Part shown: positions 1 to 63,571 of the stretch, one piece after another | How the letters are laid out: every line of letters starts with the position of its first letter | Numbering within the stretch: the first letter of the stretch is position 1 | From: Schmidtea nova | Taxonomy: Eukaryota | Direction of reading: 5' to 3' | DNA length: 63,571 nt | Assembly (NCBI GenBank): GCA_044892505.1 | Contig: CM097882.1 | Location: 13,516,430 to 13,580,000 of the forward strand | The notes under the pieces: generated by a model | What the model saw: the letters and a program-made list of their open reading frames with translations, nothing else | Told to the model about the DNA's origin: nothing | The model's database searches: none | Position numbers and translations under genes: made by a program

Positions 1-92
1 TTTAAAATAATAATACTAATATTTCATCACAGTGTAAATAATACAATAAAGTAGAAAATTAATAAAAACAAAAAGAAATAAAATACAAATAT

Positions 93-3000
93 TTATTGAA
101 ATAAATCATCTTCATCTTCGTCATCTTCTTGAATATCTTCATCTTCGGTAATTGAATCCCCCATAACTGTAAAACTTTCTCTACAATGTCCATAAGCAAT
201 ACTTTTATTTTTCTCAACCCAAAGTCTCTTATCATCGAGGTTAGTAAGTGCAATTTTTGAAAACTTATTAGTAAAAATTTGATGATTTTTACTCACAAAT
301 CGAGACTGCTCTACTGAAACTATAGTATTATTTCTATAACAATCAAGATAAGACCGATGCTTCAGTTTAGTATCTTTCAAACAGACGCCTTTAGCCTTTA
401 AACATTCCTTATCACCTAAAAGACTATAACATTTAGGTCTAAGAAAAACCCATTCCTTATATTTATGACCCTTATTTTCGTCTTTAAACTTTCCTATAAC
501 AGAATCAAGTTTTTTCGAATATAAAGAATGACTAGGGTCGTAATTCGATGTATCCAAAAGACAATCTCTAACCATCGCAGGTAACAGAACATCTAACCTA
601 CAATTCTTAATCTCCAAGAAGAAAGAATCAGTATCGCCTGCAACTATATTAATCTCACAGTTGAATTCATTGCGATATTTTTGCAATTCTTCATACTGGA
701 GTTGATACATTCTAAGTTTAGATAAATCCAGTACACTTTAGCCAATGTAGCTGGGTCTATCTAAACACACAGAGTCCTTATTAAGCAAGACAGAAATTAG
801 GTCATCGTCAATCATATAAGTTTTTCTAAAGGTAGGTTTTGATGTATATGTAATCAATTTTGATGCTGAATTACAAAGTCGTAAATTGAGTCTTTTCTTA
901 AGATTTTCGACAGTTTTTCCATAAAGACTATTATTTAAAAGTTTGTAATATTTTTTATCTAAAACAAACGATGAAGCTGCCCTAAGTTCAGTGTTCGTAT
1001 CAATATATTTTTTAAAGATGGGTTTCTGTTTGTACTGAACAGCCCGATGAACTCGTGTTATTTTAACACCCAAAGAAAGAAATAATTTTAAAAGTCTCCA
1101 ATGAAGAACATAGTTGAACTTTGGATAATGTGTCAACATTAACTTTTCAACTTTAGAATTGGGAGCACACATTCTTTCTGCCGCTACTGGAAAGTCATTT
1201 AATTTATCATGAATTTCAACTGGGATTACCAAGTCAACTTCAAATGTTACACCGATTGTTAAAAGTTCCAAGTCAACATCCATCAAATTAATTAATTTAT
1301 TTAATTTTTTCTCATCATTAATCCATTTAAATTTACCACAAGGTAATTTTTGGCTTAAGGCCCAACCGTACATATTATTAATGTCGATGTAAAGTAGTTC
1401 AGTCGTTTCGGAGGATACTACATGATGCTTGTTGACAAATGTCAAACCACCACGGATCCCCCCTTCGAAAAAATTATACATCTCCATATCCTGGAGCAAC
1501 TCAATAGGTTCTTCCAAGGTAAGAAGTGCAGAAGCCCACGACATACCTGGAATACCCAAGAAATTCAACGGTTCTAACCTATTATGAGAAATTGACTTGG
1601 CTCTAAACTGTTTGAAAAAGTCGGCAAGAAGAAAGACGTCAAGTTTAAGGTAGACCATCATGTAGTCACAAAGAGTTTGACAATTAGTTTCCCTCCAAAT
1701 AACTAATGCCTTGTCGTATTCAGCCTGCTTAACACCCTCCCAGATTGGTGGTAATTCATATGTTTCATTCAAGACTTCTAACGATGTTGCAAAATTATAA
1801 GGAAAAATACCCTTACAATCAACAATAGTACCACTGAATTCAGATCGCGTTAAAGGTAATGAAGTCAATGTTTTAACCGCATCATTTAAACTGGAGTTAA
1901 TAAACTGACAAGAGTCAATGAATTTAATTGTTAAATCACCGACTCTTGCAGATAAAGTAAGGAATTTTTCACTCGTAGTTGGAATACATGATATTTTCCA
2001 AGTTGAAAAGTTTGCTAATCCATATTTAAGAATATGGTGCATGTCATACCCTTTTAAATTATGAAACACAACCGGTAGTTCCTTACGAATCTGTCTAGTA
2101 AGATTACATTTTAAGCAAGCAGCTCCCAAGAATTCACCAGTGTAGTGATCATGGTCTCTGACTGGTTGTACTAAAGTTTTCCTACAGAGATAACAATTTG
2201 TAGATGAGGCAAAAGATATTTTATTTTCAAATGTCATAATAAGTGGTTTTTTGAAATTGTTTTTATAAAAAGGAAAAACAATTTCTTCACCTATATTGTT
2301 AATTTCAGCAAGAAAATTAGTAACGCAATCAAGACCTAAGAAACACTTGTAAATTTTTTCACCAGTGAAATTATTTACAAGTAAAAGACCGGCAGATATT
2401 GGGACATGTCTTTGAAAGTACTTATCATCAGCAGGTAAGATTGCCTCAAAATCGGCGTAAACAACAAAAGGTGGAGTAATTGTTTTGCCCCAATTATTAA
2501 ATGTCAAATAAGGATTTTTAGGCAAAGTATATAGAGTTGTGCCTAATTGATTTTTAGAACACAACTCTTGATGACGAACAAAAGAATCTTGATATCTAAA
2601 TCCATTCAAGCATCGATGGCACCATAAACTTTGAATACGAGTACCAGATATTGATTTATTGTCAAGATTTAAAAGCCTATCAAGATTGGTTACTGCTATA
2701 TAATGAAAAGAGTCACCATTTTGTAAAACAATCAAGTTAATAGGGATTCCGTCTACTACTTTCGACCTATGAATTATGTCAATACACGGATGTTTGAAAA
2801 CTTCAGGCTTAGTGTCTAGAATTCCAGATTCATCATATGAAAGTACGTTAATCGCATATCCCGGGTTTTTAGCTTCAAACTTTGGGATATTGCAAAGACG
2901 CATAGGCAAATCAGAAGGACTAAAGTTAACATCAGAAAGATTGTAATTACTGATCCTATGTTTATTTTTACGGCCAGATATCTCATCATATTTAATAATT

Positions 3001-4178
3001 ACCAAAACAGAATAGATAAAGCACAAGTCATCAGAATTCTGAACATTTACAACACAATGTTTTGATTTTAAAGATTCAGGAGTGTCAATACCACCGTAAC
3101 CTATCAACCTACTAATCTCAGAAAATTTGGTTAATATGAAATGAATTTCATTAATTTTATTAATTATCCAGTTACTGCCTCTATTATTAATTAATGTAAT
3201 TTTTTCATTAAGAATATTAATGCCATCGTCTATAAAGGTATCTGTGACAGGTTTTGCAGAGTTAGAAATAACTATAGTTTGAAAAGCACCATCTTTTTCA
3301 AACTCAACTTCGATGCAAAATTGAATTTTAACCGTTCCCATCGTTTCAATTACATTATTTAATTTATTAATTAAATTATCAGGTACAAACATGCTTTTTA
3401 AATTCAAGTTAGTTACAATCATTTTCACTATAGCATGTGATTTATTTAAATCAAATTTAACAACAGGTAAAATGGAGCCACCAACCTGTACTTCAGGAAC
3501 TAAAGAGTATTTATCGTCAGAAATTTTATCAAAAGAACCACCAATTTGAATATTATCGATAGGAACAAAAGAGTCTACAACCACAAAATCAGAAAGATTA
3601 TTTATATCAAGAATGTTATCATCATCAGGAATGATATCATTATCAAGAATGGTATCATTATCAAGAATGTTATCAACAGGAATGATATCATTACCAAGAA
3701 TGTTATCATCATCAGGAATGGTATCATTACCAAGAATGTTATCATCATCAGGAATGATATCATTATCAAGAATGGTATCATTATCAAGAATGTTATCAAC
3801 AGGAATGATATCATTACCAAGAATGTTATCATCATCAGGAATGGTATCATTACCAAGAATGATATCATCATCATCAGAAATTACAACTATATCTGAAGGA
3901 ACAACCGAATGAACAATTGAAGGATCAACTGAAGGAACAACTGAAGAAATATCATCAGAAAGAACTGACTTGTTAATTTTGATTGGGATTGGATTATTTT
4001 CATTACATTTTCTTTTAATCGGTAATTTAAAAATTGATTTTTTAGATGTTTTAAATTGTTCTAAATGATCGCAATGAGTATTGTAAAAGTCAATATACGA
4101 AGAGGACGATGTAGATTTGCAAAAAGGACAAATGTAGTAGGTTTTACAGTTATGAGGGTATGCATAATATTTTTCCAT
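93..4178 (-). pseudogene. polB: Protein-primed family B DNA polymerase with vOTU-like protease, C2H2 finger and endonuclease VII-like insert; single in-frame TAA at 738-740
   Basis: Motifs VVYADFEA, VFHNLKGYDMH, LYIDINNMYGWA, KLLNNSLYGKT, AGDTDS, FLRPKCY, KAKGV; NSDDLCF...HYIAV (OTU-like Cys/His); CYLC...RDHDH...CLKCN. ORFs 738-4355 and 93-710 are in one frame: DRPSYIG*SVLDLSKLRMY. First ATG at 4178; true start uncertain. Confidence 0.92.
3610..3870 (-). repeat. In-frame acidic tandem repeat in PolB N-terminal region (about 123-bp/41-aa period x2, 12-aa subunits)
   Basis: DDDNILGNDTIP DDDNILGNDIIP VDNILDNDTILDNDIIP occurs twice. Confidence 0.9.
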
Positions 4179-4487
4179 TAATTCATGGCATTTTACATCA
4201 TGAATTGTGGAGTTGCAATATTTTTGATATATATTGCCTATAAATTTTAAAAATAATATAAAAATAATGATAAAAATAATGATAAAAATTATGATAAAAA
4301 TAATGATAAAAATTATGATAAAAATATTATGATAAAAATTATGATAAAATATCAATGATGTATATCAAGTGTGTATACACACATTCAATTCAAAATATCG
4401 TAATATATATTTATTGATTATGATTGGTCAAAATAATTTAAAAATTTCTATATAAACGACTTATAAAATTAAAATAATCATTAAAAA

Positions 4488-5016
4488 ATGTATCAACTGA
4501 AAAGTAAGATTAATTAATTTTAAATGATTATTTTTTAATTTATTTTTTCTAGAATCGAAAAGAATGACAAAACAAGAAATAATGAAGATTATTCTTGAGG
4601 AAAATCCTATTTCTTCATCTAATTTGGCATTGAATTCACCAGTTCAATTCATGCAATACTCGATGGAGTATTTGAAATATCCAATCAAATATTCATTTAA
4701 AGTAATTAATTAAAAATTATTAAAATCTAATTAATATTATTTACAGGAACCTGTTACACTGAAACAATGTCAATACAATATTCAGGTTGGAAAAATCGGG
4801 GAAACTGATAGAAAGAATCTATCAGAAATATTATTGTTAATAAATAAAGATATTCAATTCAACGAGGAATTCACATATATGAACTGTAAAAAAGAAACAG
4901 ATTTAGGCAAATTAGATGATAATTCAATGTATCAAATTCAAATTATCTTACAAGGATTTAAACAAACTGAAAACGTGATAAAACCTATTTGGAAAATTAT
5001 TGATTTTCATGAATAA
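4488..5016 (+). CDS. Three-exon viral ORF (~144 aa), unknown function, possible OB-fold ssDNA-binding protein
   Basis: ATG 4488; GT-AG introns 4504-4552 and 4702-4746 join in frame to ORF 4834-5016 (MYQLKKSKRMTKQEIMKII...YSFK/EPVTLKQCQYNIQVG...IKPIWKIIDFHE). Confidence 0.75.
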
Positions 5017-5122
5017 ACTCTTGTTTAATTTGTTCTTTATTTATTTTTTTTCTTATTTACATTAAATATATTTTAAAAATAATATATAAATATATCATTT
5101 ATAAAATATATTTATTATAAAA

Positions 5123-5305
5123 ATTAATTAAATTCATATAAAAATCTATCGATTATTAATTAAATTCATATAAAAATCTATCAATTATTAATTAAATCTA
5201 TATAAAAAATCTATCAATTATTAATTAAATTCATATAAAAATCTATCAATTAAATTAATTAAATTCATATAAAAATCTATCAATTATTAATTAAATTCAT
5301 ATTAT
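5123..5305. repeat. AT-rich tandem array, ~32-bp unit x5-6
   Basis: attaattaaattcatataaaaatctatcaatt repeated. Confidence 0.85.
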
Positions 5306-5616
5306 ATAAAAAAAAAATAAACATTTAATTGATAATAATATATTTAATCAATATATAAATACTTACATTTAGCATTAAGTATCGATGGTATAATTTTCAT
5401 TGGCATAACATTGTTTGGTATAATTTTCATTGGCATAATATTGCTTGGTTTAATTTTCTTTGACATAATATTGTTTGGTAAAATTTTCTTTGTTGTCATT
5501 ATTTAAAAATTTGTAAAAAATAAATTAAAAAATATTCATAAAAAATTAAACTTACTTACTTAAGTTGGCTTGTTAGTAAAAATGTTGTTTATTTAAACGA
5601 AATTATTTTAAAATTA

Positions 5617-5870
5617 ATGTAATTTAAAATTAATTAAATATTTTACAATATGTAATTTAAAATTAATTAAATATTTTTACAATATGTAATTTAAAATTAA
5701 ATAAATATTTTTACAATATGTAATTTAAAATTAATTAAATATTTTTACAATATGTAATTTAAAATTAAATAAATATTTTTACAATATGTAATTTAAAATT
5801 TATTAAATATTTTTACAATATGTAATTTAAAATTAATTAAATATTTTACAATATGCAATTTTAAATTAAT
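5617..5870. repeat. AT-rich tandem array, 33-34-bp unit x~7
   Basis: tgtaatttaaaattaattaaatatttttacaata repeated. Confidence 0.88.
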
Positions 5871-5962
5871 AAATTCAAACATAAAAATTCACTTTTGTAT
5901 TAGTGAATACCATAAATAGAAAAAGTCGTTTTATAATAAAAGTCGTTTTATAATAAAAAATT

Positions 5963-6341
5963 TTATTTCATATATTTTAGCCAAGCTAAACAATGTTGCC
6001 CACAGGTTTTTGTCATTGGATTTTGATATCGAATTCTGTTATATTCTATTGGTTTTAACATTGACGATAATTTTTTCAATAATATCGGTGGATAATAAAA
6101 TCCCATTGGATCAAACACATATATTTTATCGGGTTTATTATAAATTGCAAGCCAATGTTCACCTTTGAGGTTTGATGATTGAGTATTGACAATCAATGCT
6201 TTATTCACATCTATATACGGTATTTTATCTAGAGGAAAAACTCCTAGAAATTCCGATCCAATCAATTTTCTAGCAATCTGATCTACCTGAATTGAACTAA
6301 AATCAATAAAATTTAATTATTAAAAATAAATCTTACTTCAT
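5963..6341 (-). CDS. Adenain-like (C5 family) maturation protease, two exons (intron 6297-6336)
   Basis: GEHWLAI, VFDPMG, YQNPMTKTCGQHC (His/Asp/Gln/Cys). Spliced start ATGAA/T gives MNSIQVDQIARKLIGSEFLGVF. Confidence 0.9.
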
Positions 6342-6404
6342 TTACTTTTTTAAAAAATAAATCTTACTTCATTTACTTTATTAATTAATTAAAATTAGTT
6401 TATA

Positions 6405-7631
6405 TTAAACGAGTATTGTTCGATTAGCTGTAATTTGTAATTCCTTTTCAAAAACTCCATATACAATTACAGAAACTGATTCAGTCAATGGTGTACCAAA
6501 TTTAATATCAAGTCTTAGATTACCTTGTTGAGGTAATTGACTTTGATTTAGATCAAAATCTGGAGCCAAAACGAAGGTGAAAAAAGGATATTTGCTTTTC
6601 CAATCTGATAAAGAAATACCACAATTCATACTCTTATTCAGGTAACCAAGGTTACGGACAATAGATTGCATATAACTAGTACTACAATTATCATTTTCAA
6701 AATCTTGAGAATATTTTTCACGATAATCACTTCCTTTCGATAAAGTTAATGATTTGACATTAAAATGATCGTAAATAGAATAAGTTTCAGTAAAAGAACC
6801 ACTATGTCTTTTATTTCCTTGAAATGCTACAAGAATAAAGTTTGGTAATCGTCTATCTCCAAAGATTTGTTCCTTATAAAATGAAGAAGAACCCATTGGC
6901 AATGAAAATTCTACAACTTCCTTATTTCTTATTGGGTAAATTGCATTTCTTGTACCAAGTCCAATTTGATGCCCAGCATAAACTGATGATTCTACTCGAA
7001 CTCTTCTAACCATTAATTTTGCCTCTAATAATTCAATTATAGGTTCAATTTTTGTACATGTTAAACTATTGGATGGATTTGATCTCGTCAATTTAATTTG
7101 AACACTAACACCTGGTAATAAATACTTGGGTTGTTCCATGAAATCGAAATGTAATGGAGAACAAATTGAAAATGGTTTTGATTTTGCAATCCATGCTTTT
7201 CTAGTAAGATCATGGTCATTGTATCCCATTGGAGTTAAAGATGTGTGTTTTGTATCACTATTGTAGTTGAGAATAGTTTCAATCATGGCTTTGTGTGTAA
7301 ATGTATCATTTCCTCCTTCAACTTTAGTAGAATTGAAAATTAATTCGGCTTCTTTAAAAAGAGTTTGGAAAAAGAAATTGTTGGGAGTAACATCAGCATC
7401 CAATCCTAAATTTTCACCCGATTTGTTTACAACTTTGACCTGAAGAGATAGTAAAGTATCGTTCAAATCTAAATATTCAGTTTGAGATCCGTTGATGTAA
7501 AATTGAATAGATGATGTCCCAGCATCTGTAATTGAATTTGTTGGGTAAATATCTTCAAATGCACCATGTTCAATTACTGCTTGTGGAGATGGTCTATCAA
7601 AAAGACATAATTCAGATTTTGCACTAATCAT
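6405..7631 (-). CDS. Major capsid protein (double jelly-roll, hexon-like)
   Basis: 408 aa, SELCLFDRP...EYLDLNDTLL...KYLLPGVSVQIKLTRS...GNLRLDIKFGTPL, Polinton MCP style; position in capsid block. Confidence 0.85.
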   Translation of the reverse strand: MISAKSELCLFDRPSPQAVIEHGAFEDIYPTNSITDAGTSSIQFYINGSQTEYLDLNDTLLSLQVKVVNKSGENLGLDADVTPNNFFFQTLFKEAELIFNSTKVEGGNDTFTHKAMIETILNYNSDTKHTSLTPMGYNDHDLTRKAWIAKSKPFSICSPLHFDFMEQPKYLLPGVSVQIKLTRSNPSNSLTCTKIEPIIELLEAKLMVRRVRVESSVYAGHQIGLGTRNAIYPIRNKEVVEFSLPMGSSSFYKEQIFGDRRLPNFILVAFQGNKRHSGSFTETYSIYDHFNVKSLTLSKGSDYREKYSQDFENDNCSTSYMQSIVRNLGYLNKSMNCGISLSDWKSKYPFFTFVLAPDFDLNQSQLPQQGNLRLDIKFGTPLTESVSVIVYGVFEKELQITANRTILV

Positions 7632-8035
7632 TTTTCAAATATTGTTCCATATCCTTTCATTCTTTTGTTTATATGTTTCTTCATATTTCTTTTTCGTTTA
7701 AGAATTCCGCCATTTTGTTTATTTTCAGTTTTATTTTCGTTAAACACATCAGTCACTTTACTAATTACTTGTGGCAAATGATGAATCACATCGGGCAATG
7801 AATCTTTAATTTCAGAAATGGCATTGGATTTTAGTGCAGGTAAAATCTTTGAATTATTATTTAACACATCATTGGCAGTTTTCATACCAAAATTTCCAAT
7901 ACGTCTAAGAATTGGTAATGCAAATCTACCTATCGTTTTCAACCAACCAGTTCCATATTGTTTACCTACAAAATACGGTAATTCTCCACCTGATTGGCTG
8001 TTGCTATAGAAACTGATAATATCTGGATTATTCAT
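7628..8035 (-). CDS. Putative protease-processed virion/membrane-active protein
   Basis: 135 aa; QSGG, QYGTG, QNGG motifs, amphipathic WLKTIGRFALPILRRIG, basic C-terminus; directly upstream of MCP. Confidence 0.6.
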   Translation of the reverse strand: MNNPDIISFYSNSQSGGELPYFVGKQYGTGWLKTIGRFALPILRRIGNFGMKTANDVLNNNSKILPALKSNAISEIKDSLPDVIHHLPQVISKVTDVFNENKTENKQNGGILKRKRNMKKHINKRMKGYGTIFEK

Positions 8036-9050
8036 TTATTTTACGGAAATGTAATGTCAAGTAAGTTTTGTCTTCTTTTGCAAATTTAACTATTTTTCCA
8101 CTGTCATCACGAATATTGATTTCAATATTGTTTATATATGTGGAACTGACCGGTAAATACATTGGATTTTTCTCAACAATTTGAACCAAATCACCCTTTT
8201 CATGTTTTTCAACCCAAACACATTTCAATAGGGGAACTGACATGTCACCAACAAGAATTGGTTGAATAATATTCGTATAGATGAACATTTGTTGATGAAG
8301 TTTTAAAACTTGTGGATAATATACGCCATCAATAATTTTGTCAAAGAATTCTTGTTCAACTAATCCTAACGAATTTGCTAAATTCCTACTAAATTTTACA
8401 CTAGTTATATCATCTTCAAGAATTAATTTAATTAATTTTCCTTCTTTAATATCAATCACTTTAAATGGATGTGGATAAAAAGTTTCAATTTGATCAGATA
8501 ATTCAGCAAGATTATTTATTATTAAATCGTCTTTGAAATTATCTGTGTATTCAACAGGAAAAGTATAAGTTATAGTAAACCGTATAGTATCATCAAGTTT
8601 TTTATTTTTATTTGCTGGAATTTTAATTTTGTTTAATTCATCATTAAATGTCACAGCTTTTTCTTGAAACCCTAATTTTTTAGCTTCATCAACACTATCA
8701 AATATTATTTGAAATGGAAAATATTTACAATTTACATTTAAAATATTGCCATCAATATACATTAAATAATAATTAGAATCGTGACTTATATCATATTCTT
8801 TCTTTTGTTGGTTAAAATTGAAATATTCATAACTAGAATGTAATTCATTTCTAGTAAATTTTATACTTGAACTATTATAAAATGGAAATTCATTGTACAC
8901 AAAAGTAAAATCCATAAGAGCAACTTCCCAACTACCATCCAAATAAATTGGGTTCTGATATTCAACATTGAATTTTCCAGCTTTATTATTGGGATGTGTC
9001 AATGGGCAAGAATTGCTTGGTAAATTAACATAAAAATCTTTTTTAATCAT
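8028..9050 (-). CDS. Minor capsid (penton-like) protein, paralogue 1
   Basis: FYVNLPSNSCP...PIYLDGSWEVAL N-terminus; MFIYTNII...VPLLK...MYLPV...IEINIRDDSG...LTLHFRK C-terminus. Confidence 0.85.
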   Translation of the reverse strand: MIKKDFYVNLPSNSCPLTHPNNKAGKFNVEYQNPIYLDGSWEVALMDFTFVYNEFPFYNSSSIKFTRNELHSSYEYFNFNQQKKEYDISHDSNYYLMYIDGNILNVNCKYFPFQIIFDSVDEAKKLGFQEKAVTFNDELNKIKIPANKNKKLDDTIRFTITYTFPVEYTDNFKDDLIINNLAELSDQIETFYPHPFKVIDIKEGKLIKLILEDDITSVKFSRNLANSLGLVEQEFFDKIIDGVYYPQVLKLHQQMFIYTNIIQPILVGDMSVPLLKCVWVEKHEKGDLVQIVEKNPMYLPVSSTYINNIEINIRDDSGKIVKFAKEDKTYLTLHFRKINE

Positions 9051-10080
9051 TTATTTTACGAAAATGTAGAGTCAAATGAGTCTTTGTATCTTTTGAAAAT
9101 TTAATTAATTTTCCACTGTCATCACGAATATTGATTTCAATGTTGTTTATAGTTGATGTTGAAATCGGCAAATACATTGGATTCTTTATTTCAATTTGTA
9201 CAACTTCGCCTTGGTCATATTTCTTGATCCAAATTGATTTTAGGAGGGGAACTTGTACATCTCCAACAGTCACTGGTTCAATAATGTTGCTGTAAATGAA
9301 CATTTGCTGATGAAGTTGTAAAATTTTGGGGATTTTTACACCAATTATTTCGGTATCAGTATATGTTTGTTTCTGTAGACCCAGAGATTTGGTTAAATTT
9401 GAATCAAAAGTAATTTTTGAAATATTATCCTGAAGAATAATTTTAACCAATTCATTATTGACAAGTTTCAATTTTTTAAATGGAGATGGATTAATTTTCA
9501 TTAAATATCCTTGTAATTCCGGTAATGACGTTATGAATAATTCATCTTGAAAATAATAATCATTAACAGTTTTAATGTCATAATTTATAAAAATTCCAAA
9601 TTGTTCAAGACTATTATCATTCGTGAATTTTGGTAATTTTAAACGACAATGATCATTTTCACTTGTAATTGATATATTTTCCAATCCAAAACTTTTTGCA
9701 TGTTCAAGATCTGGAAATGTAATTTTAAATGGAACATGTGGGCAAACAATCACTAAATAATTATATTTTTCAATAAATACATCAGTGTCTGAACTAGGTT
9801 GAGAAACTATAACTTGAATTGTTTTATTTTGATTATTAATTCTCAAATAACTAATTTCTTGAATTTCTCTTTTAGTTTCAATTTGAATAAAAGAATTACT
9901 ATAATACGGAAACAAATTATACACAAAAGTAAAATCAATCAAAGCAACTTCCCAATCGTCATTACTATTTAAATAAATCGGATTTTGAAATTCTACAATA
10001 AAATTACTAGCTTCATTATTAGGATAAATAAGAGGACATGCATTGCTAGGCAAAATCATATAAAACTGGTTTTCTTTCAT
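9043..10080 (-). CDS. Minor capsid (penton-like) protein, paralogue 2
   Basis: Same N- and C-terminal motifs as 8028-9050, divergent middle. Confidence 0.85.
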   Translation of the reverse strand: MKENQFYMILPSNACPLIYPNNEASNFIVEFQNPIYLNSNDDWEVALIDFTFVYNLFPYYSNSFIQIETKREIQEISYLRINNQNKTIQVIVSQPSSDTDVFIEKYNYLVIVCPHVPFKITFPDLEHAKSFGLENISITSENDHCRLKLPKFTNDNSLEQFGIFINYDIKTVNDYYFQDELFITSLPELQGYLMKINPSPFKKLKLVNNELVKIILQDNISKITFDSNLTKSLGLQKQTYTDTEIIGVKIPKILQLHQQMFIYSNIIEPVTVGDVQVPLLKSIWIKKYDQGEVVQIEIKNPMYLPISTSTINNIEINIRDDSGKLIKFSKDTKTHLTLHFRKIND

Positions 10081-10085
10081 AATAT

Positions 10086-11171
10086 TTATTTAATCAATTG
10101 TTTTTCAGATATCCAACTTGGAGTTTCATAGCCATGCCATTTAACGTAATATTGTTTATATTTCCCATCAGTTTTGGTTTTTAAAATCTTTTGAATTCTA
10201 AAAACTGTGGGAGCTGGAATAACTTGAAGTTCTTGTTCGTAGAATTTACCCTCGATTACATTGTTTTCATGATCGGAAATAGTATACATGACAGGATTTT
10301 GATTAGTATCAACATTTGAGATTTGATATACTTCATCACTCCAATTACTATCAAAATTTTTGATGAAGGGAGAAGCACTGATTTTACTCATTCTCACATA
10401 ATCGCCTACTTTATATTTCGGTTTTTTATTAATTGATTTTAATCTATCTTTTATCCATCCATCAAAATTATTATTTGAATATACATCGATAGGTTTCATT
10501 TTATTTAATCCCGAATGCGGTGAACGATTGTAACTGGAAATAATTTTCGGTAAAACATTTATCCATGTTTTGTTACCTTGATACACAAAAAACTTTTTCA
10601 AACGATCTCTTAAAGTTCGATTAAATCTTTCAACATGAGCAGCTTTGAATTGAGAAAATACAGAATAATGATTGATTTCTTTGATCACTTCTTTTACTTT
10701 GCTGTTATAAAACTCTTTTCCTAAATTAAAATTAATTAATTTTTAAAAATTTAATTTCTTACCCAAATCAGTTTGTAAATTTCGTGGCTTCCCATCTTTA
10801 AATAAAGATTCAATAGCCTCAGCCATTTCATTAGCAGATTTAGTTTTTGTTGGAATAGCTCGTGCATAACGGCTAAAAACATCAATACAAGTCAAAATAT
10901 ATTTGTAACCCTTGTTAATTTTAGAATAAGGAATCATTTCCATTAAATCCATTTGCCATAAATCGTTACCCCCAAAAGTTTTATATTTCCGTGTAGGAAA
11001 TCTTTTCAACATTGGTTTATTTAAACTATATGCCAATTGATCAGATAGCCATTTCTGAGTTTCATTCTTTGAACTTTTTATTCTTTTTGCCAATTTTTTG
11101 ACTGAACCAAAACCATCGGGATCTTTTGGGTTTGTCCATATCGTTTTTATATTCTTCATGATTTTCTTCAT
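10086..11171 (-). CDS. Retroviral-type DDE integrase with C-terminal chromodomain, two exons (intron 10721-10762)
   Basis: WQMDLMEM (D1), QTDLG/KEFYNS after splicing (D2), HVERFNRTL (E), YYVKWHGY chromodomain. The 42-bp GTAAG...TTTAG intron contains a stop. Confidence 0.92.
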
Positions 11172-11233
11172 TAATACAACAATTTGTTAAAATATTTAAA
11201 TCTATATTATGTTTATTCGGTTCAGAAATTTTA

Positions 11234-11563
11234 TTACCCATTTCTTAAAGATGAGATTGCGCTTATTGCTGATAATACTATTGGAATTAATGTACCGAGA
11301 AACCCACCCTTTTGTTTATATATTATTTTTCGCATAAGATTTCTATTTTTGGTATTCACTAATGACAAAAGTGAATTTTTATGTTTTTGTAGTTCAATTT
11401 TCTTTGATCTACTAATATTTACATTACCATGAACAATAAATAAAACGACTTCAAGTAAATCATCAATAACAAAGGGTGGGAAAGCTTGTAAAATTATCAT
11501 TCGCTTATTTGTTGGAGCTTTAACCAAAGCATTAAAATACGGTAAACTACGTTCAAATTTCAT
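11234..11563 (-). CDS. pX (mu precursor)-like core protein
   Basis: C-terminal KQKGGFLGTLIPIVLSAI resembles the adenovirus pX xGGFLPALIPIIAAAI motif. Confidence 0.65.
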   Translation of the reverse strand: MKFERSLPYFNALVKAPTNKRMIILQAFPPFVIDDLLEVVLFIVHGNVNISRSKKIELQKHKNSLLSLVNTKNRNLMRKIIYKQKGGFLGTLIPIVLSAISAISSLRNG

Positions 11564-11593
11564 GATTAAGATTTTTGTGTATATTTATTTCGT

Positions 11594-11755
11594 TTATAAT
11601 TTTATCCACTTCTTTACTTGTTTCTTTCTTTTACCAATCTTTTTGACAACTTTTTTAACTAATTTAGATTTTTGATCAACTTTTTTAAGAAGTTTTTGAT
11701 CAGCTTTTTGAACAGCTTCTTTATTTAACTTGACAATTACTTTTTTAAATGACAT
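11594..11755 (-). CDS. Small Lys-rich basic protein (53 aa), putative DNA-condensing core protein
   Basis: Hand-translated: MSFKKVIVKLNKEAVQKADQKLLKKVDQKSKLVKKVVKKIGKRKKQVKKWIKL; fills the gap between ATPase and pX-like gene. Confidence 0.6.
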   Translation of the reverse strand: MSFKKVIVKLNKEAVQKADQKLLKKVDQKSKLVKKVVKKIGKRKKQVKKWIKL

Positions 11756-11776
11756 TATTATTTCATTTATTTGTTT

Positions 11777-12400
11777 TCAATTTTGTTTATAAACCGTGAC
11801 TCCTTTTTCGTTAAATATATCCGTTCGGATACGTAAATCATCAGGACATTGTTGAGTAAAATCAAAGAATAAATATCCATGAGGAACTTTAGTAGCATCT
11901 TGAAATGAATTAATTAAGAATTTCCTATCATTAAGGTAAGCTTGTCTTGCTAAAAAATCAATAATTGTAGCATCTCTTGGGTTTTTGAATATAACCAAGT
12001 ATTGAACATTTAAATTACGAGTTCTGTGACTACCACCTTGATGAAATAAATTTTGAGTAATGAAAATTACAGTAACTCCTAAATGTCTACTAATTTTTGT
12101 GAATAAATTATTAAAATCTTTTTCTTTATTTGCTTCTTGGTACAAATCATCGATAATTATAACATCGCCCTGACGTAATCTAGATGACCAGTTTTTATCA
12201 AACCCTTTTATAATTGTCATTTTTAATTTACAGAATTGATCTTGAGTCAGTCCATGTTCTTCATCAGCTCCTCTATGCCAGTAAATTTTATTGAATTTTG
12301 ATTTAAACATTTTTGATTGCAACAATTTACATACAAATAATGTTTTTCCACTACCACTTGGGCCCACTATTTGATAAACTGCATCATTTCTTAATTCCAT
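11777..12400 (-). CDS. A32/FtsK-like DNA packaging ATPase
   Basis: Walker A GPSGSGKT, Walker B IIIDD, RH...FITQNLF, YLVIFKNPRD. Confidence 0.92.
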   Translation of the reverse strand: MELRNDAVYQIVGPSGSGKTLFVCKLLQSKMFKSKFNKIYWHRGADEEHGLTQDQFCKLKMTIIKGFDKNWSSRLRQGDVIIIDDLYQEANKEKDFNNLFTKISRHLGVTVIFITQNLFHQGGSHRTRNLNVQYLVIFKNPRDATIIDFLARQAYLNDRKFLINSFQDATKVPHGYLFFDFTQQCPDDLRIRTDIFNEKGVTVYKQN

Positions 12401-12456
12401 TTTTATTTAATTAATTAATTAATTTAATATTGTTTATATTTATTCAATTTATAAAA

Positions 12457-12939
12457 ATGATAAGTAATATTAATTATAAGGGCAAGTGTTTAGTTCCAAA
12501 CATGATATTTCCTGTTGGAAAACCCCAGCAAGTTATAGATAGGAGCGGGAAGTACCCTATTTTATTTTTCAGATCGGGAAAATGCCGTGTAATGGGTTGT
12601 AAGCAACCGTTAAAACCAGATGATTTGAAATATAAAATTTCCGATTTAAAAATTCAATCGATCACTATAACATTGGATATGGGTAAATCCATAAATTTAT
12701 ACGAATTGCAAAATAAAACAGAGTGCTGGTACGAACCCGAAATATTTCCAGCTTTAAGATTAATAAATTATAACCCTATTTGTATTAATATTTTTTCAAG
12801 TGGAAAAGTTGTAATATTAGGAATTAAAACATTGGATTATTTTAATCAAGTAAATGAAATTAAAAATTATATTAATTCATTAATTAATAATGAATTAATT
12901 GATGAAAAATATCTCGATTTATTATTTAATTTTGTTTAA
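12457..12939 (+). CDS. TATA-binding protein (TBP)-like protein encoded by the element
   Basis: Two TBP half-repeats: LFFRSGKCRVMG and KIQSITITLD...YEPEIFPAL...IFSSGKVVILG. First ATG at 12457. Confidence 0.85.
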   Translation: MISNINYKGKCLVPNMIFPVGKPQQVIDRSGKYPILFFRSGKCRVMGCKQPLKPDDLKYKISDLKIQSITITLDMGKSINLYELQNKTECWYEPEIFPALRLINYNPICINIFSSGKVVILGIKTLDYFNQVNEIKNYINSLINNELIDEKYLDLLFNFV

Positions 12940-12974
12940 ATACATTGTTATTTTACAAATCCATATTTTTGAAA

Positions 12975-13360
12975 ATGTCTAAAAGTAAGTATTATTTTTA
13001 ATTAACTATATTATTAATATTTTTTATTTAGCTTATTTATTTGAAGTGGTCCTGAAGAAAATTCAAGAATTATATCCAAAAATAAAAGATTCTTTGGATT
13101 ATTGTGCGCCAGAGTTATTGGTTCATAAGATATACAAGCTTACTGGGATCAATATCGAACAATTGCTCGAGATTCACTACGATATGGTGCTAGGAGCTGG
13201 TGTCAAGTGCGTTGAAAATTGCATAGTTTGCAATGATTCACTAAGAGTATCCTGTGTAAACGGATGTGCATGCTGCCATGATTTTAAAAGAGATCATTCG
13301 GTGCATATCTTAATGTCAGAAATGCGTAAAGCATATTATAACGACATTTATAATTTATAA
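12975..13360 (+). CDS. Cys/His-rich viral ORF, two exons (intron 12985-13031)
   Basis: ATG TCT AAA A/gtaagt...tttag/CT TAT TTA TTT GAA GTG joins in frame to ORF 13046; CxxxCxxC...CxxxCxCCH. Confidence 0.7.
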
Positions 13361-14179
13361 TAAAGTTTTGTGATTTAGTTGTTCTTTATTTCATAATTTT
13401 TCAAAGTTTTGTGATTTAGTTGCTCTTTATTATTTTCAAAGTTTTTTCAAAGTTATTATTATTTTTCTAAGTTTTTTCAAAGTTTATTATAATTATNNNN
13501 NNNNNNNNNNNNNNNNNNNNNNNNNNNNNNNNNNNNNNNNNNNNNNNNNNNNNNNNNNNNNNNNNNNNNNNNNNNNNNNNNNNNNNNNNNNNNNNNNNNN
13601 NNNNNNNNNNNNNNNNNNNNNNNNNNNNNNNNNNNNNNNNNNNNNNNNNNNNNNNNNNNNNNNNNNNNNNNNNNNNNTATTATTATTCAAACTGACCAAA
13701 AAATATAAAAATAAATTTAAATTTAAATAAATTATTAAAAATAAATTAAAAATAAATATTAATTTAAATAAATTAANNNNNNNNNNNNNNNNNNNNNNNN
13801 NNNNNNNNNNNNNNNNNNNNNNNNNNNNNNNNNNNNNNNNNNNNNNNNNNNNNNNNNNNNNNNNNNNNNNNNNNNNNNNNNNNNNNNNNNNNNNNNNNNN
13901 NNNNNNNNNNNNNNNNNNNNNNNNNNNNNNNNNNNNNNNNNNNNNNNNNNNNNNNNNNNNNNNNNNNNNNNNNNNNNNNNNNNNNNNNNNNNNNNAAAAT
14001 AATAAATTAAATTGACTTCATTTAAACAAAAAATTAAAATTAAAAAATTCACTTCATTTAAACAAAATTAAAAACTAAAAATTCACTTAATTTAAACAAA
14101 ATAAAAAATTTTAAAAATTCACTTCATTTAAACAAAAAAAAATTTTTTTTTGGTTGGGGGGGGTAAAAATTTTTTTTAG

Positions 14180-14222
14180 GGGGGGGTCTGTTCCTGTTCT
14201 TGGGCGCTCCCCCTACTCTACT
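14180..14222 (-). repeat. Candidate right terminus of the Polinton
   Basis: Minus strand reads AGTAGAGTAGGGGGAGCGCCC, like the 5'-AG/AGT Polinton termini; partner TIR is outside the window. Confidence 0.35.
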
Positions 14223-15500
14223 TTTAAACAATTTACACTTTAAAAATGGCGCCAAAAATGCGCGATAACTCATATGGATCCAGACAGGAGACTGTCTCCA
14301 ACTCACACAGTGGCAGCTTTAAAGAAAAATAAAAATGAAAAATCCACAACAATGTCTGTAGTAAAATTATAATATTTTAAATTGATAAAACAATTTAAAA
14401 ATTTTAATATTTCCTCTTTTTAATATTACCTGAATAAACATTTAAATATAATTAAATTCTCTCATGCGTAACTTTTTAAAAATTTAATTACGTACAAATA
14501 TAGAATGTGTTCTCAATATTTCATAATTCTTATACGCAAGCATTTATGACCTCCATAACTTACTTGATAAGTCAACTCTTGTAGATCTGAGTTATAATAT
14601 GTGTCAGAGTAATTTTATTTAAAGAATATTTAGAAATCTTTTGTAAAGGTGTATGAAATAGACGCCAAAACGCCAAAACAAATCAAGGTGACAATCAACA
14701 AGCTAGAATTGTTACGTTACTTGTGTATTCTACTACGCATGTTACATTCGTTTATATAATATATTTGTATACACCTGTTTTCGTACAATAAAAGTTTCTT
14801 TAATATAAAAAATAAATAACCAATAGCAAATGATAACTTAAGTTGATGTTAACTGTTGATTTTTCGTAGTTTAAAAGTTGTATCATGTGAAAGACATTCT
14901 GTAAGAAAAAAAATAAAATATACAAACAAGCATAACACAATGAAAATTGCATGCAAACTTTTAAGAGTACTTTTTTAAATGTTTAAAAGTTCTATAATAA
15001 ATTTATTTATTTTTTAAATATGGTTTTTGGGTAAATATTGGCAATATTTCCTTGGGGAGTTGTCGAGATGTGGATAAATACCATCATAAGTTTTAATATA
15101 AAATTTGATATATTTCTAAAAATTATTTTGCAAAATTTTTCAGTTTTCAGTAGCCAAAAAATAATTTTATTTAATTATTTTCATATTATAGACAATTAAA
15201 CATATTTACACTAGATCATTTTGAAGTCTCTGATAATACAGGACAATAAAATTTGGCAATTCTTGAAATATAAAATTAAGCTTAATTAAATTATTTCTTG
15301 GAATATACAAAAAAAATATTTAAAAAATAGAAATAATTATAATAATTCTTAGTTAAAAATGATTTTTTAACTTAGGTTAAATGAAAATGTTAAAAAGTTA
15401 AAAAATCATGATTTCCTAGAAAGTATTTAAAAATTAAATAAAAATAAGTGTAGAACAAATATAATGGAAATATTCGGAGACTGATTAATTTCATTAATAA

Positions 15501-16644
15501 TGTTGGGCCAGCTAAAAAGAGGAAAAGGAGAAACAAAATAGTAATAATTAAAACAAAAAGAAAAACGCAGGCTAAGAAATTTAAATGTTGGATTTAAAAG
15601 CATAATAAAAAAATTTATAAATTGGGGAATAGAGTGCCCACGAGAAATTGTAAATAAATCATCACTTAATCATTTGTGTGAAGGAGCTAAAAGCAAATAA
15701 AATATTAAAAATTAAAAATTAAACAAAATAAGAGTACTTTTAATTGAATAATTGATCTAAAATTAGGACCACCAGGAGAGAATTGAACCTAAAAAATAAA
15801 AATTAATTAAGAAAAACAAAATAATAATGAGACCTACAGTGGAGGCGGCCAAACATGATTGGTCAGTCTAGACCAGACAGATCAGTATATATACTGATCA
15901 GAATTTAGTTAAAATCAGCGATCGATTTTTTTAAGTAACTTGAATTGAGTTGAATTTAACTTGGGTAGACTCAACTTTGAACCTGATTTACTACAACGTG
16001 ATTTTTGACAAATTTTGGGATACCGTCATTCAGACAGGCAAACTAGACTAGACAATAATTTAACCAGAATATTGGGGATCAAATTCGTAACCAGAAATTA
16101 GGTACTTTGGTTTTATGTGTGTTATTTTTATTGCTCTATGATTTGTGCCATAAATGTATTGTAATTATAATAATTTTGATGATATTATATTTGTTTTCTT
16201 AATAGTTTTTCATTCATTTAATCTATAGATATTAATGCGCCGAATGGAGCTACACGCTCCCAGGGTGTAAGTCCGAGTCATGGTGCTTAGAGGCTCCACA
16301 CCTGGTAGACAAATTGACAATATATATTTGAATAAAGTTTTCAGAGTTGCACATGGGACAATGAAAAGAAACTGCGAGAATTTCCACTAAATATGGTAAT
16401 AAGGGTACAAAGCAGCTTATTTTTCTAAGTGCAGAAACCACCTGACCCTGGTTAGATGCGAGATGAGTTATTAAAACTTACACAAAGTATTAGACCGAAA
16501 ACGTTCTTATACACAACATGCACCGAATTAATGTACCGCAGAGTAACTACAAACGATAAAATTTTCAACAGCAATTCCAAACAAATGAGTACATTTAGAA
16601 CAACAAGATTGTACAAAGATTTGAGACAGAGTAAACACCAGTAA
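15501..16644 (+). mobile_element. Possible old LTR (TGTTGGG start) followed by a degenerate gag-like remnant
   Basis: Start resembles the solo LTRs at 23806/47368; frame at ~16340 reads FQSCTWDNEKKLREFPLNM, gag-like. No clear LTR end or TSD. Confidence 0.25.
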
Positions 16645-16838
16645 TATTTTTGCTAACCTAGATCGACAGTTTTACATCGTAAACTCGACCCAATGCATAA
16701 GAGGAATGGACGTAATCTTAAATAAAATTTTTAATAGTAATAAAAGATTAACAATCTGAGCGAGGAGAGAGAATACTGAAATTATCAAATATGTTTCCTA
16801 AATTTTAAATGATTTTTCTTTGTGTCATTATCTAGAGA

Positions 16839-17246
16839 ATGTCAAATGTCAAGCTATTAAAAAGAAAGCCTAAAGGATAAAAAATGAAAGAAAATCAATG
16901 AAGGTGGGAAAACGGACAGCTCCAACGAAACCGAGTGCGAATCAGCCCTCTGAAACCAGCACCATTTGAAATTATCCAGCAAGTCCACCAAAGAATGTGG
17001 GCCTGGAGAAGAGAATTAGACACCGCTTGTCCATTTACAGTGTGGGATCATCGCCGCCACCATGTTTGGTATCGCGGACGTGTAAATTGGCCCATAATTC
17101 CGGGCGAAGAGTTCGAACGCTGGCATTCAGAATGGTTCATAATGATGCTGGATGAAAATGGATTTCCGAAATTTATCATATATTGGGGATATATTCCAGC
17201 AACCACGTGCAAAGAGCTGGGAATCGTTTTTAACAATGCGATCTGA
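16839..17246 (+). pseudogene. Trp-rich orphan ORF; upstream in-frame extension has two stops
   Basis: ATG 16839 and ATG 16884 are in frame with ORF 16935-17246 but separated by TAA (16878) and TGA. Confidence 0.35.
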
Positions 17247-17504
17247 CCACTTCGAGGAGCCAAGAAGGAACGTTTGAAAAGTTCTACCGGCTCCTCAAAC
17301 GAATTCAAAGCCAATATGCAAATACATGCCATATTTTCCTATCGGGGAAAAATGTCCATCGAATAATTTAACTTAATAAATGTATTAGTTGATGAGAGTG
17401 TTTCTTTTATCTATTTTGTAGCAATTAATCCCAATTAATTAAAAATTTATAAATCGTAAAGTTATAATGATAAAGTTTCAATAAACATATACTATTCAGC
17501 CTAA

Positions 17505-17729
17505 ATGACTTCCTTCGAAAAATCAAGGAAATTTGCCAATCAAGCCCAAGAACGACAGTTGAGAGACCAGCAAAGACAGATCAAGCAATTCACTGTCGCT
17601 AATGAAGAACTTAAGACTCGTTGGTTTTCTCCCAATCAAATGAAGATCCAACTGTCGAAAATGACCAGACTGCAAGAAGCATTGACTGAGACCAAGAAGG
17701 AACTCGATGCAGTACAACGAGAGCTTTGA
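17505..17729 (+). CDS. Orphan coiled-coil ORF (74 aa)
   Basis: ATG start, heptad-like Q/E/L/K content. Confidence 0.4.
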   Translation: MTSFEKSRKFANQAQERQLRDQQRQIKQFTVANEELKTRWFSPNQMKIQLSKMTRLQEALTETKKELDAVQREL

Positions 17730-18076
17730 ATTGCCTAAATTCGGTGACGAAGACCTATATAGATACCGAATTGCGTCCAATTACGGCTCAGCAATGGACA
17801 AAGGGTCAATACCGTGAGATTGTTGCAGGAACGGAGAACGAAATTATCATGGCTCCAAGCCCGGTCGTGGAAGTTCCCTCCCCACCCCACCATGTCCAAC
17901 TGGAGCAAGAAATCTCTGCAAAGGTGGTTCACCAAACCCGGAAGAACCGATTGGGATCGCGACAAAGACGTCGTCGCCGAGAATTTGCTCAGCGAATGAA
18001 CATACAAATAGATCGGTTAAATATGTTAACAGAATTAGAGTTGATGAACGAAATTGACTTGGATTTTCTAAAATAA
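17726..18076 (+). CDS. Orphan ORF with Arg-rich motif (116 aa, TTG start)
   Basis: RKNRLGSRQRRRRREFAQR; overlaps the previous stop by 4 nt. Confidence 0.35.
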   Translation: MNCLNSVTKTYIDTELRPITAQQWTKGQYREIVAGTENEIIMAPSPVVEVPSPPHHVQLEQEISAKVVHQTRKNRLGSRQRRRRREFAQRMNIQIDRLNMLTELELMNEIDLDFLK

Positions 18077-20243
18077 AATATTGAAGTTGCTGTTTTCTAA
18101 AATAATAAAATATTTTCTAGTTAATGAGTTATTGATTGAGTTCGGTGTTGTCTCTCCTCGTACAAATTACGTACATAAAAGTTGAATGAACAGAAATAAA
18201 TTGAATTAAAAATCGTGTTCCACATAAGTTTACTCCATACGATCAATAAAAAACCCAAAGATTCGGAAAGAGATTATTAAAAGCATAGGTACATTCAACA
18301 CATAAATAAAGATCACCGCGAAATCGATTTAATTATTCGTAAGATAAAATTATCAACCAAAATTAAAGTGCGAAAGATTTATTAGAAAGTGTTTTCAGAC
18401 AATGGAGCGTGTAAAGATTAAAAATTAATTTTGACGAATATTGAGACGAATAGAAATAAAATTAAATACGAGTAAGACCTTCTATCGGCAGCACGGGCCC
18501 AAGGGAAGATAAATGGGGAGTAGTTCTGGTAACAGAGCTCACCTGCCCATCATTTTTCAACCACCGTGTGCAAAACCAACTTGACTAATAGGGAATAGTC
18601 AAGGGCATACGCGTGTCGACTGTCATTTTATGCAAGGTTGTGGGTGAGGGATCCCTAGGACTCAACATTTTAAATATTCACAAAATACCCACCCGCAACC
18701 GCAGAAATAAACTATTGTTAAAAACTATTTTTACTTAAGTTTAATGTAAAATACTTCCAAAAAAGTTCATAAAATATCATATTTTTCTAAAAAGCTAATA
18801 AATATAAAATCAAAATAATATTGAAGAATATAAATAACTTTCAAAGCTTCTTTAGCGATCTTATATCATTGTAAGATCAAAATAGAAACATTAAAAGATA
18901 TCTTATTAAATAAACTTACCAGATAGCCATTTTTTAAAAATGGCTAAATGAATAAATAAAAAATTTAACAAAGTAACTATGAGTAACAAGTAGATGTCCA
19001 CACTAACTTGTATCATAGTTACTTTTAAACTATGAAGATCGGTGTATATAGTCCGAGTTTACTGTCAATAAACAACTGAATGTCACATTGTATGCATCAC
19101 ATTTTATTTATTTTCTTGTATATCGAAAGTAACTATTGTACTTTATTTTCCCTAAAAGAGCGCCGTTTTTTGATGAATGTGCTGCAGGCGGAGATACAAC
19201 TCGTCTTGTTCCCCCTTAGCAGTGCCTCCGTGTAAACTCGCTAGCTCATTTGATAATTGTGTTTATCAATGTAATGTCAAAGTGGTGAATGCATAGGAAA
19301 GAGTGTAATCCTAGCTACATTTTGTTATGTTGAAAAGAATAAAAGACATAAAGACAATAAAGCTTATATAATGTTACTCACCGTTTGCAATTTCGCCCTG
19401 TTGGTCTGCTTGATTTGCTTGAGCATGAGAAGTTAGACCAAGAGAAGCAACTGAAGAAGTGGTCCCCACACGAACAGAACAAGAACAGTAAACCAGCAGT
19501 GTTTTTTGTGGCTTTGACATATGGTTTATCCAAAGCAACACGTTAACTTTTTATAATATACAAAGTTGCAACACTTACTCTTATAGATCACAATGCCTTG
19601 CAATGAATGCCAGCTGTCACACTGTAGTAACATGGTATACACTTGCATAGACAATACATACACCGCAAGCTAGCCAATCCTGGAAGAAGTTATAAGTCGA
19701 TCATTGATTGGTTTCAAAGTGACATTATAAGTCTGCGCGTGTATGAGAAGGGCTATAGTGTTAAAAAAGTACATTCGAAAGTACATAAGAAAGGTTGTAT
19801 TACAATAGAAGCGGTGAGTGGTGAATGCAGAAGCCTGAGATGTCGATTTAGAAAACAGAAAATTTATTGCAAACAGCAGCGTTTGCCATCATAGTAGAAA
19901 AATAAGCACCTAAACTTTTTTAAGACATCTCGGTTTGGGGGGCATTTTTATTTTCAGGAGGGGCATTGCCCCAAAATGCCCCCTGTGGTGCCGGATCCGT
20001 TTGAGGCGTACGTTGCTTCAAACAGGTCAAACTAAATATTTTGTTTAGCTAATAAATTCTCCCAGGAATATGTAAAAATAATATCTTTTGTTAGGAGGGA
20101 AACCTATATACAAGAGAATTGTATTCTTGTGTATTTGCCCAAAATTATGAATGATTGCTTAGTTCTGTCGTTTTTATCTCATCCCAATTCAATAAGCATT
20201 GCGACATTAATAGAGAAATGAAGTCAACATTATGCAATATTAT

Positions 20244-21134
20244 TTACAAGTGAAATCGTAAAACATACAATCTGAAAGTTTTTATCAAAACAATATAGAC
20301 AAGTGGATTTATGGCTGTCAAATATACGCTCAAAATTGATAAAACGTCGCCCAGATCTCTAGTGAAGGAGATTCTAGGATTATAAAGTGAAACTGTAACT
20401 AATGAAAACGAAATAAAAGAGACGAGCCCATAGAAAAAACTTGAGATACAGTTCGCTAGTGAAAACCTAACGTAGAGACGTTTTCTAGATGATATTTCCA
20501 GCTGCATATCTTTAATGATTTTCTTTCGGATGTTTCGGAACAAAATCACACTCGAAATGGCGTTTAGAATGAAAAGCAAAATGAAAGGAATCAAGTAAAC
20601 GAAGACGATATTAAACATAGTATACCGCAAATCATTCCAACATCGCCACTTAGTTTCATTATTTGAGGAGGTTTTGGCCTCAATTCGTACCCCAAAGAAG
20701 TTCACAGCATTTATCAATGCAACTATCCCCACTGAAATAAGAAATATTCCCCTAAGCTTCGACTTTTCAATCATTTGATAATGAAACGGAAAGACGATAA
20801 AGGTAAATCTGTCAACAGAAAGAAAGACCATTGAGATGATATTGAACAATGAAGGATACCAAAATAGAATCATGGTCTGCCAGATGTAGCAGTAAAACAT
20901 CACGTAGTCCTTCGGTAACGATTCATTCAAGTTCTTTTCTTTGAAGTTCATCAAAAGTAACACGACTATTGATATGATGGAGGAAACAGTCTGGAATTTG
21001 ATTATGAAATTCGTGCATAACGACGCAAAACAATGACACCTGATGAAGGTTAACAATCTCAAATTAAGGATTAGTATCATCCCCATACAGATGCAATGAA
21101 ATATAAAAAAATGTAATATTAATGAAAAAGTCAA
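20244..21134 (-). CDS. Class A (rhodopsin-like) GPCR, 5' end probably on an upstream exon
   Basis: Multiple hydrophobic helices, SVDRF (DRY-like), AINPLVY (NPxxY); AG just upstream of the frame. Confidence 0.85.
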   Translation of the reverse strand: MTFSLILHFFIFHCICMGMILILNLRLLTFIRCHCFASLCTNFIIKFQTVSSIISIVVLLLMNFKEKNLNESLPKDYVMFYCYIWQTMILFWYPSLFNIISMVFLSVDRFTFIVFPFHYQMIEKSKLRGIFLISVGIVALINAVNFFGVRIEAKTSSNNETKWRCWNDLRYTMFNIVFVYLIPFILLFILNAISSVILFRNIRKKIIKDMQLEISSRKRLYVRFSLANCISSFFYGLVSFISFSLVTVSLYNPRISFTRDLGDVLSILSVYLTAINPLVYIVLIKTFRLYVLRFHL

Positions 21135-35060: not shown

Positions 35061-35215
35061 ATTTATTATTTATTTTATTTCATTATTTTGTAAGGAGTTT
35101 CAAAACGTTTTTTAATCTAAAAATAATTTTGAAAAAAAAACATTTGTCGGATGACTTATTTGTTTTAAACATAAAAAAGCTTGTGATTTTTTGTGATACC
35201 CAGTGCAAATCCCCA

Positions 35216-35257
35216 ATAGCAGACTAGTTTCGAGCTTTTGGCTCTCATCAGTGCTAT
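35216..35257 (-). ncRNA. Minimal type I hammerhead ribozyme (mirror copy)
   Basis: Exact reverse complement of 35343-35384. Confidence 0.92.
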
Positions 35258-35342
35258 GCAGGAGACGCGAAAATTTCTCTCCATGCCAGGTAAGTATAAA
35301 ACTTACTTACCTGGCGCTGAGAAAAATTTTCGCGTCTCCTGC

Positions 35343-35384
35343 ATAGCACTGATGAGAGCCAAAAGCTCGAAACTAGTCTGCTAT
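35343..35384 (+). ncRNA. Minimal type I hammerhead ribozyme
   Basis: Stem I ATAGCA/TGCTAT, CTGATGA, stem II GAGC-CAAAA-GCTC, GAAA, palindromic ACTAGT stem III, predicted cleavage GUC at 35378. Confidence 0.92.
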
Positions 35385-37399
35385 TGGGGATTTGCACTGG
35401 GTATCACAAAAAATCACAAGCTTTTTTTTGTTTAAAAATAATTTAATTAATTAATTTATAGATTTAAATTTTATATATTATATATTAATATAATTTTAAA
35501 AATATATGGCCAACATCCTCATTAATATTAGAAATACAAATGCCTCAGTGTTTATATATTCAGAGAAAAACTTGAGAAATTTGAAATTGTTGTATTAACG
35601 GGTCTCATTGGAAGATAATGTCAAATGAAAAATACAACTCTGTGCTTTGTATGCGGAGTAGAATGGCATGTACGTAGAGAATTTCTAACAATTTTATGTC
35701 AAAAAAGTCAATTGCGTGAACACAAAGAAAATAAATGCTACACCAACTTGGAAAGAAGAAGAGTTGGAACGAAAAAGAATGGGGGAAACCATAATCACTA
35801 TCCAAATTGATCAATAAGATATCAACAGAAAAATCAACACCAGCGACGAACAGTAGCAACTATTGAAATTAATGCCAATGGATTATTTGGATGATGCAGA
35901 GGACAAATACAATGATGCACAACACCCAAAAACGACGCTCTTCGCTACGGGAGGCAATGATCGGAACAATTTATTAGGTAATTTTGATATTAATGTAGAT
36001 ATTTGTCATAGTTTTACTTATGATGTAAATAATATATATGTGTGTGTTGAGGTTCCCAGAATATCAACTTGGTATCTTATATAAGTAAATAAGATAACAC
36101 TGGTTCATGCTAAATTTTTATTAAATAACAAAATGATAATTACCAAGATAAATTAAAATCAAACAACTTCTTTCAAATCAAAATTTGTTTGTGTGTAAAT
36201 GTGTTATGATTGTAATAGGTGATGCGTGAATGCTGCTCTGAGATCGATTTTTGTATGCTCTATTTTAATTATTAGTCGATAACGACTATAAGATTTTTAA
36301 TCGCAATAATTTTTGGGGTGATTTGACTGAAAAATTAGTCAGTTTATCTTAATCTGTGAATAATGATTGTTATTTGGCTTCTTGAGTTGATTGAAATTGT
36401 TTTCAAAATAGAGTTGTTTTAAAAACAGAATTGTTTTCAAAATTATTTTTTAACCTTGGAATATTAATTCATTTTGCTAACCTTTGTAGGTAATAAATAA
36501 AACTTTTTAAACAAACAGTAATTTATTTACTTTTAATTTATTTAAACAATCTGTATTATTTATTTTATTATTATTATTATTATAATTTATTGAATTAAAA
36601 TATTAAAATATAAATGAAAATATAATCCATTTTCCAAATAGTTTTTAAAATTAATTTACATAAAATATTCTTTCAAAATTATATAAAATTTTGTCCATCA
36701 CCATAAAAAATGTCAATATATGTTCGCAAGACCACAAATGATAAATTGTCAAATTATAAATTGTCATGATGATAGAATACAAAAATTAATTGTCAACAAT
36801 ATTTTAATAACAGTAATAAAATAAAATTATCCCATAAAGTAAAAATTGTCACATGGTCAGAGCTTAATCATATAATTGTTAAGAATATACAATAGATAAT
36901 TTCAACATCAAACAAAAGTCAAATAAGATCAATAGTAAAATATCATCATATAGAATCACTAAAATCATAATGTCATTGAAGTTGATATTTTCTATTGATA
37001 ATTGAATTGTCATTGCCATCCGATACACATGTATATTTAATCTGTACCTTCCATTACCCACTGTATAATATTTTTTTAGAACCCCTATTCTACGTCCATC
37101 TTCTAATATATAAAATAATATAAACCCTTATCTAATAAAATATGTAATTTAAAAAGTCGTAATGCGCATAGTTCTAATGTTAGTAATGTCTTTAATGCTG
37201 ACCACACTTTATTAAATAATATTAAAAATATTAAAAATAAAAAAGATAATAAAATAAAAGAAACAGAATATAATAATGAAATTTTTTTAAAAACAATAGA
37301 GAAAACAGAGAGAAATGATAAAATATGGATGAATGAAATATTAGTGAATTCAATTTTTTTAATTAGAAGCAAAATATATTCACTGACGAAGAATGGAAA

Positions 37400-39190
37400 T
37401 AGTCACGATTGACACATGATAAAATGCAAGGCAGATCGAGTACAATTCAGGGTCATAAAATGGTATGTTTGTTTGCTAGAGTTAATTTTATGACAAAAGC
37501 AATTGTGGATAAATTAGAAAATGTTGAAATAATAAGGACAAATGATAAATTAATGATTGCAAACTTAAAACAGTAGGAAAGATAAAAATTGATCTTAGAA
37601 TTGGTAATATAGAAATGAAAGTAATATTTAATGTAGTTACAAACGTTGTCCCAGATATAGTTGGAGGAGTGGAATTACAGAAACAGTTTGGAATATAATA
37701 AAGATATATAGAGGAAAAGGATGAAAGTTAGAATGATTTTATAGTGAAATAGAAGAGAAATTTGGAAGAAATATTAGAAATATTGAAAAACTACAGAAAA
37801 CAATAGAAACTTTAAAATTATATTATTATAATAAACTGTTAGAAATTGTAAATAAAAATAAAATTTTATTTATGACAGATAAGTGAAATAACGAATGTAC
37901 GGATTTAATTTAACATAAAATTATTACAATAAGTGAACCAATAATGTTAAAGCCGACAATACAGTCTATAGATTTAGAGGAGGAAATAAATAATGTAATA
38001 AAAATTTTAGAAAATAATGATATCAAAAGGAAATGTAACTCACATTGAAATACACCTTTAGTGTGCTTGCGGAAAAAGGAGAAAAAAGATATTAGACTTT
38101 GTTTAGACTTTAGACAACTTAATAAAATTACCGAAAGATAAGCTTTATAGTGTGAAAGTTGAAGAAATCTTAGGTACATTACATGAATCTAAATACTTAT
38201 GTTCTATAAATCTCGGGCAGGCTTATTATCAAGTAAGATTGGATATTGAATCTCAAGAAAAAACAGCTTTCTTTACCAAAGAAGGCCAATTTTGTTTGAT
38301 TTGAATGCTATTTGGCATTGCAGCTGCACCAGGTACATTTCAGGAATTAATTACAAAAGTATTAAATGATTTAAAGAAAGAAAGGATAATGGTGTATTTT
38401 GATTATATTTTGATTTTTACAAAAGCTGTAGAGGAACACTACAAGACTTTTGGAAAGGTGTTAGAGAAAATATTGGAGTCAAAATTAAAAATTAAACCTA
38501 AAATATCAGTTATTAAAAATGAAATTAATTTTTTACCACACTTTATAAACAGTCAAGGAATAAGTAAATATAAAAGTAAAATTGAAGCTTGCTAGTCATT
38601 TCAAAAACTTGAATTTATAAAAATAATGAAGAAATTTTTGTGTATATATAATGACTATCGCAGATTTATTAAGGATTATGCAAAGAAATCAAGAACGTTT
38701 GAAAGCATATATGGAAACAGCAATGAGAAAATGACTTGAACTGAGCAATGTGAAAAAACCGTTGAAGAAATAAAAATAGCATTAACAACAGCACCGCTTC
38801 TCGTATTCCATATTATATTCCAAATTTATATTAGATACAGACGCAACCTTTGACGCAATTGGGCCATTTTATTGCAAACTTATGAATGGAGATGCGAGCA
38901 TGTTGTAGCATATGAGCTCACACGAAAGAGGATATTGCATTACACGAAAAAAACGTTTGGCTATTTACTATTTTTGTCGTCATTTCAATCATTATTTATA
39001 TGGTAAAAGATTTGTCTTACACACTGACGAAAAAGCAATTACTTTTATGTTAAAGAAAAAAAGGCAATAAAAGTACAATTCTAAACACGGATAAATTATT
39101 TAAGTATTTTGAACATAAAAATGGAATTTAGAAAAGATACTGCGCATACTAATGCAGATCGGCTTTCTAAATATCTATGGAAAATGTGTA
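37400..39190 (+). pseudogene. Degraded Gypsy pol (protease/RT/RNase H remnants)
   Basis: IRLCLDFRQLNKIT, KTAFFTKEGQF, FGIAAAPGTFQ, VYFDYILIF, FILDTDA; many stops. Confidence 0.8.
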
Positions 39191-39809
39191 TAATGTGTTG
39201 AGTTCTCGATATTCAGTATCTTAACTTGCACTAGTTCGTATCTAAATTATCAAATAATAAAAGTCTGTTTGAAAAATTTTTTTAATAACAAAAATTTACC
39301 AATAACAATTAATTTTCAAATAGATCAAATATGTCATCACAAACTCTTCAATCAAAATAAAAATGTTATAATGTTTGTGTGTTTGTTATGTTATCTTTGT
39401 TATGTAGGCCTGTAAATGATTTATTTGTAGGACGTTTTGTCTGTCCGATTTTAAAGCTTCATAGGAATATTCTTTTAAACAGTAATTTGTTTAACGGGAG
39501 ATTTTTTGCGGTGGTCTTGCTGAATTTTGTTTACTTTTTATTCTGAAATTTTTGATATATTTAGAATTAAATTTCCTGTAATTATTTAAATTTGTTTTAT
39601 CTATATTGGATATTCAGTAAAATATCTTCCTAATTGTTTTGTAATTAAATATTTTAGTTATCAATATTTGTAACATAATTATCGTAAATAAATATAAAAT
39701 AAACCCATACCGAATATATAAAATTAATCCATGCTAATTAAGATAAACAATAAAATAATATATACATTAAAAGGAATATCAAATGTAATGAATGTCGTAA
39801 TAAAACGTT

Positions 39810-42113
39810 CCCTGTTTTTTGGTTATAAGGTACGACCTTAGTAAACTTTAAAAGTTTTTCTTTGAGCCCAAAGGTACCTTAGTAAAGAATGGTACCTTAG
39901 TATCAAGTGGAACCTTAAAAAAAGGGTAAAAAAATTTATACTCAGAAAATATAAAAAGTATTAAAATTTTTATTCAAAAAATTCTACTTCCTCTTCACTA
40001 GCAAAGTTTTCTCCATCAAGAAATATATCAATAAGCTGATCACGAATATCATTATCGTCTTTTTCTTCTTCATCTTTATCATCCAACAATTCCTCAACAA
40101 TTGGCTCATTAATATCATCCAAGTCTTCTGTATAAAAATCAATGGTTGTCGATCTGAAACCATTTTTTATTGCAGAAACTGGTACTGCCTTCCATGCCTC
40201 AGATATCCAATGACAAATCTCTTCGTAAGAAGCTCGCTTCATATTTCCAGACTTTGTGTATTCCTGATATCCTTTTACCATCCAATTCTCCCAGTGACGT
40301 CGGAGATGAGTTTTAAATGATTTATTTACACTTATATCTAGAACTTGTAATTCTTTTCTTAAACCACCTGGAATCATACCAATCAGTGTCCTAGCTGTAG
40401 TGGTTTAAAAGGTCGATATTGAAGCTTTTCTCAAAATATTAAAGGAACATGGGCTGCTTCAAACTTTCACTTTATTCAGTGCTATTAGATTTTCAACAGT
40501 TCATTTTAATGATGAGTTAACTCCAAAAACAATCAAAGCACTAATAATTGAAGTTACAGAATGGTCTTGAAATCATGTTTATTGAAAATCGAACTTATCA
40601 TGATATTTGGTCAATTATCTAAGAAAATTCAAGTTAAAAAAAATTTATGTAAATTAACCAGAAATTCTTTTCTAAAGATTTTGTAAATCTTATGGACTAA
40701 ATTCTCTGTTTATGATTTAGAGATTTAACATTTTTGAATTATATAATTTTGTTTTATAAATTCCTTAAAAAAATTAAGGACTTGGTGTTTTAATATTACA
40801 TTATTATTATTTTTCTTGAAGATTTAAAAATTGTATTATTTTTTGAGTTGAAATACATTCTTGATTATTTCAGTTTTAAATATGCGGTGTTTATCCACCT
40901 AGATCGAATATTAGCTCTCAAGGCGGTCCGAAATACAATTTAATGGTAGGAATAACGTTAGGTCTACCAAACCACCTGGAATCATACCAATCAGTGTCCT
41001 AGCTGCAGTAAATTTAGATTTGACTTCATCAGTGAGATGACCAGGGGCAGAATTGATCATGATAAGTGATTTTCTATTGAAAAACGCCATTTTTCTTTTC
41101 ATCCAAACTTTTTCATGCCACAGCAGAGTTTCCGTTGAAGTCATTTGAGATTTTTTATTAGCTGATACGATTACATTTGATGGAAAGGAACCAGATGGAA
41201 TTGTTTTTCGTTGAAAAATCACATAAGCTGGTAATTTGCCGCCATCTGTAGTTACGCAAAGAGCGACAGTGAACCGATTTTTTCAGCTCCAGTTGTTGTG
41301 ATGCCAATGCCAGATGATCCTACCTGATCAATTGTAAACTTTGAAGGCATGTCAAAAGTAACAGGTACTTCATCCATATTGCTAATATGATGAAGCGAGT
41401 AATTATTTTTGTGCTGTGTAATGAAATTAACAAAACTTTTCATTTTAATTTCTCAATCATCTGGAAGCTTCTGGCCAACTGAACTAACAGCCCGAACTGT
41501 GAGCCTATTTCTTTTCATGAAACTGAAAATCCAATATAAAGATCCTTTGAAGTTGTTAATTTTCATTTGTATTGCCTGTGCTCGAGTTTCTCGCAAAATT
41601 GATGTTTCAGAAACTGGAAATCCATTTTTTCTCTGCTGAATAACCCATTTCTTCAAATGATCCTCCAATGCTGGTCATTGAATGGGTCGAATTCTTTTGA
41701 CTACTTTTGCATTTTTATTCCCAATCGATTGCAGAAGATATTTTTGTTTGTTTCCATCGCTTGATGAGGTTAATGTGACAGCCATAATGTTCAGCTGCTT
41801 TTGAAATGGATGAATTCAAAGCATAATTCACAGCAACTTCTTTAAATTGTATTGTATATGTTTTTCGTTTTTTGTCTGCCATTTATAAATTTGATTTGAA
41901 TTTGTTAAATTAATTATATAATTAAAAAAAATTATTGATTTATTATTAGTATCTTAATTTTTTTAAAAATATTTTATTAAATATTATAACGTAGAATTAG
42001 TACCTTAGTAAAAAGTGGTACATTTGTAAAGATAGTACAAAAATCGTGGGCTTCCAAAAACTTTAATAATGTCGTACCTTAGTAGGGAGTAGTACCTTAA
42101 CCAAAAAACAGGG
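39810..42113 (-). mobile_element. pogo/Tigger-like DNA transposon, disrupted transposase (ATG 41882 to stop 39970)
   Basis: TIRs CCCTGTTTTTTGGTTA at both ends, TA on right flank, subterminal ggtaccttagta repeats; MADKKRKTY HTH, CENP-B HTH, MDEVPVTFDMP, DISVNKSFK. Confidence 0.9.
40402..40968. other. ~570-bp insert in the pogo transposase flanked by a 37-bp direct duplication
   Basis: aaaccacctggaatcataccaatcagtgtcctagctg at 40361-40397 and 40969-41005. Confidence 0.85.
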
Positions 42114-42599
42114 TAGATTGTTAAAAAACAACATAAAATAAAAGAATATATACTATATTCAGTTAAAAGAATAACAACATTATTCTTAAATAAACCAGAT
42201 TATTTGATTGGTATACTAATATGAAGGGTTGTATTGATTGATTGCGGAAGGATTCAGTGGTATATAAATTATGTGAGAAGAATTGTTATGAAGGAATGCT
42301 TTTTTCTTGGTTGATTGGTGTTTAGGGTTGTCTGTTGAGGTTTAAATTTGCTTGTATTGATTAATTAGATTTGATTATTATTGATTTCATAGGTGAGTTC
42401 TGCATAAACATTGACCCTGTATTTATTGAGCCCTACACTGTAGTTTTCTGATAAGAGGAATGTCTCGATTGGTTTACCCACCTCATCTAGCAAAAGTGCA
42501 ATGGAGCATGAAAATCCAAAATCAGAAAAATTAAAAAACTAGGTTGTCAACTTTGATGACAGAAAATAATGGAGATGAATGCCAAAAGAATAATGCAGA

Positions 42600-43130
42600 G
42601 ATACAGAATATAAAAGATAGAATTAATGGAAATGAAAAGGATAAAATTTATTTTAAAAAATAATATATTCTATACGCATAAATACATAATATCGATACCA
42701 GAAATTAAAAGATGCGAAATGATAAAGAAAACACATTTGTTATTATGACATGTAAAGGTAGAAAGGGTAATGAAATACATTCAGAACAATTTTGATATAG
42801 TAGATTTGGCAAAGGAAATTAAGACGACTATCTCTACACGTGAATCTTGCCAGAAAAACAAATTTATGATTACAAAGTCTAAAGAAGAAACTAAAGGGAT
42901 TCAAGCTTTACCCTTTTGAATAAATATATATGGATATCTGTGGACCATTAAGAGAAACATTCAAACGAGATAAATATATTTGTGCTATAATTGATCATTA
43001 CAGTAAATATAGTTCACTAACTGTTATTAGTAAACGGGCAGTAAGAACAGTAGTAAATGTTTTGTTACATAAATGGATACTTTTATTTTGGATACCAAAA
43101 AAATTACATGTGAAAAAAGTTATTTATTAG
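42600..43130 (+). pseudogene. Gypsy integrase remnant, probably the continuation of 37400-39190
   Basis: Degenerate HHCC region, MDICGPL, YICAIIDHYSKY. Confidence 0.75.
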
Positions 43131-43483
43131 AAGACAAGAATGGGAAGGCTATTGCCAGAAATATTAAAAGGATCAAACATTTATAAGAAAGGGGATATAA
43201 GGAGTATCAAAACTTCTTTTATATAAAAAATAATTTAATTAATTAATTTAACAATTAACATTTTACATATTGTATATTAATATAATTTTAAAAATATATG
43301 GCCAATATTCTCATTAATATTAGAATTACAAATGCCTCAGTGTTTAAGTATTCACAGAAAAACTTGGGAAATTTGAAATTGTTGTGTTAGTTAAATAAAT
43401 GATTATGGAAGAAGATTTGAATTTACTTGCTTCTAACAAATTTAAAATTACAATTAATTTAATTTAGTTATATTTTATTCCAG

Positions 43484-43770
43484 GCTTCATTCTTAAATTT
43501 GTCAATAAAAGAAAAAATCTCTAAACATGATATGCATAATTAGATGAATTATTTGGTCTATTATTTTTCAATTATTTTAAAATATATAATTATATAATTT
43601 GTTTCTTTTTATTTTACTCACCCAAATGTAAATAATTTTTTACTTAATTTAACCATTTTTAAATATTTGTCAGTGTGCCATTTCATGAATAAATTATAAA
43701 TAACAGTTATTTGTGACCAATAATGTTTTTTCATGGCCAAGTATATCATTTTAATTTATGAAATAATTAA
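43484..43770 (+). pseudogene. Diverged copy of MFS last exon and 3' flank
   Basis: tattttattccag/gcttcattct...ctctaaacatga...gatgaattatttggtctattatt matches about 30662-30990. Confidence 0.8.
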
Positions 43771-45356
43771 TAATGAAAGGCATTTCTTTCATTAATTTTG
43801 ACAATAATTGAATTGTTTGAGTTTAACAAATATTTGTTGAATTATTTTAATATTACATGAAATTCTACTAAAATAATCTGTAATAATGCAATAATTAATG
43901 TGAAAATTATTATGATTTTTAAACGCAAATCAATATATTTCTTTCACAATATTCACAAAAATTATCAATGTGTGTTGTTTTTTATTACTGCGACTTTACT
44001 TGCTCTGGTAATCTTCGATTTCTGTGGATTCTGACGGCTCACCATATTTATTGATATTGATTTGTTTAGTCAATGCAGTATTCTTGATATACGGATTTGA
44101 AGCAAATTTGCAAATAACTTTATACCCAAGTTTTGCTTTATTCAAAAAGATTGTCGGATATCATTATACTTCTGTTTAACTTTCTTTATTTGATTTTGCA
44201 TTTAAAACATAGACTTTATTTTTGATTATTCAATCTTTTCAGTTATCACTTCAATATAGATATCATTGACTTCGTTCATTATTTTGATAACTTCGCATCT
44301 GACACCATTAAATTCATATACATTTAATTTTAATCTTTTTAAATTTTCCTCTCAAAATCCCACTTCAGAATAAAGCGATAAAACAATTATGGAAAATAAG
44401 AAAATTTAAAATAATTACTTAATTCAATAATAAATTCTTTATGGATTGACCAATTATTATTATTTTTATTATTATTATTTATAAATTACATTTGTTGTGT
44501 TTTTAATGATAAAAATATTTAAGTTTTATCAATAAAATTATATAATTGTCTGTCATTTTCACTGATTAGTGCACTTGGATCAAAATTGAAAATTTTCAGT
44601 GTAGGCCCGTAAAAGTAAAATAAAATTCGCGTAGGTTGAATATTTCCAAGAGGTTTTATTGATTTGTTTATTTTTTATAAATAATTTTAATGTTTTATTC
44701 AGTTCGCTCATAATCGTTGACCGTTTAGTTGCTTTTCAATGTCTTTCCGCTTGAGTGAATTGAAACGAATTTCTCCTCAAAGTTCAACAAGTTCTTTTCT
44801 TAATAAATAAATAAATAAATATATTGTTGTCAGTTTTGTAATGCATAAATTCAAATAATCTTACTCCATGAAATACATTATATGCTCCTGAGCACTTGAC
44901 GAGGCCGCCACTGGGTCATCTTATTTTCTTCTCAGTCGTAAGACTTTATTTTTCAAGGCATTTTGTGGACTATTTTTATATGTACCCATTAAATGCTGTG
45001 ATTTTATTCACAATTCAGACCTAAAAAACAAAAATAATTTCATTTTTAAAAAACATTTAATAATTAAAGTTTATATTAAAAGTTGCTATAGGTTTTATCG
45101 ACATTAACCATAAATGTGTTCAGTCTACCGTATCAAAGCATATATTAATCACTTTTGATGCGCTCAGCTTAGTTTTCCAAGTAGGCTTTCATATTTAGAA
45201 TACATTTTGTTTCAAAATCGAAAGATTCTCATAAATTCATATTTCTTTTAAATGACTCAATTGAACTCTCTGGTAAACAGTAAAACTTTTAACCAAAGCA
45301 CATTATTCAATATTCATAATTTATAGGTCTTTTCTGAATTCAAACCAGATCACGAG

Positions 45357-45842
45357 GTGGCGGGTGTTCAGGTTGTTCTCTATGACAGAGAGGGAGAACT
45401 TTCCCTATGCACCGATGTGATGAATTTCATAAGAAACGAGCGAATAATAAAAGTGTCCATTTGTAGATGTTTCTCCATGAAACTGAAATCAGGCATCTTG
45501 AACTGCTATAATTATTTTGTGTTGTTGGAAACGAACAAATTCTACTGGTCAGTCGATCAAGACGATCAAGGAATTTGCATACAGAGATCGGAAAAGAAAT
45601 TACACGTAAAGAAACGAATCCGTGGCGAGCGACGAACGGGATATGTTGAAGAGAGTTGCATGTATTACGGCTACGGTACGATACACTTTCTCATGGAATA
45701 TCTTCAAAATGAAGAGGTCCATAATCATTCGGGACCAGTTCAGAGATTTAAGAGACGCATCATAGATCGGTTCACTCAAGATCTTAGTAACAAATCTATA
45801 TTTGATTTAATTGACAATTTACCGCCGTTGCAAATTTATTAA
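45357..45842 (+). CDS. Intronless 161-aa ORF, possibly a degenerate permuted papain-like fold protein
   Basis: YFVLLETNKFYWSVDQDDQGICIQRS recalls an HxFV..ET..W.S.EK...GI..QRS motif; expected His/Cys not seen. Confidence 0.3.
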   Translation: MAGVQVVLYDREGELSLCTDVMNFIRNERIIKVSICRCFSMKLKSGILNCYNYFVLLETNKFYWSVDQDDQGICIQRSEKKLHVKKRIRGERRTGYVEESCMYYGYGTIHFLMEYLQNEEVHNHSGPVQRFKRRIIDRFTQDLSNKSIFDLIDNLPPLQIY

Positions 45843-47367
45843 GTCTTAAAAGCATACTAGAAAGGTATAAAAGAATACCTTGGTTAAGAATGCTTTGCAT
45901 TTCATGGAGCTTATCACTTGCAATTTTGTATAAATTGTAATTAATACATTTGCATTGGTTTATTACTATTGGATTTTAATTTAATTTATATTTTAAGGGG
46001 TAGTTTGTGTTTCCAACATTAACAATTAAAACAAAAATACGATTATTATAATTCTTAGATTTTTATATTTCATTTAAACAAATTTATAGTATAATGTTAA
46101 TAAAATATTATTTTTATATTCTGAGAAATTTGCCATTATTTTTTTATTAATTACATTTTACAATCATATATGCCTGCAGTCCTGTTCTTGTCTCACTGGT
46201 TTTACATGGTTTGATATAAAGGGCCTAAAAGATTTAATTTGAATAAAAATAGAACACATTTTGAATAAGGGTTAAAAGGACATGTTTTTGAGATTCCAAT
46301 TCTCATTGTTTTTTAAACAAACGAAGAGCATTGGATGTCTAGTAAATTAGGCAATAATTATCCGTGCGTGATCCTATGGAGGATTGAGTTTGAAAGTGCC
46401 AATGTCAGCTAAAACAACTGATGAGTAATTATTGCGAACTACATAACAACTTGACCCAGAAAGAAAAACATTGATTAATTTCGGAAGTTTTTTAGATGTG
46501 TTGTCACTGAGTGGATTCTGGATTTCATACTTGGCAGAATAATACTTTTGGAAATTTCTAAATAAAAATAAATGTTTATTTTTAACATATTTACGCTCCC
46601 ATGTATCACATGTGATTTAATAGATCAGTCATATGTAAATTTAAAAAATCAATGTCGTAAATAATTTTGAAATGATTAAATGTGAAAATGTCAACAGATT
46701 ATCAGAAAAATGGAAATATTTGTTAATATTAACAAAAACAGACATTTATTTTTTAAAAAAACCGTTAAAAATATTGCTAATGTAGTGGACCGATGGGTAT
46801 CCACTGAAATAAATACTTGCACAGAAACCTTGTTAATTTATTTTTAAAATTAAATGCCAGTTTCAAACTGAATTTGCAATAATATTTCTTGAACTTGTTA
46901 TTATTACGGCAAATCAAGATTTATACAAGTCTTACTGTTGCTATATTCAATGTTATATTCAATATATTTTTAACCCTTTCTTTGGTTTAATGACTAAATT
47001 ACTATTTTCAGACAATTTTATTAATTATTGCCATTGTTCGATTTCTTGAGCCCAGAGCCATATTTCACTTTGAATTATCTAAAATATTATTAATAATATA
47101 ATTATATAGAAATAATTTAACTATACTGACCATTGAAAATAGCTTTCATAATTTGAACCTCAATTATCTATTATTTGTTTAATATACATGAACACCACAA
47201 TGATATGTGATCACTTTATTTCATAATCAAATAACCCTTTTGAAAGCAAATTTCTTGCATGTAATAGTTTTTTGTTTCAAATTCTTGGAAAAGTCGATAT
47301 CATTGATAGACATATTTTATCAGCATCATATACCAGAAATTGTAGACTTGATATGATGTCATCACAC

Positions 47368-48253
47368 TGTTGGGGTTTGCCTCAACAGGCATTAAATATA
47401 AATGAAAAGAATAAATTTATATGCAAATCAATAAAAAAACATAAAATCTAAAACTGATAATTAAAGTACAAAAATTAATTTAAAATTTGGAAAATTAAAA
47501 AAAAGATTTATGGGGAAAAACTTGTATGGGAGGACGTCAAATGATGATACGAATTTAAATATGGTTATATAAAATTAAAAAGGCTCCCTAGAAAAAGATA
47601 TTCATTAAAAAAAATTAATTAAAAATTAATGAAAAAATTAGTAGTTATGTTGAAAACCCGAGCTTATGGAAAATCCGATCCATGTGGAAAACCCGTGTCA
47701 TCAACAAACTTATTTGATTATCCAAGAGAATTGAATGATTAAAGGATTCCCTGGGAAAAGCCGAAAATCCAATTTTCCTAAAATAAATAAAATCCTTACG
47801 GCACTAGTAAGATAATTTGATTATTTTGTTTAAAGAATCTCAAAAGCAATTATCGAAAATGAAATTAAAGCGATTGGCTGAAGTTACTATATAAACTCAG
47901 ATTGAGTTTCCAGTATTTCCAGTGTGGTCAAAGATAAAAATATTGATAATTATAATATTGGGGTGAAAGTAAGAAACAATAAAAATAAACTCTAAGAAAG
48001 AACAAAATGTTAGAATTCAAATTAACTATGTCTTCTTGCGTGCCAGAAAGGAAGATTTACAATTGGGATACCTACCCTAATGCTGAAGAGTGCAGGCCCA
48101 GATTTGTATAATTGAACTTGTGCTATTAAAGATTATTTTGTGCATTGAAAATAAATTTGAAAATAAAAATTATTGTATTGAGTTTTCTTCATTGTTATTA
48201 GAGAAAGACACATGAGTCCGATATCAACCGACTATTTTGTTATTAAACTAACA
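47368..48253 (+). repeat. Solo LTR (886 bp)
   Basis: TGTTG...TAACA, TSD ACAC/ATAC (1 mismatch), similar to 23806 and 63015 copies. Confidence 0.65.
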
Positions 48254-48427
48254 ATACTTTAAACTTTATTAATTAAAATATACTATGATAAATTAAATTA
48301 TGATAATTTATTAATTTTTATAGCTATTAAATTTGATGTTCTTGAAACATGCCAGTCGTTGTAGTGGATGACCGTGATCCTAACGGGAAGCCTCTGCGAA
48401 GTTTGAATTATTTATTTACAACACATG

Positions 48428-49333
48428 TGTTCGTCTGTGTGTGCTTTTTGATTTTCTATTCGCATCTGTATGCGCTTAATTTCGAAATCTTATTTTGCTC
48501 GCGTCTGTGTGCGCGATTTTGTCTGGGTAATTTTTTAGATTGTTGTTGATTGAGTTATTTATTGATTTTTTGCTTTAGAGGAATTTATTGTTAGATTGGT
48601 TGTTTTATTATTGCAGTTTTTTGAGGGAATTTAGATTTTTTGATTCAAGAATTGAAATTAATTTAAATACAACTATGAATGAAAGCGAAAACGAAGTAGA
48701 AAACGATGAAGTTAATAATACTGATTTATCTGACGACGATTTAACAGAAAATGATGAAAAAGAAGATGATGATATGAATACAGATGATAATGAAAATAAT
48801 CCAGCAAAAGAAGACACAATGCTTTCTGAAAACAAAGATAACAATTCTATAGAAGCTGATGTGGAAATCTCAGAAATTAACTCCCATATCAGATGTCGCT
48901 TTCGCAATGATTCAAATGAACTCTTCAGATGTCGCTTTCGCAATGATTCAAATGAACTCTTCAGATGTCGCTTTCGCAATGATTCAAATGAACTCTTCAG
49001 ATGTCGCTTTCGCAATGATTCAAATGAACTCTTCAGATGTCGCTTTCGCAATGATTCAAATGAACTCTTCAGATGTCGCTTTCGCAATGATTCAAATGAA
49101 CTCTTCAGATGTCGCTTTCGCAATGATTCAAATGAACTCTTCAGACTGAACCTTCTTACACTGATTAATAATAAAATCCTTGGAATCGTGTTACTTTTTA
49201 TCAAAAACATTAATTTGATTATAGCTCGAACATTTGGGCCTTTTGGTCAAATTGTCTGTGATTTTGGATCAAATCATGTAGTTATGAAAACAAATAAAGA
49301 TTCTCACTCGGACGTTCAATCAATGATTTTTCA
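48428..49333 (+). repeat. 5' LTR (906 bp; seven 36-bp repeats at 48890-49141)
   Basis: Matches 53699-54568 except for one extra repeat unit. Confidence 0.95.
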
Positions 49334-52300
49334 TGGTAGCAGAGCGTGGTTCCCACCGGGGGGCCACGCACACTCTGGAAAGCCGTTAGTCGACCTTTTT
49401 ATTAAACATTCTTTTATGCCTTTTGTAAAAATATTAAAATGGGTTAAATTTGTAATTGGAGTATGGACCAACATTCCCTCCCAGGCGCGTTTTGAATGGA
49501 AAGTGAAAGTTGGAATGGCTTGGCCACCGGATATTGTGAAAGACGGCTGCTATGGGCCCCAGCATTCTTTTAAATTCCGGGAAATGTTGCAACAAGATAA
49601 AATTTTGAAAGGCTTAGAACCTTTTGTAGGAATAAGGGGAGATAAAAGTAATCATAAAAAGTTCTATAATCAAATTGTTAAAAATATTAAATTGGGTAAT
49701 CATGAAGACCGGGTAAATATGAATAGAATAGGGAAATTATTGAGTTTTTATTCAATAGCAAGTGGTGATGAAAGGACAAGTCTAAAGGATAATAGTTCGC
49801 GAGTGAAAGAAAAGGAAACGGAGTCCACTTTACATTTTGTTTTGCGATTGAGACGTAGAATACAGATTTTTGTTAAGACTCTAGCAGGTAAAACCATAAC
49901 ATTGGAAGTTGAACCGAGGGACTCTATTGAGAAAATAAAAGCCAGGATCCAAGAGAAAGAGGGAATCCCGCCTGATCAACAGAGATTGATATTTGCAGGT
50001 AAACAATTAGGAGGCGAAAGAATCCTGTCAGATTACCACATTCAAAAGGGGTCTACTATTCATCTGGCACTGAGATTGTGTGGAGGGAATGATGAAGAGG
50101 AGGAATTAGAGGAAGGATTGAGAAAGAAGAGGAGTGTCAAATATAGATTGACGAAATTAAGAAACAGGTGGATGAATGATATGTTGGCAGAAGATGCAAC
50201 ACATGTCCTTGATGAATATCAGGAAGCTATGGAAAGTGCCATAGAGAGTTTTGAAAGATTGGTGGATATTAGTAAAAGATTAGGAAGGTCAGATACAACA
50301 ACGGGGCTAGAATCGGACTTACAAGAGATAGAAAATAAGAACGAGAAGGTGGAAGAGTTAATTTCGTCAAAGGCCAATCAGTCAGTTAGGTCGGATGACA
50401 GCAATACAATTAAAGAGATCAATGGAAATGAAACGAAGAAAAGACTAGAAAAGATGCAGAAGATACGGATCCAGATATTTGATGGACACCAAAAAGAATA
50501 TGAAAGTTGGAAAGCCGCTTTCCATACGTGTGTTGATAGTGCCCATGGAGATGATGATGAAAAGATGTTACACCTTCGATCCTATCTGAAAGGTGAACCG
50601 CTAAGGCTGATCGAAAATTTAGGATTTTCTGCAACGGGTTATAAAATGGCAAAAGAAAAGCTTGATAAAAGATATGGCGGGGAAGAACGAAATTACTTAG
50701 CTGCTCTGGAAGATATCGACAGGTTCCGACCCGTGCGTGAAAATGAAATGCTGGAAATCGAGGCGTTTGTTGGGCTATTGGAAACGCTAGAAGTTAGAAT
50801 TATTAATAATAGACGAGAGGGCGAAATGAACAATAGTTACTTATTGAAGAGATGCCTGCAAAAGCTACCCTGCTCGCTGCTATACAAGTGGAAGAAAGAC
50901 TTTAAGGAGAGAAAGGTAACCGAATGTATCCAAGATTTGAGAAATTGGTTACAAGATGAAGTCGAGCTGTTAAGATCAACAAGAGAAACCCTTTATGGAG
51001 TCGGGGATGGCAATAGAAGAAACGATTGGAAGAGACAGGATGGACCGTCAAGAGAACTTGGGAATCCAAGGCAAGGGAACCGGACACTTGTTGGGCAAGT
51101 AGCAGATTGGAAGGAAGACAAGACAAACATACCAAGAGACGGATTGTTGAGTACAAAGTTGAAGTGTTGGAAATGCAAGGAAAATCATTACTTGGATCAA
51201 TGCAGAGAATTCAAAGAAATGAACCCCGCAATGCGACGTAAAGCAGTAGGAGACTGGAAGTTATGCTTTAATTGTTTAAAGTCTAATCATGTAGCGTCGG
51301 AATGTCGAAAGGCTTCATTCTGTACTAGAGAAGGGTGTAAGCTGAAACACAGTAACCTACTGCATGTGGATCAGTCAGAGTCCAAAAGGAAGGAAAACAC
51401 ATTGATGTCGGCTACTAAAGATGAATTATTAAAAAGGGAGCGAAAATACCTAAGCTTGAGGACGATACCGATCTACCTTGAGCATGGAGCGAAGAAAATT
51501 AAAGTAAATGCGCTGTTAGACGATGCAAGCTCCATTAGCTACATAAGTCAGAGCATTGCAGACGAGTTGGGTCTGAAGGGGAAAGAGGAAATAGTTCCTG
51601 TGAGCGTCATCGGAGGTCATATTCAAAATATGACAACAAGAATAGTCACGATGACGTTGATAAGTTATGATCAGAAGATGAGGAAAAAGTTTACAGCTGC
51701 AGCGGTGAAGAGTGTAACCGGGGAAATGCGAGTGATAAATTGGGCAAAGGAAAAATGGAAATGGGAACATCTAAAGGATATACGGTTTCCAATGCTTGAT
51801 GAACGGCAAGTGGTGCAAGTTCTTATCGGAGCCGATTATTTAGGGTTGCAAAGAGCGTTGAAGGAAGTGGATGGGAAGATGAATGAACCGATTGCGAGAT
51901 TAACGCCGTTAGGCTGGACCTGTGTTGGTAATACGTCGATAAGAAAGCTGGGGAGTCACCAGAGTAATTTTACGCGAACGTTTTTTGGCCAGAGAGACGG
52001 ATTGGAAGACCAAATGCAAAGGTTTTGGAAAATTGATGAAATCGGGCTAAAGGAATATATCGAGAGTTTTGCACTTAAAGCTCAGGAAGAAGTTTTTAGT
52101 GAAAATCAAACTGGTGATAGCGATTTTAATTCAAATCAAAATGAAGATAACACGAAAAAGTATAATATGGCTGGTGAAATGATTGACAACTCTGAGTCGG
52201 TTGATATTGCAAGCGAGGAAGGAATAAATACTTCGTCAAACGAATTAGTGCGAAATGTAATGACGGAAATTGAATCGACAATGGTAGTAAAAGATGAGCG

Positions 52301-53573
52301 GGCAGTAAATGAATATAATTTTGAAGAAAACTGCATTGTCGATGAGAAAATTGTGGAAAATATAAATGATATCGAAGAAACTTGTAAAATTGAGGAAATT
52401 ATTGGAGATAACTCTTTTAATGGGGAAAATATTGAGCATGGAACAGTTGAAAATTCCAAAGTTGATAAAAGTGACGATGAAAAGGTTAATGATATTGAAA
52501 CAAATCTAGAAGATGATGGCAAAATTACCAAATATGTCAGTAATAAAGGTGAAAAAGTAGAAACGATTGAACGAATAAATTGTCCGGTTATAATTGCAGA
52601 GAGAACAGGTAGTGAACAGTCAGCATTTCTTCTAATGAAAAGTAAAGATGCAATTAGTGGCAATAAAATGGGATCATTTGACATGGTTGTGAAAGGTTCA
52701 ACTGGTGATGATGAAGTTCTGGCTGATAAGTCGGATTTAGTAATACAACTTCATTCAAAGATAGAAGATCTTGAAAATAAAATAAAAACGGGCGAATTGG
52801 AATATAAAAGGGAAATTAATGAATCAAAAGTAAAATTTGCGAATTTAGCTAAAACTGTAGAAACGTTATCAGCTAAGATAGAAAAGGTAAATGATATTAA
52901 TGGAAAATTGGCAACTGTAAATCGGGAACTAAAAATAAAGATTAAACGAAATGAAATCGATTTAAATGAGCTATCTGCGAAAGGAAGGCATTTAAATGTG
53001 GAGATGAAAGAAAAGGAAAATGATTACCTAGAAAAACTTCGAGAGGCTAATGACGAAATCGCTTCTCAGCAAACCTTGGTGAAGGATTTGACGGAAGTAA
53101 ATGGTAATTTAATAATTAAACTAAATGGCAATCTGGGAATGATGGAAGATAATAAATTAAACTCGAAGTCTTTAAAGATAGAAGAAGATTTCTTGAAAAT
53201 GGGACTTAGTACTAAAAAGGAGTTGGTTAAAGAAGTCTCAAGGAAATTGGGAAAGAATTTTGAAGAAGAAATTTATATTTCGAACAATATAATGAATATT
53301 GATGAAAAATTAGTCGAACCCAAAAGAGATGGCGAATTAATTGAGAGTCAGTTGATTAAATTAGAAGTTAATGGAAAGGAAAATAGAACGAAATGGTGTC
53401 TGCTGCATGGTCCGGTTGTGGGGCGTGATGGGGAAATTACAAAGGTTCGGATATTGTGCTATACAGCTGCAAAATTCATAAATAAATGCATCATGCAAGA
53501 GGCATGGATGCAAAGAATTGATTGGAAGGAAATACTTCCTCAGGAGGTGATGAAAAAGGAAAACCAATGTTGA
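48675..53573 (+). CDS. 1632-aa fusion: acidic region, 12-aa repeats, UBA1-like fragment, linker, ubiquitin, Gag (DUF1759-like, CCHC), aspartic protease, acidic/coiled-coil, pol scraps
   Basis: First ATG at 48675 in ORF 48588-53573; [35 protein letters not shown]...[34 protein letters not shown]. Confidence 0.9.
49203..49329 (+). other. Ubiquitin-activating enzyme E1 (UBA1)-like fragment inside the LTR (second copy 54438-54564)
   Basis: [31 protein letters not shown] resembles UBA1 [20 protein letters not shown]. Confidence 0.7.
49334..49351 (+). promoter_or_regulatory. Primer binding site, tRNA-iMet type
   Basis: TGGTAGCAGAGCGTGGTT directly after the LTR-terminal CA. Confidence 0.9.
49860..50087 (+). 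other. Ubiquitin domain (76 aa, ends LRLCGG), preceded by a partial ubiquitin tail ending LRLRRR
   Basis: [19 protein letters not shown]...LALRLCGG; 59/76 identical to canonical ubiquitin by hand count. Confidence 0.97.
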
Positions 53574-53685
53574 TGTTATCAGACAACGGTACTAATTTCG
53601 TGGGAGCAACGGGGGAAGTGAGAGATGTGAGAATCGACGGTTATAAGATAACGAAGGAGTTAACGAGGAGAGTTGACGAGGAGTC

Positions 53686-53698
53686 AAAAGGGGGGGAA
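53686..53698 (+). promoter_or_regulatory. Polypurine tract
   Basis: aaaagggggggaa directly before the 3' LTR TG. Confidence 0.9.
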
Positions 53699-54568
53699 TG
53701 TTCGTCTGTGTGTGCTTTTTGATTTTCTATTCGCATCTGTATGCGCTTAATTTCGAAATCTTATTTTGCTCGCGTCTGTGTGCGCGATTTTGTCTGGGTA
53801 ATTTTTTAGATTGTTGTTGATTGAGTTATTTATTGATTTTTTGCTTTAGAGGAATTTATTGTTAGATTGGTTGTTTTATTATTGCAGTTTTTTGAGGGAA
53901 TTTAGATTTTTTGATTCAAGAATTGAAATTAATTTAAATACAACTATGAATGAAAGCGAAAACGAAGTAGAAAACGATGAAGTTAATAATACTGATTTAT
54001 CTGACGACGATTTAACAGAAAATGATGAAAAAGAAGATGATGATATGAATACAGATGATAATGAAAATAATCCAGCAAAAGAAGACACAATGCTTTCTGA
54101 AAACAAAGATAACAATTCTATAGAAGCTGATGTGGAAATCTCAGAAATTAACTCCCATATCAGATGTCGCTTTCGCAATGATTCAAATGAACTCTTCAGA
54201 TGTCGCTTTCGCAATGATTCAAATGAACTCTTCAGATGTCGCTTTCGCAATGATTCAAATGAACTCTTCAGATGTCGCTTTCGCAATGATTCAAATGAAC
54301 TCTTCAGATGTCGCTTTCGCAATGATTCAAATGAACTCTTCAGATGTCGCTTTCGCAATGATTCAAATGAACTCTTCAGACTGAACCTTCTTACACTGAT
54401 TAATAATAAAATCCTTGGAATCGTGTTACTTTTTATCAAAAACATTAATTTGATTATAGCTCGAACATTTGGGCCTTTTGGTCAAATTGTCTGTGATTTT
54501 GGATCAAATCATGTAGTTATGAAAACAAATAAAGATTCTCACTCGGACGTTCAATCAATGATTTTTCA
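53699..54568 (+). repeat. 3' LTR (870 bp; six 36-bp repeats at 54161-54376)
   Basis: Direct repeat of the 5' LTR. Confidence 0.95.
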
Positions 54569-55308
54569 ACATGAATTAAATTCGATCATAGTGTTTTGAC
54601 GCGGTCTTGTCAGCTCATTCACGACGCATGAAAAACAACGCTGTGAGTGACGTATTGATGTCCAGATCCTGTTGAGCCAAATATTAGGGGTGGCAGAAAC
54701 AACTCTTGTGGATGCGATTACTTACCCATCTGGCTTTTAAGGAACAGGCAATACCGCTTTTTACGACTGGCAATATTAAAACATATTGTCTTCATCTTGT
54801 CTTCTCTTATATTTATACAAATTAATAATAAGTTATCATAATTAAAAAAAATTATATTAAAAATAACAATACTTAGAAAAATAGTAATTAACAAAAATAA
54901 TTATGATAAAAATAATTAATAAAAATAAGAAACGTGTGAAAATAAAATAATAATAAATAATAAAAATAAAAATTAGAAACGCTGTAACTTTTATTTAACC
55001 GAAGTTAAAATAAAATAATTTTTATTCACAATTGTTTTTATAAGTTGGCTTAATTTTCAGTCACTGTTTTCTATTTTCTTTTGTTTTGCCAATATTATCC
55101 GCGATATCTTTAGTTATTATTGTAGTGCCTCCGTCATATTCATAATATAAATATTTATATATAAATTAAATAAAATAAAATATTATAAGATTATATATAT
55201 ATATATATATTATCATAATTATCTTTTTTCACCTTTGATCTTTTTTTATTATTATTATCAATAATTCTCATAATGACTATAGATCAAAATTTTTTTTTAT
55301 AAACAATA

Positions 55309-55341
55309 ACACAATATTTCGGCACAGCCTTTATCAAGTGT
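55309..55341 (-). ncRNA. Variant minimal hammerhead motif in pLTR
   Basis: Reverse complement of 61231-61263. Confidence 0.65.
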
Positions 55342-55440
55342 GTATTTCTATCGTTATATTTACTTAATCCTAAATAGTAGCCTTAATTATTTTTTTAATA
55401 TTTTATAATGATTTTATTGGATGAAAAAATTTATTTTATT

Positions 55441-58042
55441 TTAATTTTTTTGTGCGAATTGAATGTTGATGGACAGTTTGTATTTTTTTATGAAAAAAGT
55501 CTCGGAAGCTAATCTTTGTAATGAATTTTTGAATCCCTCTTGTAGGATCTGGCATTTTGTTTCTTCTATAGATGGAGTTGTTTTATGTACTTTTTCCCAG
55601 TGTTCGTAATAATTACTGGTTTTGATTTTAGTATGTTCATTAAGTCGGGTGCGAAAAGTTCTATGTGTTTCTCCTATGTAAGTAGCGTCACATTTTTGAC
55701 AAGAAAGTTTATATACTATATTTTTGGAAAAGCAAAAGCATCGGGTTGTGGAACGACAAAGACATTTATGTTTGGAGATGTTGGAAATTGGTGGCTTTCG
55801 GAGTTGTGATTTTAACGGTGCGGAGGTTATGAACGTTGGACGGATGTGGATAGGCAAATCTGTTTGATTAAAAATGTTGGTGATTTTGTTGGCTGTAGTG
55901 TCATTTAGGAAAGGTAATCTTAGATATGTTGTGTGTTTGTTATTGTTATTGTGTTTCTGGCGTTTTCTATTGTTGCGTTTATTGTGGTATGGTTCGTTAA
56001 GGAAGTGTTTCTTTACAAAGTCTTCAGGGTATCCATTTTGGAGGAATCGTATTTTGAAGTTTTCTAATGTTTCTTGTATTTTGTTTGCGTCTGAACAGTT
56101 TCTTATGGCTCTTTTTCTTTCTCCTATTAGTAATGCGATTTTGCGTTGAAGTGGAACGTGGCTTTTCCATGGGAGGATATGACCGCTATGTAAACCTTTA
56201 GAATATAGCTCGGTGTTTGCATTTAGTGTATCTTGGCCTTTTGTGAAACTTACCATGGTATCTAAAAACGGTATTTTACCTTCTGTGTTCGGTGTTTCAA
56301 AAGTAAATTGTATGTTGGTGTTAGTAGAATTTGCGTGTGATAGGATTTGATTGAGAGGGATTGTGGAGACTATGAAGATGTCGTCGATGTATCGTTTCCA
56401 GAAAAGTATTTTGTCCCCAAAAAAAGATATGATCTTAGATTCTATAAAGTTCATGTAGAAGATGGCTAAGATGGGAGAAAGGTTATTACCCATGGCTAAT
56501 CCATGAATTTGTTTGAATGGTTTTTCTTTAATTATGACAGTATCTGAATTTATTGCTAATTTTAGAAGTTCTATAAAGTCTTGTTTAGTTAAGTCTGCGA
56601 GGTCAGTATTGGCTTTATGAGTTTCAAAGAAAGAAGCTGCGATATCGAAAATGTTATTCTCTCCGTGAAGAGGAATAGATCCGTAAAGATTGGAAACGTC
56701 AAGAGATCCCCAGAAGTACTGTTGTCCTGAGTTTAACGGAAGAGACGTATTTGTAATTTCGGAGACGAATTCAGTTGTGTTTTTAAGATGAGAAGGAACC
56801 AAAGGCAAAAGTGTTTTTAGAATTTCTGAAAGAACTTTAGAAAGTGTTGTGGAAGGAGTGTCAACTGCAGATACAAGAGGTCTACCTTTTAAAGGACTTT
56901 TGTGATCTTTAGGTAACATAGTCATATTACTAGGTAAAGGCTCACTGCAGTTGCATTTTAAAAGTAAATCTTTGATTTGAAGGTTAATTTGTTTATTTGC
57001 AAGTGTTGAAAGTTTCTTATTGTATAAAATCTGAGTCGATGCAGGTAAGATTATTTTGTTTATCGGTTCATAGTTCGAGAGATGTTCTTCAAATAGAGTA
57101 TTGTATTGTTCTGTGTCAAGAGCAATTAGTCGATTTGTTTTATCTGATGGAAGAATTGTGAAGTCTTTGGAATTCTTAATTTTCTTTATGTTTGAAGTGA
57201 AAGAATTTTGTGTTGAGCAATGTTTTTCAAGAAAGATAATTTGTTCTCTGACTAAAGTTTTGACTTTAGTTTCTAAACAGCTGAGTTTTTCTTCAAGTTC
57301 AGTCGAAAAGACAGGCATATTTGGATATGTTCTACGATTTGGATCCAGAAGATGATTGTGCTTTTCAGCTAAACTTGAAGATTTGGTGGATGAAATTGGT
57401 TTTAGATGGTATCCTATTTGTCTTCTTAGGCTTATAAGAGAGGCGTTAGTGATGATTTCGGCTTTTTCTAAATCTTTCTGGTTAGGTGGAGGAACAAAAG
57501 ATGGTCCTAGAGCGAGGATGTTTTCTTGTGTTTTTGAAAAAATGTGATTAGATTTGTTTGTAAATGGAAGAATTGAATTTGAGTGTGAGTTAGTGTCTTT
57601 AGTGTTGTTTGAATTTGTTGAAAGTAGCTTTTCTAATTTTTTTTTTATGCTTGCGAATGTCAAGATTTTTGGAGAAATTCTGGCAACAAGTATTATCTTC
57701 ACAAGTAAGAGGAGCACAAGGAAAACTAGTAAATTCGTTTAGCTTTTTGTAACAAGCTGAAATGCTAAGCTTAAGCCATTCTTTTTCCTGTTTTTCTTTA
57801 AGCTTCAATGCTTGTAAAGATGGATAGGTTGATTCCAGTTTGTTGGTAACAGTCAGGCCCACGGGAATGATGTTTCTTCTTTTGCATTCTTTTAAAAAAT
57901 GTAAGTGTGATTTGATTTTGATGATTTTGAGACTATAAAATAACGATAGATCTACTCGGTGATGGGCGTCCGCCAATATACTATCATAATTATCTTTTTT
58001 CACCTTTGATCTTTTTTTATTATTATTATCAATAATTCTCAT
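55441..58042 (-). pseudogene. Penelope RT/GIY-YIG ORF, frameshifted at the T10 run 57637-57646 (6 nt in copy C)
   Basis: SLDVSNLYGSIP, GLAMGNNLSP, RYIDDIF, IPFLD, VYKLSC...YIGET. Confidence 0.88.
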
Positions 58043-58079
58043 AATGACTATAGATCAAAATTTTTTTTTATAAACAATA

Positions 58080-58112
58080 ACACAATATTTCGGCACAGCC
58101 TTTATCAAGTGT
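58080..58112 (-). ncRNA. Variant minimal hammerhead motif in pLTR
   Basis: Reverse complement of 61231-61263. Confidence 0.65.
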
Positions 58113-58548
58113 GTATTTCTATCGTTATATTTACTTAATCCTAAATAGTAGCCTTAATTATTTTTTTAATATTTTATAATGATTTTATTGGATGAAAAAA
58201 TTTATTTTATTTTAATTTTTTTGTGCGAATTGAATGTTGATGGACGGTTTGTATTTTTTTATGAAAAAAGTCTCGGAAGCTAATCTTTGTAATGAATTTT
58301 TGAATCCCTCTTGTAGGATCTGGCATTTTGTTTCTTCTATAGATGGAGTTGTTTTATGTACTTTTTCCCAGTGTTCGTAATAATTACTGGTTTTGATTTT
58401 AGTATGTTCATTAAGTCGGGTGCGAAAAGTTCTATGTGTTTCTCCTATGTAAGTAGCGTCACATTTTTGACAAGAAAGTTTATATACTATATTTTTGGAA
58501 AAGCAAAAGCATCGGGTTGTGGAACGACAAAGACATTTATGTTTGGAG

Positions 58549-61131
58549 ATGTTGGAAATTGGTGGCTTTCGGAGTAATAATAATAATTATGATAGTATAT
58601 TGGCGGACGCCCATCACCGAGTAGATCTATCGTTATTTTATAGTCTCAAAATCATCAAAATCAAATCACACTTACATTTTTTAAAAGAATGCAAAAGAAG
58701 AAACATCATTCCCGTGGGCCTGACTGTTACCAACAAACTGGAATCAACCTATCCATCTTTACAAGCATTGAAGCTTAAAGAAAAACAGGAAAAAGAATGG
58801 CTTAAGCTTAGCATTTCAGCTTGTTACAAAAAGCTAAACGAATTTACTAGTTTTCCTTGTGCTCCTCTTACTTGTGAAGATAATACTTGTTGCCAGAATT
58901 TCTCCAAAAATCTTGACATTCGCAAGCATAAAAAATTAGAAAAGCTACTTTCAACAAATTCAAACAACACTAAAGACACTAACTCACACTCAAATTCAAT
59001 TCTTCCATTTACAAACAAATCTAATCACATTTTTTCAAAAACACAAGAAAACATCCTCGCTCTAGGACCATCTTTTGTTCCTCCACCTAACCAGAAAGAT
59101 TTAGAAAAAGCCGAAATCATCACTAACGCCTCTCTTATAAGCCTAAGAAGACAAATAGGATACCATCTAAAACCAATTTCATCCACCAAATCTTCAAGTT
59201 TAGCTGAAAAGCACAATCATCTTCTGGATCCAAATCGTAGAACATATCCAAATATGCCTGTCTTTTCGACTGAACTTGAAGAAAAACTCAGCTGTTTAGA
59301 AACTAAAGTCAAAACTTTAGTCAGAGAACAAATTATCTTTCTTGAAAAACATTGCTCAACACAAAATTCTTTCACTTCAAACATAAAGAAAATTAAGAAT
59401 TCCAAAGACTTCACAATTCTTCCATCAGATAAAACAAATCGACTAATTGCTCTTGACACAGAACAATACAATACTCTATTTGAAGAACATCTCTCGAACT
59501 ATGAACCGATAAACAAAATAATCTTACCTGCATCGACTCAGATTTTATACAATAAGAAACTTTCAACACTTGCAAATAAACAAATTAACCTTCAAATCAA
59601 AGATTTACTTTTAAAATGCAACTGCAGTGAGCCTTTACCTAGTAATATGACTATGTTACCTAAAGATCACAAAAGTCCTTTAAAAGGTAGACCTCTTGTA
59701 TCTGCAGTTGACACTCCTTCCACAACACTTTCTAAAGTTCTTTCAGAAATTCTAAAAACACTTTTGCCTTTGGTTCCTTCTCATCTTAAAAACACAACTG
59801 AATTCGTCTCCGAAATTACAAATACGTCTCTTCCGTTAAACTCAGGACAACAGTACTTCTGGGGATCTCTTGACGTTTCCAATCTTTACGGATCTATTCC
59901 TCTTCACGGAGAGAATAACATTTTCGATATCGCAGCTTCTTTCTTTGAAACTCATAAAGCCAATACTGACCTCGCAGACTTAACTAAACAAGACTTTATA
60001 GAACTTCTAAAATTAGCAATAAATTCAGATACTGTCATAATTAAAGAAAAACCATTCAAACAAATTCATGGATTAGCCATGGGTAATAACCTTTCTCCCA
60101 TCTTAGCCATCTTCTACATGAACTTTATAGAATCTAAGATCATATCTTTTTTTGGGGACAAAATACTTTTCTGGAAACGATACATCGACGACATCTTCAT
60201 AGTCTCCACAATCCCTCTCAATCAAATCCTATCACACGCAAATTCTACTAACACCAACATACAATTTACTTTTGAAACACCGAACACAGAAGGTAAAATA
60301 CCGTTTTTAGATACCATGGTAAGTTTCACAAAAGGCCAAGATACACTAAATGCAAACACCGAGCTATATTCTAAAGGTTTACATAGCGGTCATATCCTCC
60401 CATGGAAAAGCCACGTTCCACTTCAACGCAAAATCGCATTACTAATAGGAGAAAGAAAAAGAGCCATAAGAAACTGTTCAGACGCAAACAAAATACAAGA
60501 AACATTAGAAAACTTCAAAATACGATTCCTCCAAAATGGATACCCTGAAGACTTTGTAAAGAAACACTTCCTTAACGAACCATACCACAATAAACGCAAC
60601 AATAGAAAACGCCAGAAACACAATAACAATAACAAACACACAACATATCTAAGATTACCTTTCCTAAATGACACTACAGCCAACAAAATCACCAACATTT
60701 TTAATCAAACAGATTTGCCTATCCACATCCGTCCAACGTTCATAACCTCCGCACCGTTAAAATCACAACTCCGAAAGCCACCAATTTCCAACATCTCCAA
60801 ACATAAATGTCTTTGTCGTTCCACAACCCGATGCTTTTGCTTTTCCAAAAATATAGTATATAAACTTTCTTGTCAAAAATGTGACGCTACTTACATAGGA
60901 GAAACACATAGAACTTTTCGCACCCGACTTAATGAACATACTAAAATCAAAACCAGTAATTATTACGAACACTGGGAAAAAGTACATAAAACAACTCCAT
61001 CTATAGAAGAAACAAAATGCCAGATCCTACAAGAGGGATTCAAAAATTCATTACAAAGATTAGCTTCCGAGACTTTTTTCATAAAAAAATACAAACCGTC
61101 CATCAACATTCAATTCGCACAAAAAAATTAA
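58549..61131 (+). CDS. Penelope RT/GIY-YIG endonuclease (860 aa from junction-derived ATG)
   Basis: Uninterrupted frame with all RT and GIY-YIG motifs. Confidence 0.88.
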   Translation: MLEIGGFRSNNNNYDSILADAHHRVDLSLFYSLKIIKIKSHLHFLKECKRRNIIPVGLTVTNKLESTYPSLQALKLKEKQEKEWLKLSISACYKKLNEFTSFPCAPLTCEDNTCCQNFSKNLDIRKHKKLEKLLSTNSNNTKDTNSHSNSILPFTNKSNHIFSKTQENILALGPSFVPPPNQKDLEKAEIITNASLISLRRQIGYHLKPISSTKSSSLAEKHNHLLDPNRRTYPNMPVFSTELEEKLSCLETKVKTLVREQIIFLEKHCSTQNSFTSNIKKIKNSKDFTILPSDKTNRLIALDTEQYNTLFEEHLSNYEPINKIILPASTQILYNKKLSTLANKQINLQIKDLLLKCNCSEPLPSNMTMLPKDHKSPLKGRPLVSAVDTPSTTLSKVLSEILKTLLPLVPSHLKNTTEFVSEITNTSLPLNSGQQYFWGSLDVSNLYGSIPLHGENNIFDIAASFFETHKANTDLADLTKQDFIELLKLAINSDTVIIKEKPFKQIHGLAMGNNLSPILAIFYMNFIESKIISFFGDKILFWKRYIDDIFIVSTIPLNQILSHANSTNTNIQFTFETPNTEGKIPFLDTMVSFTKGQDTLNANTELYSKGLHSGHILPWKSHVPLQRKIALLIGERKRAIRNCSDANKIQETLENFKIRFLQNGYPEDFVKKHFLNEPYHNKRNNRKRQKHNNNNKHTTYLRLPFLNDTTANKITNIFNQTDLPIHIRPTFITSAPLKSQLRKPPISNISKHKCLCRSTTRCFCFSKNIVYKLSCQKCDATYIGETHRTFRTRLNEHTKIKTSNYYEHWEKVHKTTPSIEETKCQILQEGFKNSLQRLASETFFIKKYKPSINIQFAQKN

Positions 61132-61321
61132 AATAAAATAAATTTTTTCATCCAATAAAATCATTATAAAATATTAAAAAAATAATTAAGGCTACTATTT
61201 AGGATTAAGTAAATATAACGATAGAAATACACACTTGATAAAGGCTGTGCCGAAATATTGTGTTATTGTTTATAAAAAAAAATTTTGATCTATAGTCATT
61301 ATGAGAATTATTGATAATAAT

Positions 61322-61326
<5 letters not shown>
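58576..61326 (+). mobile_element. Penelope-like element copy C, inverted relative to A, ORF open to 61131
   Basis: Near-identical to copy A; 5' pLTR truncated at the inversion junction; 3' pLTR runs into (TA)n. Confidence 0.93.
61231..61263 (+). ncRNA. Variant minimal hammerhead motif in Penelope pLTR
   Basis: ACAC TTGATAA A GGC-TGT-GCC GAAA TAT T GTGT; TTGATAA replaces CTGANGA. Confidence 0.65.

Positions 61327-61403
<77 letters not shown>
61327..61403. repeat. (TA)n microsatellite at the Penelope end; a shorter (TA)n at about 55193-55210 flanks the other end
   Basis: Seen directly. Confidence 0.95.
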
Positions 61404-61406
<3 letters not shown>

Positions 61407-62020
61407 ATAAAATGATATATAAAGAATTATAAAAAGTTTTTGTTTAAATCACGAAAAACGGCTCTTTTTGGAAACTGAATATTAAGCAAGAAAAGAAAAT
61501 ACAGTAAACGCAACATCAATTTCTGAAGAACGATAATTCAAGCAACAACTTCAACAAACATCACATCAATTTCTGAAGCACAATTATTCAAAGAAGCAAC
61601 CACTATTGAATCGAATAAATGTTCAATTATTTTCTAGTTTTATTTTGTTTTGTTTCAGCAGCTAAAATTATAATTTTCTTTTTTTCTTTCTTTTAACTTT
61701 CAAAAATTTAAATAGTTATTTTGTTTAATATTCTTTTTGTAATTAATTTCCGAAGTTTCTAGTATTATTTTGTTTAACCTACTATTTTGTAATTTGTTTT
61801 CGAAGTTTAAATACTTTCAAATTCCAATCGTAATAAATAATGCGCGAAAGCTACTTACTTAGTCAGCGGTAGCCGAATCTAAAACCCATCTAAAAAACTG
61901 AAAAATAAAAATCAATAATATATTTTTAGTACAAAACTTGCCGGTTCATTAACTCATGATGATGGCACAGAATTGTGGATACTAAAAGGAGTATGCAACG
62001 ATCACGAATATCATCTAAAC

Positions 62021-62334
62021 CAGGGATGAGAAACCTATTTTTAACGGCGGGCCAAATACAAACACAAAGATTTCGCGCGAGCCACGTTTAAAAATAACAT
62101 TGAAAAAAGAGCATAAATTTATTATTTTTTATAAAAAGTTGTCCATTTTACAATTTATGAATTTTATAGAGTTTAAAATTTATAAAATAATTAGAGCTTT
62201 TTTTGAAATCTGTGGATTTTTCATAATTTCGTTTCAAAAATATGTTATTGAAAGGCAAAATAAGCCTTGGCGGGTCGCAAATAAAAATGAAATGGGCCGC
62301 ATGAGGCCCGCGGACCACAGGTTGCTCATCCCTG
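62021..62334. mobile_element. hAT-type MITE (314 bp)
   Basis: TIRs CAGGGATGAGAAACCT / AGGTTGCTCATCCCTG; 8-bp TSD ATCTAAAC / ATCTAAAA. Confidence 0.88.
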
Positions 62335-63014
62335 ATCTAAAATAACAAAATCATAAATTAATAAGCTTATATAATACCGAGATCAAAAACATTTTGAGTA
62401 GGCATTCAACTTATACTGCCATATAAATAATATTTTTTAAGTTCAATACTCATATTACCCATCTAAATCAACGAAAAAATAGTTTTTGCTAAAGATTTTG
62501 TGGCCATAGTGAAACTATCTAAACACAATATCACTACTATCATCCTTGCTACTATTTGGTAAAGTAGAAATTTAGATTTGAAACTTGTGAAAATTGAGTC
62601 TTCGATTATATATTTTTGTCTCTTTCTGTATTTATTTTAGAGTAAAACTCCTTGGGTTAGAACTTAGATCTAAATTGCACCTTATTTTTGCATTTAAATA
62701 GGATGATTAGAGTGATTAAGCTGGTTTCATAGAAAGATGGCCACATTGTTTAGTCATTATTATGGGTTTAGAAAAGCAATCTCATGAATTTCCATGGTGC
62801 ATTCCATTCATCATAAAATATATTATCCGAAACCTCGAAAATTTTCAACAAAGTGCTAAACCTTCAAATTGACCTAATATAAATCTGGAAATATTGTTTC
62901 TATGCTCAACAAGGTTTGATAATAATGTCGTATGATGAAGTAAAATATTTATTATAATTCAGATGTTTAATAATCATTGTACATTTTATATAATTCATTA
63001 AAAAGATTAACACC

Positions 63015-63571
63015 TGTTGGGGTTGGCTGAACTGGCTTGAAATAAAATATTAAAAAGCACAAAAACTATGTGCAAATTGATAAAAATACGAAAATTGGAA
63101 AAATAATAATTGAAGTACAAACATTAATTAAAAATTTATAAAATTCAAAACTAAAGATTCAACGGGGGAAACTGGTATGGGAGGATGGCAAATGATGAGA
63201 CGAATTCAAATATGTGTATATAAAATTGAAAAGGGACACCCAGAAAGTGAAATTAAGAAAATACAAATTAATTAAAAATAATTAATTGTCTAATGGGAAA
63301 CCCGAGCCAATGGAAAACCCGAGCTAATGGGAAACCCGAGCGATGTGGGAAACCCGGAGCATCAGCGAGGTCATTAAACTATCGAATTAAATTGAATGCC
63401 ACGGGGAGAGCCGGAAAAACCATTAACGGCAAAGATCCAATTACGACCAAGCACGGCTAATCAGATCCGATTACAACCGAGCGGATTTGATTAGTTTCCT
63501 TTTTGACAATATCCATATACACCGACAGAATGGCAACACAAAGATGGTATAAAACTGGAGAGCAAAGTGCC
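63015..63571 (+). repeat. LTR of the TGTTGGGG family, cut by window end
   Basis: Colinear similarity to 47368 copy, with ggaaacccgag short repeats. Confidence 0.65.

Follow-up and report, generated by a model that had tools for sequence, protein, structure and literature searches.

The window analysed here, a 63,571-nt stretch of the Schmidtea nova genome, contains most of a 15.4-kb Polinton/Maverick; its left end is outside, 1,173 bp ahead of the window start (G000:C1:13515257). The terminal inverted repeats (TIRs) start AGTAGAGTAG, a 6-bp target duplication (TSD; TTTAAA) flanks the element at both ends, and pPolB, integrase, A32-like ATPase, adenain-like protease and double jelly-roll (DJR) capsid genes are all present. 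By its TIRs, TSD and core genes the element is a Polinton/Maverick (eupolintovirus, adintovirus). It departs from the uninterrupted set of core open reading frames (ORFs) that is described for Polintons but does not define them. Around 10,000 related copies occur in the genome, with about 10,600 integrase sites counted, and scans of viral contigs with integrase exon 2 and the capsid returned no relative. The features recognized are listed below, all introns being putative.

1..14222, strand not assigned: Polinton/Maverick, part inside the window (full length 15,395 bp)
93..4237, minus: main exon of pPolB, from a conserved YAG/G acceptor onward; DNA_pol_B_2 (PF03175), E 1.8e-30
4238..5366, minus: predicted pPolB intron, 1,129 nt, phase 1, enclosing gene A on the opposite strand
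4488..5016, plus: gene A (pieces 4488-4503, 4553-4701, 4747-5016)
4504..4552, plus: gene A intron 1, 49 nt, phase 1, family-specific, absent from the sister family
4702..4746, plus: gene A intron 2, 45 nt, phase 0, at the same position in a family at ~50% amino acid identity
5367..5499, minus: predicted first coding exon of pPolB, rich in repeats (44 codons + 1 nt)
5511..5559, minus: predicted pPolB 5'-leader intron (donor 5559 or 5555)
5963..6341, minus: adenain-like C5 protease (ATG 6341-6339; exon 2 6296-5963; PF00770 above cut-off)
6297..6336, minus: protease intron, 40 nt, phase 2, directly after ATG + 2 nt
6405..7631, minus: DJR major capsid protein by fold search, uninterrupted
7628..8035, minus: conserved 135-aa ORF, uninterrupted
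8028..10080, minus: two paralogous ~340-aa ORFs (8028-9050, 9043-10080) in the penton place
10086..11171, minus: rve integrase with chromodomain, by profile match (exons 11171-10763 and 10720-10086)
10721..10762, minus: integrase intron of 42 nt, splitting (phase 1) the codon of the Gly that follows the second catalytic Asp
11234..11563, minus: small basic ORF, marginal Adeno_PX match (25.5 bits against a cut-off of 25)
11777..12400, minus: A32-like packaging ATPase, PF04665 above cut-off, uninterrupted
12457..12939, plus: TBP-like gene (TBP E 5.5e-17), uninterrupted, conserved in most families of the genome
12975..13360, plus: gene Z, Cys-rich (pieces 12975-12984 and 13032-13360)
12985..13031, plus: gene Z intron, 47 nt, phase 1, from comparison with other loci

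The capsid and ATPase genes are uninterrupted. The product of 6405..7631 is assigned to the DJR capsids on its modelled fold (pLDDT 62.7): the top Foldseek matches are all DJR capsids at E ~2e-9, with TM scores of only 0.25-0.30, and ranks 1-13 of a VIA-align comparison are DJR-type proteins (best Z 11.0, rmsd 22.2 over 295). The fold search gave matches; a capsid alignment profile found none among PDB sequences.

Five short GT-AG segments (7-10% GC) had been proposed as introns in the initial annotation, and all were found at the positions and on the strands given there. Removal restores the frame, as had been claimed, read-through of each meeting stops or a frame shift, and three do lie within six codons of an ATG. 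The list was incomplete, having missed the 1,129-nt pPolB intron and the short leader intron. A blind scan of positions 1-14222 on both strands for AT-rich GTRA(G/A/T)..YAG segments of 35-55 nt gave seven matches, namely the five, each on the sense strand of its gene, a longer variant overlapping the protease intron and one match in the terminal repeat. Four of the donors are GTAAG and one is GTAAT, in line with a GTRAG-like consensus with a T-rich YAG acceptor; TTAAT or CTAAT stands 18-20 nt before the intron end in four of the five, a weak branch-point match of a kind common in AT-rich DNA. The predicted introns of a host MFS gene, read by eye, measure 48, 48, 53 and 76 nt at 23-27% GC, so that the proposed closeness in size to the smallest of them holds, the element introns being equal or slightly shorter, but these are also more AT-rich. 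Position and phase are kept while the inner sequence turns over in the integrase, the protease, gene Z and gene A intron 2, though not for 4504-4552; of the three introns in accessory genes, two are conserved from family to family. GT-AG segments at such fixed positions are likely to be ordinary spliceosomal introns, judging from sequence comparison. Four read sets of unrecorded kind over 5925-13370 cover genes and spacers evenly, as DNA would, and the 15 displayed of their 89 joints include none that corresponds to an intron; this has no bearing on expression.

The integrase provides the most detailed case. Two catalytic Asp residues lie in exon 1 and the Glu in exon 2. Among 118 outside homologues aligning to both exons, a set restricted to at least 369 aa and thereby selecting uninterrupted genes, 115 have exactly one residue across the junction (Gly in 114), and the remaining three have the same unbroken D-x-G-x-E-F. 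Across the genome, GT-N28-58-AG occurs at this junction at 4,222 + 6,094 = 10,316 sites and at none with reversed-pattern controls; inserts of any kind of 32-62 nt were counted at 10,618 sites, 97% of them GT..AG. That translation instead runs through the 42-nt segment, adding 14 residues or reading past its stop, so that splicing is not needed, appears highly improbable. The length is divisible by three, the stop is absent at three of 50 loci, and by open-frame length 10 of 150 matches are open (366-385 aa), as such a reading would have it; against this, 30 sampled sites in other subfamilies carry introns of 40-44 nt (40, 41, 43 and 44 nt among them), 26 of them not a multiple of three and all 30 blocked to read-through, and the site lies two residues past a catalytic Asp, in a motif without insertion in any of the 118 homologues. 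Read-through is blocked in most subfamilies.

Faster divergence of introns than of exons had been named as a check, and it is borne out. Between the window copy and 11 intron-bearing loci, identity of the integrase intron cores is at chance level (0.59-0.70, compared with 0.62-0.69 when shuffled), while exon dN/dS is 0.00-0.18. In a tree of exon 2 with 20 intron-bearing rows, five intron-less rows from the same genome and 32 outside rows, which has no true root and excludes 19 broken or motif-changed loci, the intron-bearing integrases form one clade (99/98). Since this clade stands among intron-less integrases, a single gain of the intron is likely. The genome holds 166 intron-less integrase motifs, mostly of one family; these represent a separate sister family and not a polymorphism, and copies lacking the segments in a manner fitting recent insertion were not seen.

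The protease intron is more widespread. It was found at 8,872 sites in the genome, and a search covering the two main types found no intron-less protease start. Its length is 37-42 nt in 26 loci of this genome and in an outside metagenome element (L213/L217), with dN/dS of 0.13-0.36, and the spliced N-terminus MNSIQ resembles MNSVQ in a natural homologue (P0123). As the metagenome element also has it, the protease intron is not specific to this genome; of the long adaptation to this host's spliceosome suggested earlier, the part that stands is the behaviour of spliceosomal introns under long selection. The family with the intron-less integrase likewise carries the protease intron. This bears on the proposal that the segments arose as AT-rich insertions which inactivated non-autonomous copies, these being mobilised in trans by helper elements that lack introns. 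The intron-less integrase motifs could supply such helpers, and the window copy of pPolB is interrupted by an in-frame stop at 738-740. Yet both exons of the intron-bearing integrases are under strong between-family purifying selection, unlike dead genes, GT..AG persists in 97% of inserts although their cores are saturated, and the protease intron is present even where the integrase has none, so we give this proposal very little credence.

Gene Z, for which an Atlas search gave no function, has an ATG followed by a phase-1 GTA..AG at the same acceptor in 26 of 29 other loci (26-92% amino acid identity) and is intron-less in L128. Gene A has no Pfam match, and the Atlas search yielded hypothetical proteins only; its intron 2 is missing from a distant homologue in L138. 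Intron 1 is one arm of a 79-nt inverted repeat shared with the pPolB leader, and the segment 4504-4552 with its downstream bases mirrors the pPolB leader intron and start, the duplication including exon sequence. It is uncertain whether the ATG at 4488 serves as a coding start, because a second in-frame ATG lies at 4565, 12 nt past the acceptor, and the sister family, without the intron, starts at the matching ATG right after a TATA box. That 4504-4552 is a 5'-leader intron ahead of a start at 4565, or is unspliced, with 4488 not the main start, is a serious possibility somewhat short of an even chance; it is countered by the position of ATG 4488 26-39 nt after TATA-like boxes, by its being in frame after splicing (a one in three chance) and by the retention of GT..AG in 30 of 30 near-identical loci. 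This touches one intron only and is compatible with spliceosomal introns throughout the element.

The inverted repeat is also relevant to an origin from an introner-type mobile family inserting into the element, comparable to Polinton-like elements of dinoflagellates. Eupolintoviral elements are known to carry introners (PMC12166617), two of 15 intron pairs here are more alike than all 300 shuffles, and GGTAA(G/A) stands at both integrase junctions in several subfamilies, as a target duplication would leave. Such an origin is nevertheless unlikely: the other 13 pairs are matched or beaten by at least one shuffle, the local inverted duplication that takes in exon sequence accounts for the best pair, and the window copy has no junction repeat longer than 2 nt. 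Any older signal has been erased by turnover. The dinoflagellate introners resemble the present case in being spliceosomal-type introns inside Polinton-like elements, but they are young and mobile, about 25% lie in coding regions and selection against them was suggested (PMC12166617), whereas the introns here are old, fixed and position-conserved, in an animal.

For pPolB, conserved coding sequence begins abruptly at AG/G in every family aligned from the start. The predicted first exon is 1 mod 3 and stop-free in 27 of 27 copies scored, with 12 lengths (115-307 nt), although it is built of 3n repeats in which frame can persist without selection; the intron length, in contrast, does not keep frame in these copies. 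The leader intron acceptor is canonical in the 26 other copies scored and degraded in the window copy. Among 21 pPolB loci from the large divergent family and the distant L139, only 6 yielded a phase-1 GT(A/G)AG first exon, so that donors there are tentative. Trans-splicing of a spliced leader onto the pPolB acceptor was set aside, a cis first exon of the right phase being present in two families.

Adenoviruses, which are related in their pPolB, protease and capsid genes, depend on the host spliceosome, and their mRNAs for polymerase and pTP include a short exon from far upstream; they are non-integrating, and their splicing is alternative and of a long leader type that includes capsid mRNAs, not tiny introns within catalytic domains. 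Intact vertebrate Mavericks have been described as having 'eight conserved and intronless ORFs', with the statement that 'No introns were observed', which is said to match Kapitonov and Jurka (2006) (Barreat & Katzourakis, 2021, PMC8097293). They share TIRs, a 6-bp TSD and pPolB, integrase, ATPase, protease and capsid genes with the present element but differ in unsplit core genes and in copy number, the highest quoted being 287 compared with ~10,600 integrase sites here. Nematode Mavericks have the same core genes and also contain introns, but in host-derived cargo, the core being called intronless (Widen et al., 10.1101/2022.07.12.499685), whereas here the integrase, protease and polymerase are affected. 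Adintoviruses are likewise animal-associated polintoviruses with integrase, pPolB and adenain; the main text of Starrett et al. (2021, PMC8502044) mentions neither a spliceosomal intron nor splicing, and a figure legend names a TBP-like gene for non-animal relatives. In the portions of the literature available, Repbase entries and supplements aside (which could annotate such introns), conserved spliceosomal introns are not described in animal Polinton core genes, and spliced core genes do not appear in the available parts of PMC5718144, PMC6431247, 10.1101/2023.08.22.554363, 10.64898/2026.10.13.758929 or 10.1101/2024.03.25.586562; PMC12220804 reports group I introns only. Large surveys, as far as their accessible text describes, run intron-blind prokaryotic gene callers and assume an intronless core (PMC10120064; 10.1101/2025.04.19.649669).

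Across families, positions, phases and GT-AG ends are conserved and purifying selection acts on the exons, while the interior of the introns turns over. The element is a recently multiplied Polinton/Maverick, and likely spliceosomal introns, removed by the host spliceosome, very probably split its integrase, protease and polymerase genes and two accessory genes. Host Pol II would transcribe the element in the nucleus, as dependence on splicing implies, the element's short introns may be recognised across the intron, and the enzymes spreading the family would come from spliced mRNAs. Introns may have been gained stepwise, those of the protease and polymerase early, that of the integrase once and later, and gene A intron 1 last, possibly through inverted duplication with the polymerase leader.

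Spliced core genes would differ from literature statements of intron-free Maverick/Polinton cores. As had been anticipated for ORF callers, and as the intron sites and exon selection support, active families like the window element would be scored as degraded because surveys use intron-blind gene callers, and proteases and polymerases would be given wrong N-termini. With thousands of copies in sister families that either have or lack a given intron, intron gain, which is rarely caught in animals, becomes open to phylogenetic study, and dependence on splicing provides a point at which control of the element can be tested. More speculatively, and doubtful at present, this may be an intron-gaining, spliceosome-dependent lineage of animal polintoviruses in which splicing gates just the enzymes, integrase, polymerase and protease, and leaves capsid and packaging genes ungated. 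The polymerase intron would then act as a cassette whose antisense gene can be exchanged, and the phylogeny of the element would allow single intron gains to be located. If so, host or element could use splicing, in a given tissue or stage, as a switch that controls transposition and virion maturation, for which the germline intron of the P element is a parallel, and the gate may have permitted the 10,000-copy expansion.

The two ORFs at 8028-9050 and 9043-10080, without Pfam matches, are presumed to be penton-like by position only. Other families in the Schmidtea nova genome have one ~340-aa ORF instead of two.

Window positions 1-14222 hold the larger portion of an element totalling 15,395 bp, the left end of which lies 1,173 bp upstream of the window. 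The element ends in inverted repeats starting AGTAGAGTAG, with TTTAAA flanking both sides, and gave Pfam matches to a pPolB, an adenain-like protease, an rve integrase with chromodomain, an A32-like ATPase and a TBP domain; a 408-aa ORF has a predicted fold that resembles double jelly-roll capsids with moderate confidence. The element is a Polinton/Maverick. The window copy is likely defective, since its pPolB carries an in-frame stop at 738-740. Judged by sequence identity, the family is young and large, because all 150 scored matches to the 3' exon of the integrase (exon 2) are 99-100% identical. Motif counts across the host genome came to around 10,600 sites for the integrase and 8,900 for the protease; if mostly full-length, these would occupy about one tenth of the 1.25-Gb assembly. 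A piece of another Polinton family, comprising a pPolB end and terminal repeat, lies immediately upstream of the element (L021:4567-6497).

The initial annotation described five tiny introns in this element. All five segments were found at the claimed places, as GT..AG stretches of 40-49 nt with 7-10% GC:

4504-4552, plus strand: gene A, segment 1
4702-4746, plus strand: gene A, segment 2
6297-6336, minus strand: protease segment
10721-10762, minus strand: integrase segment
12985-13031, plus strand: gene Z segment

That list of five stands but is incomplete, as two predicted pPolB introns, one of 1,129 nt (4238-5366, minus strand) and one in the leader, had been overlooked. A blind scan of both strands of the element returned seven matches, namely the five segments, a variant that overlaps one of them and a match within the terminal repeat. 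By-eye reading gave 48-76 nt for the host MFS introns. The genes for capsid, putative penton, ATPase and TBP-like protein each run without interruption. The TBP-like gene (12457-12939, plus strand) is 50-65% conserved across most families in the genome and in the outside locus L215; its product may act on the TATA promoters of the element.

The integrase segment cuts a Gly codon two residues past the second catalytic Asp, leaving the catalytic Glu in exon 2. Amongst 120 outside integrase homologues, a set restricted to long ORFs, 118 align to both exons; in 115 of them a single residue separates the exon ends, and the remaining three likewise have an unbroken motif. The DNA is also uninterrupted in six metagenome loci spanning the site that were found by exon 2 alone. 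In the host genome, 10,618 sites carry an insert of 32-62 nt here, 10,316 of these inserts being GT..AG, and 166 sites have no insert. When the position was checked in other genomic copies, the 42-nt segment was kept in 50/50 close loci (48 places, window included), with its stop absent in three; in other subfamilies, all 30 sites sampled have a segment of 40-44 nt and blocked read-through. For another check named in the initial annotation, whether introns diverge faster than exons, the window was compared with 11 intron-bearing loci: similarity of the intron core was not above shuffles and exon dN/dS was 0.00-0.18. Both halves of the integrase have therefore stayed functional after the segment's arrival.

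In a tree built on exon 2 (57 rows, with 19 broken or motif-changed loci excluded and the root not independently fixed), all 20 intron-bearing rows fall in a single clade (99/98), adjoining five intron-less rows of this genome and nested within 32 outside rows. A single gain is the simplest reading. The intron-less relatives have G-GTAA(A/G) at the site, and this motif is repeated at both junctions in several intron-bearing subfamilies, on which we base the speculation that the intron was gained when a sequence inserted at a cryptic donor and left a short duplication. In the intron-less-integrase family (L052-L081, L145), many copies form inverted pairs spaced by about 7.2 kb.

For the protease, the pattern of ATG, two bases and GT(A/G)AG..AG was found at 8,872 sites in the host genome, and an intron-less start, in its two main types, at zero. 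The intron measures 37-42 nt in 26 of 40 10-kb loci from this genome, the others being degenerate or without the region; dN/dS was 0.13-0.36 where computable. It is also present in the family without the integrase intron and, outside this genome, in L213 and L217, where the protein is 54% identical. On this sequence evidence the protease intron is older than the integrase intron and extends beyond this genome. A natural homologue, P0123, starts MNSVQ, in agreement with the predicted spliced start. The protease ATG and donor are tandemly duplicated (window 6337-6390, minus strand) in 18 of 28 copies scored, and locus L153 retains the upstream ATG only, giving a 78-nt intron.

Wherever the alignment of a pPolB family reached its start, conserved coding sequence sets in abruptly at AG|G and no Met precedes it. 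The predicted first exon of the window copy spans 133 nt (5499-5367) and ends in a phase-1 GTAAGT donor, and the predicted 1,129-nt intron surrounds gene A on the opposite strand. Thirty copies were taken for scoring, three of them without an anchor; in 27/27 scored, the first exon is 1 mod 3 and stop-free, at 12 lengths, and intron length varies freely. In a second family the first exon is unrelated to this one and shares its phase, and in the largest divergent family a donor was found in a minority of loci only. The predicted leader intron (45-49 nt) lies 11 nt ahead of the ATG, its acceptor being canonical in 26 other copies and degraded in the window copy.

Among 29 other loci (26-92% identity), 26 share with the window a phase-1 gene Z intron at an identical acceptor position. 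Locus L128 is a mosaic: its capsid and ATPase show 96-98% identity with the window, its integrase 78-86% and its gene A about 50%, and its gene Z, at 49%, lacks the intron. Intron 2 of gene A is also found, its sequence changed, in a family that is about 50% identical, and it is missing from a distant homologue in L138. The weakest of the five is intron 1 of gene A. It is GT..AG in 30/30 near-identical loci, and in a sister family the gene begins at the matching downstream ATG, immediately after a TATA box. A 79-nt inverted repeat (75%) pairs intron 1 and the downstream start (4502-4580) with the pPolB leader intron and start (5483-5561), and intron 1 is more similar to the leader intron than all 300 shuffles, suggesting that one was copied from the other. 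Intron 1 may thus be a recent copy of the leader intron, and possibly non-coding.

Comparison across copies shows the splice sites to be under selection, and we infer from it that the segments are removed from RNA; they are very probably functional introns. The integrated element would be transcribed by host Pol II, its introns would be taken out by the major spliceosome, and the spliced mRNAs would yield integrase, protease and polymerase.

In the passages cited here, intact vertebrate Mavericks are given as having no introns (Barreat and Katzourakis, citing Kapitonov and Jurka 2006; PMC8097293), nematode Mavericks as having intronless core genes and introns in cargo only (Widen et al., 10.1101/2022.07.12.499685), and protist elements likewise as intronless (Bellas et al., PMC10120064; Hackl et al., PMC8547959). 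Introners have been described in dinoflagellate eupolintoviral elements (PMC12166617), as have group I introns in PLVs (PMC12220804). No account of spliceosomal introns conserved in the core genes of animal Polintons was found in our literature search, which covered passages of papers and not Repbase or supplements.

Elsewhere in the window, a single intron-less 400-aa ORF (24803-26005, minus strand) has a prenyltransferase beta subunit joined to a fragment of ribonucleotide reductase and is possibly a chimeric retrocopy. Pfam recognized a rhodopsin-family GPCR ORF at 20244-21137 (minus strand), which identifies the host as an animal. By eye, a 1,664-aa ORF at 48579-53573 (plus strand) was read as a retrotransposon-like frame containing a ubiquitin-like stretch, and 55246-61326 as inverted copies of an RT-bearing element.

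Follow-up and report, generated by a model that had tools for sequence, protein, structure and literature searches.

The window analyzed here, a 63,571-nt stretch of the Schmidtea nova genome (assembly GCA_044892505.1, contig CM097882.1, positions 13,516,430 to 13,580,000), carries a 15,395-bp Polinton whose left end lies beyond the window (L031:8828). The terminal 228 nt of the element are 91% identical, its ends read AGTAGAGTAG...CTACTCTACT, and TTTAAA (6-bp TSD) is present on both sides. The terminal inverted repeats (TIRs) with AGTAG ends, the 6-bp TSD, the protein-primed PolB (pPolB), the rve integrase, A32 ATPase and C5 protease, the putative capsid genes and the 15.4-kb length are those of a Polinton/Maverick (adintovirus). 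Beyond what is typical of such elements, it possesses a TBP-like gene, termed mini-TBP here, and a dedicated sequence box (Table 1).

Table 1. Genes, terminal repeat and box sites of the Polinton within the window
Feature	Position	Strand	Basis or remark
Protein-primed PolB with Endonuclease VII-like domain	93..4178	-	Pfam DNA_pol_B_2; two ORFs, 738-4178 and 93-710
TATAAACG box before SSB-like multi-piece gene	4451-4458	+	Sequence scan
Multi-piece gene, last frame 4735-5016	4451..5016	+	Probably OB-fold ssDNA-binding-like, from reading sequences; no Pfam match
Adenain-type protease frame	5963-6316	-	Pfam Peptidase_C5 1.9e-05
TATAAACT box before protease frame	6397-6404	-	Sequence scan
Putative major capsid protein, 408 aa	6405..7631	-	25-55% conserved in related loci; no Pfam match
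Conserved 135-aa ORF	7628..8035	-	Conservation across related loci
TATAAACA box, 42 nt before major capsid ATG	7666-7673	-	Sequence scan
Two paralogous putative minor-capsid-like genes, 345 and 340 aa	8028..10080	-	Position and conservation in Polinton loci; no Pfam match
TATAAACA boxes, one per minor-capsid-like gene, 101 nt before next gene	9144-9151, 8129-8136	-	Sequence scan
TATAAACA box upstream of minor capsid 1	10153-10160	-	Sequence scan
Integrase and chromodomain, two ORFs (10743-11171; 10086-10499)	10086..11171	-	Pfam rve, Chromo
Protein X / mu-like core protein, 109 aa	11234..11563	-	Pfam Adeno_PX 1.1e-05
TATAAACA box inside Protein X gene, upstream of integrase region	11313-11320	-	Sequence scan
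TATAAACG box, 35 nt before pX-like gene	11591..11598	-	Sequence scan
Lysine-rich ORF, 53 aa	11594-11755	-	Open reading frame
A32-like packaging ATPase, 207 aa	11777..12400	-	Pfam Pox_A32 6.8e-07
TATAAACA box, 36 nt before 53-aa lysine-rich ORF	11784..11791	-	Sequence scan
Divergent intergenic region, 56 bp	12401..12456	.	Between mini-TBP ATG and ATPase ATG
TATAAACA box, 38 nt before ATPase ATG	12431..12438	-	Also 18-25 nt before TBP ATG, other strand
mini-TBP gene	12457..12939	+	160 aa; complete C-lobe with YEPE stirrup (E93, E95); N-lobe without helices H1, H2
Cys-rich ORF downstream of mini-TBP gene, frame 12989-13360	12975..13360	+	Sequence; probably spliced
Right terminal inverted repeat, ending ...CTACTCTACT, then TSD TTTAAA	13996..14222	.	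Terminal comparison

The putative capsid genes were recognised from their size and order and from how they are conserved between loci, and the Pfam scan of both minor and major genes gave no match. In the window copy, PolB is split by a stop codon between its two ORFs; an 18-nt tandem repeat lies in its N-terminal part. The last frame of the SSB-like gene was conserved in 22 TBP-bearing regions, and a homolog of the Cys-rich ORF was seen only in a second TBP-bearing family of the same genome. A 42-nt GT-AG intron-like sequence ends the first integrase ORF (10701-10742, minus strand) and is presumably spliced; similar short sequences, identified from sequence alone, occur in the protease (6320-6370, minus) and Cys-rich (12985-13030, plus) genes. 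Such intron-like sequences suggest nuclear transcription by Pol II. Among the element ORFs scanned there was no Pfam match to an RNA polymerase or to TFIIB, a search that very divergent forms could escape. Four sequencing runs of unrecorded kind gave flat contig coverage over 5900-13400, which has no bearing on expression.

Elsewhere in the window we observed an ORF (24803-25987, minus strand) that joins a prenyltransferase domain to an all-alpha piece of ribonucleotide reductase, a 1,632-aa Gag-like ORF (48675-53573, plus strand; DUF1759, aspartyl protease, zinc knuckle) with HSP90 and ubiquitin pieces, and a perfect 2.4-kb inverted duplication (55246-61326) with reverse-transcriptase ORFs on both strands.

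A minimal TBP fold with an altered DNA face

The mini-TBP matched a single Pfam family, TBP (PF00352; E = 5.5e-17), scoring 61.8 bits where the cut-off is 22.9; two stretches aligned at E <= 1, the better one being residues 64-130. The same family was matched at E <= 0.001 by 123 of 124 members of the mini-TBP family, and all 35 sequence matches of mini-TBP in the PDB were TBP or TBP fusions. The structure was modeled with AF2 on the 124-sequence family alignment, which gave a pLDDT of 94.8 and a pTM of 0.83; single-sequence AF2 reached a pLDDT of 38. A Foldseek search of the PDB with this model returned 44 matches at E <= 0.001, every displayed row of which was TBP, and VIA-align superposed residues 1-145 of the model on residues 66-240 of yeast TBP (1ytb; Z 12.6, rmsd 3.1 A, 145 aligned). 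The predicted structure is therefore, by AF2, Foldseek and VIA-align, the two-lobed TBP saddle.

The DNA-binding sheet is retained in the model, and the two lobes differ. The C-lobe is whole, and the N-lobe keeps strands S1, S3, S4 and S5 but has lost H1, S2 and H2, so that the H1 and H2 helices found in both lobes of canonical cellular TBP are present in only one. The linkers measure 13 and 19 aa, compared with 21 and 32-33 aa in canonical TBP. Set against cellular TBP (PF00352; PDB 1ytb, 1cdw, 1ais), the saddle is the same (Z 12-13, rmsd about 3 A over 145 residues), whereas the core is about 30 residues shorter and 26-30% identical. The initial annotation had described a 160-aa protein with one near-complete and one shortened TBP repeat, and both this description and the TBP fold that it predicted for profile and structure searches were borne out. 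These data confirm that the gene encodes a real, conserved, Polinton-encoded minimal TBP-fold protein.

We compared the DNA face using yeast numbering from Table 1 of PMC12529657 and from PMC1636458, with the register taken from alignment and structure superposition. Among the 124 family members, F116 (124), F190 (123), F207 (121), P191 (106) and N69 (106) were retained, and these residues and both stirrup glutamates are shared with cellular TBP. The residues replaced relative to cellular TBP are F99, V71, V122, T124, N159, V161, I194, V203 and L205, many of them in nearly fixed form: V122 to R (122/124), T124 to M (124/124), F99 to P (115/124), L205 to N (121/124), N159 to S or T (124/124), V203 to C (93/124), I194 to R (92/124) and V71 to N (87/124). 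The mini-TBP of the window thus has three of the four phenylalanines, N69 with S at N159, and M and L at T124 and T215, rather than the four Phe, two Asn and two Thr of the canonical face. The missing phenylalanine is F99, where the hhalign and MAFFT alignments are ambiguous but neither places a Phe. Three of the altered positions, I194, V203 and L205, are those whose mutation changes the specificity of yeast TBP in TBPm3 (PMC1636458). The overall pattern reads as re-specification of the DNA face, not as decay. The family also evolves under purifying selection, with dN/dS values of 0.05-0.57 in 83 of 83 listed pairs, which are non-independent.

TFIIB contacts TBP through two C-lobe glutamates according to PMC7221094, and E93 and E95 occurred together in 110 of 124 family members, the window protein included, as a feature of the sequence only. 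The same paper places the contacts for TFIIA, TAF1, Brf, Mot1 and NC2 in a basic N-lobe patch, mostly on H2, the helix that this subclade has lost.

A widespread Polinton-associated family

A 24-mer from the mini-TBP gene occurred 1,341 times in the 1.25-Gb genome (reversed control, 0), and the best 150 of 18,973 candidate copies, chosen for similarity, were 99-100% identical and stop-free. Thirty sister copies were 94-98% DNA-identical to the window, so the element family is young and abundant. The zero amino-acid differences among these 30 copies were discounted as a selection artefact of the search. A second Polinton family of the same genome (C2, about 25.244 Mb; L108, L121-L123) carries a mini-TBP that is 52% identical to that of the window (dN/dS 0.25); its TBP and ATPase genes likewise lie head to head, 93 bp apart, and it shares the box.

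Beyond this genome, the initial search revealed 30 relatives at 41-73% identity, and a profile search of 50%-identity representatives returned 56 clusters at E <= 1e-30. Of 69 metagenome loci, 37 carried one or more Polinton core genes on the same contig, most of the others were short, and five weak hits were probably ordinary TBPs. Scanning IMG/VR gave one canonical-like locus with the TBP and none with the ATPase, and an Atlas search with the homologue P0007 returned generic TBP clusters only. A tree of 93 rows was built from 78 family, 6 eukaryote-like, 4 archaea-like and 5 giant-virus-like sequences, the labels being assigned by reading sequences. All 78 family rows, 21 of them with a known Polinton context, fell together on one side of a branch with 100/100 support, apart from this small outgroup sample. 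The mini-TBP gene is a widespread Polinton-associated family and not a peculiarity of the window element, and the tree places it in a separate Polinton-associated clade.

Recent capture of a host TBP was rejected on two grounds: the family occupies a long branch of its own, and the TBP of the host is encoded by a different, canonical gene split by introns; the genome also holds TBP-like loci. Longer family members (L078-L093; representatives P0132 and P0135) retain H1 and part of H2. Both linkers were long in 30 of 112 members and both short in 64, and the trimmed forms make up a nested subclade (support 97/85).

The initial annotation had the gene divergent from the packaging ATPase, with 56 bp between the two ATGs on opposite strands. 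That distance is exact in the window and varies among sister copies, 29 of 30 of which had a spacing of 56-71 bp (mode 60); the 30th gave no ATPase start. The divergent arrangement held for both families of this genome but did not extend further: among 28 related loci with both genes, 23 had them in the same orientation and 1 had them convergent, and in the remaining 4 they were divergent and about 0.4-1.7 kb apart. Across related loci, the TBP gene followed MCP, followed PolB or preceded the ATPase. A conserved head-to-head layout was accordingly rejected, and the layout is lineage-specific.

An 8-bp box upstream of element genes

We scanned de-duplicated 130-nt upstream regions, excluding the last 12 nt, and took expectations from dinucleotide shuffles. 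This analysis revealed YATAAAC upstream of 58 of 67 structural and integrase genes in related loci. The motif was found before the ATPase in 15 of 19 cases (0.8 expected; 18 of 19 when the last 12 nt were counted), pX in 6 of 7, the integrase in 12 of 14, the minor capsid gene in 10 of 12, the 135-aa ORF in 6 of 6 and the major capsid gene in 9 of 9. In contrast, it preceded none of 42 TBP genes (1.6 expected). A canonical TATAWAWR box was present before 19 of these 42 (5.1 expected, maximum 10), at 35-47 nt from the ATG in 15 of 19; no canonical TATA box occurred within the scanned span in the other 23, nor at 35-47 nt before the mini-TBP ATG of the window. The box lay 32-38 nt before the ATPase in 12 of 18 cases, about the distance of the TATA boxes of the TBP genes. 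It also preceded one long PolB ORF (L078, 1/1), and none was found within the window PolB.

Within the window, 8 sites occurred on the coding strand and 0 on the opposite strand in 6.5 kb, with 13 in the other 47.7 kb, and all 29 sister copies in which an ATPase start was identified retain the ATPase box. Analysis of 69 distinct sites showed a pyrimidine at position 1 in 63 and A at position 8 in 60, with free flanks; this constrained width of 8 bp fits the size of a TBP site. The codons ATA AAC for Ile-Asn occurred near gene 3' ends, where the box lies within the upstream gene, in 26 of 37 cases, compared with 10 of 88 elsewhere. The first base of the box varies between T and C, and L080-L089 often carry CATAAACA; no covariation of this base with TBP residues was seen, the P191 position being unchanged. 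As a candidate target of the mini-TBP, the box is statistically clear.

The reader of the box might instead come from the host, be it TBP/TFIID, a TBP paralogue or a forkhead protein, leaving the mini-TBP a separate or auxiliary job, which we consider unlikely. TATAAACA is one base off a canonical TATA box, and TBP and TBP-like loci are present in the host genome; however, under host TBP position 7 should drift to A or T, and C was present there in 35 of 40 TATAAA-x-A sites. The core ATAAACA likewise fits the forkhead consensus RYAAAYA. Forkhead proteins prefer GTAAACA, and their sites are not strand-restricted, unlike the box. GTAAACA occurred twice compared with 60 occurrences of ATAAACA, all 60 in the sense orientation and 0 antisense, which disfavours a forkhead site as the identity of the box. 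Any host reader would also have to accommodate the canonical boxes that the TBP genes of the same elements use instead, and the near absence of the box from TBP-less Polintons in the same nucleus (1 of 28 genes), a control that is weak because its four loci, of one or two families, are related and not independent lineages.

The TBP-less family (L113-L120) was located at C1:252.70-252.72 Mb, C1:255.14 Mb, C3:104.58 Mb and C2:266.57 Mb, and in one case it sits within a TBP-bearing element. In this family many genes begin right after TATA-like runs (TATAAAA-ATG), not YATAAACA.

A proposed promoter switch

We propose that the mini-TBP acts as a one-protein promoter switch, predicted from sequences and models to bind YATAAACA and to recruit host TFIIB and Pol II, and place the probability of this reading at roughly 0.65. 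Its gene would first be transcribed by host TBP/TFIID from a canonical TATA box, and its product would then bind YATAAACA before the genes for packaging, capsid proteins, protease and integrase. Position 7 of the box is a C, a base that cellular TBP disfavours there and that the rewired N-lobe (V122 to R, T124 to M, F99 to P, V71 to N) may accommodate. Fixed changes are most numerous in the N-lobe, and this C would lie opposite that lobe, as judged from the C-lobe mutations of TBPm3, which act on base pair 2; yeast TBPm3 itself disfavours C at positions 6-8 (PMC1636458). Given TATAAACA, CATAAACA, TATAAAAG and TATAAATA, the mini-TBP would prefer C at position 7, and host TBP would not. The C-lobe stirrup would recruit host TFIIB and Pol II, and loss of H1 and H2 would let the protein escape TFIIA, TAF1, Brf1, Mot1 and NC2, allowing it to act independently of TFIID and without eviction. 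The outcome would be an early-to-late switch, although the label 'late' is too narrow, since the box also precedes the integrase, the SSB-like gene (4451) and one PolB ORF (L078).

Several observations count against this scheme. Among them are the lack of a canonical TATA box before the window mini-TBP gene and 23 of 42 related ones, the missing F99, and the variation of the first box base without a matching change at P191. Viral TBPs also need not use host TFIIB, as the other viral TBPs described in PMC7221094 and PMC12529657 have lost host-TFIIB contacts. No dedicated element-encoded partner was seen, none of the recurrent neighbours being TFIIB-like. A complex prediction of mini-TBP with a TFIIB core 98% identical to that of the host, run with alignments unused and DNA absent, gave a score of 0.21 (mark 0.34), which weighs neither for nor against the scheme. 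The host TFIIB (L126 / P0208) is itself divergent: no other relative exceeds 57% identity to it, and Schistosoma and cestode proteins are the nearest named sequences. In the window lineage the ATPase box overlaps the mini-TBP core promoter, and we speculate that its occupancy could repress the TBP gene in a negative feedback; the idea stays speculative because the sister family has a spacing of 93 bp and the distance is not conserved elsewhere.

The initial annotation had suggested that the protein redirects host Pol II to AT-rich element promoters or acts as a dominant-negative. The first proposal gained indirect support, with the amendment that the promoters are not merely AT-rich but share the 8-bp YATAAACA. 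The second fared poorly, as the DNA face has acquired a new, almost invariant set of residues instead of decaying. A decoy that causes host shut-off, by titrating TFIIB away from the host or by blocking its TATA promoters, and that plays no part in driving element genes would suit a protein that keeps the TFIIB glutamates while its TFIIA and TAF1 surfaces are gone; such a role is nevertheless improbable, leaving both the near-invariant non-canonical DNA face and the element-specific box unexplained in a genome that holds 1,341 matches to the gene. A decoy effect could, however, be a side effect of the promoter switch. Least probable of all is a role outside transcription, in which the mini-TBP would bend AT-rich DNA at a replication origin, during integration or for packaging at the termini. 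Such a role might be favoured by the position of the gene, head to head with the ATPase in two of this genome's families and beside or near it in many loci, but it sits poorly with a gene position that varies among loci, a retained TFIIB stirrup and boxes that precede genes and are not in the termini.

The promoter switch that we favour has a functional counterpart in the TBP mimics of beta- and gamma-herpesviruses (KSHV ORF24, EBV BcRF1), which serve late genes with TATTWAA promoters (PMC12529657). As in that system, a viral TBP fold with a more polar DNA face is accompanied by a variant TATA box before structural genes (58/67, compared with 0/42 for TBP genes) and, as proposed here, by host Pol II. 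BcRF1 was a weak fold match to the mini-TBP model (E 3.5e-3). ORF24, by contrast, is described as a 752-aa multidomain protein of a six-protein complex that binds Pol II directly and has four phenylalanines but not the TFIIB glutamates (PMC12529657); the mini-TBP is a lone 160-aa TBP core with both glutamates and three phenylalanines, an architecture unlike that of the herpesvirus proteins (ORF24, BcRF1 and UL87), which are large and multidomain, bind Pol II through an N-domain and DNA through a C-terminal domain, and lack the TFIIB glutamates. By analogy, the ORF24 system is a works-like parallel only and not an orthologue.

The best BFVD match of the model was the Heterosigma akashiwo virus TBP (E 2.1e-8, 18% identity). 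Nucleocytoviricota encode their own RNA polymerase. Their TBPs resemble the mini-TBP in having a viral TBP fold that has lost the N-lobe regulatory signatures, and Nucleocytoviricota with a TBP mostly carry their own TFIIB with diverged adapter contacts (PMC7221094). Unlike this TBP-TFIIB pairing, the window element gave no TFIIB or polymerase Pfam match, and the family lies apart from the 5 giant-virus-like rows of the tree, as it does from the 6 eukaryote-like and 4 archaea-like rows (100/100).

A 'TBP' label has appeared for MELD viruses with an adintovirus-like PolB, as a figure-legend abbreviation in a non-animal section (Starrett et al. 2021, PMC8502044). It likewise denotes a TBP-like gene in a Polinton-related element, may or may not belong to the mini-TBP family, and comes in that legend with no structure, distribution, promoter or mechanism; it lowers the novelty of the gene alone. 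In term look-ups, TBP, TATA and TFIID were absent from the main texts of PMC8097293, PMC11131425, 10.1101/2023.08.22.554363 and 10.64898/2026.10.13.758929, and TBP and TATA from that of PMC11296320. The main text of PMC7221094 does not mention Polinton, Maverick or virophage, and its text-searchable supplements contain neither these terms nor 'adinto'. The literature searched held no account of the box-protein pairing, which subscription journals, Repbase annotations, figures and bioRxiv supplements may mention; the mini-TBP family and its box are apparently undescribed in print beyond a label.

On a wider scale, we see an even chance that a broad animal Polinton clade uses the smallest known viral transcription switch, in which a single 145-160-aa TBP that has shed its co-factor face and rewired its DNA face would pair a private 8-bp box with borrowed host TFIIB and Pol II in a herpesvirus-like early/late programme. 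The finding bears on how Polinton/Maverick elements control their capsid genes and on whether particles are still made, and a dedicated box with an element-encoded reader makes that control testable. The pair separates self-sufficient elements from TBP-less ones that possibly depend on other signals. As a natural minimal TBP, the mini-TBP offers a test of which TBP surfaces Pol II initiation can do without, and with its box it is a candidate natural orthogonal TBP-promoter pair. If the reading is true, a herpesvirus-like early/late programme would operate in elements that have never been seen as particles.

What the first reader, a model, noticed from the sequence alone, without database searches (positions are those of the whole stretch)
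35163..35437. Back-to-back perfect hammerheads whose arms begin with U1 snRNA-like 5' ends
Seen: a ~275-bp palindrome with a canonical minimal type I hammerhead on each strand, both reading outward. At the centre each arm starts with a U1-like sequence: ATACTTACCTGGCATGGAGAG (minus, 35297-35277) and TACTTACCTGGCGC (plus, 35304-35317); TTTGCAC, close to the U1A loop AUUGCAC, follows each ribozyme. The arms differ only in this central part. Established: U1 begins AUACUUACCUGG and pairs with 5' splice sites; minimal hammerheads occur in Penelope pLTRs and retrozymes. Inference: a non-autonomous U1-headed ribozyme retroelement, or a ribozyme element that targets U1 genes. Cleavage would free a short RNA with a splice-site-binding 5' end. 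Alternative: the motif is simply an antisense consensus donor (CAG/GTAAGT).
Basis: partly seen in the sequence, partly recalled or inferred. Interest (0 to 1): 0.82.

Follow-up and report, generated by a model that had tools for sequence, protein, structure and literature searches.

The report
Retrozyme carrying host U1 tip
The palindrome is one head-to-head insertion of a very common 380-base ribozyme-bearing repeat of a known kind, but that repeat carries a 17-letter copy of the start of the host's own U1 splicing RNA, likely captured once and predicted to be folded away inside the repeat's RNA.

Summary
35127-35437 is two 5'-truncated copies of a 380-382 bp hammerhead tandem repeat (non-LTR retrozyme; 3,899 exact core matches), joined head to head and flanked by a 12-bp direct repeat. 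22 of 46 sampled loci have this Penelope-type layout.

The U1 likeness is real and exceeds the splice-donor complement. The family's majority sequence equals nt 1-17 of the host's U1 gene (longest match in 3,000 shuffles: 14), and 3,908 sites carry the head. Likeness stops at nt 17; the TTTGCAC is chance-level.

The element is not U1-headed. The tip is internal to the unit, copies' 5' ends do not cluster there (3 of 70, 2.8 expected), and it is predicted to be fully paired in the circular monomer. A captured snRNA promoter was tested and is inconclusive. This copy has no upstream promoter region and would fold as one long hairpin.

The scan noted U1 tips in retrozymes of other genomes before (e1-9164185, e1-9968643; not checked here). 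Verdict: new variant of a known kind; interest 0.45.

The parts
35118..35129 (+). Left copy of a 12-bp direct repeat (likely target-site duplication); overlaps the end of the minus arm by 3 nt
   Evidence: (family D4)
35127..35302 (-). Minus arm: 5'-truncated retrozyme copy, unit positions -5 to 169 (position 1 = the U1-like A), 97% identical to the family unit
   Evidence: (L001)
35281..35297 (-). U1 tip of the minus arm: nt 1-13 and 16-17 match host U1a; nt 14-15 differ from both U1a and the family majority
35200..35269 (-). Type I hammerhead with extended helix I (core 35251-35222; predicted cut after 35222)
35298..35303 (.). Junction where the two 5' ends meet (unit -5 on the minus arm, +2 on the plus arm, one base between)
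35304..35437 (+). Plus arm: 5'-truncated retrozyme copy, unit positions 2 to 135, 97% identical to the family unit
   Evidence: (L001)
35304..35317 (+). U1 tip of the plus arm: identical to nt 2-15 of host U1a
35331..35400 (+). Type I hammerhead with extended helix I (core 35349-35378; palindromic helix III; predicted cut after 35378)
35391..35397 (+). TTTGCAC: not a U1A loop by any test here; lies in predicted stems of the element
35433..35444 (+). Right copy of the 12-bp direct repeat; overlaps the end of the plus arm by 5 nt

Best explanation
The palindrome is a head-to-head pair of 5'-truncated copies of a 380-bp hammerhead tandem repeat (non-LTR retrozyme), likely laid down in one event by a Penelope-like element's enzymes, and the repeat carries an internal 17-nt copy of the host U1 5' end that was likely captured once and is predicted to be locked inside two hairpins. 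Inferred cycle: arrays are transcribed, the hammerheads cut the RNA into unit or multi-unit lengths (linear or circular), and a Penelope-type endonuclease nicks A+T-rich DNA on both strands about 12 bp apart. Each free DNA end anneals by 3-5 nt to a U-tract/A-tract 30-100 nt behind the ribozyme and primes a cDNA. The two cDNAs stop at variable points and are joined head to head; here both stopped at the hairpin next to the U1 tip. The tip most likely entered the master element from a U1a gene or transcript by a reverse-transcriptase jump or 5' capture, with up to about 10 nt of flank. It is now held by structure: nt 1-12 pair with an upstream arm, nt 13-20 form a GAAA hairpin. This copy lacks all upstream sequence and is likely inactive: a read-through RNA would form a ~135-bp duplex instead of hammerheads.
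For: Shown. Unit of 380-382 bp in monomers and long arrays. 3,899 exact core matches, reversed-pattern control 0. Head-to-head layout in 22 of 46 loci of the mostly position-ordered sample and 25 of 55 of the similarity-picked one; 3' ends at unit 105-175 in 61 of 70 and 67 of 82, usually running into (TA)n/(TAA)n. 12-bp direct repeat around this copy; non-simple repeats of 9 nt or more at 6 of 44 loci against 2.9% in mismatched pairs. 17-nt identity begins exactly at nt 1 of host U1a; null maximum 14 in 3,000 shuffles; best match to the host U2, U4, U5 genes 8-11 nt. No significant likeness beyond nt 17 (p 0.06-0.29 for 4 U1 variants). The 10 nt before the tip match the U1a flank at 8 of 10 (7 for its paralogue, 1-6 for 10 other snRNA flanks; no p-value). 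Predicted: circular monomer z -7.3 against 60 shuffles, tip nt 1-20 unpaired probability 0-0.14; whole palindrome folds as one hairpin, -235.7 kcal/mol. The upstream arm pairs better with the tip in 83 young copies than in 14 older ones (position -34). Literature: retrozyme definition (PMC7229834); PLE origin (10.64898/2026.07.22.740005); inverted 5'-truncated copies and microsatellite bias (PMC8557442); U1 5' additions by template switch (PMC4494074).
Against: No autonomous partner was identified; the unit has no match to the window's Penelope-like ORF region. Cleavage, transcription and circularisation are untested. The cluster of 5' ends just after the cut site in one sample (6 of 70 at 77-83, 1.3 expected) did not repeat in the other (1 of 86). 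A neutral relic does not easily explain why earlier notes report the same tip in a retrozyme with a 218-nt period in another genome (unchecked). Folds are minimum-energy predictions; no covariation test supports them.
Confidence: 0.6

Rival explanations
1. The element captured a U1 gene's promoter with its first 17 nt. In an array each unit's 3' half would drive snRNA-type transcription from the U1-like A of the next unit; the first cut would release a capped 76-nt RNA with a free U1 tip, and later cuts would release monomers that contain the promoter.
For: Identity starts exactly at U1 nt 1. The flank matches U1a at 8 of 10. 9 of 11 host snRNA genes have an ATG-core motif at -67 to -76, and the element has TTGCATA at -71; the reverse strand there scores 7.5 bits, p 0.017. 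In the 76-nt fragment of the family unit the first 8 nt are predicted unpaired. Precedent: newt satellite 2 has an snRNA promoter (seen only as a citing passage in PMC2220036). Earlier notes e1-8662630, e1-8663845, e1-8667023 suggest snRNA-type starts in retrozymes of another genome (unchecked).
Against: In the forward orientation, which all 9 host sites use, the element scores 0.6 bits against 1.0-11.8 (8 of 9 at 5.7 or more), p 0.16 (p 0.18). No upstream homology to any U1 gene (p 0.2-0.98); the best hit, to a U4 flank, lies at unrelated positions. Positions -39 to -14 are a fold-back of -13 to +12, not native promoter DNA.
Confidence: 0.24
2. The tip is kept for a splicing-related job: it masks the element's own donor-like CCAG/GTATAGT in cis, or the antisense strand offers U1 a perfect 17-nt site.
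For: The tip pairs with that donor-like arm in the register U1 would use. Penelope pLTRs hold an intron (PMC8557442).
Against: The GT is absent in 11 of 14 older copies. U1 nt 12-17 are normally paired within U1 (established knowledge), so they would not read an exon. I saw no canonical Sm site by eye (not scanned). The unrelated 964-bp retrozyme of this genome has no tip.
Confidence: 0.09
3. The element targets U1 genes and carries the tip as target-site homology.
For: Junction-like end of identity at nt 17; U2-specific Keno elements exist (PMC4494074).
Against: Sampled insertions lie in A+T-rich or microsatellite DNA. Of 16 and 6 pattern hits for the tip with another continuation, 4 are intact U1a genes and the rest family copies; none is a U1 gene broken at nt 17.
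Confidence: 0.04
4. The motif is only the antisense of a consensus splice donor, or chance.
For: Nt 1-11 are by nature the donor complement; nt 12 is also explained by the hairpin.
Against: The following GCGCGG matches the host's U1a (P 6e-5; 3.5e-4 for five nt). Allowing for nt 12 and for two or three U1 variants still leaves about 0.001-0.005 (my estimate). The tip, not the sense-strand donor-like arm, is the perfect sequence.
Confidence: 0.03

Closest known systems
Metazoan non-LTR retrozymes (Cervera and de la Pena 2020, PMC7229834; Li, Clavereau and Pollet 2026, 10.64898/2026.07.22.740005)
   Same: 150-450 bp tandem unit, one type I hammerhead per unit, GC under 50% (37%), no ORF sought or expected, long target duplications, strongly self-paired predicted circle, flatworms named among hosts.
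   Different: Carries 17 nt of host U1; no snRNA-derived part is mentioned in the parts read. RNA not shown here.
Penelope-like element insertions (Craig et al. 2021, PMC8557442, passages)
   Same: 5' truncation, partial tandems, adjacent inverted 5'-truncated copy, microsatellite bias, hammerhead in the repeat.
   Different: No RT or GIY-YIG gene; partner element not found.
SINEU of crocodilians (Kojima 2015, PMC4494074)
   Same: U1-derived sequence in a non-autonomous retroelement, attributed to template switching; promoter unresolved.
   Different: There the U1/U2 part is the 5' head, the mobiliser is Tx1-Mar, and no ribozyme is described. Here only 17 nt, internal to a circularly permuted tandem unit.
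Newt satellite 2 (Coats 1994; seen only as cited in PMC2220036; also PMC7229834, PMC6155905 passages)
   Same: Hammerhead tandem repeat with weak palindromic helix III and extended helix I.
   Different: Its snRNA-type promoter was shown by experiment; here the promoter test is inconclusive. Whether satellite 2 holds U1 transcribed sequence I could not check: the primary papers are not held.
Schistosome Sm-alpha (PMC2770079, passages)
   Same: Flatworm hammerhead repeat with a part taken from a small-RNA gene.
   Different: tRNA-Gln-derived, with an internal Pol III promoter; not U1.

Membership tests
non-LTR retrozyme | Tandem unit of 150-450 bp in dispersed monomers, dimers and multimers | tested here: met
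   380-382 bp period; arrays of more than 20 units
non-LTR retrozyme | Type I hammerhead in each unit | tested here: met
   Intact core; RF00163 27.6 bits, E 0.00019, below the gathering score of 34
non-LTR retrozyme | Highly self-paired circular monomer | tested here: met
   Predicted only: -116 kcal/mol, z -7.3 against 60 shuffles
non-LTR retrozyme | Target duplications longer than 4 bp when present | tested here: met
   12 bp here; 6 of 44 loci with non-simple repeats of 9 nt or more, control 2.9%
non-LTR retrozyme | Self-cleavage and circular RNA in vivo | not testable with these tools
   Needs RNA work; the 5'-end cluster at the cut site was not replicated
Penelope-mobilised element | Inverted 5'-truncated copy, microsatellite-biased insertion | tested here: met
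   22 of 46 and 25 of 55 loci head to head; flanks
Penelope-mobilised element | Homology to the pLTR of an autonomous partner | tested here: inconclusive
   No match to the window's Penelope-like region; no genome-wide partner search was run
SINEU (snRNA-headed SINE) | U1/U2-derived sequence forms the 5' end of the element | tested here: not met
   Tip is internal; 3 of 70 5' ends at -10 to +5, 2.8 expected, 2 of them this copy's
SINEU (snRNA-headed SINE) | Sequence derived from a host snRNA | tested here: met
   17 nt identical to host U1a nt 1-17
U1 snRNA gene or pseudogene | Full-length match to RF00003 | tested here: not met
   10.2 bits, E 4.9, gathering 69.5; no significant likeness beyond nt 17
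snRNA-promoter satellite (newt satellite 2 type) | Proximal sequence element at the host's distance from the start | tested here: inconclusive
   Forward 0.6 bits, p 0.16; reverse 7.5 bits, p 0.017; matrix from 9 host genes
U1-targeting retroelement (Keno-like) | Copies inserted in snRNA genes at a fixed site | tested here: not met

The most novel reading that the evidence does not exclude
A retrozyme lineage has taken a U1 gene's promoter and 5' tip. Thousands of array units would then be snRNA-type transcription units whose first hammerhead cut releases a capped 76-nt RNA with a free copy of U1's splice-site-reading end, while the circular monomer hides the same tip in a hairpin. It would give a promoter to elements whose transcription is unexplained, and a transposon-made competitor of U1 at 5' splice sites.
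Probability: 0.22. Interest if true: 0.78.

Novelty: new variant of a known kind. Interest (0 to 1): 0.45.

Why it matters
How non-LTR retrozymes are transcribed is open, and so is how snRNA-headed elements get a promoter (PMC4494074). A retrozyme with an exact U1 start gives one defined position to test: if capped RNAs begin at that A, the tandem-plus-ribozyme design explains how an external snRNA promoter survives retrotransposition. Apart from that, about 3,900 genomic sites carry a perfect 5' splice-site complement, so antisense insertions in introns are potential strong cryptic donors (inference). The palindrome itself is an ordinary, probably dead insertion.

Tried and rejected
Rfam at gathering score: nothing in the window; miRNA hits at lower scores reflect the palindrome only. 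Genome search with RF00163 rang nowhere, controls included, so it says nothing. An impression that 5' ends cluster at the U1 tip came from loci ranked by likeness to this window (8 of 86 in that biased sample) and vanished in the position-ordered sample (3 of 70). Lower divergence of nt 1-11 in older copies (5 of 154 sites) was set aside because many of those loci were picked by patterns that demand these letters. A 78-nt sense-strand intron from the donor-like arm was considered and dropped: the GT is missing in 11 of 14 older copies. De novo motif search on host snRNA flanks gave a noisy alignment. Three patterns for other U1-tipped families found only this family and U1a genes; they cover only tips with those continuations or within 20-50 nt of a core. 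Sequencing runs: no RNA holder listed; no reads or contigs were laid, so expression and an independent check of the junction are open. Coats 1994, Luzi 1997 and Cremisi 1992 are not held. Look-ups of earlier findings by sequence and relatives returned nothing, as did one by words.

Full report
Observation. The window holds an inverted repeat with 139-nt arms, 95% complementary, 7 nt apart (35158-35296 / 35304-35442). Each strand has an intact hammerhead core reading outward (+35349, -35251). Rfam scores stay below the curated thresholds: HH9 24.1 bits on both arms, Hammerhead_1 27.6 bits on a family copy. Helix III is two pairs with a palindromic sequence, and helix I is predicted to extend through an internal loop. 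That resembles the salamander ribozymes that cut better as dimers (PMC7229834; PMC6155905).

What it belongs to. The arms are pieces of a 380-382 bp tandem repeat. The exact 30-nt core occurs 3,899 times in the genome, the reversed control 0 times. I fetched the clusters among the first 100 listed places and mapped them on the unit. 22 of 46 are head to head, and 61 of 70 3' ends fall at unit positions 105-175, mostly running into (TA)n or (TAA)n. Sample B (55 loci picked by likeness or by tip patterns, so biased) gave 25 of 55 and 67 of 82. Some counted ends are internal breakpoints of the alignment. This layout matches Penelope-like insertions (PMC8557442, passages), and the unit fits the definition of non-LTR retrozymes (PMC7229834, parts 2-3 of 6 and passages; Li et al. 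2026, parts 1-3 of 5). Earlier notes call the host probably a planarian; I did not test that.

This copy. The minus arm covers unit -5 to 169 (35302-35127) and the plus arm 2 to 135 (35304-35437). A 12-bp direct repeat flanks the pair (35118-35129, 35433-35444) and overlaps the arm ends by 3 and 5 nt. Non-simple repeats of 9 nt or more flank 6 of 44 loci, against 2.9% of mismatched pairs. I infer staggered nicks, with each strand priming its own cDNA by microhomology. Both arms lack the upstream part of the unit, and a read-through RNA is predicted to fold as one hairpin of -235.7 kcal/mol with no hammerhead. The two ribozymes lie on opposite strands and cannot form the dimer in cis. This copy is likely inactive.

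The U1 tip. Host U1 genes were found with RF00003 (42 matches). The U1a type begins with the same 17 letters as the family majority; this window's arms carry 13 and 14 contiguous letters of it. The longest exact match between unit and U1a is 17 nt, starting at U1 nt 1; in 3,000 dinucleotide shuffles the maximum was 14 and the mode 8; U2, U4 and U5 give 8-11. Given the 11-nt donor complement, the next six letters match with P 6e-5. A slightly degenerate 21-nt head pattern occurs 3,908 times, about once per core. Among 95 loci, 41 have the commonest 19-letter head; the next commonest variants are CG-to-TG or CA changes (partly selected by pattern). Older and younger subfamilies share the tip. 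Beyond nt 17 no likeness is significant (p 0.06-0.29), the full U1 model scores 10.2 bits, and TTGCAC(T) appears in 5-16% of shuffles.

Is it a head? No. 3 of 70 5' ends lie at -10 to +5 (2.8 expected), and two are this copy's. In the circular monomer (z -7.3, 60 shuffles) nt 1-12 pair with an arm at -39 to -27 and nt 13-20 form a GAAA-capped hairpin. The arm pairs better in young copies than in old ones (position -34: T in 78 of 82, A in 11 of 14), which suggests the arm adapted to a fixed tip; the direction rests on the older set being more diverged. No U1 gene interrupted at nt 17 and no second U1-tipped family turned up in three pattern searches, and a 964-bp retrozyme of this genome has no tip.

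Promoter test. 9 of 11 host U1, U2, U4 and U5 flanks share an ATG-core motif at -67 to -76 (the pattern was chosen by eye from the host genes after I had seen the element). The element has TTGCATA at -71: 0.6 bits forward (p 0.16), 7.5 bits on the reverse strand (p 0.017), while all host sites are forward. Upstream regions do not align. The 10 nt before the tip match the U1a flank best, 8 of 10. The result is inconclusive. Newt satellite 2 is cited as having an snRNA promoter (PMC2220036, passage); the primary papers are not held, so whether it also carries U1 transcribed sequence is unchecked.

Mechanism. I commit, at 0.6, to a retrozyme mobilised by Penelope-type enzymes, with a U1 tip captured once and held by local structure. 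Shown: copy number, layout, ends, direct repeat, 17-nt identity. Predicted: folds and cut site. Inferred: priming, partner, route of capture (by analogy with U1 additions in SINEU; PMC4494074, parts 1, 3, 4 of 5). The main rival, at 0.24, is capture of the U1 promoter with transcription starting at the tip.

Novelty. Four searches bear on a U1 piece in a hammerhead repeat: hammerhead ribozyme + U1 snRNA + retrozyme gave 1 paper, a plant RNA review seen as a listing only; three other combinations gave 0. Hammerhead + Schmidtea + ribozyme listed 8 papers, of which I read passages of one. Supplements were not read, and repeat databases were not searched. Within this scan, earlier notes report U1 tips in retrozymes of other genomes, one with a 218-nt period, and a 382-bp retrozyme in this genome that I confirmed is this family (L089). 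I could not check the other genomes. If those notes hold, recurrence would argue for function and raise the promoter reading. Verdict: a new variant of a known kind, interest 0.45.

Noticed in passing
window 31036-31247, minus strand: An older, decayed copy of the same retrozyme family (73-85% identity) with an eroded U1 tip.
   Followed up: partly
L065:1501-1562: A family copy ends exactly at nt 17 of the U1 tip and is followed by three copies of a 14-nt unit; possibly another element inserted at that point. Seen once among 16 pattern hits.
   Followed up: partly
L031-L045: The host has several U1 variants: U1a; a variant about 420 bp upstream of it whose tip reads AAACTTACTTGG; a single gene with AAACTAACCTGG; and tandem arrays with a period of 2.5 kb or more.
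   Followed up: no
L046:1501-1690 (U2 array, 930-bp period): The arrayed U2 genes read GTGTAAGAAC in the branch-pairing region, which differs from the usual GTGTAGTATC (usual form recalled, not from a call).
   Followed up: no
upstream of host snRNA genes, L033-L080: A candidate proximal promoter motif, ATG-C/T-A/G-A-A, at -67 to -76 in 9 of 11 U1, U2, U4 and U5 flanks.
   Followed up: partly
window 93-12939: Cluster of ORFs that look, by eye, like Polinton/Maverick genes (DNA polymerase B, capsid-like, packaging ATPase, integrase); not scanned.
   Followed up: no
window 48579-53573: 1,664-aa ORF resembling a BEL/Pao gag-protease, with a ubiquitin-like stretch and a 12-aa repeat before it; the start is repeated at 53850-54599.
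   Followed up: no
window 55441-61131: Two nearly identical reverse-transcriptase ORFs head to head (RVT_1, E 1.4e-7), Penelope-like by eye; no match to the retrozyme unit.
   Followed up: partly
window 24803-26005, minus strand: One ORF joins a prenyltransferase domain (E 1.2e-70) to a ribonucleotide reductase all-alpha fragment (E 2.6e-19); likely a chimeric retrocopy.
   Followed up: no
window 33849-34580: Integrase core fragment (rve, E 1.4e-6) about 540 bp upstream of the insertion.
   Followed up: no
L088:1639-2603: A different, 964-bp hammerhead repeat without a U1 tip.
   Followed up: partly

Follow-up and report, generated by a model that had tools for sequence, protein, structure and literature searches.

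Pieces of apparent host mRNA in the coding LTRs of a BEL/Pao retrotransposon family, with a ubiquitin unit ahead of Gag

Accounts of LTR elements that take up host genes mostly portray such capture as a rare, internal event that comes at a cost to the element. Coding sequence in an LTR has precedents: GAG of Ty1 starts in the LTR, and env of Cer13 lies in an LTR. The surveyed BEL/Pao elements (Belpaoviridae; PMC3118150) have a single gag-pol ORF with DUF1759, protease, RT, Peptidase_A17, integrase and DUF5641, as well as TG...CA LTRs and 5-bp target-site duplications, and the family described here resembles them in all these properties. It differs from them in that its ORF begins in the LTR and that a 300-500-aa leader of host pieces ends in ubiquitin. 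The words 'ubiquitin' and 'additional domain' do not appear in the main text of that survey, its supplements aside.

LTR-mediated retroposition, as described by Tan et al. (2016; PMC5131818), joins intron-free pieces of host mRNA at short microhomologies, and the pieces reported here have the same properties. The published set includes a mosquito BEL case and multi-gene chimeras; in Drosophila, retrocopies took the place of part of the internal ORFs, and such loci behave as non-autonomous elements. In the present family, by contrast, pieces that keep the reading frame occupy the LTR and leader at hundreds of places, enzyme-complete copies included. Maize Bs1 is also similar, in that the titles cited for it speak of serial capture from three host genes and a fused chimeric ORF (PMC13317346, PMC5131818). 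Bs1, however, is one fixed internal chimera for which these two articles, in the text available, report no ubiquitin junction, whereas here there is a swappable LTR cassette.

Cytopathic pestiviruses (BVDV Osloss, CP1 and CP Rit) likewise carry a ubiquitin captured from the cell and preceded by residual host coding sequence. According to these accounts, the ubiquitin is a processing signal that is cut by host ubiquitin C-terminal hydrolases and sets the N-terminus of the next protein (PMC8310069, PMC13517609). The pestiviruses are RNA viruses in which this is found in sporadic variants, with cleavage established by experiment; in contrast, the arrangement here is fixed in a retrotransposon lineage and cleavage is deduced. 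Drosophila telomeric retrotransposons with pieces of piwi, aub and nxf2 show repeated capture in an active family, a silencing gene included, as does the present family with an FKBP6-like gene (PMC13534243). Those elements are non-LTR, with pieces of 140-235 bp and eight of nine described events in the piRNA pathway, whereas the pieces here extend to ∼1 kb, keep the frame and come from genes of diverse function. The planarian Burro elements are LTR elements with host-like domains in the polyprotein, but they belong to the gypsy group and have folded accessory domains in a giant ORF, as opposed to young mRNA fragments in the LTR (PMC6431247). The separate ingredients have precedents, and what may be new is their combination. 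This was not found in the literature searched, including the accessible text of PMC3118150, PMC11410931 and PMC6431247; subscription journals, Repbase and supplements may hold it.

The window analysed here is a stretch of 63,571 nt from Schmidtea nova (contig CM097882.1, positions 13,516,430 to 13,580,000 of the forward strand). An LTR element spans positions 48428-54568 of the window, with all its parts on the + strand. Comparison of the flanks reveals the 5-bp target-site duplication ACATG, with the left copy at 48423-48427 and the right copy at 54569-54573. The 5′ LTR is 906 nt in length (48428-49333, TG...CA) and the 3′ LTR is 870 nt (53699-54568); the two show no mismatches, and their sole difference is one 36-nt unit. 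The primer-binding site (PBS, 49334-49351), which we take to be initiator tRNA-Met-like, is read through in frame, and a polypurine tract is present at 53681-53698. The ORF extends from 48675 to 53573 (1632 aa), and its ATG sits 247 nt into the 5′ LTR. A Pfam scan of the ORF detects HSP90 at aa 302-381 (E=2.6e-12), ubiquitin at aa 398-468, DUF1759 and protease, and does not detect RT or integrase. The window copy is non-autonomous.

Related copies are abundant in the host genome (G000), which is 1.25 Gb and AT-rich. A first look with the LTR end gave 788 candidates and one with the HSP90 piece gave 840, which are not copy numbers. Many copies have open frames of 2,180-2,330 codons, and two of these (L018 and L073) encode DUF1759, protease, RVT_1, Peptidase_A17, integrase and DUF5641 behind the same leader. 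The TG...CA LTRs, PBS, polypurine tract and short target-site duplication, together with a single gag-pol ORF, the order protease-RT-RNase H-integrase and the Pao-specific Pfam families, are those by which an element is classed as a BEL/Pao LTR retrotransposon. Both ends were found in 16 copies out of 36 loci tried. In these, the LTRs vary from 717 to 2,061 nt in length and 5-bp target-site duplications are present in 16/16. The LTR pairs differ by 0-2 mismatches, and the family therefore inserted recently.

The 5′ LTR of the window is a four-part chimera, consisting of a WDR63 5′ end, 36-nt repeats, the end of another LTR type and a UBA1 remnant. These follow a non-coding part (48428-48658) that is strongly variable among copies and is presumed to hold the promoter/U3. 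This part, like the matching parts of L170-L189, is pieced together from short GCGTCTGTGTGCGC-type modules and tracts rich in T, and it differs even among copies with an identical coding cassette. The segment at 48659-48890 corresponds to the 5′ end of the host WDR63/DNAI3 mRNA, with one substitution in ∼230 nt relative to the host gene (L190). It begins 16 nt upstream of the host start codon, which is the ATG at 48675, and continues for ∼72 codons that include an acidic stretch; a 48-nt GT-AG intron of the host gene is absent from the LTR copy. When the acidic stretch itself was used for searching, only element copies were retrieved. A longer capture of the stretch matched a 1,023-aa protein at 82%, and this protein is WDR63/DNAI3 (E=2e-190). 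Next is the 36-nt repeat (48889-49145, 7.1 copies), which is frame-neutral and is present once only in other LTR types. It is followed at 49146-49211 by the end segment of a different LTR type, as in L073 and L170, with its own AATAAA at 49170. This old end is joined to the UBA1 remnant (49203-49284, ∼27 codons) at an 8-nt microhomology. The LTR terminates in a common end (49274-49333) with the poly(A) signal AATAAA at 49293-49298, and this end is the joining point for many different cassettes.

Downstream of the PBS there is an in-frame leader without a named source that varies between subfamilies (49352-49576), an HSP90 fragment with a 27-nt in-frame deletion (49577-49823; dN/dS 0.98 vs the host gene), and a polyubiquitin capture (49821-50087). 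The latter consists of the tail of one unit, which here has lost its Gly-Gly, and one full unit (49860-50087), whose terminal Gly-Gly immediately adjoins Gag. Gag (DUF1759, zinc knuckles) and protease of the BEL/Pao type occupy 50088-51936. The remainder of the ORF (51937-53573) is mostly acidic/coiled-coil instead of RT, RNase H and integrase. The long in-frame acidic/coiled-coil stretch at 51937-53390, which replaces the region from RT to integrase, is a property of the non-autonomous subfamily, in which several copies share it. It has no convincing Pfam match and is possibly another capture.

A preliminary description of this locus had noted an ORF running from within the 5′ LTR through the acidic stretch, the 36-nt repeats, a UBA1-like peptide, the LTR end and the PBS into ubiquitin-Gag, as well as a copy in the 3′ LTR that reads into the flank. 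Both are present, the latter at 53946-54599. The HSP90 fragment at aa 302-381 and the WDR63/DNAI3 source of the acidic stretch had been missed. The likeness to UBA1 has been borne out. The peptide matches human UBA1 (phmmer E=0.0027), and the sequence at 49203-49293 is ∼91% identical to the host UBA1 gene L013, located via the E1_FCCH family (84/92 nt, E=1e-32). There is a second, near-identical UBA1 gene copy with a frameshift (L014, G000:C1:277.91 Mb), and the captured piece is nearer to L013. Three sister copies (L082, L083 and L085) hold a 511-nt UBA1 capture that is 98% identical to the host, and the window piece equals the last 82-91 nt of this capture type, its 3′ tail. In the sister copies 12 nt of UBA1 exon 1 directly abut exon 2 with the intron removed, which agrees with the transcript origin that had been suggested; these 12 nt also resemble the 36-nt repeat unit of the element.

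The further proposal that the LTR was built from UBA1 does not hold, given that the start codon and acidic stretch are the 5′ end of WDR63/DNAI3 and that many LTRs of the family have no UBA1. The UBA1 piece in the window is a remnant left by later recombination, and would be one passenger that has been three-quarters overwritten.

The joint presence of E1 and ubiquitin had also been taken as a sign of selection. This would mean that both pieces were selected as functional parts that interfere with the host ubiquitin pathway. UBA1, NAE1, ubiquitin and PSMG1 do all come from ubiquitin-like or proteasome pathways, and there is some purifying selection on ubiquitin. The UBA1 pieces, however, have 27 codons in the window and at most 167 in sister copies, which is part of one adenylation half-domain; a complete adenylation domain under purifying selection was not found among them. 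The window remnant shows 4 replacement and 0 silent changes over 26 codons, and dN/dS of the longer capture is 0.5-1.8, based on very few changes. In addition, when the Gag frame is read upstream across loci, UBA1 is absent from most LTR types, and other LTRs carry DCC1, FKBP6-like, TCP1, PSMG1 or NAE1 sequences in its stead. Interference with the ubiquitin pathway, already weakened by these data, is highly improbable. What stands of the preliminary interpretation is the coding LTR, the host UBA1 and its transcript origin; a UBA1-built LTR and selection on E1 function do not.

The contents of other cassettes were surveyed by reading the Gag frame upstream in 99 loci and 20 more, with pieces named by family or structure-database match. 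LTR ends are similar, yet the contents in front of them differ. Matches among the LTR pieces are to UBA1 (ThiF, 1e-19 to 3e-21), DCC1 (1e-58), FKBP plus TPR (2e-10), TCP1 (1e-36 to 1e-40), PSMG1/PAC1 (6e-7) and NAE1 (6e-12), with weak matches to ANGEL2 (E=0.048) and an ABC-transporter (3e-4). On the 3′ side of the primer site there is either HSP90 or glutathione reductase (E=2e-12) plus HSP70, and then ubiquitin. Database matches gave no name for the pieces of L055/L074, L105/L112 and L117, and the search with the L049 piece gave no usable match. Targeted searches for NOP9 as the source of the L112 piece and for a HEAT protein as the source of the L097 piece gave no match. The FKBP cassette is present in at least 134 places of the host genome. 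Its best match is to FKBP6/Shutdown clusters (Atlas scores 0.94-0.97), and P0001, a close relative of the donor (86% identical), is also nearest to these clusters.

Five pieces could be traced to their host source genes in G000, and introns are missing from four of these (WDR63, DCC1, FKBP and UBA1). The host gene of the fifth, HSP90, is intron-free over the captured stretch. The DCC1 piece consists of two exons (99% and 97%) with an exact exon-exon junction, the ∼6.5 kb intron being absent, and the FKBP piece is continuous in the LTR where the host gene has several introns and many exons. The missing introns indicate that the donors were mRNAs. The WDR63 and FKBP captures contain the host start codon and some upstream bases. 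Microhomology was observed by eye at five joints in all, among them WDR63/repeat, old end/UBA1, UBA1/LTR end and HSP90/ubiquitin. Pieces are as large as ∼1 kb. They occupy both LTRs and the leader, also in copies with all enzyme domains, and do not replace internal ORFs. The captured set leans to chaperone and ubiquitin genes, for which abundance alone may be an insufficient reason. Three older elements (L044-L046) have longer HSP90 pieces (Pfam positions 94-283) adjoining ubiquitin-like sequence, which suggests that the HSP90 capture was trimmed over time.

The family is probably best described as a young BEL/Pao lineage whose LTR and leader consist of interchangeable, intron-free pieces of host mRNA in the Gag frame. 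These pieces would be captured by template switching, translated as an N-terminal extension and cut off by a deubiquitinase at the ubiquitin Gly-Gly. Evidence on the reading frame comes from 134 PBS sites, which are related copies found by HSP90, FKBP, WDR63 and UBA1 queries and not independent events. At least 100 open codons lie upstream in the PBS frame at 111 of the 134 sites; the counts for the other two sense frames are 0 and 1. Ubiquitin is in the PBS frame at 107/124 sites, and the frame is open from the LTR to ubiquitin at 85/124. When 150 of the 180 stop-free segments in the other five frames were scanned, no host family match was obtained except one repeat artefact.

Amino acid sequences of the pieces show little constraint. 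For variants common to at least three copies, counted without a tree among copies that recombine, dN/dS is 0.99 for HSP90, 0.86 for FKBP and 1.1-1.9 for three unnamed pieces, compared with 0.42 for ubiquitin and 0.17-0.27 for Gag and protease; PSMG1 (too few rows), TCP1 (too few columns) and WDR63 (too few shared variants) were left out. For private variants, dN/dS is close to 1 in the leader as well as in the first two blocks of Gag, and 0.3-0.6 beyond them. Pooled ratios of silent to replacement changes are 29:100 in the leader vs 119:74 in gag-pol (p=4e-12), and the ubiquitin ratio of 23:25 also differs from that of the leader (p=0.0015). Eight HSP90 copies compared with the host have dN/dS of 0.73-1.26 at 10-20% divergence. 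Shared indels in the leader are multiples of three in 6/6, 5/5, 6/6 and 2/2 cases with four references and in 6/10 with two others, the four remaining indels forming pairs with a sum of 51 nt; one event may count under several references. In the non-coding LTR part 6/16 shared indels are multiples of three, and private indels mostly are not. One shared 1-nt indel within a cassette counts against a kept frame. Shared stop codons in the leader are weakly depleted (2 observed vs ∼6 expected, Poisson P ∼0.06). The captured pieces evolve neutrally in amino acids while the frame is kept.

It might be argued that the LTR frame is untranslated, and that Gag is made from an internal start or from a spliced or trans-spliced RNA. 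In-frame pieces would then result from codon-biased microhomologies and from youth. Codon bias may indeed partly favour in-frame microhomologies, the window captures are very young (one change in ∼230 nt of WDR63), leaving little time for stops, and T-rich tracts that end in AG are present in the 5′ part of the LTR. Yet older pieces that are 10-20% diverged are still open, shared indels and the repeats are multiples of three, and Gag has no Met after ubiquitin in 125/134 units. An untranslated frame is therefore improbable.

The ubiquitin-Gag junction is highly conserved. In 127 of 134 units a Gly-Gly, whose codons vary silently, adjoins Gag, so that a ubiquitin with this C-terminus is fused in frame to the protein that would be released from it. 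As an internal control, the ubiquitin tail further upstream retains its Gly-Gly in 52/134, and this difference points to selection at the junction. At least four different Gag starts are found behind ubiquitin, which is itself preceded by HSP90 or HSP70 pieces; the units in which Gag lacks a Met directly after ubiquitin include the window lineage. Selection is visible on the open frame and the ubiquitin-Gag junction, and selection for the ubiquitin pathway is not supported. Residue 74 of ubiquitin is Cys in 101/134 units, which could impair cleavage. When compared among element copies only, the element ubiquitin retains its core, but its surface has changed throughout the lineage, with positions 70 and 74 among those affected. 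Speculatively, such a ubiquitin may be cleavable and yet poorly conjugated. Searches for ubiquitin-Gag fusions in other species returned mainly polyubiquitins.

In the window LTR the poly(A) signal is ∼40 nt before the LTR end, and AATAAA or ATTAAA is present 25-60 nt ahead of 122/134 PBS sites vs 117/1340 control windows. From this position, R likely extends almost to the LTR end. A transcription start in the variable 5′ LTR part would give a long R and a short U5, with translation starting inside R. Contigs from four sequencing runs cover the unique flank evenly and look like DNA, so that they have no bearing on the start site or the level. A cassette within R would be copied first by the reverse transcriptase and duplicated into both LTRs. 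Should the enzyme, while copying U5 and R, jump to a co-packaged host mRNA and back, the cassette would be swapped. Given a likely start of translation in R, no Gag-Pol would be made from a copy whose piece interrupts the frame, and only sense, in-frame pieces would spread. Host deubiquitinases, by cutting at ubiquitin, would provide a constant Gag N-terminus whatever lies upstream; upstream content could therefore drift and be replaced when a further piece is captured. The leader of captured pieces would be an expendable N-terminal extension. We infer the transcription start, translation and cleavage steps from sequence evolution.

A broader and more tentative proposal is that the LTR is a standing trap for host mRNAs. 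Ubiquitin would uncouple Gag from what is captured, and each LTR type would take samples of the host transcriptome. A promoter, a start codon and a poly(A) signal would travel with the pieces to tens or hundreds of sites, and some pieces, such as FKBP6/Shutdown and HSP90, would be amplified by blunting piRNA silencing.

A related but separate explanation is that pieces are kept through small RNAs that knock down silencing genes (FKBP6/Shutdown, HSP90, HSP70), or that the element hides behind host sequence that cannot be silenced; either could operate on top of capture and ubiquitin cleavage. FKBP6 and HSP90 serve piRNA production. The FKBP cassette, closest to FKBP6/Shutdown clusters, is the one found in at least 134 places, and the main lineage has the HSP90 piece. 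Among 11 well-named pieces, however, only the FKBP6-like and HSP90 pieces have a piRNA role of which we are aware; the dynein chain, DCC1, glutathione reductase and TCP1 have no known link to silencing. Furthermore, the open frame and sense orientation are kept, neither of which is needed for small-RNA targeting. The Drosophila telomeric elements with piwi, aub and nxf2 pieces do make piRNAs against these genes, but almost no host-mapping piRNAs are reported there at ∼80% identity (PMC13534243), and the HSP90 piece here is 10-20% diverged. Retention of the pieces for such an effect is unlikely.

In this family gene capture is serial, takes place within the LTR and does not preclude copies that are complete and recently inserted. 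If cleavage occurs as proposed, one event, the placement of ubiquitin before Gag, would explain nearly free capture, in parallel to the pestiviruses. The family offers many dated natural template switches with known donors, with which co-packaging and the jump sites of the reverse transcriptase are directly testable. Each 3′ LTR, as well as each solo LTR, provides the start of a chimeric gene, ready for use and open into the flank. Hundreds of near-identical pieces of host genes will confound annotation, read mapping and RNAi design in the host genome.

Several other observations concern genomic location. Among copies in the ranges L017-L035 and L140-L144, ATTAT or ATAAT accounts for 8/16 target-site duplications, and (ATT)n/(TAA)n microsatellite makes up several of the flanks; insertion targeted to such repeats is possible. 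Regularly spaced tandem arrays of family members are found in G000 at C1:453.33-453.36 Mb, C2:433.69-433.72 Mb and C1:323.39-323.40 Mb. Outside the element, the window has two inverted 2.4-kb copies of an RT-bearing ORF at 55246-61326, which are 100% complementary and presumably Penelope-like. The ORF at 58549-61131 encodes 860 aa and has a GIY-YIG-like motif at the C-terminal end.

Follow-up and report, generated by a model that had tools for sequence, protein, structure and literature searches.

A BEL/Pao retrotransposon subclade with an in-frame ubiquitin domain directly ahead of Gag and a predicted host-cleaved junction

Described ubiquitin fusions and the element in the window

Retroelements normally rely on their own protease, or on a start codon, to define the termini of their structural proteins, and in Ty1 the gag start codon lies inside the 5′ LTR. 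In pestivirus insertions, by comparison, the host-cut di-glycine (GG) end of ubiquitin sets the N-terminus of the downstream protein. Host ubiquitin in pestivirus polyproteins is a known cellular insertion (PMC13517609, PMC8310069), and these cases are sporadic RNA-virus recombinants that arise within infected animals. Natural ubiquitin precursors are processed by host deubiquitinases (DUBs) (PMC4522658), and a GG-ending ubiquitin-like protein of low identity is cut off eS30 by USP36 (PMC8354635). Separately, plant LTR captures, planarian Burro elements, and retroviral transduction place host mRNA pieces between LTRs, probably by template switching (PMC3726574, PMC6431247).

Here, a 63,571-nucleotide stretch of Schmidtea nova DNA (the window) was found to contain an element possessing the TG..CA LTRs, 5-bp duplication, PBS, PPT, DUF1759 Gag, and zinc knuckles of BEL/Pao (Metaviridae-like, family Belpaoviridae), together with a putative Pao-type protease region. 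It departs from BEL/Pao in an in-frame ubiquitin or ubiquitin-like domain directly before Gag, in an ORF that starts within the LTR and runs across the PBS, in a variable slot for host fragments upstream of the domain, and, for the window copy, in the absence of RT, RNase H, and integrase. As in polyubiquitin, Ub-eL40, Ub-eS31, and FUBI-eS30, a GG-ending ubiquitin(-like) unit is fused head-to-tail to the N-terminus of a partner; unlike in these natural precursors, the partner is a retrotransposon Gag, cleavage is predicted from sequence, and the ubiquitin is not N-terminal, being preceded by a leader of 150–720 variable residues. The arrangement resembles that of cytopathogenic pestiviruses in that host ubiquitin-coding RNA appears to have recombined into a polyprotein ORF, whereas the module described here has been passed down within a diversified retrotransposon subclade and lies ahead of the structural protein. 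In contrast to known LTR captures, the fragments all lie in the polyprotein frame and upstream of a putative cleavage module, and only the ubiquitin is conserved, the other fragments being specific to individual lineages. An ORF beginning in the LTR is shared with Ty1/copia, which differ in belonging to another superfamily; here, the LTR-encoded stretch comprises ~220 codons and the PBS is crossed. Our full-text literature search, whose coverage stops short of most subscription journals and of Repbase Reports, found no description of a ubiquitin-Gag BEL/Pao element.

Anatomy of the window copy

The element and its single ORF are delimited as follows:

48428-54568, + strand: the LTR-bounded BEL/Pao copy
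48423..48427, + strand: left copy of the target-site duplication, ACATG, the 5 bases directly outside the LTR
54569..54573, + strand: right copy of the duplication, ACATG, matching the left copy over 5 bp
48428..49333, + strand: 5′ LTR, 906 bp, TG..CA
53699..54568, + strand: 3′ LTR, 870 bp, 6.1 repeat units
49334..49351, + strand: PBS TGGTAGCAGAGCGTGGTT, 18 nt, from the first base after the 5′ LTR onward
53686..53698, + strand: PPT AAAAGGGGGGGAA, its last base adjoining the 3′ LTR
48675..53573, + strand: single ORF of 1632 codons plus stop (ATG at 48675, stop at 53571-53573)

Comparison of the two LTRs revealed no mismatches, and their sole difference is one additional 36-nt tandem unit in the 5′ LTR, where the array (48889-49145) holds 7.1 units versus 6.1 in the 3′ LTR. 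The intact LTRs reported in the initial annotation are indeed present with TG..CA ends, but the equal lengths that it implied do not hold, the actual difference being 36 nt. Its view of the element as young and BEL/Pao-derived is borne out: the element is a very recent insertion derived from BEL/Pao. The PBS, the PPT, and the one stop-free 1632-residue ORF were likewise recovered as annotated. An identical PBS 18-mer directly follows the LTR in the relatives L002, L003, L004, and L009, and the ubiquitin-less relatives L007 and L008 show one mismatch; G-rich tracts resembling the PPT precede the TGTT-starting LTRs of L002 and L004. The window contains no tRNA gene from which the primer tRNA could be identified, and an exact-protein look-up of the 1632-residue ORF returned no matching record.

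From 48588 to the terminating stop, the reading frame of the ORF contains no in-frame stop, whereas the other two frames contain 149 and 203. Its 5′ part is open in frame 0 from the stop codon at 48576-48578 to the ubiquitin, whereas within 48428-50100 the other two frames have 40 and 74 stops. Translation probably begins at ATG 48675, the first ATG past 48470 in the 5′ LTR; an internal start codon may be used instead. Neither the window copy (I1) nor P0123 has a Met at ubiquitin position 1. The PBS is translated within the frame as G-S-R-A-W, and the same read-through of the PBS is found in L003, L004, and L009. Downstream of an LTR-encoded leader, which is acidic and carries 12-residue repeats, and of the PBS-encoded peptide, the ORF continues through further leader, an HSP90 fragment, a ubiquitin tail, the ubiquitin, Gag, protease, an unrelated insert, and pol remnants:

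49548..49562, + strand: leader motif TGCTATGGGCCCCAG, peptide C-Y-G-P-Q, between PBS and ubiquitin
49572..49820, + strand: HSP90 middle-domain fragment, in frame, ORF residues about 300-382
49821..49859, + strand: 13-residue end of a preceding ubiquitin unit, RRR for RGG, aligning with the terminus of the preceding unit in polyubiquitin chains
49860..50087, + strand: ubiquitin, 76 residues, I1 for M1, ending LRLCGG, ORF residues 396-471
50088..51449, + strand: Gag, with an N-terminal long-helix region, DUF1759, and two zinc knuckles; 3′ bound approximate
51450..52097, + strand: aspartic protease region and conserved following block, motif LLDDAS; bounds approximate
52098..53685, + strand: broken pol region with internal deletions, in which three short remnants persist

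The ubiquitin agrees with the annotated one in its length, its 59 of 76 residues identical to the canonical protein, its retained K6, K11, K27, K33, K48, K63, and I44, and the position of LRLCGG, which precedes Gag with no intervening residues. It is matched by Pfam PF00240 (E 1e-26) and by PDB ubiquitin (E 1e-33). Substitutions include K29 to R, V70 to A, and R74 to C, such that the recognition surface retains L8, I44, H68, R72, and L73 and is changed at V70A and R74C. The AlphaFold model adopts the ubiquitin fold, with Foldseek TM scores of 0.93–0.96 against solved ubiquitin and a pLDDT of 82–87; the CGG tail falls below 50 and is followed by a long helix, and the model is in this respect consistent with an accessible ubiquitin-Gag junction. 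The upstream partial unit ending in RRR is also as annotated, with 13 residues, and has a 27-residue counterpart in P0124. Such a tail is not a folded ubiquitin and should not serve as a substrate for DUBs, irrespective of the residues with which it ends. The idea that RRR is required to block a second cleavage was accordingly rejected, and the annotated notion that only one site was left cleavable becomes moot.

The order of LTRs, ORF, ubiquitin with its upstream tail, and Gag is not a product of chance. An assembly artefact, namely a chimeric join between a retrotransposon and the genes for polyubiquitin and HSP90, could be suspected in a repeat-rich region with six runs of N elsewhere in the window; none of these lies inside the element, the perfect LTRs and matching 5-bp duplication enclose the whole structure, every junction is in frame, and the identical ubiquitin-Gag join recurs in independent assemblies from other samples. 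We regard this explanation as extremely improbable.

The DUF1759 capsid-like domain of Gag (ORF residues 602-746) was detected at E 6e-11, with 42.9 bits against a cut-off of 25.4, and the window Gag-PR is 34–41% identical to BEL/Pao polyproteins; identity to P0121 is 40% over 688 residues. The protease region is ~40% identical to relatives; it carries LLDDAS rather than D-[ST]-G, and its Pfam DUF1758 and Asp_protease_2 scores lie under their cut-offs. Apart from the three short remnants, RT, RNase H/A17, integrase, and DUF5641 are missing from the window copy, which is thus a non-autonomous derivative with its pol deleted. The space of pol is filled by ~430 residues of unrelated acidic or coiled-coil sequence, through which the frame stays open to the stop and for which searches of Pfam and PDB gave no relative, just weak coiled-coil noise. 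Both the missing pol functions and the HSP90 fragment were absent from the initial annotation.

Relatives with the same layout

A homology search with the ubiquitin included was swamped by polyubiquitins and was uninformative about the element. A ubiquitin or ubiquitin-like domain occupies the corresponding position in ten more BEL/Pao sequences from public metagenomes, giving a small sample of 11 (the window copy, P0123, P0124, P0125, P0126, P0158, P0166, P0168, L005, L006, and L009). Four of them (P0123, P0124, P0125, and P0126) span the full element: RT, Pao A17 region, integrase, and DUF5641 follow one another in the usual order, and PF00240 lies 130–155 residues ahead of DUF1759, as in the window copy. 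Autonomous members that encode RT, RNase H, and integrase thus belong to the subclade. The window itself holds neither another copy of the element nor a solo LTR or an autonomous partner.

Gag-PR identity to the window copy is 34–42% across the subclade and 34–56% among clade members. In a neighbor-joining tree of Gag-PR from 100 sequences, built without support values and leaving out L009 and P0166, in which the region is not covered, all nine placed ubiquitin-bearing sequences fall in one clade. Separate capture of ubiquitin by each lineage was rejected, since the domain sits at an identical position and every sequence that could be placed belongs to that clade. As judged from these alignments, the ubiquitin-Gag fusion is an inherited trait of the subclade and not a recent capture by this copy. 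Ubiquitin-less relatives place the Gag Met 10–30 residues before the shared motif K-R-x-x-K-x-x-L-T-R (in L008, the Gag ATG lies 36 nt past the PBS), and the L-x-G-G tail occupies the exact place of these first Gag residues.

The ubiquitin domain itself has diverged widely. P0123 and P0126 are identical to canonical ubiquitin at just 22 and 18 of 76 positions, respectively, retain neither the lysines nor the I44 patch, and lack most of the recognition-surface residues, while R72 is retained solely in the window copy. An alignment of the window copy with P0123–P0126 left I30, L73, G75, and G76 as the sole invariant columns, and L-x-G-G is retained in 10 of the 11 sequences. The annotated proposal that a ubiquitin-pathway modulator may be released has no conserved basis, several members lacking lysines, the I44 patch, and R72.

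Upstream of the ubiquitin, the sequence is hypervariable and host-like pieces differ between lineages. The HSP90 fragment of the window copy (PF00183, E 2.6e-12; human HSP90-alpha residues about 407-489, E 9e-18) has no counterpart in any relative examined; the same slot contains kinesin and Sec23/24 pieces in P0123 and a TRAF-like RING/zinc-finger region in P0125. The host-derived coding pieces inside the element (HSP90 and the polyubiquitin unit) are intronless with abrupt junctions, in keeping with their probable capture by template switching. Within the ubiquitin, identity to the canonical protein was calculated by thirds: 20/25, 22/25, and 17/26 in the window copy, 23/25, 21/25, and 14/26 in P0124, and 22/25, 18/25, and 7/25 in P0125. 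Moreover, P0125 and P0126 share 56% of Gag-PR and just 23% of ubiquitin. By these comparisons the ubiquitin is a mosaic: in three lineages its N-terminal two thirds are host-like, a pattern indicative of repeated template switches to host polyubiquitin mRNA. Capture from polyubiquitin, as annotated, thus stands for at least part of the window ubiquitin, because the tail of the preceding unit is attached; the fusion as such is the older, inherited feature.

These observations bear on whether the ubiquitin is a functionless passenger of template switching that persists by keeping the frame open. LTR retrotransposons commonly capture gene fragments (PMC3726574), planarian Burro elements bear many host-like domains (PMC6431247), and both the HSP90 piece and the unrelated fragments of relatives show that such passengers occur here. 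Some ubiquitins are also damaged: P0166, the member with the top identity to the window copy (57%), is missing one glycine of the pair, and its middle segment is scrambled; L006 has one stop and L005 one frameshift inside the domain. The latter two lesions are compatible with decayed copies, and single copies prove little. Against a passenger, the ubiquitin keeps the same position in 11 of 11 sequences, unlike the other fragments, the tree places its nine placeable bearers together despite 34–42% Gag-PR identity to the window copy, and Pfam still detects the domain at 18–22 of 76 identities with L-x-G-G nearly always kept. Overwriting by host ubiquitin alone could keep the GG-proximal sequence ubiquitin-like in the three mosaic lineages; it cannot account for it in P0123, P0126, P0158, and L009. 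We therefore consider a functionless passenger quite improbable.

Predicted cleavage ahead of Gag

We favor, at a probability of roughly 65%, a reading in which host enzymes cut after the GG and free Gag, with ubiquitin acting as an insulator in an LTR-started BEL/Pao ORF. The polyprotein ORF would open in the 5′ LTR and read through U5, PBS, and leader into the ubiquitin or ubiquitin-like domain and Gag. The host hydrolases that act on natural precursors (polyubiquitin, ubiquitin-ribosomal protein fusions, and FUBI-eS30) would then cut after GG, so that Gag-protease (Gag-Pol in autonomous members) would be released with a defined N-terminus, and the material encoded upstream would be discarded as a separate leader-ubiquitin protein. 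Since this cut would discard the upstream part, the ubiquitin would insulate Gag from the peptide encoded by cis-acting signals and from inserted pieces. Meanwhile, the upstream slot would gather host mRNA pieces, and the ubiquitin of several lineages would be partly overwritten from polyubiquitin mRNA during reverse transcription. One candidate cis-acting nucleic-acid signal is the leader motif, whose peptide (CYGPQ or RYGPR) lies between PBS and ubiquitin in the window copy, P0123, P0125, P0126, L005, and L009, and whose 12-nt DNA core GCTATGGGCCCC is shared by the window copy, L003, and L005 in otherwise unalignable leaders.

The initial annotation had already proposed the GG as a host-DUB site giving Gag a defined N-terminus. 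The comparative data support retention of the GG as such a putative site, and cleavage itself is predicted from sequence. Because R72 occurs only in the window copy and divergent members no longer have the I44 patch, it is not certain that common DUBs would recognize the domain. The same losses, which with those of the lysines affect features that many DUBs and E1 use, would suit a domain that stays attached as an integral N-terminal ubiquitin-like part of Gag, where it could aid solubility or folding or serve as a handle for the proteasome, ESCRT, or trafficking factors. Integral ubiquitin-like domains usually do not retain a terminal di-glycine, and here the invariant L73, G75, and G76 define a processing site at the exact domain boundary. 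The hypervariable upstream peptide, in part encoded by LTR repeats and PBS, also fits poorly as the N-terminus of a functional capsid protein. There are cellular parallels for an attached domain: the Ddi1/Ddi2 family combines a ubiquitin-like domain and a retropepsin in one uncleaved protein (PMC7072860), and productive eL40 expression depends on the ubiquitin moiety of Ubi1 (PMC6721733), making a chaperone-like benefit plausible, which could coexist with cleavage. Taken together, we consider an integral domain unlikely relative to cleavage after GG.

If cleavage after GG is correct, a lineage that hands the definition of its Gag end to host ubiquitin processing over a long divergence would be new, a naturally occurring parallel to the laboratory ubiquitin-fusion technique as well as to the sporadic pestivirus insertions. 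It would also explain how the ORF can run through LTR, PBS, and leader without harm to Gag. A further, doubtful extension is that the cleavable insulator makes the 5′ part a cargo slot, with leader, cargo, and ubiquitin cut together from Gag. Were this so, the elements would sample host protein fragments without cost to the capsid, and some cargo might persist by interfering with host stress, trafficking, or signaling. The subclade in addition provides a concrete instance, open to checking, of a retrotransposon recombining repeatedly with abundant host mRNAs (polyubiquitin and HSP90). For annotation, ubiquitin-containing "uncharacterised proteins" of at least 2000 residues in invertebrate or metagenome data may be BEL/Pao polyproteins.

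As a separate observation, the window also contains a GGTase-I beta-like ORF whose best named relative, from the flatworm Macrostomum lignano, is 48% identical, other matches being at 74% and 68%.

Ends, leader and pol loss of the ubiquitin-Gag copy

The BEL/Pao-derived copy at 48428-54568 is bounded by two LTRs with TG..CA termini that align without a mismatch, their sole difference being one extra 36-nt tandem unit in the 5' LTR (7.1 units versus 6.1 in the 3' LTR), and ACATG lies on either side of the element. The 18-mer TGGTAGCAGAGCGTGGTT, the primer-binding site (PBS), abuts the 5' LTR end, and AAAAGGGGGGGAA, the polypurine tract (PPT), abuts the 3' LTR start; these alignments and flanks confirmed the intact LTRs, TSD, PBS and PPT described in the initial annotation. 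The main features of the copy are as follows.

48428-49333, + strand: 5' LTR, from the LTR alignment
48675-53573, + strand: single ORF of 1632 codons, from the ATG at 48675 to the stop at 53571-53573, from the ORF scan
48889-49145, + strand: tandem array in the 5' LTR, 36-nt units in frame as 12-residue peptide repeats
53699-54568, + strand: 3' LTR, from the LTR alignment

The proposed stop-free ORF of 1632 residues was borne out, with no in-frame stop from 48588 to the terminating stop as against 149 and 203 in the other two frames. Its ATG, at LTR position 248, is the first after 48470, and the ORF therefore opens within the 5' LTR, which contributes about 220 codons, an acidic stretch followed by the repeat array. 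In L004, a contig of a relative, the LTR array (3-318) consists of 30-nt units that are in frame as 10-residue repeats with which the polyprotein opens. Beyond the LTR, the ORF traverses the PBS (translated G-S-R-A-W) before entering the leader, and the same-frame passage across the PBS is shared by the window copy and the related contigs L003, L004 and L009. ORF residues ~300-382 in the leader form an HSP90 middle-domain fragment (49572-49820; PF00183, E 2.6e-12) that matches human HSP90-alpha residues ~407-489 (E 9e-18) and connects in frame with the tail of a partial ubiquitin unit.

All 18 PBS nucleotides are the same in the window copy, L002, L003, L004 and L009, and the ubiquitin-less L007 and L008 differ by one base; an LTR starting with TGTT follows a G-rich PPT in the window copy, L002 and L004. 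Between the PBS and the ubiquitin, a peptide motif C/R-Y-G-P-Q/R is found in the window copy (49548-49562), the polyproteins P0123, P0125 and P0126, and the contigs L005 and L009. At the DNA level, a palindrome-containing 12-nt core, GCTATGGGCCCC, is present in the window copy, L003 and L005, the rest of whose leaders is unalignable, and this conserved leader motif may serve as a packaging, dimerisation or primer-contact signal.

Homology to the nearest full-length relative covers the Gag and protease region (40% identity over 688 residues). Past the protease region, RT, RNase H and integrase are absent, and the window element is therefore non-autonomous; three short remnants are left, and an unrelated stretch of ~430 residues, acidic or coiled-coil in character, occupies the pol space. 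The breaks in pol comprise three or more internal deletions and a single insertion, and the long ORF itself is free of stops and frameshifts. The protease motif is LLDDAS in place of the usual D-[ST]-G in the window copy (51450-52097) and across P0121-P0127, except that P0125, P0126 and P0127 have LLDDGS; such conservation throughout the clade makes a functional variant probable.

Ubiquitin at the Gag N-terminus

ORF residues 396-471 (49860-50087) are ubiquitin, as identified by Pfam (PF00240, E 1e-26) and by solved ubiquitin structures (E ~1e-33). As the initial annotation had reported, the unit is identical to the canonical one at 59 of 76 positions, retains K6, K11, K27, K33, K48, K63 and I44, together with L8, H68, R72 and L73, and ends in LRLCGG immediately before Gag; its substitutions include K29R, V70A and R74C. 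The partial upstream unit was likewise recovered as the 13 residues ahead of the ubiquitin, which form the end of a preceding ubiquitin unit with RRR where RGG is expected. An AlphaFold model of the ubiquitin-Gag segment displayed a confident beta-grasp domain (pLDDT 82-87) that superimposes on solved ubiquitin with a Foldseek TM of 0.93-0.96, followed by a low-confidence CGG tail and a long helix that starts two residues further on.

Using Gag-protease alone as the homology query, we retrieved, from metagenome assemblies of ENA and JGI, BEL/Pao polyproteins with 34-41% identity to the window copy. Four of these (P0123, P0124, P0125 and P0126) are complete, with RT, the Pao A17 region, integrase and DUF5641 all present, and carry PF00240 130-155 residues ahead of DUF1759, as in the window. 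In P0121 and P0122, the closest matches without a precomputed ubiquitin, the domain was found in their contigs, broken once in each case (a frameshift in L005 and a stop in L006). An exhaustive search of representatives added P0158, P0166 and P0168, and a metagenome scan added L009. Together these searches yielded ten further ubiquitin-bearing BEL/Pao sequences, four of them complete, and in all 11 sequences a ubiquitin or ubiquitin-like domain abuts the same Gag N-terminal motif. Misassembly as the source of the window fusion, with its junction recurring in these relatives, is very improbable.

A neighbour-joining tree built on Gag-protease (100 sequences over 465 columns, without support values) omitted L009 and P0166, which covered too little of the region, and placed all nine remaining ubiquitin-bearing sequences in one clade. 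Gag of ubiquitin-less relatives starts with a Met 10-30 residues ahead of the shared N-terminal motif, and in the ubiquitin-less L008 the Gag ATG lies 36 nt past the PBS. The single clade and the position of these Met starts argue that the subclade inherits the fusion as a trait, one that was attached where Gag naturally begins. P0216, on the sister branch, has an N-terminus resembling a THAP zinc finger and no ubiquitin, either a further N-terminal addition to a BEL/Pao Gag or the product of a chimeric gene model.

Mosaic ubiquitins and the conserved di-glycine end

Identity to canonical ubiquitin varies along the domain, as tabulated below.

Identity to canonical ubiquitin by segment
Window copy: residues 1-25, 20/25; residues 26-50, 22/25; residues 51-76, 17/26
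P0124: residues 1-25, 23/25; residues 26-50, 21/25; residues 51-76, 14/26
P0125: residues 1-25, 22/25; residues 26-50, 18/25; residues 51-76, 7/25

Between P0125 and P0126, identity is 56% in Gag-protease and just 23% in the ubiquitin. The attached tail of a preceding ubiquitin unit spans 13 residues in the window copy and 27 in P0124, and other host-like fragments lie upstream of the ubiquitin in frame, namely a partial kinesin motor fused to Sec23/24 trunk and beta-sandwich domains in P0123, and a TRAF-like RING and zinc-finger region in P0125. We infer, as the simplest reading, that the mosaic arose by template switching onto host polyubiquitin (and HSP90) mRNA. Reverse transcriptase, on its way to the 5' end of the element RNA, would switch within the ubiquitin onto a host polyubiquitin mRNA, run into the preceding unit and then switch a second time, in the window copy onto HSP90 mRNA before returning to the leader. 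Polyubiquitin and HSP90 mRNAs are abundant under stress, which fits this reading. A run of ~80 A residues (1-80) opens the L003 contig (JGI Ga0209893_1000138), with the TRAF-like portion of the ORF behind it; this may mean that transcripts were assembled in that sample, or else that the join is artefactual. Being upstream of the PBS, the TRAF-like region presumably lies within a long LTR.

The L-x-G-G tail is kept in 10 of the 11 sequences, the exception being P0166, whose central ubiquitin segment is also scrambled and which looks like a decayed copy. When the window copy, P0123, P0124, P0125 and P0126 were aligned, I30, L73, G75 and G76 were the sole ubiquitin columns without variation. P0123 and P0126, with 22/76 and 18/76 identity to ubiquitin, no longer have the lysines, I44 or R72 but keep the tail and still match Pfam (E 6e-9 and 3e-9), and L009 follows the same pattern. 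Such conservation would be expected if selection keeps the fold and the scissile end, and not for selection on the signalling surface of ubiquitin. That the domain stays on Gag as an uncleaved UBL, serving as a chaperone or in targeting, seems unlikely, and a passenger without function rather less likely still.

We favour, with a probability of roughly two in three, cleavage after GG by host ubiquitin C-terminal hydrolases. The cut would release Gag-protease (Gag-Pol in autonomous members) from the leader-ubiquitin protein, the ubiquitin insulating Gag from the peptide encoded by the LTR, PBS, leader and captured fragments. The first Gag residue past the predicted cut is Asn in the window copy and P0166 and Gln, Met, Ser or Gly elsewhere, so that no conserved N-terminal residue rule for Gag emerges among the clade members compared. 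Such a cut has precedents: ubiquitin precursors are processed by DUBs (PMC4522658), the divergent ubiquitin-like protein FUBI is taken off eS30 by USP36 (PMC8354635), the ubiquitin moiety of Ubi1 brings an expression benefit (PMC6721733), and pestivirus polyproteins carry insertions of host ubiquitin (PMC13517609, PMC8310069). Published work already shows that planarian Burro elements contain host-like domains (PMC6431247) and that plant LTR retrotransposons capture genes (PMC3726574). A ubiquitin-Gag BEL/Pao element was not described in the limited full-text library searched, in agreement with the initial annotation, which knew of no such family; within that literature, the layout is new, and host-domain carriage and gene capture by LTR elements are known.

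Other features of the window

The window, about 30% G+C, is rich in transposons. Directly downstream of the ubiquitin-Gag element lies another young retroelement (55205-61131), in which two 300-nt direct repeats (55205 and 57976; 99% identical) flank a reverse-transcriptase ORF (55441-57717, - strand), with a similar second one at 58495-61131 (+ strand). A pair of LTR-like sequences at 35418-35597 and 43210-43389 (88% identical) is older and belongs to a region, 33870-43389, that includes an integrase-core ORF (33870-34580). A series of large ORFs on one strand (93-12400, - strand) is possibly a Polinton/Maverick-like element; among them are one of 1205 aa that weakly matches endonuclease VII, a fragment combining integrase and chromodomain (10086-10688, - strand) and, at 11777-12400 (- strand), a poxvirus A32-like packaging ATPase. 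Adjoining this series is an ORF of 169 codons that contains a single TATA-binding-protein repeat (12430-12939, + strand; PF00352, E 5.5e-17). An intron-less 394-codon ORF (24803-25987, - strand) fuses a geranylgeranyltransferase-I beta (prenyltransferase) domain with the all-alpha N-terminal domain of the large subunit of ribonucleotide reductase and resembles a further chimeric retrocopy derived from host mRNAs. Its closest named match comes from Macrostomum lignano (48%), with unnamed matches at 74% and 68%; taken with the base composition, this faintly suggests a flatworm or similar invertebrate as the host. A single-exon rhodopsin-family GPCR-like ORF (20244-21134, - strand; PF00001, E 5.5e-6, under the Pfam cut-off) ranks among the window's few candidate host genes.
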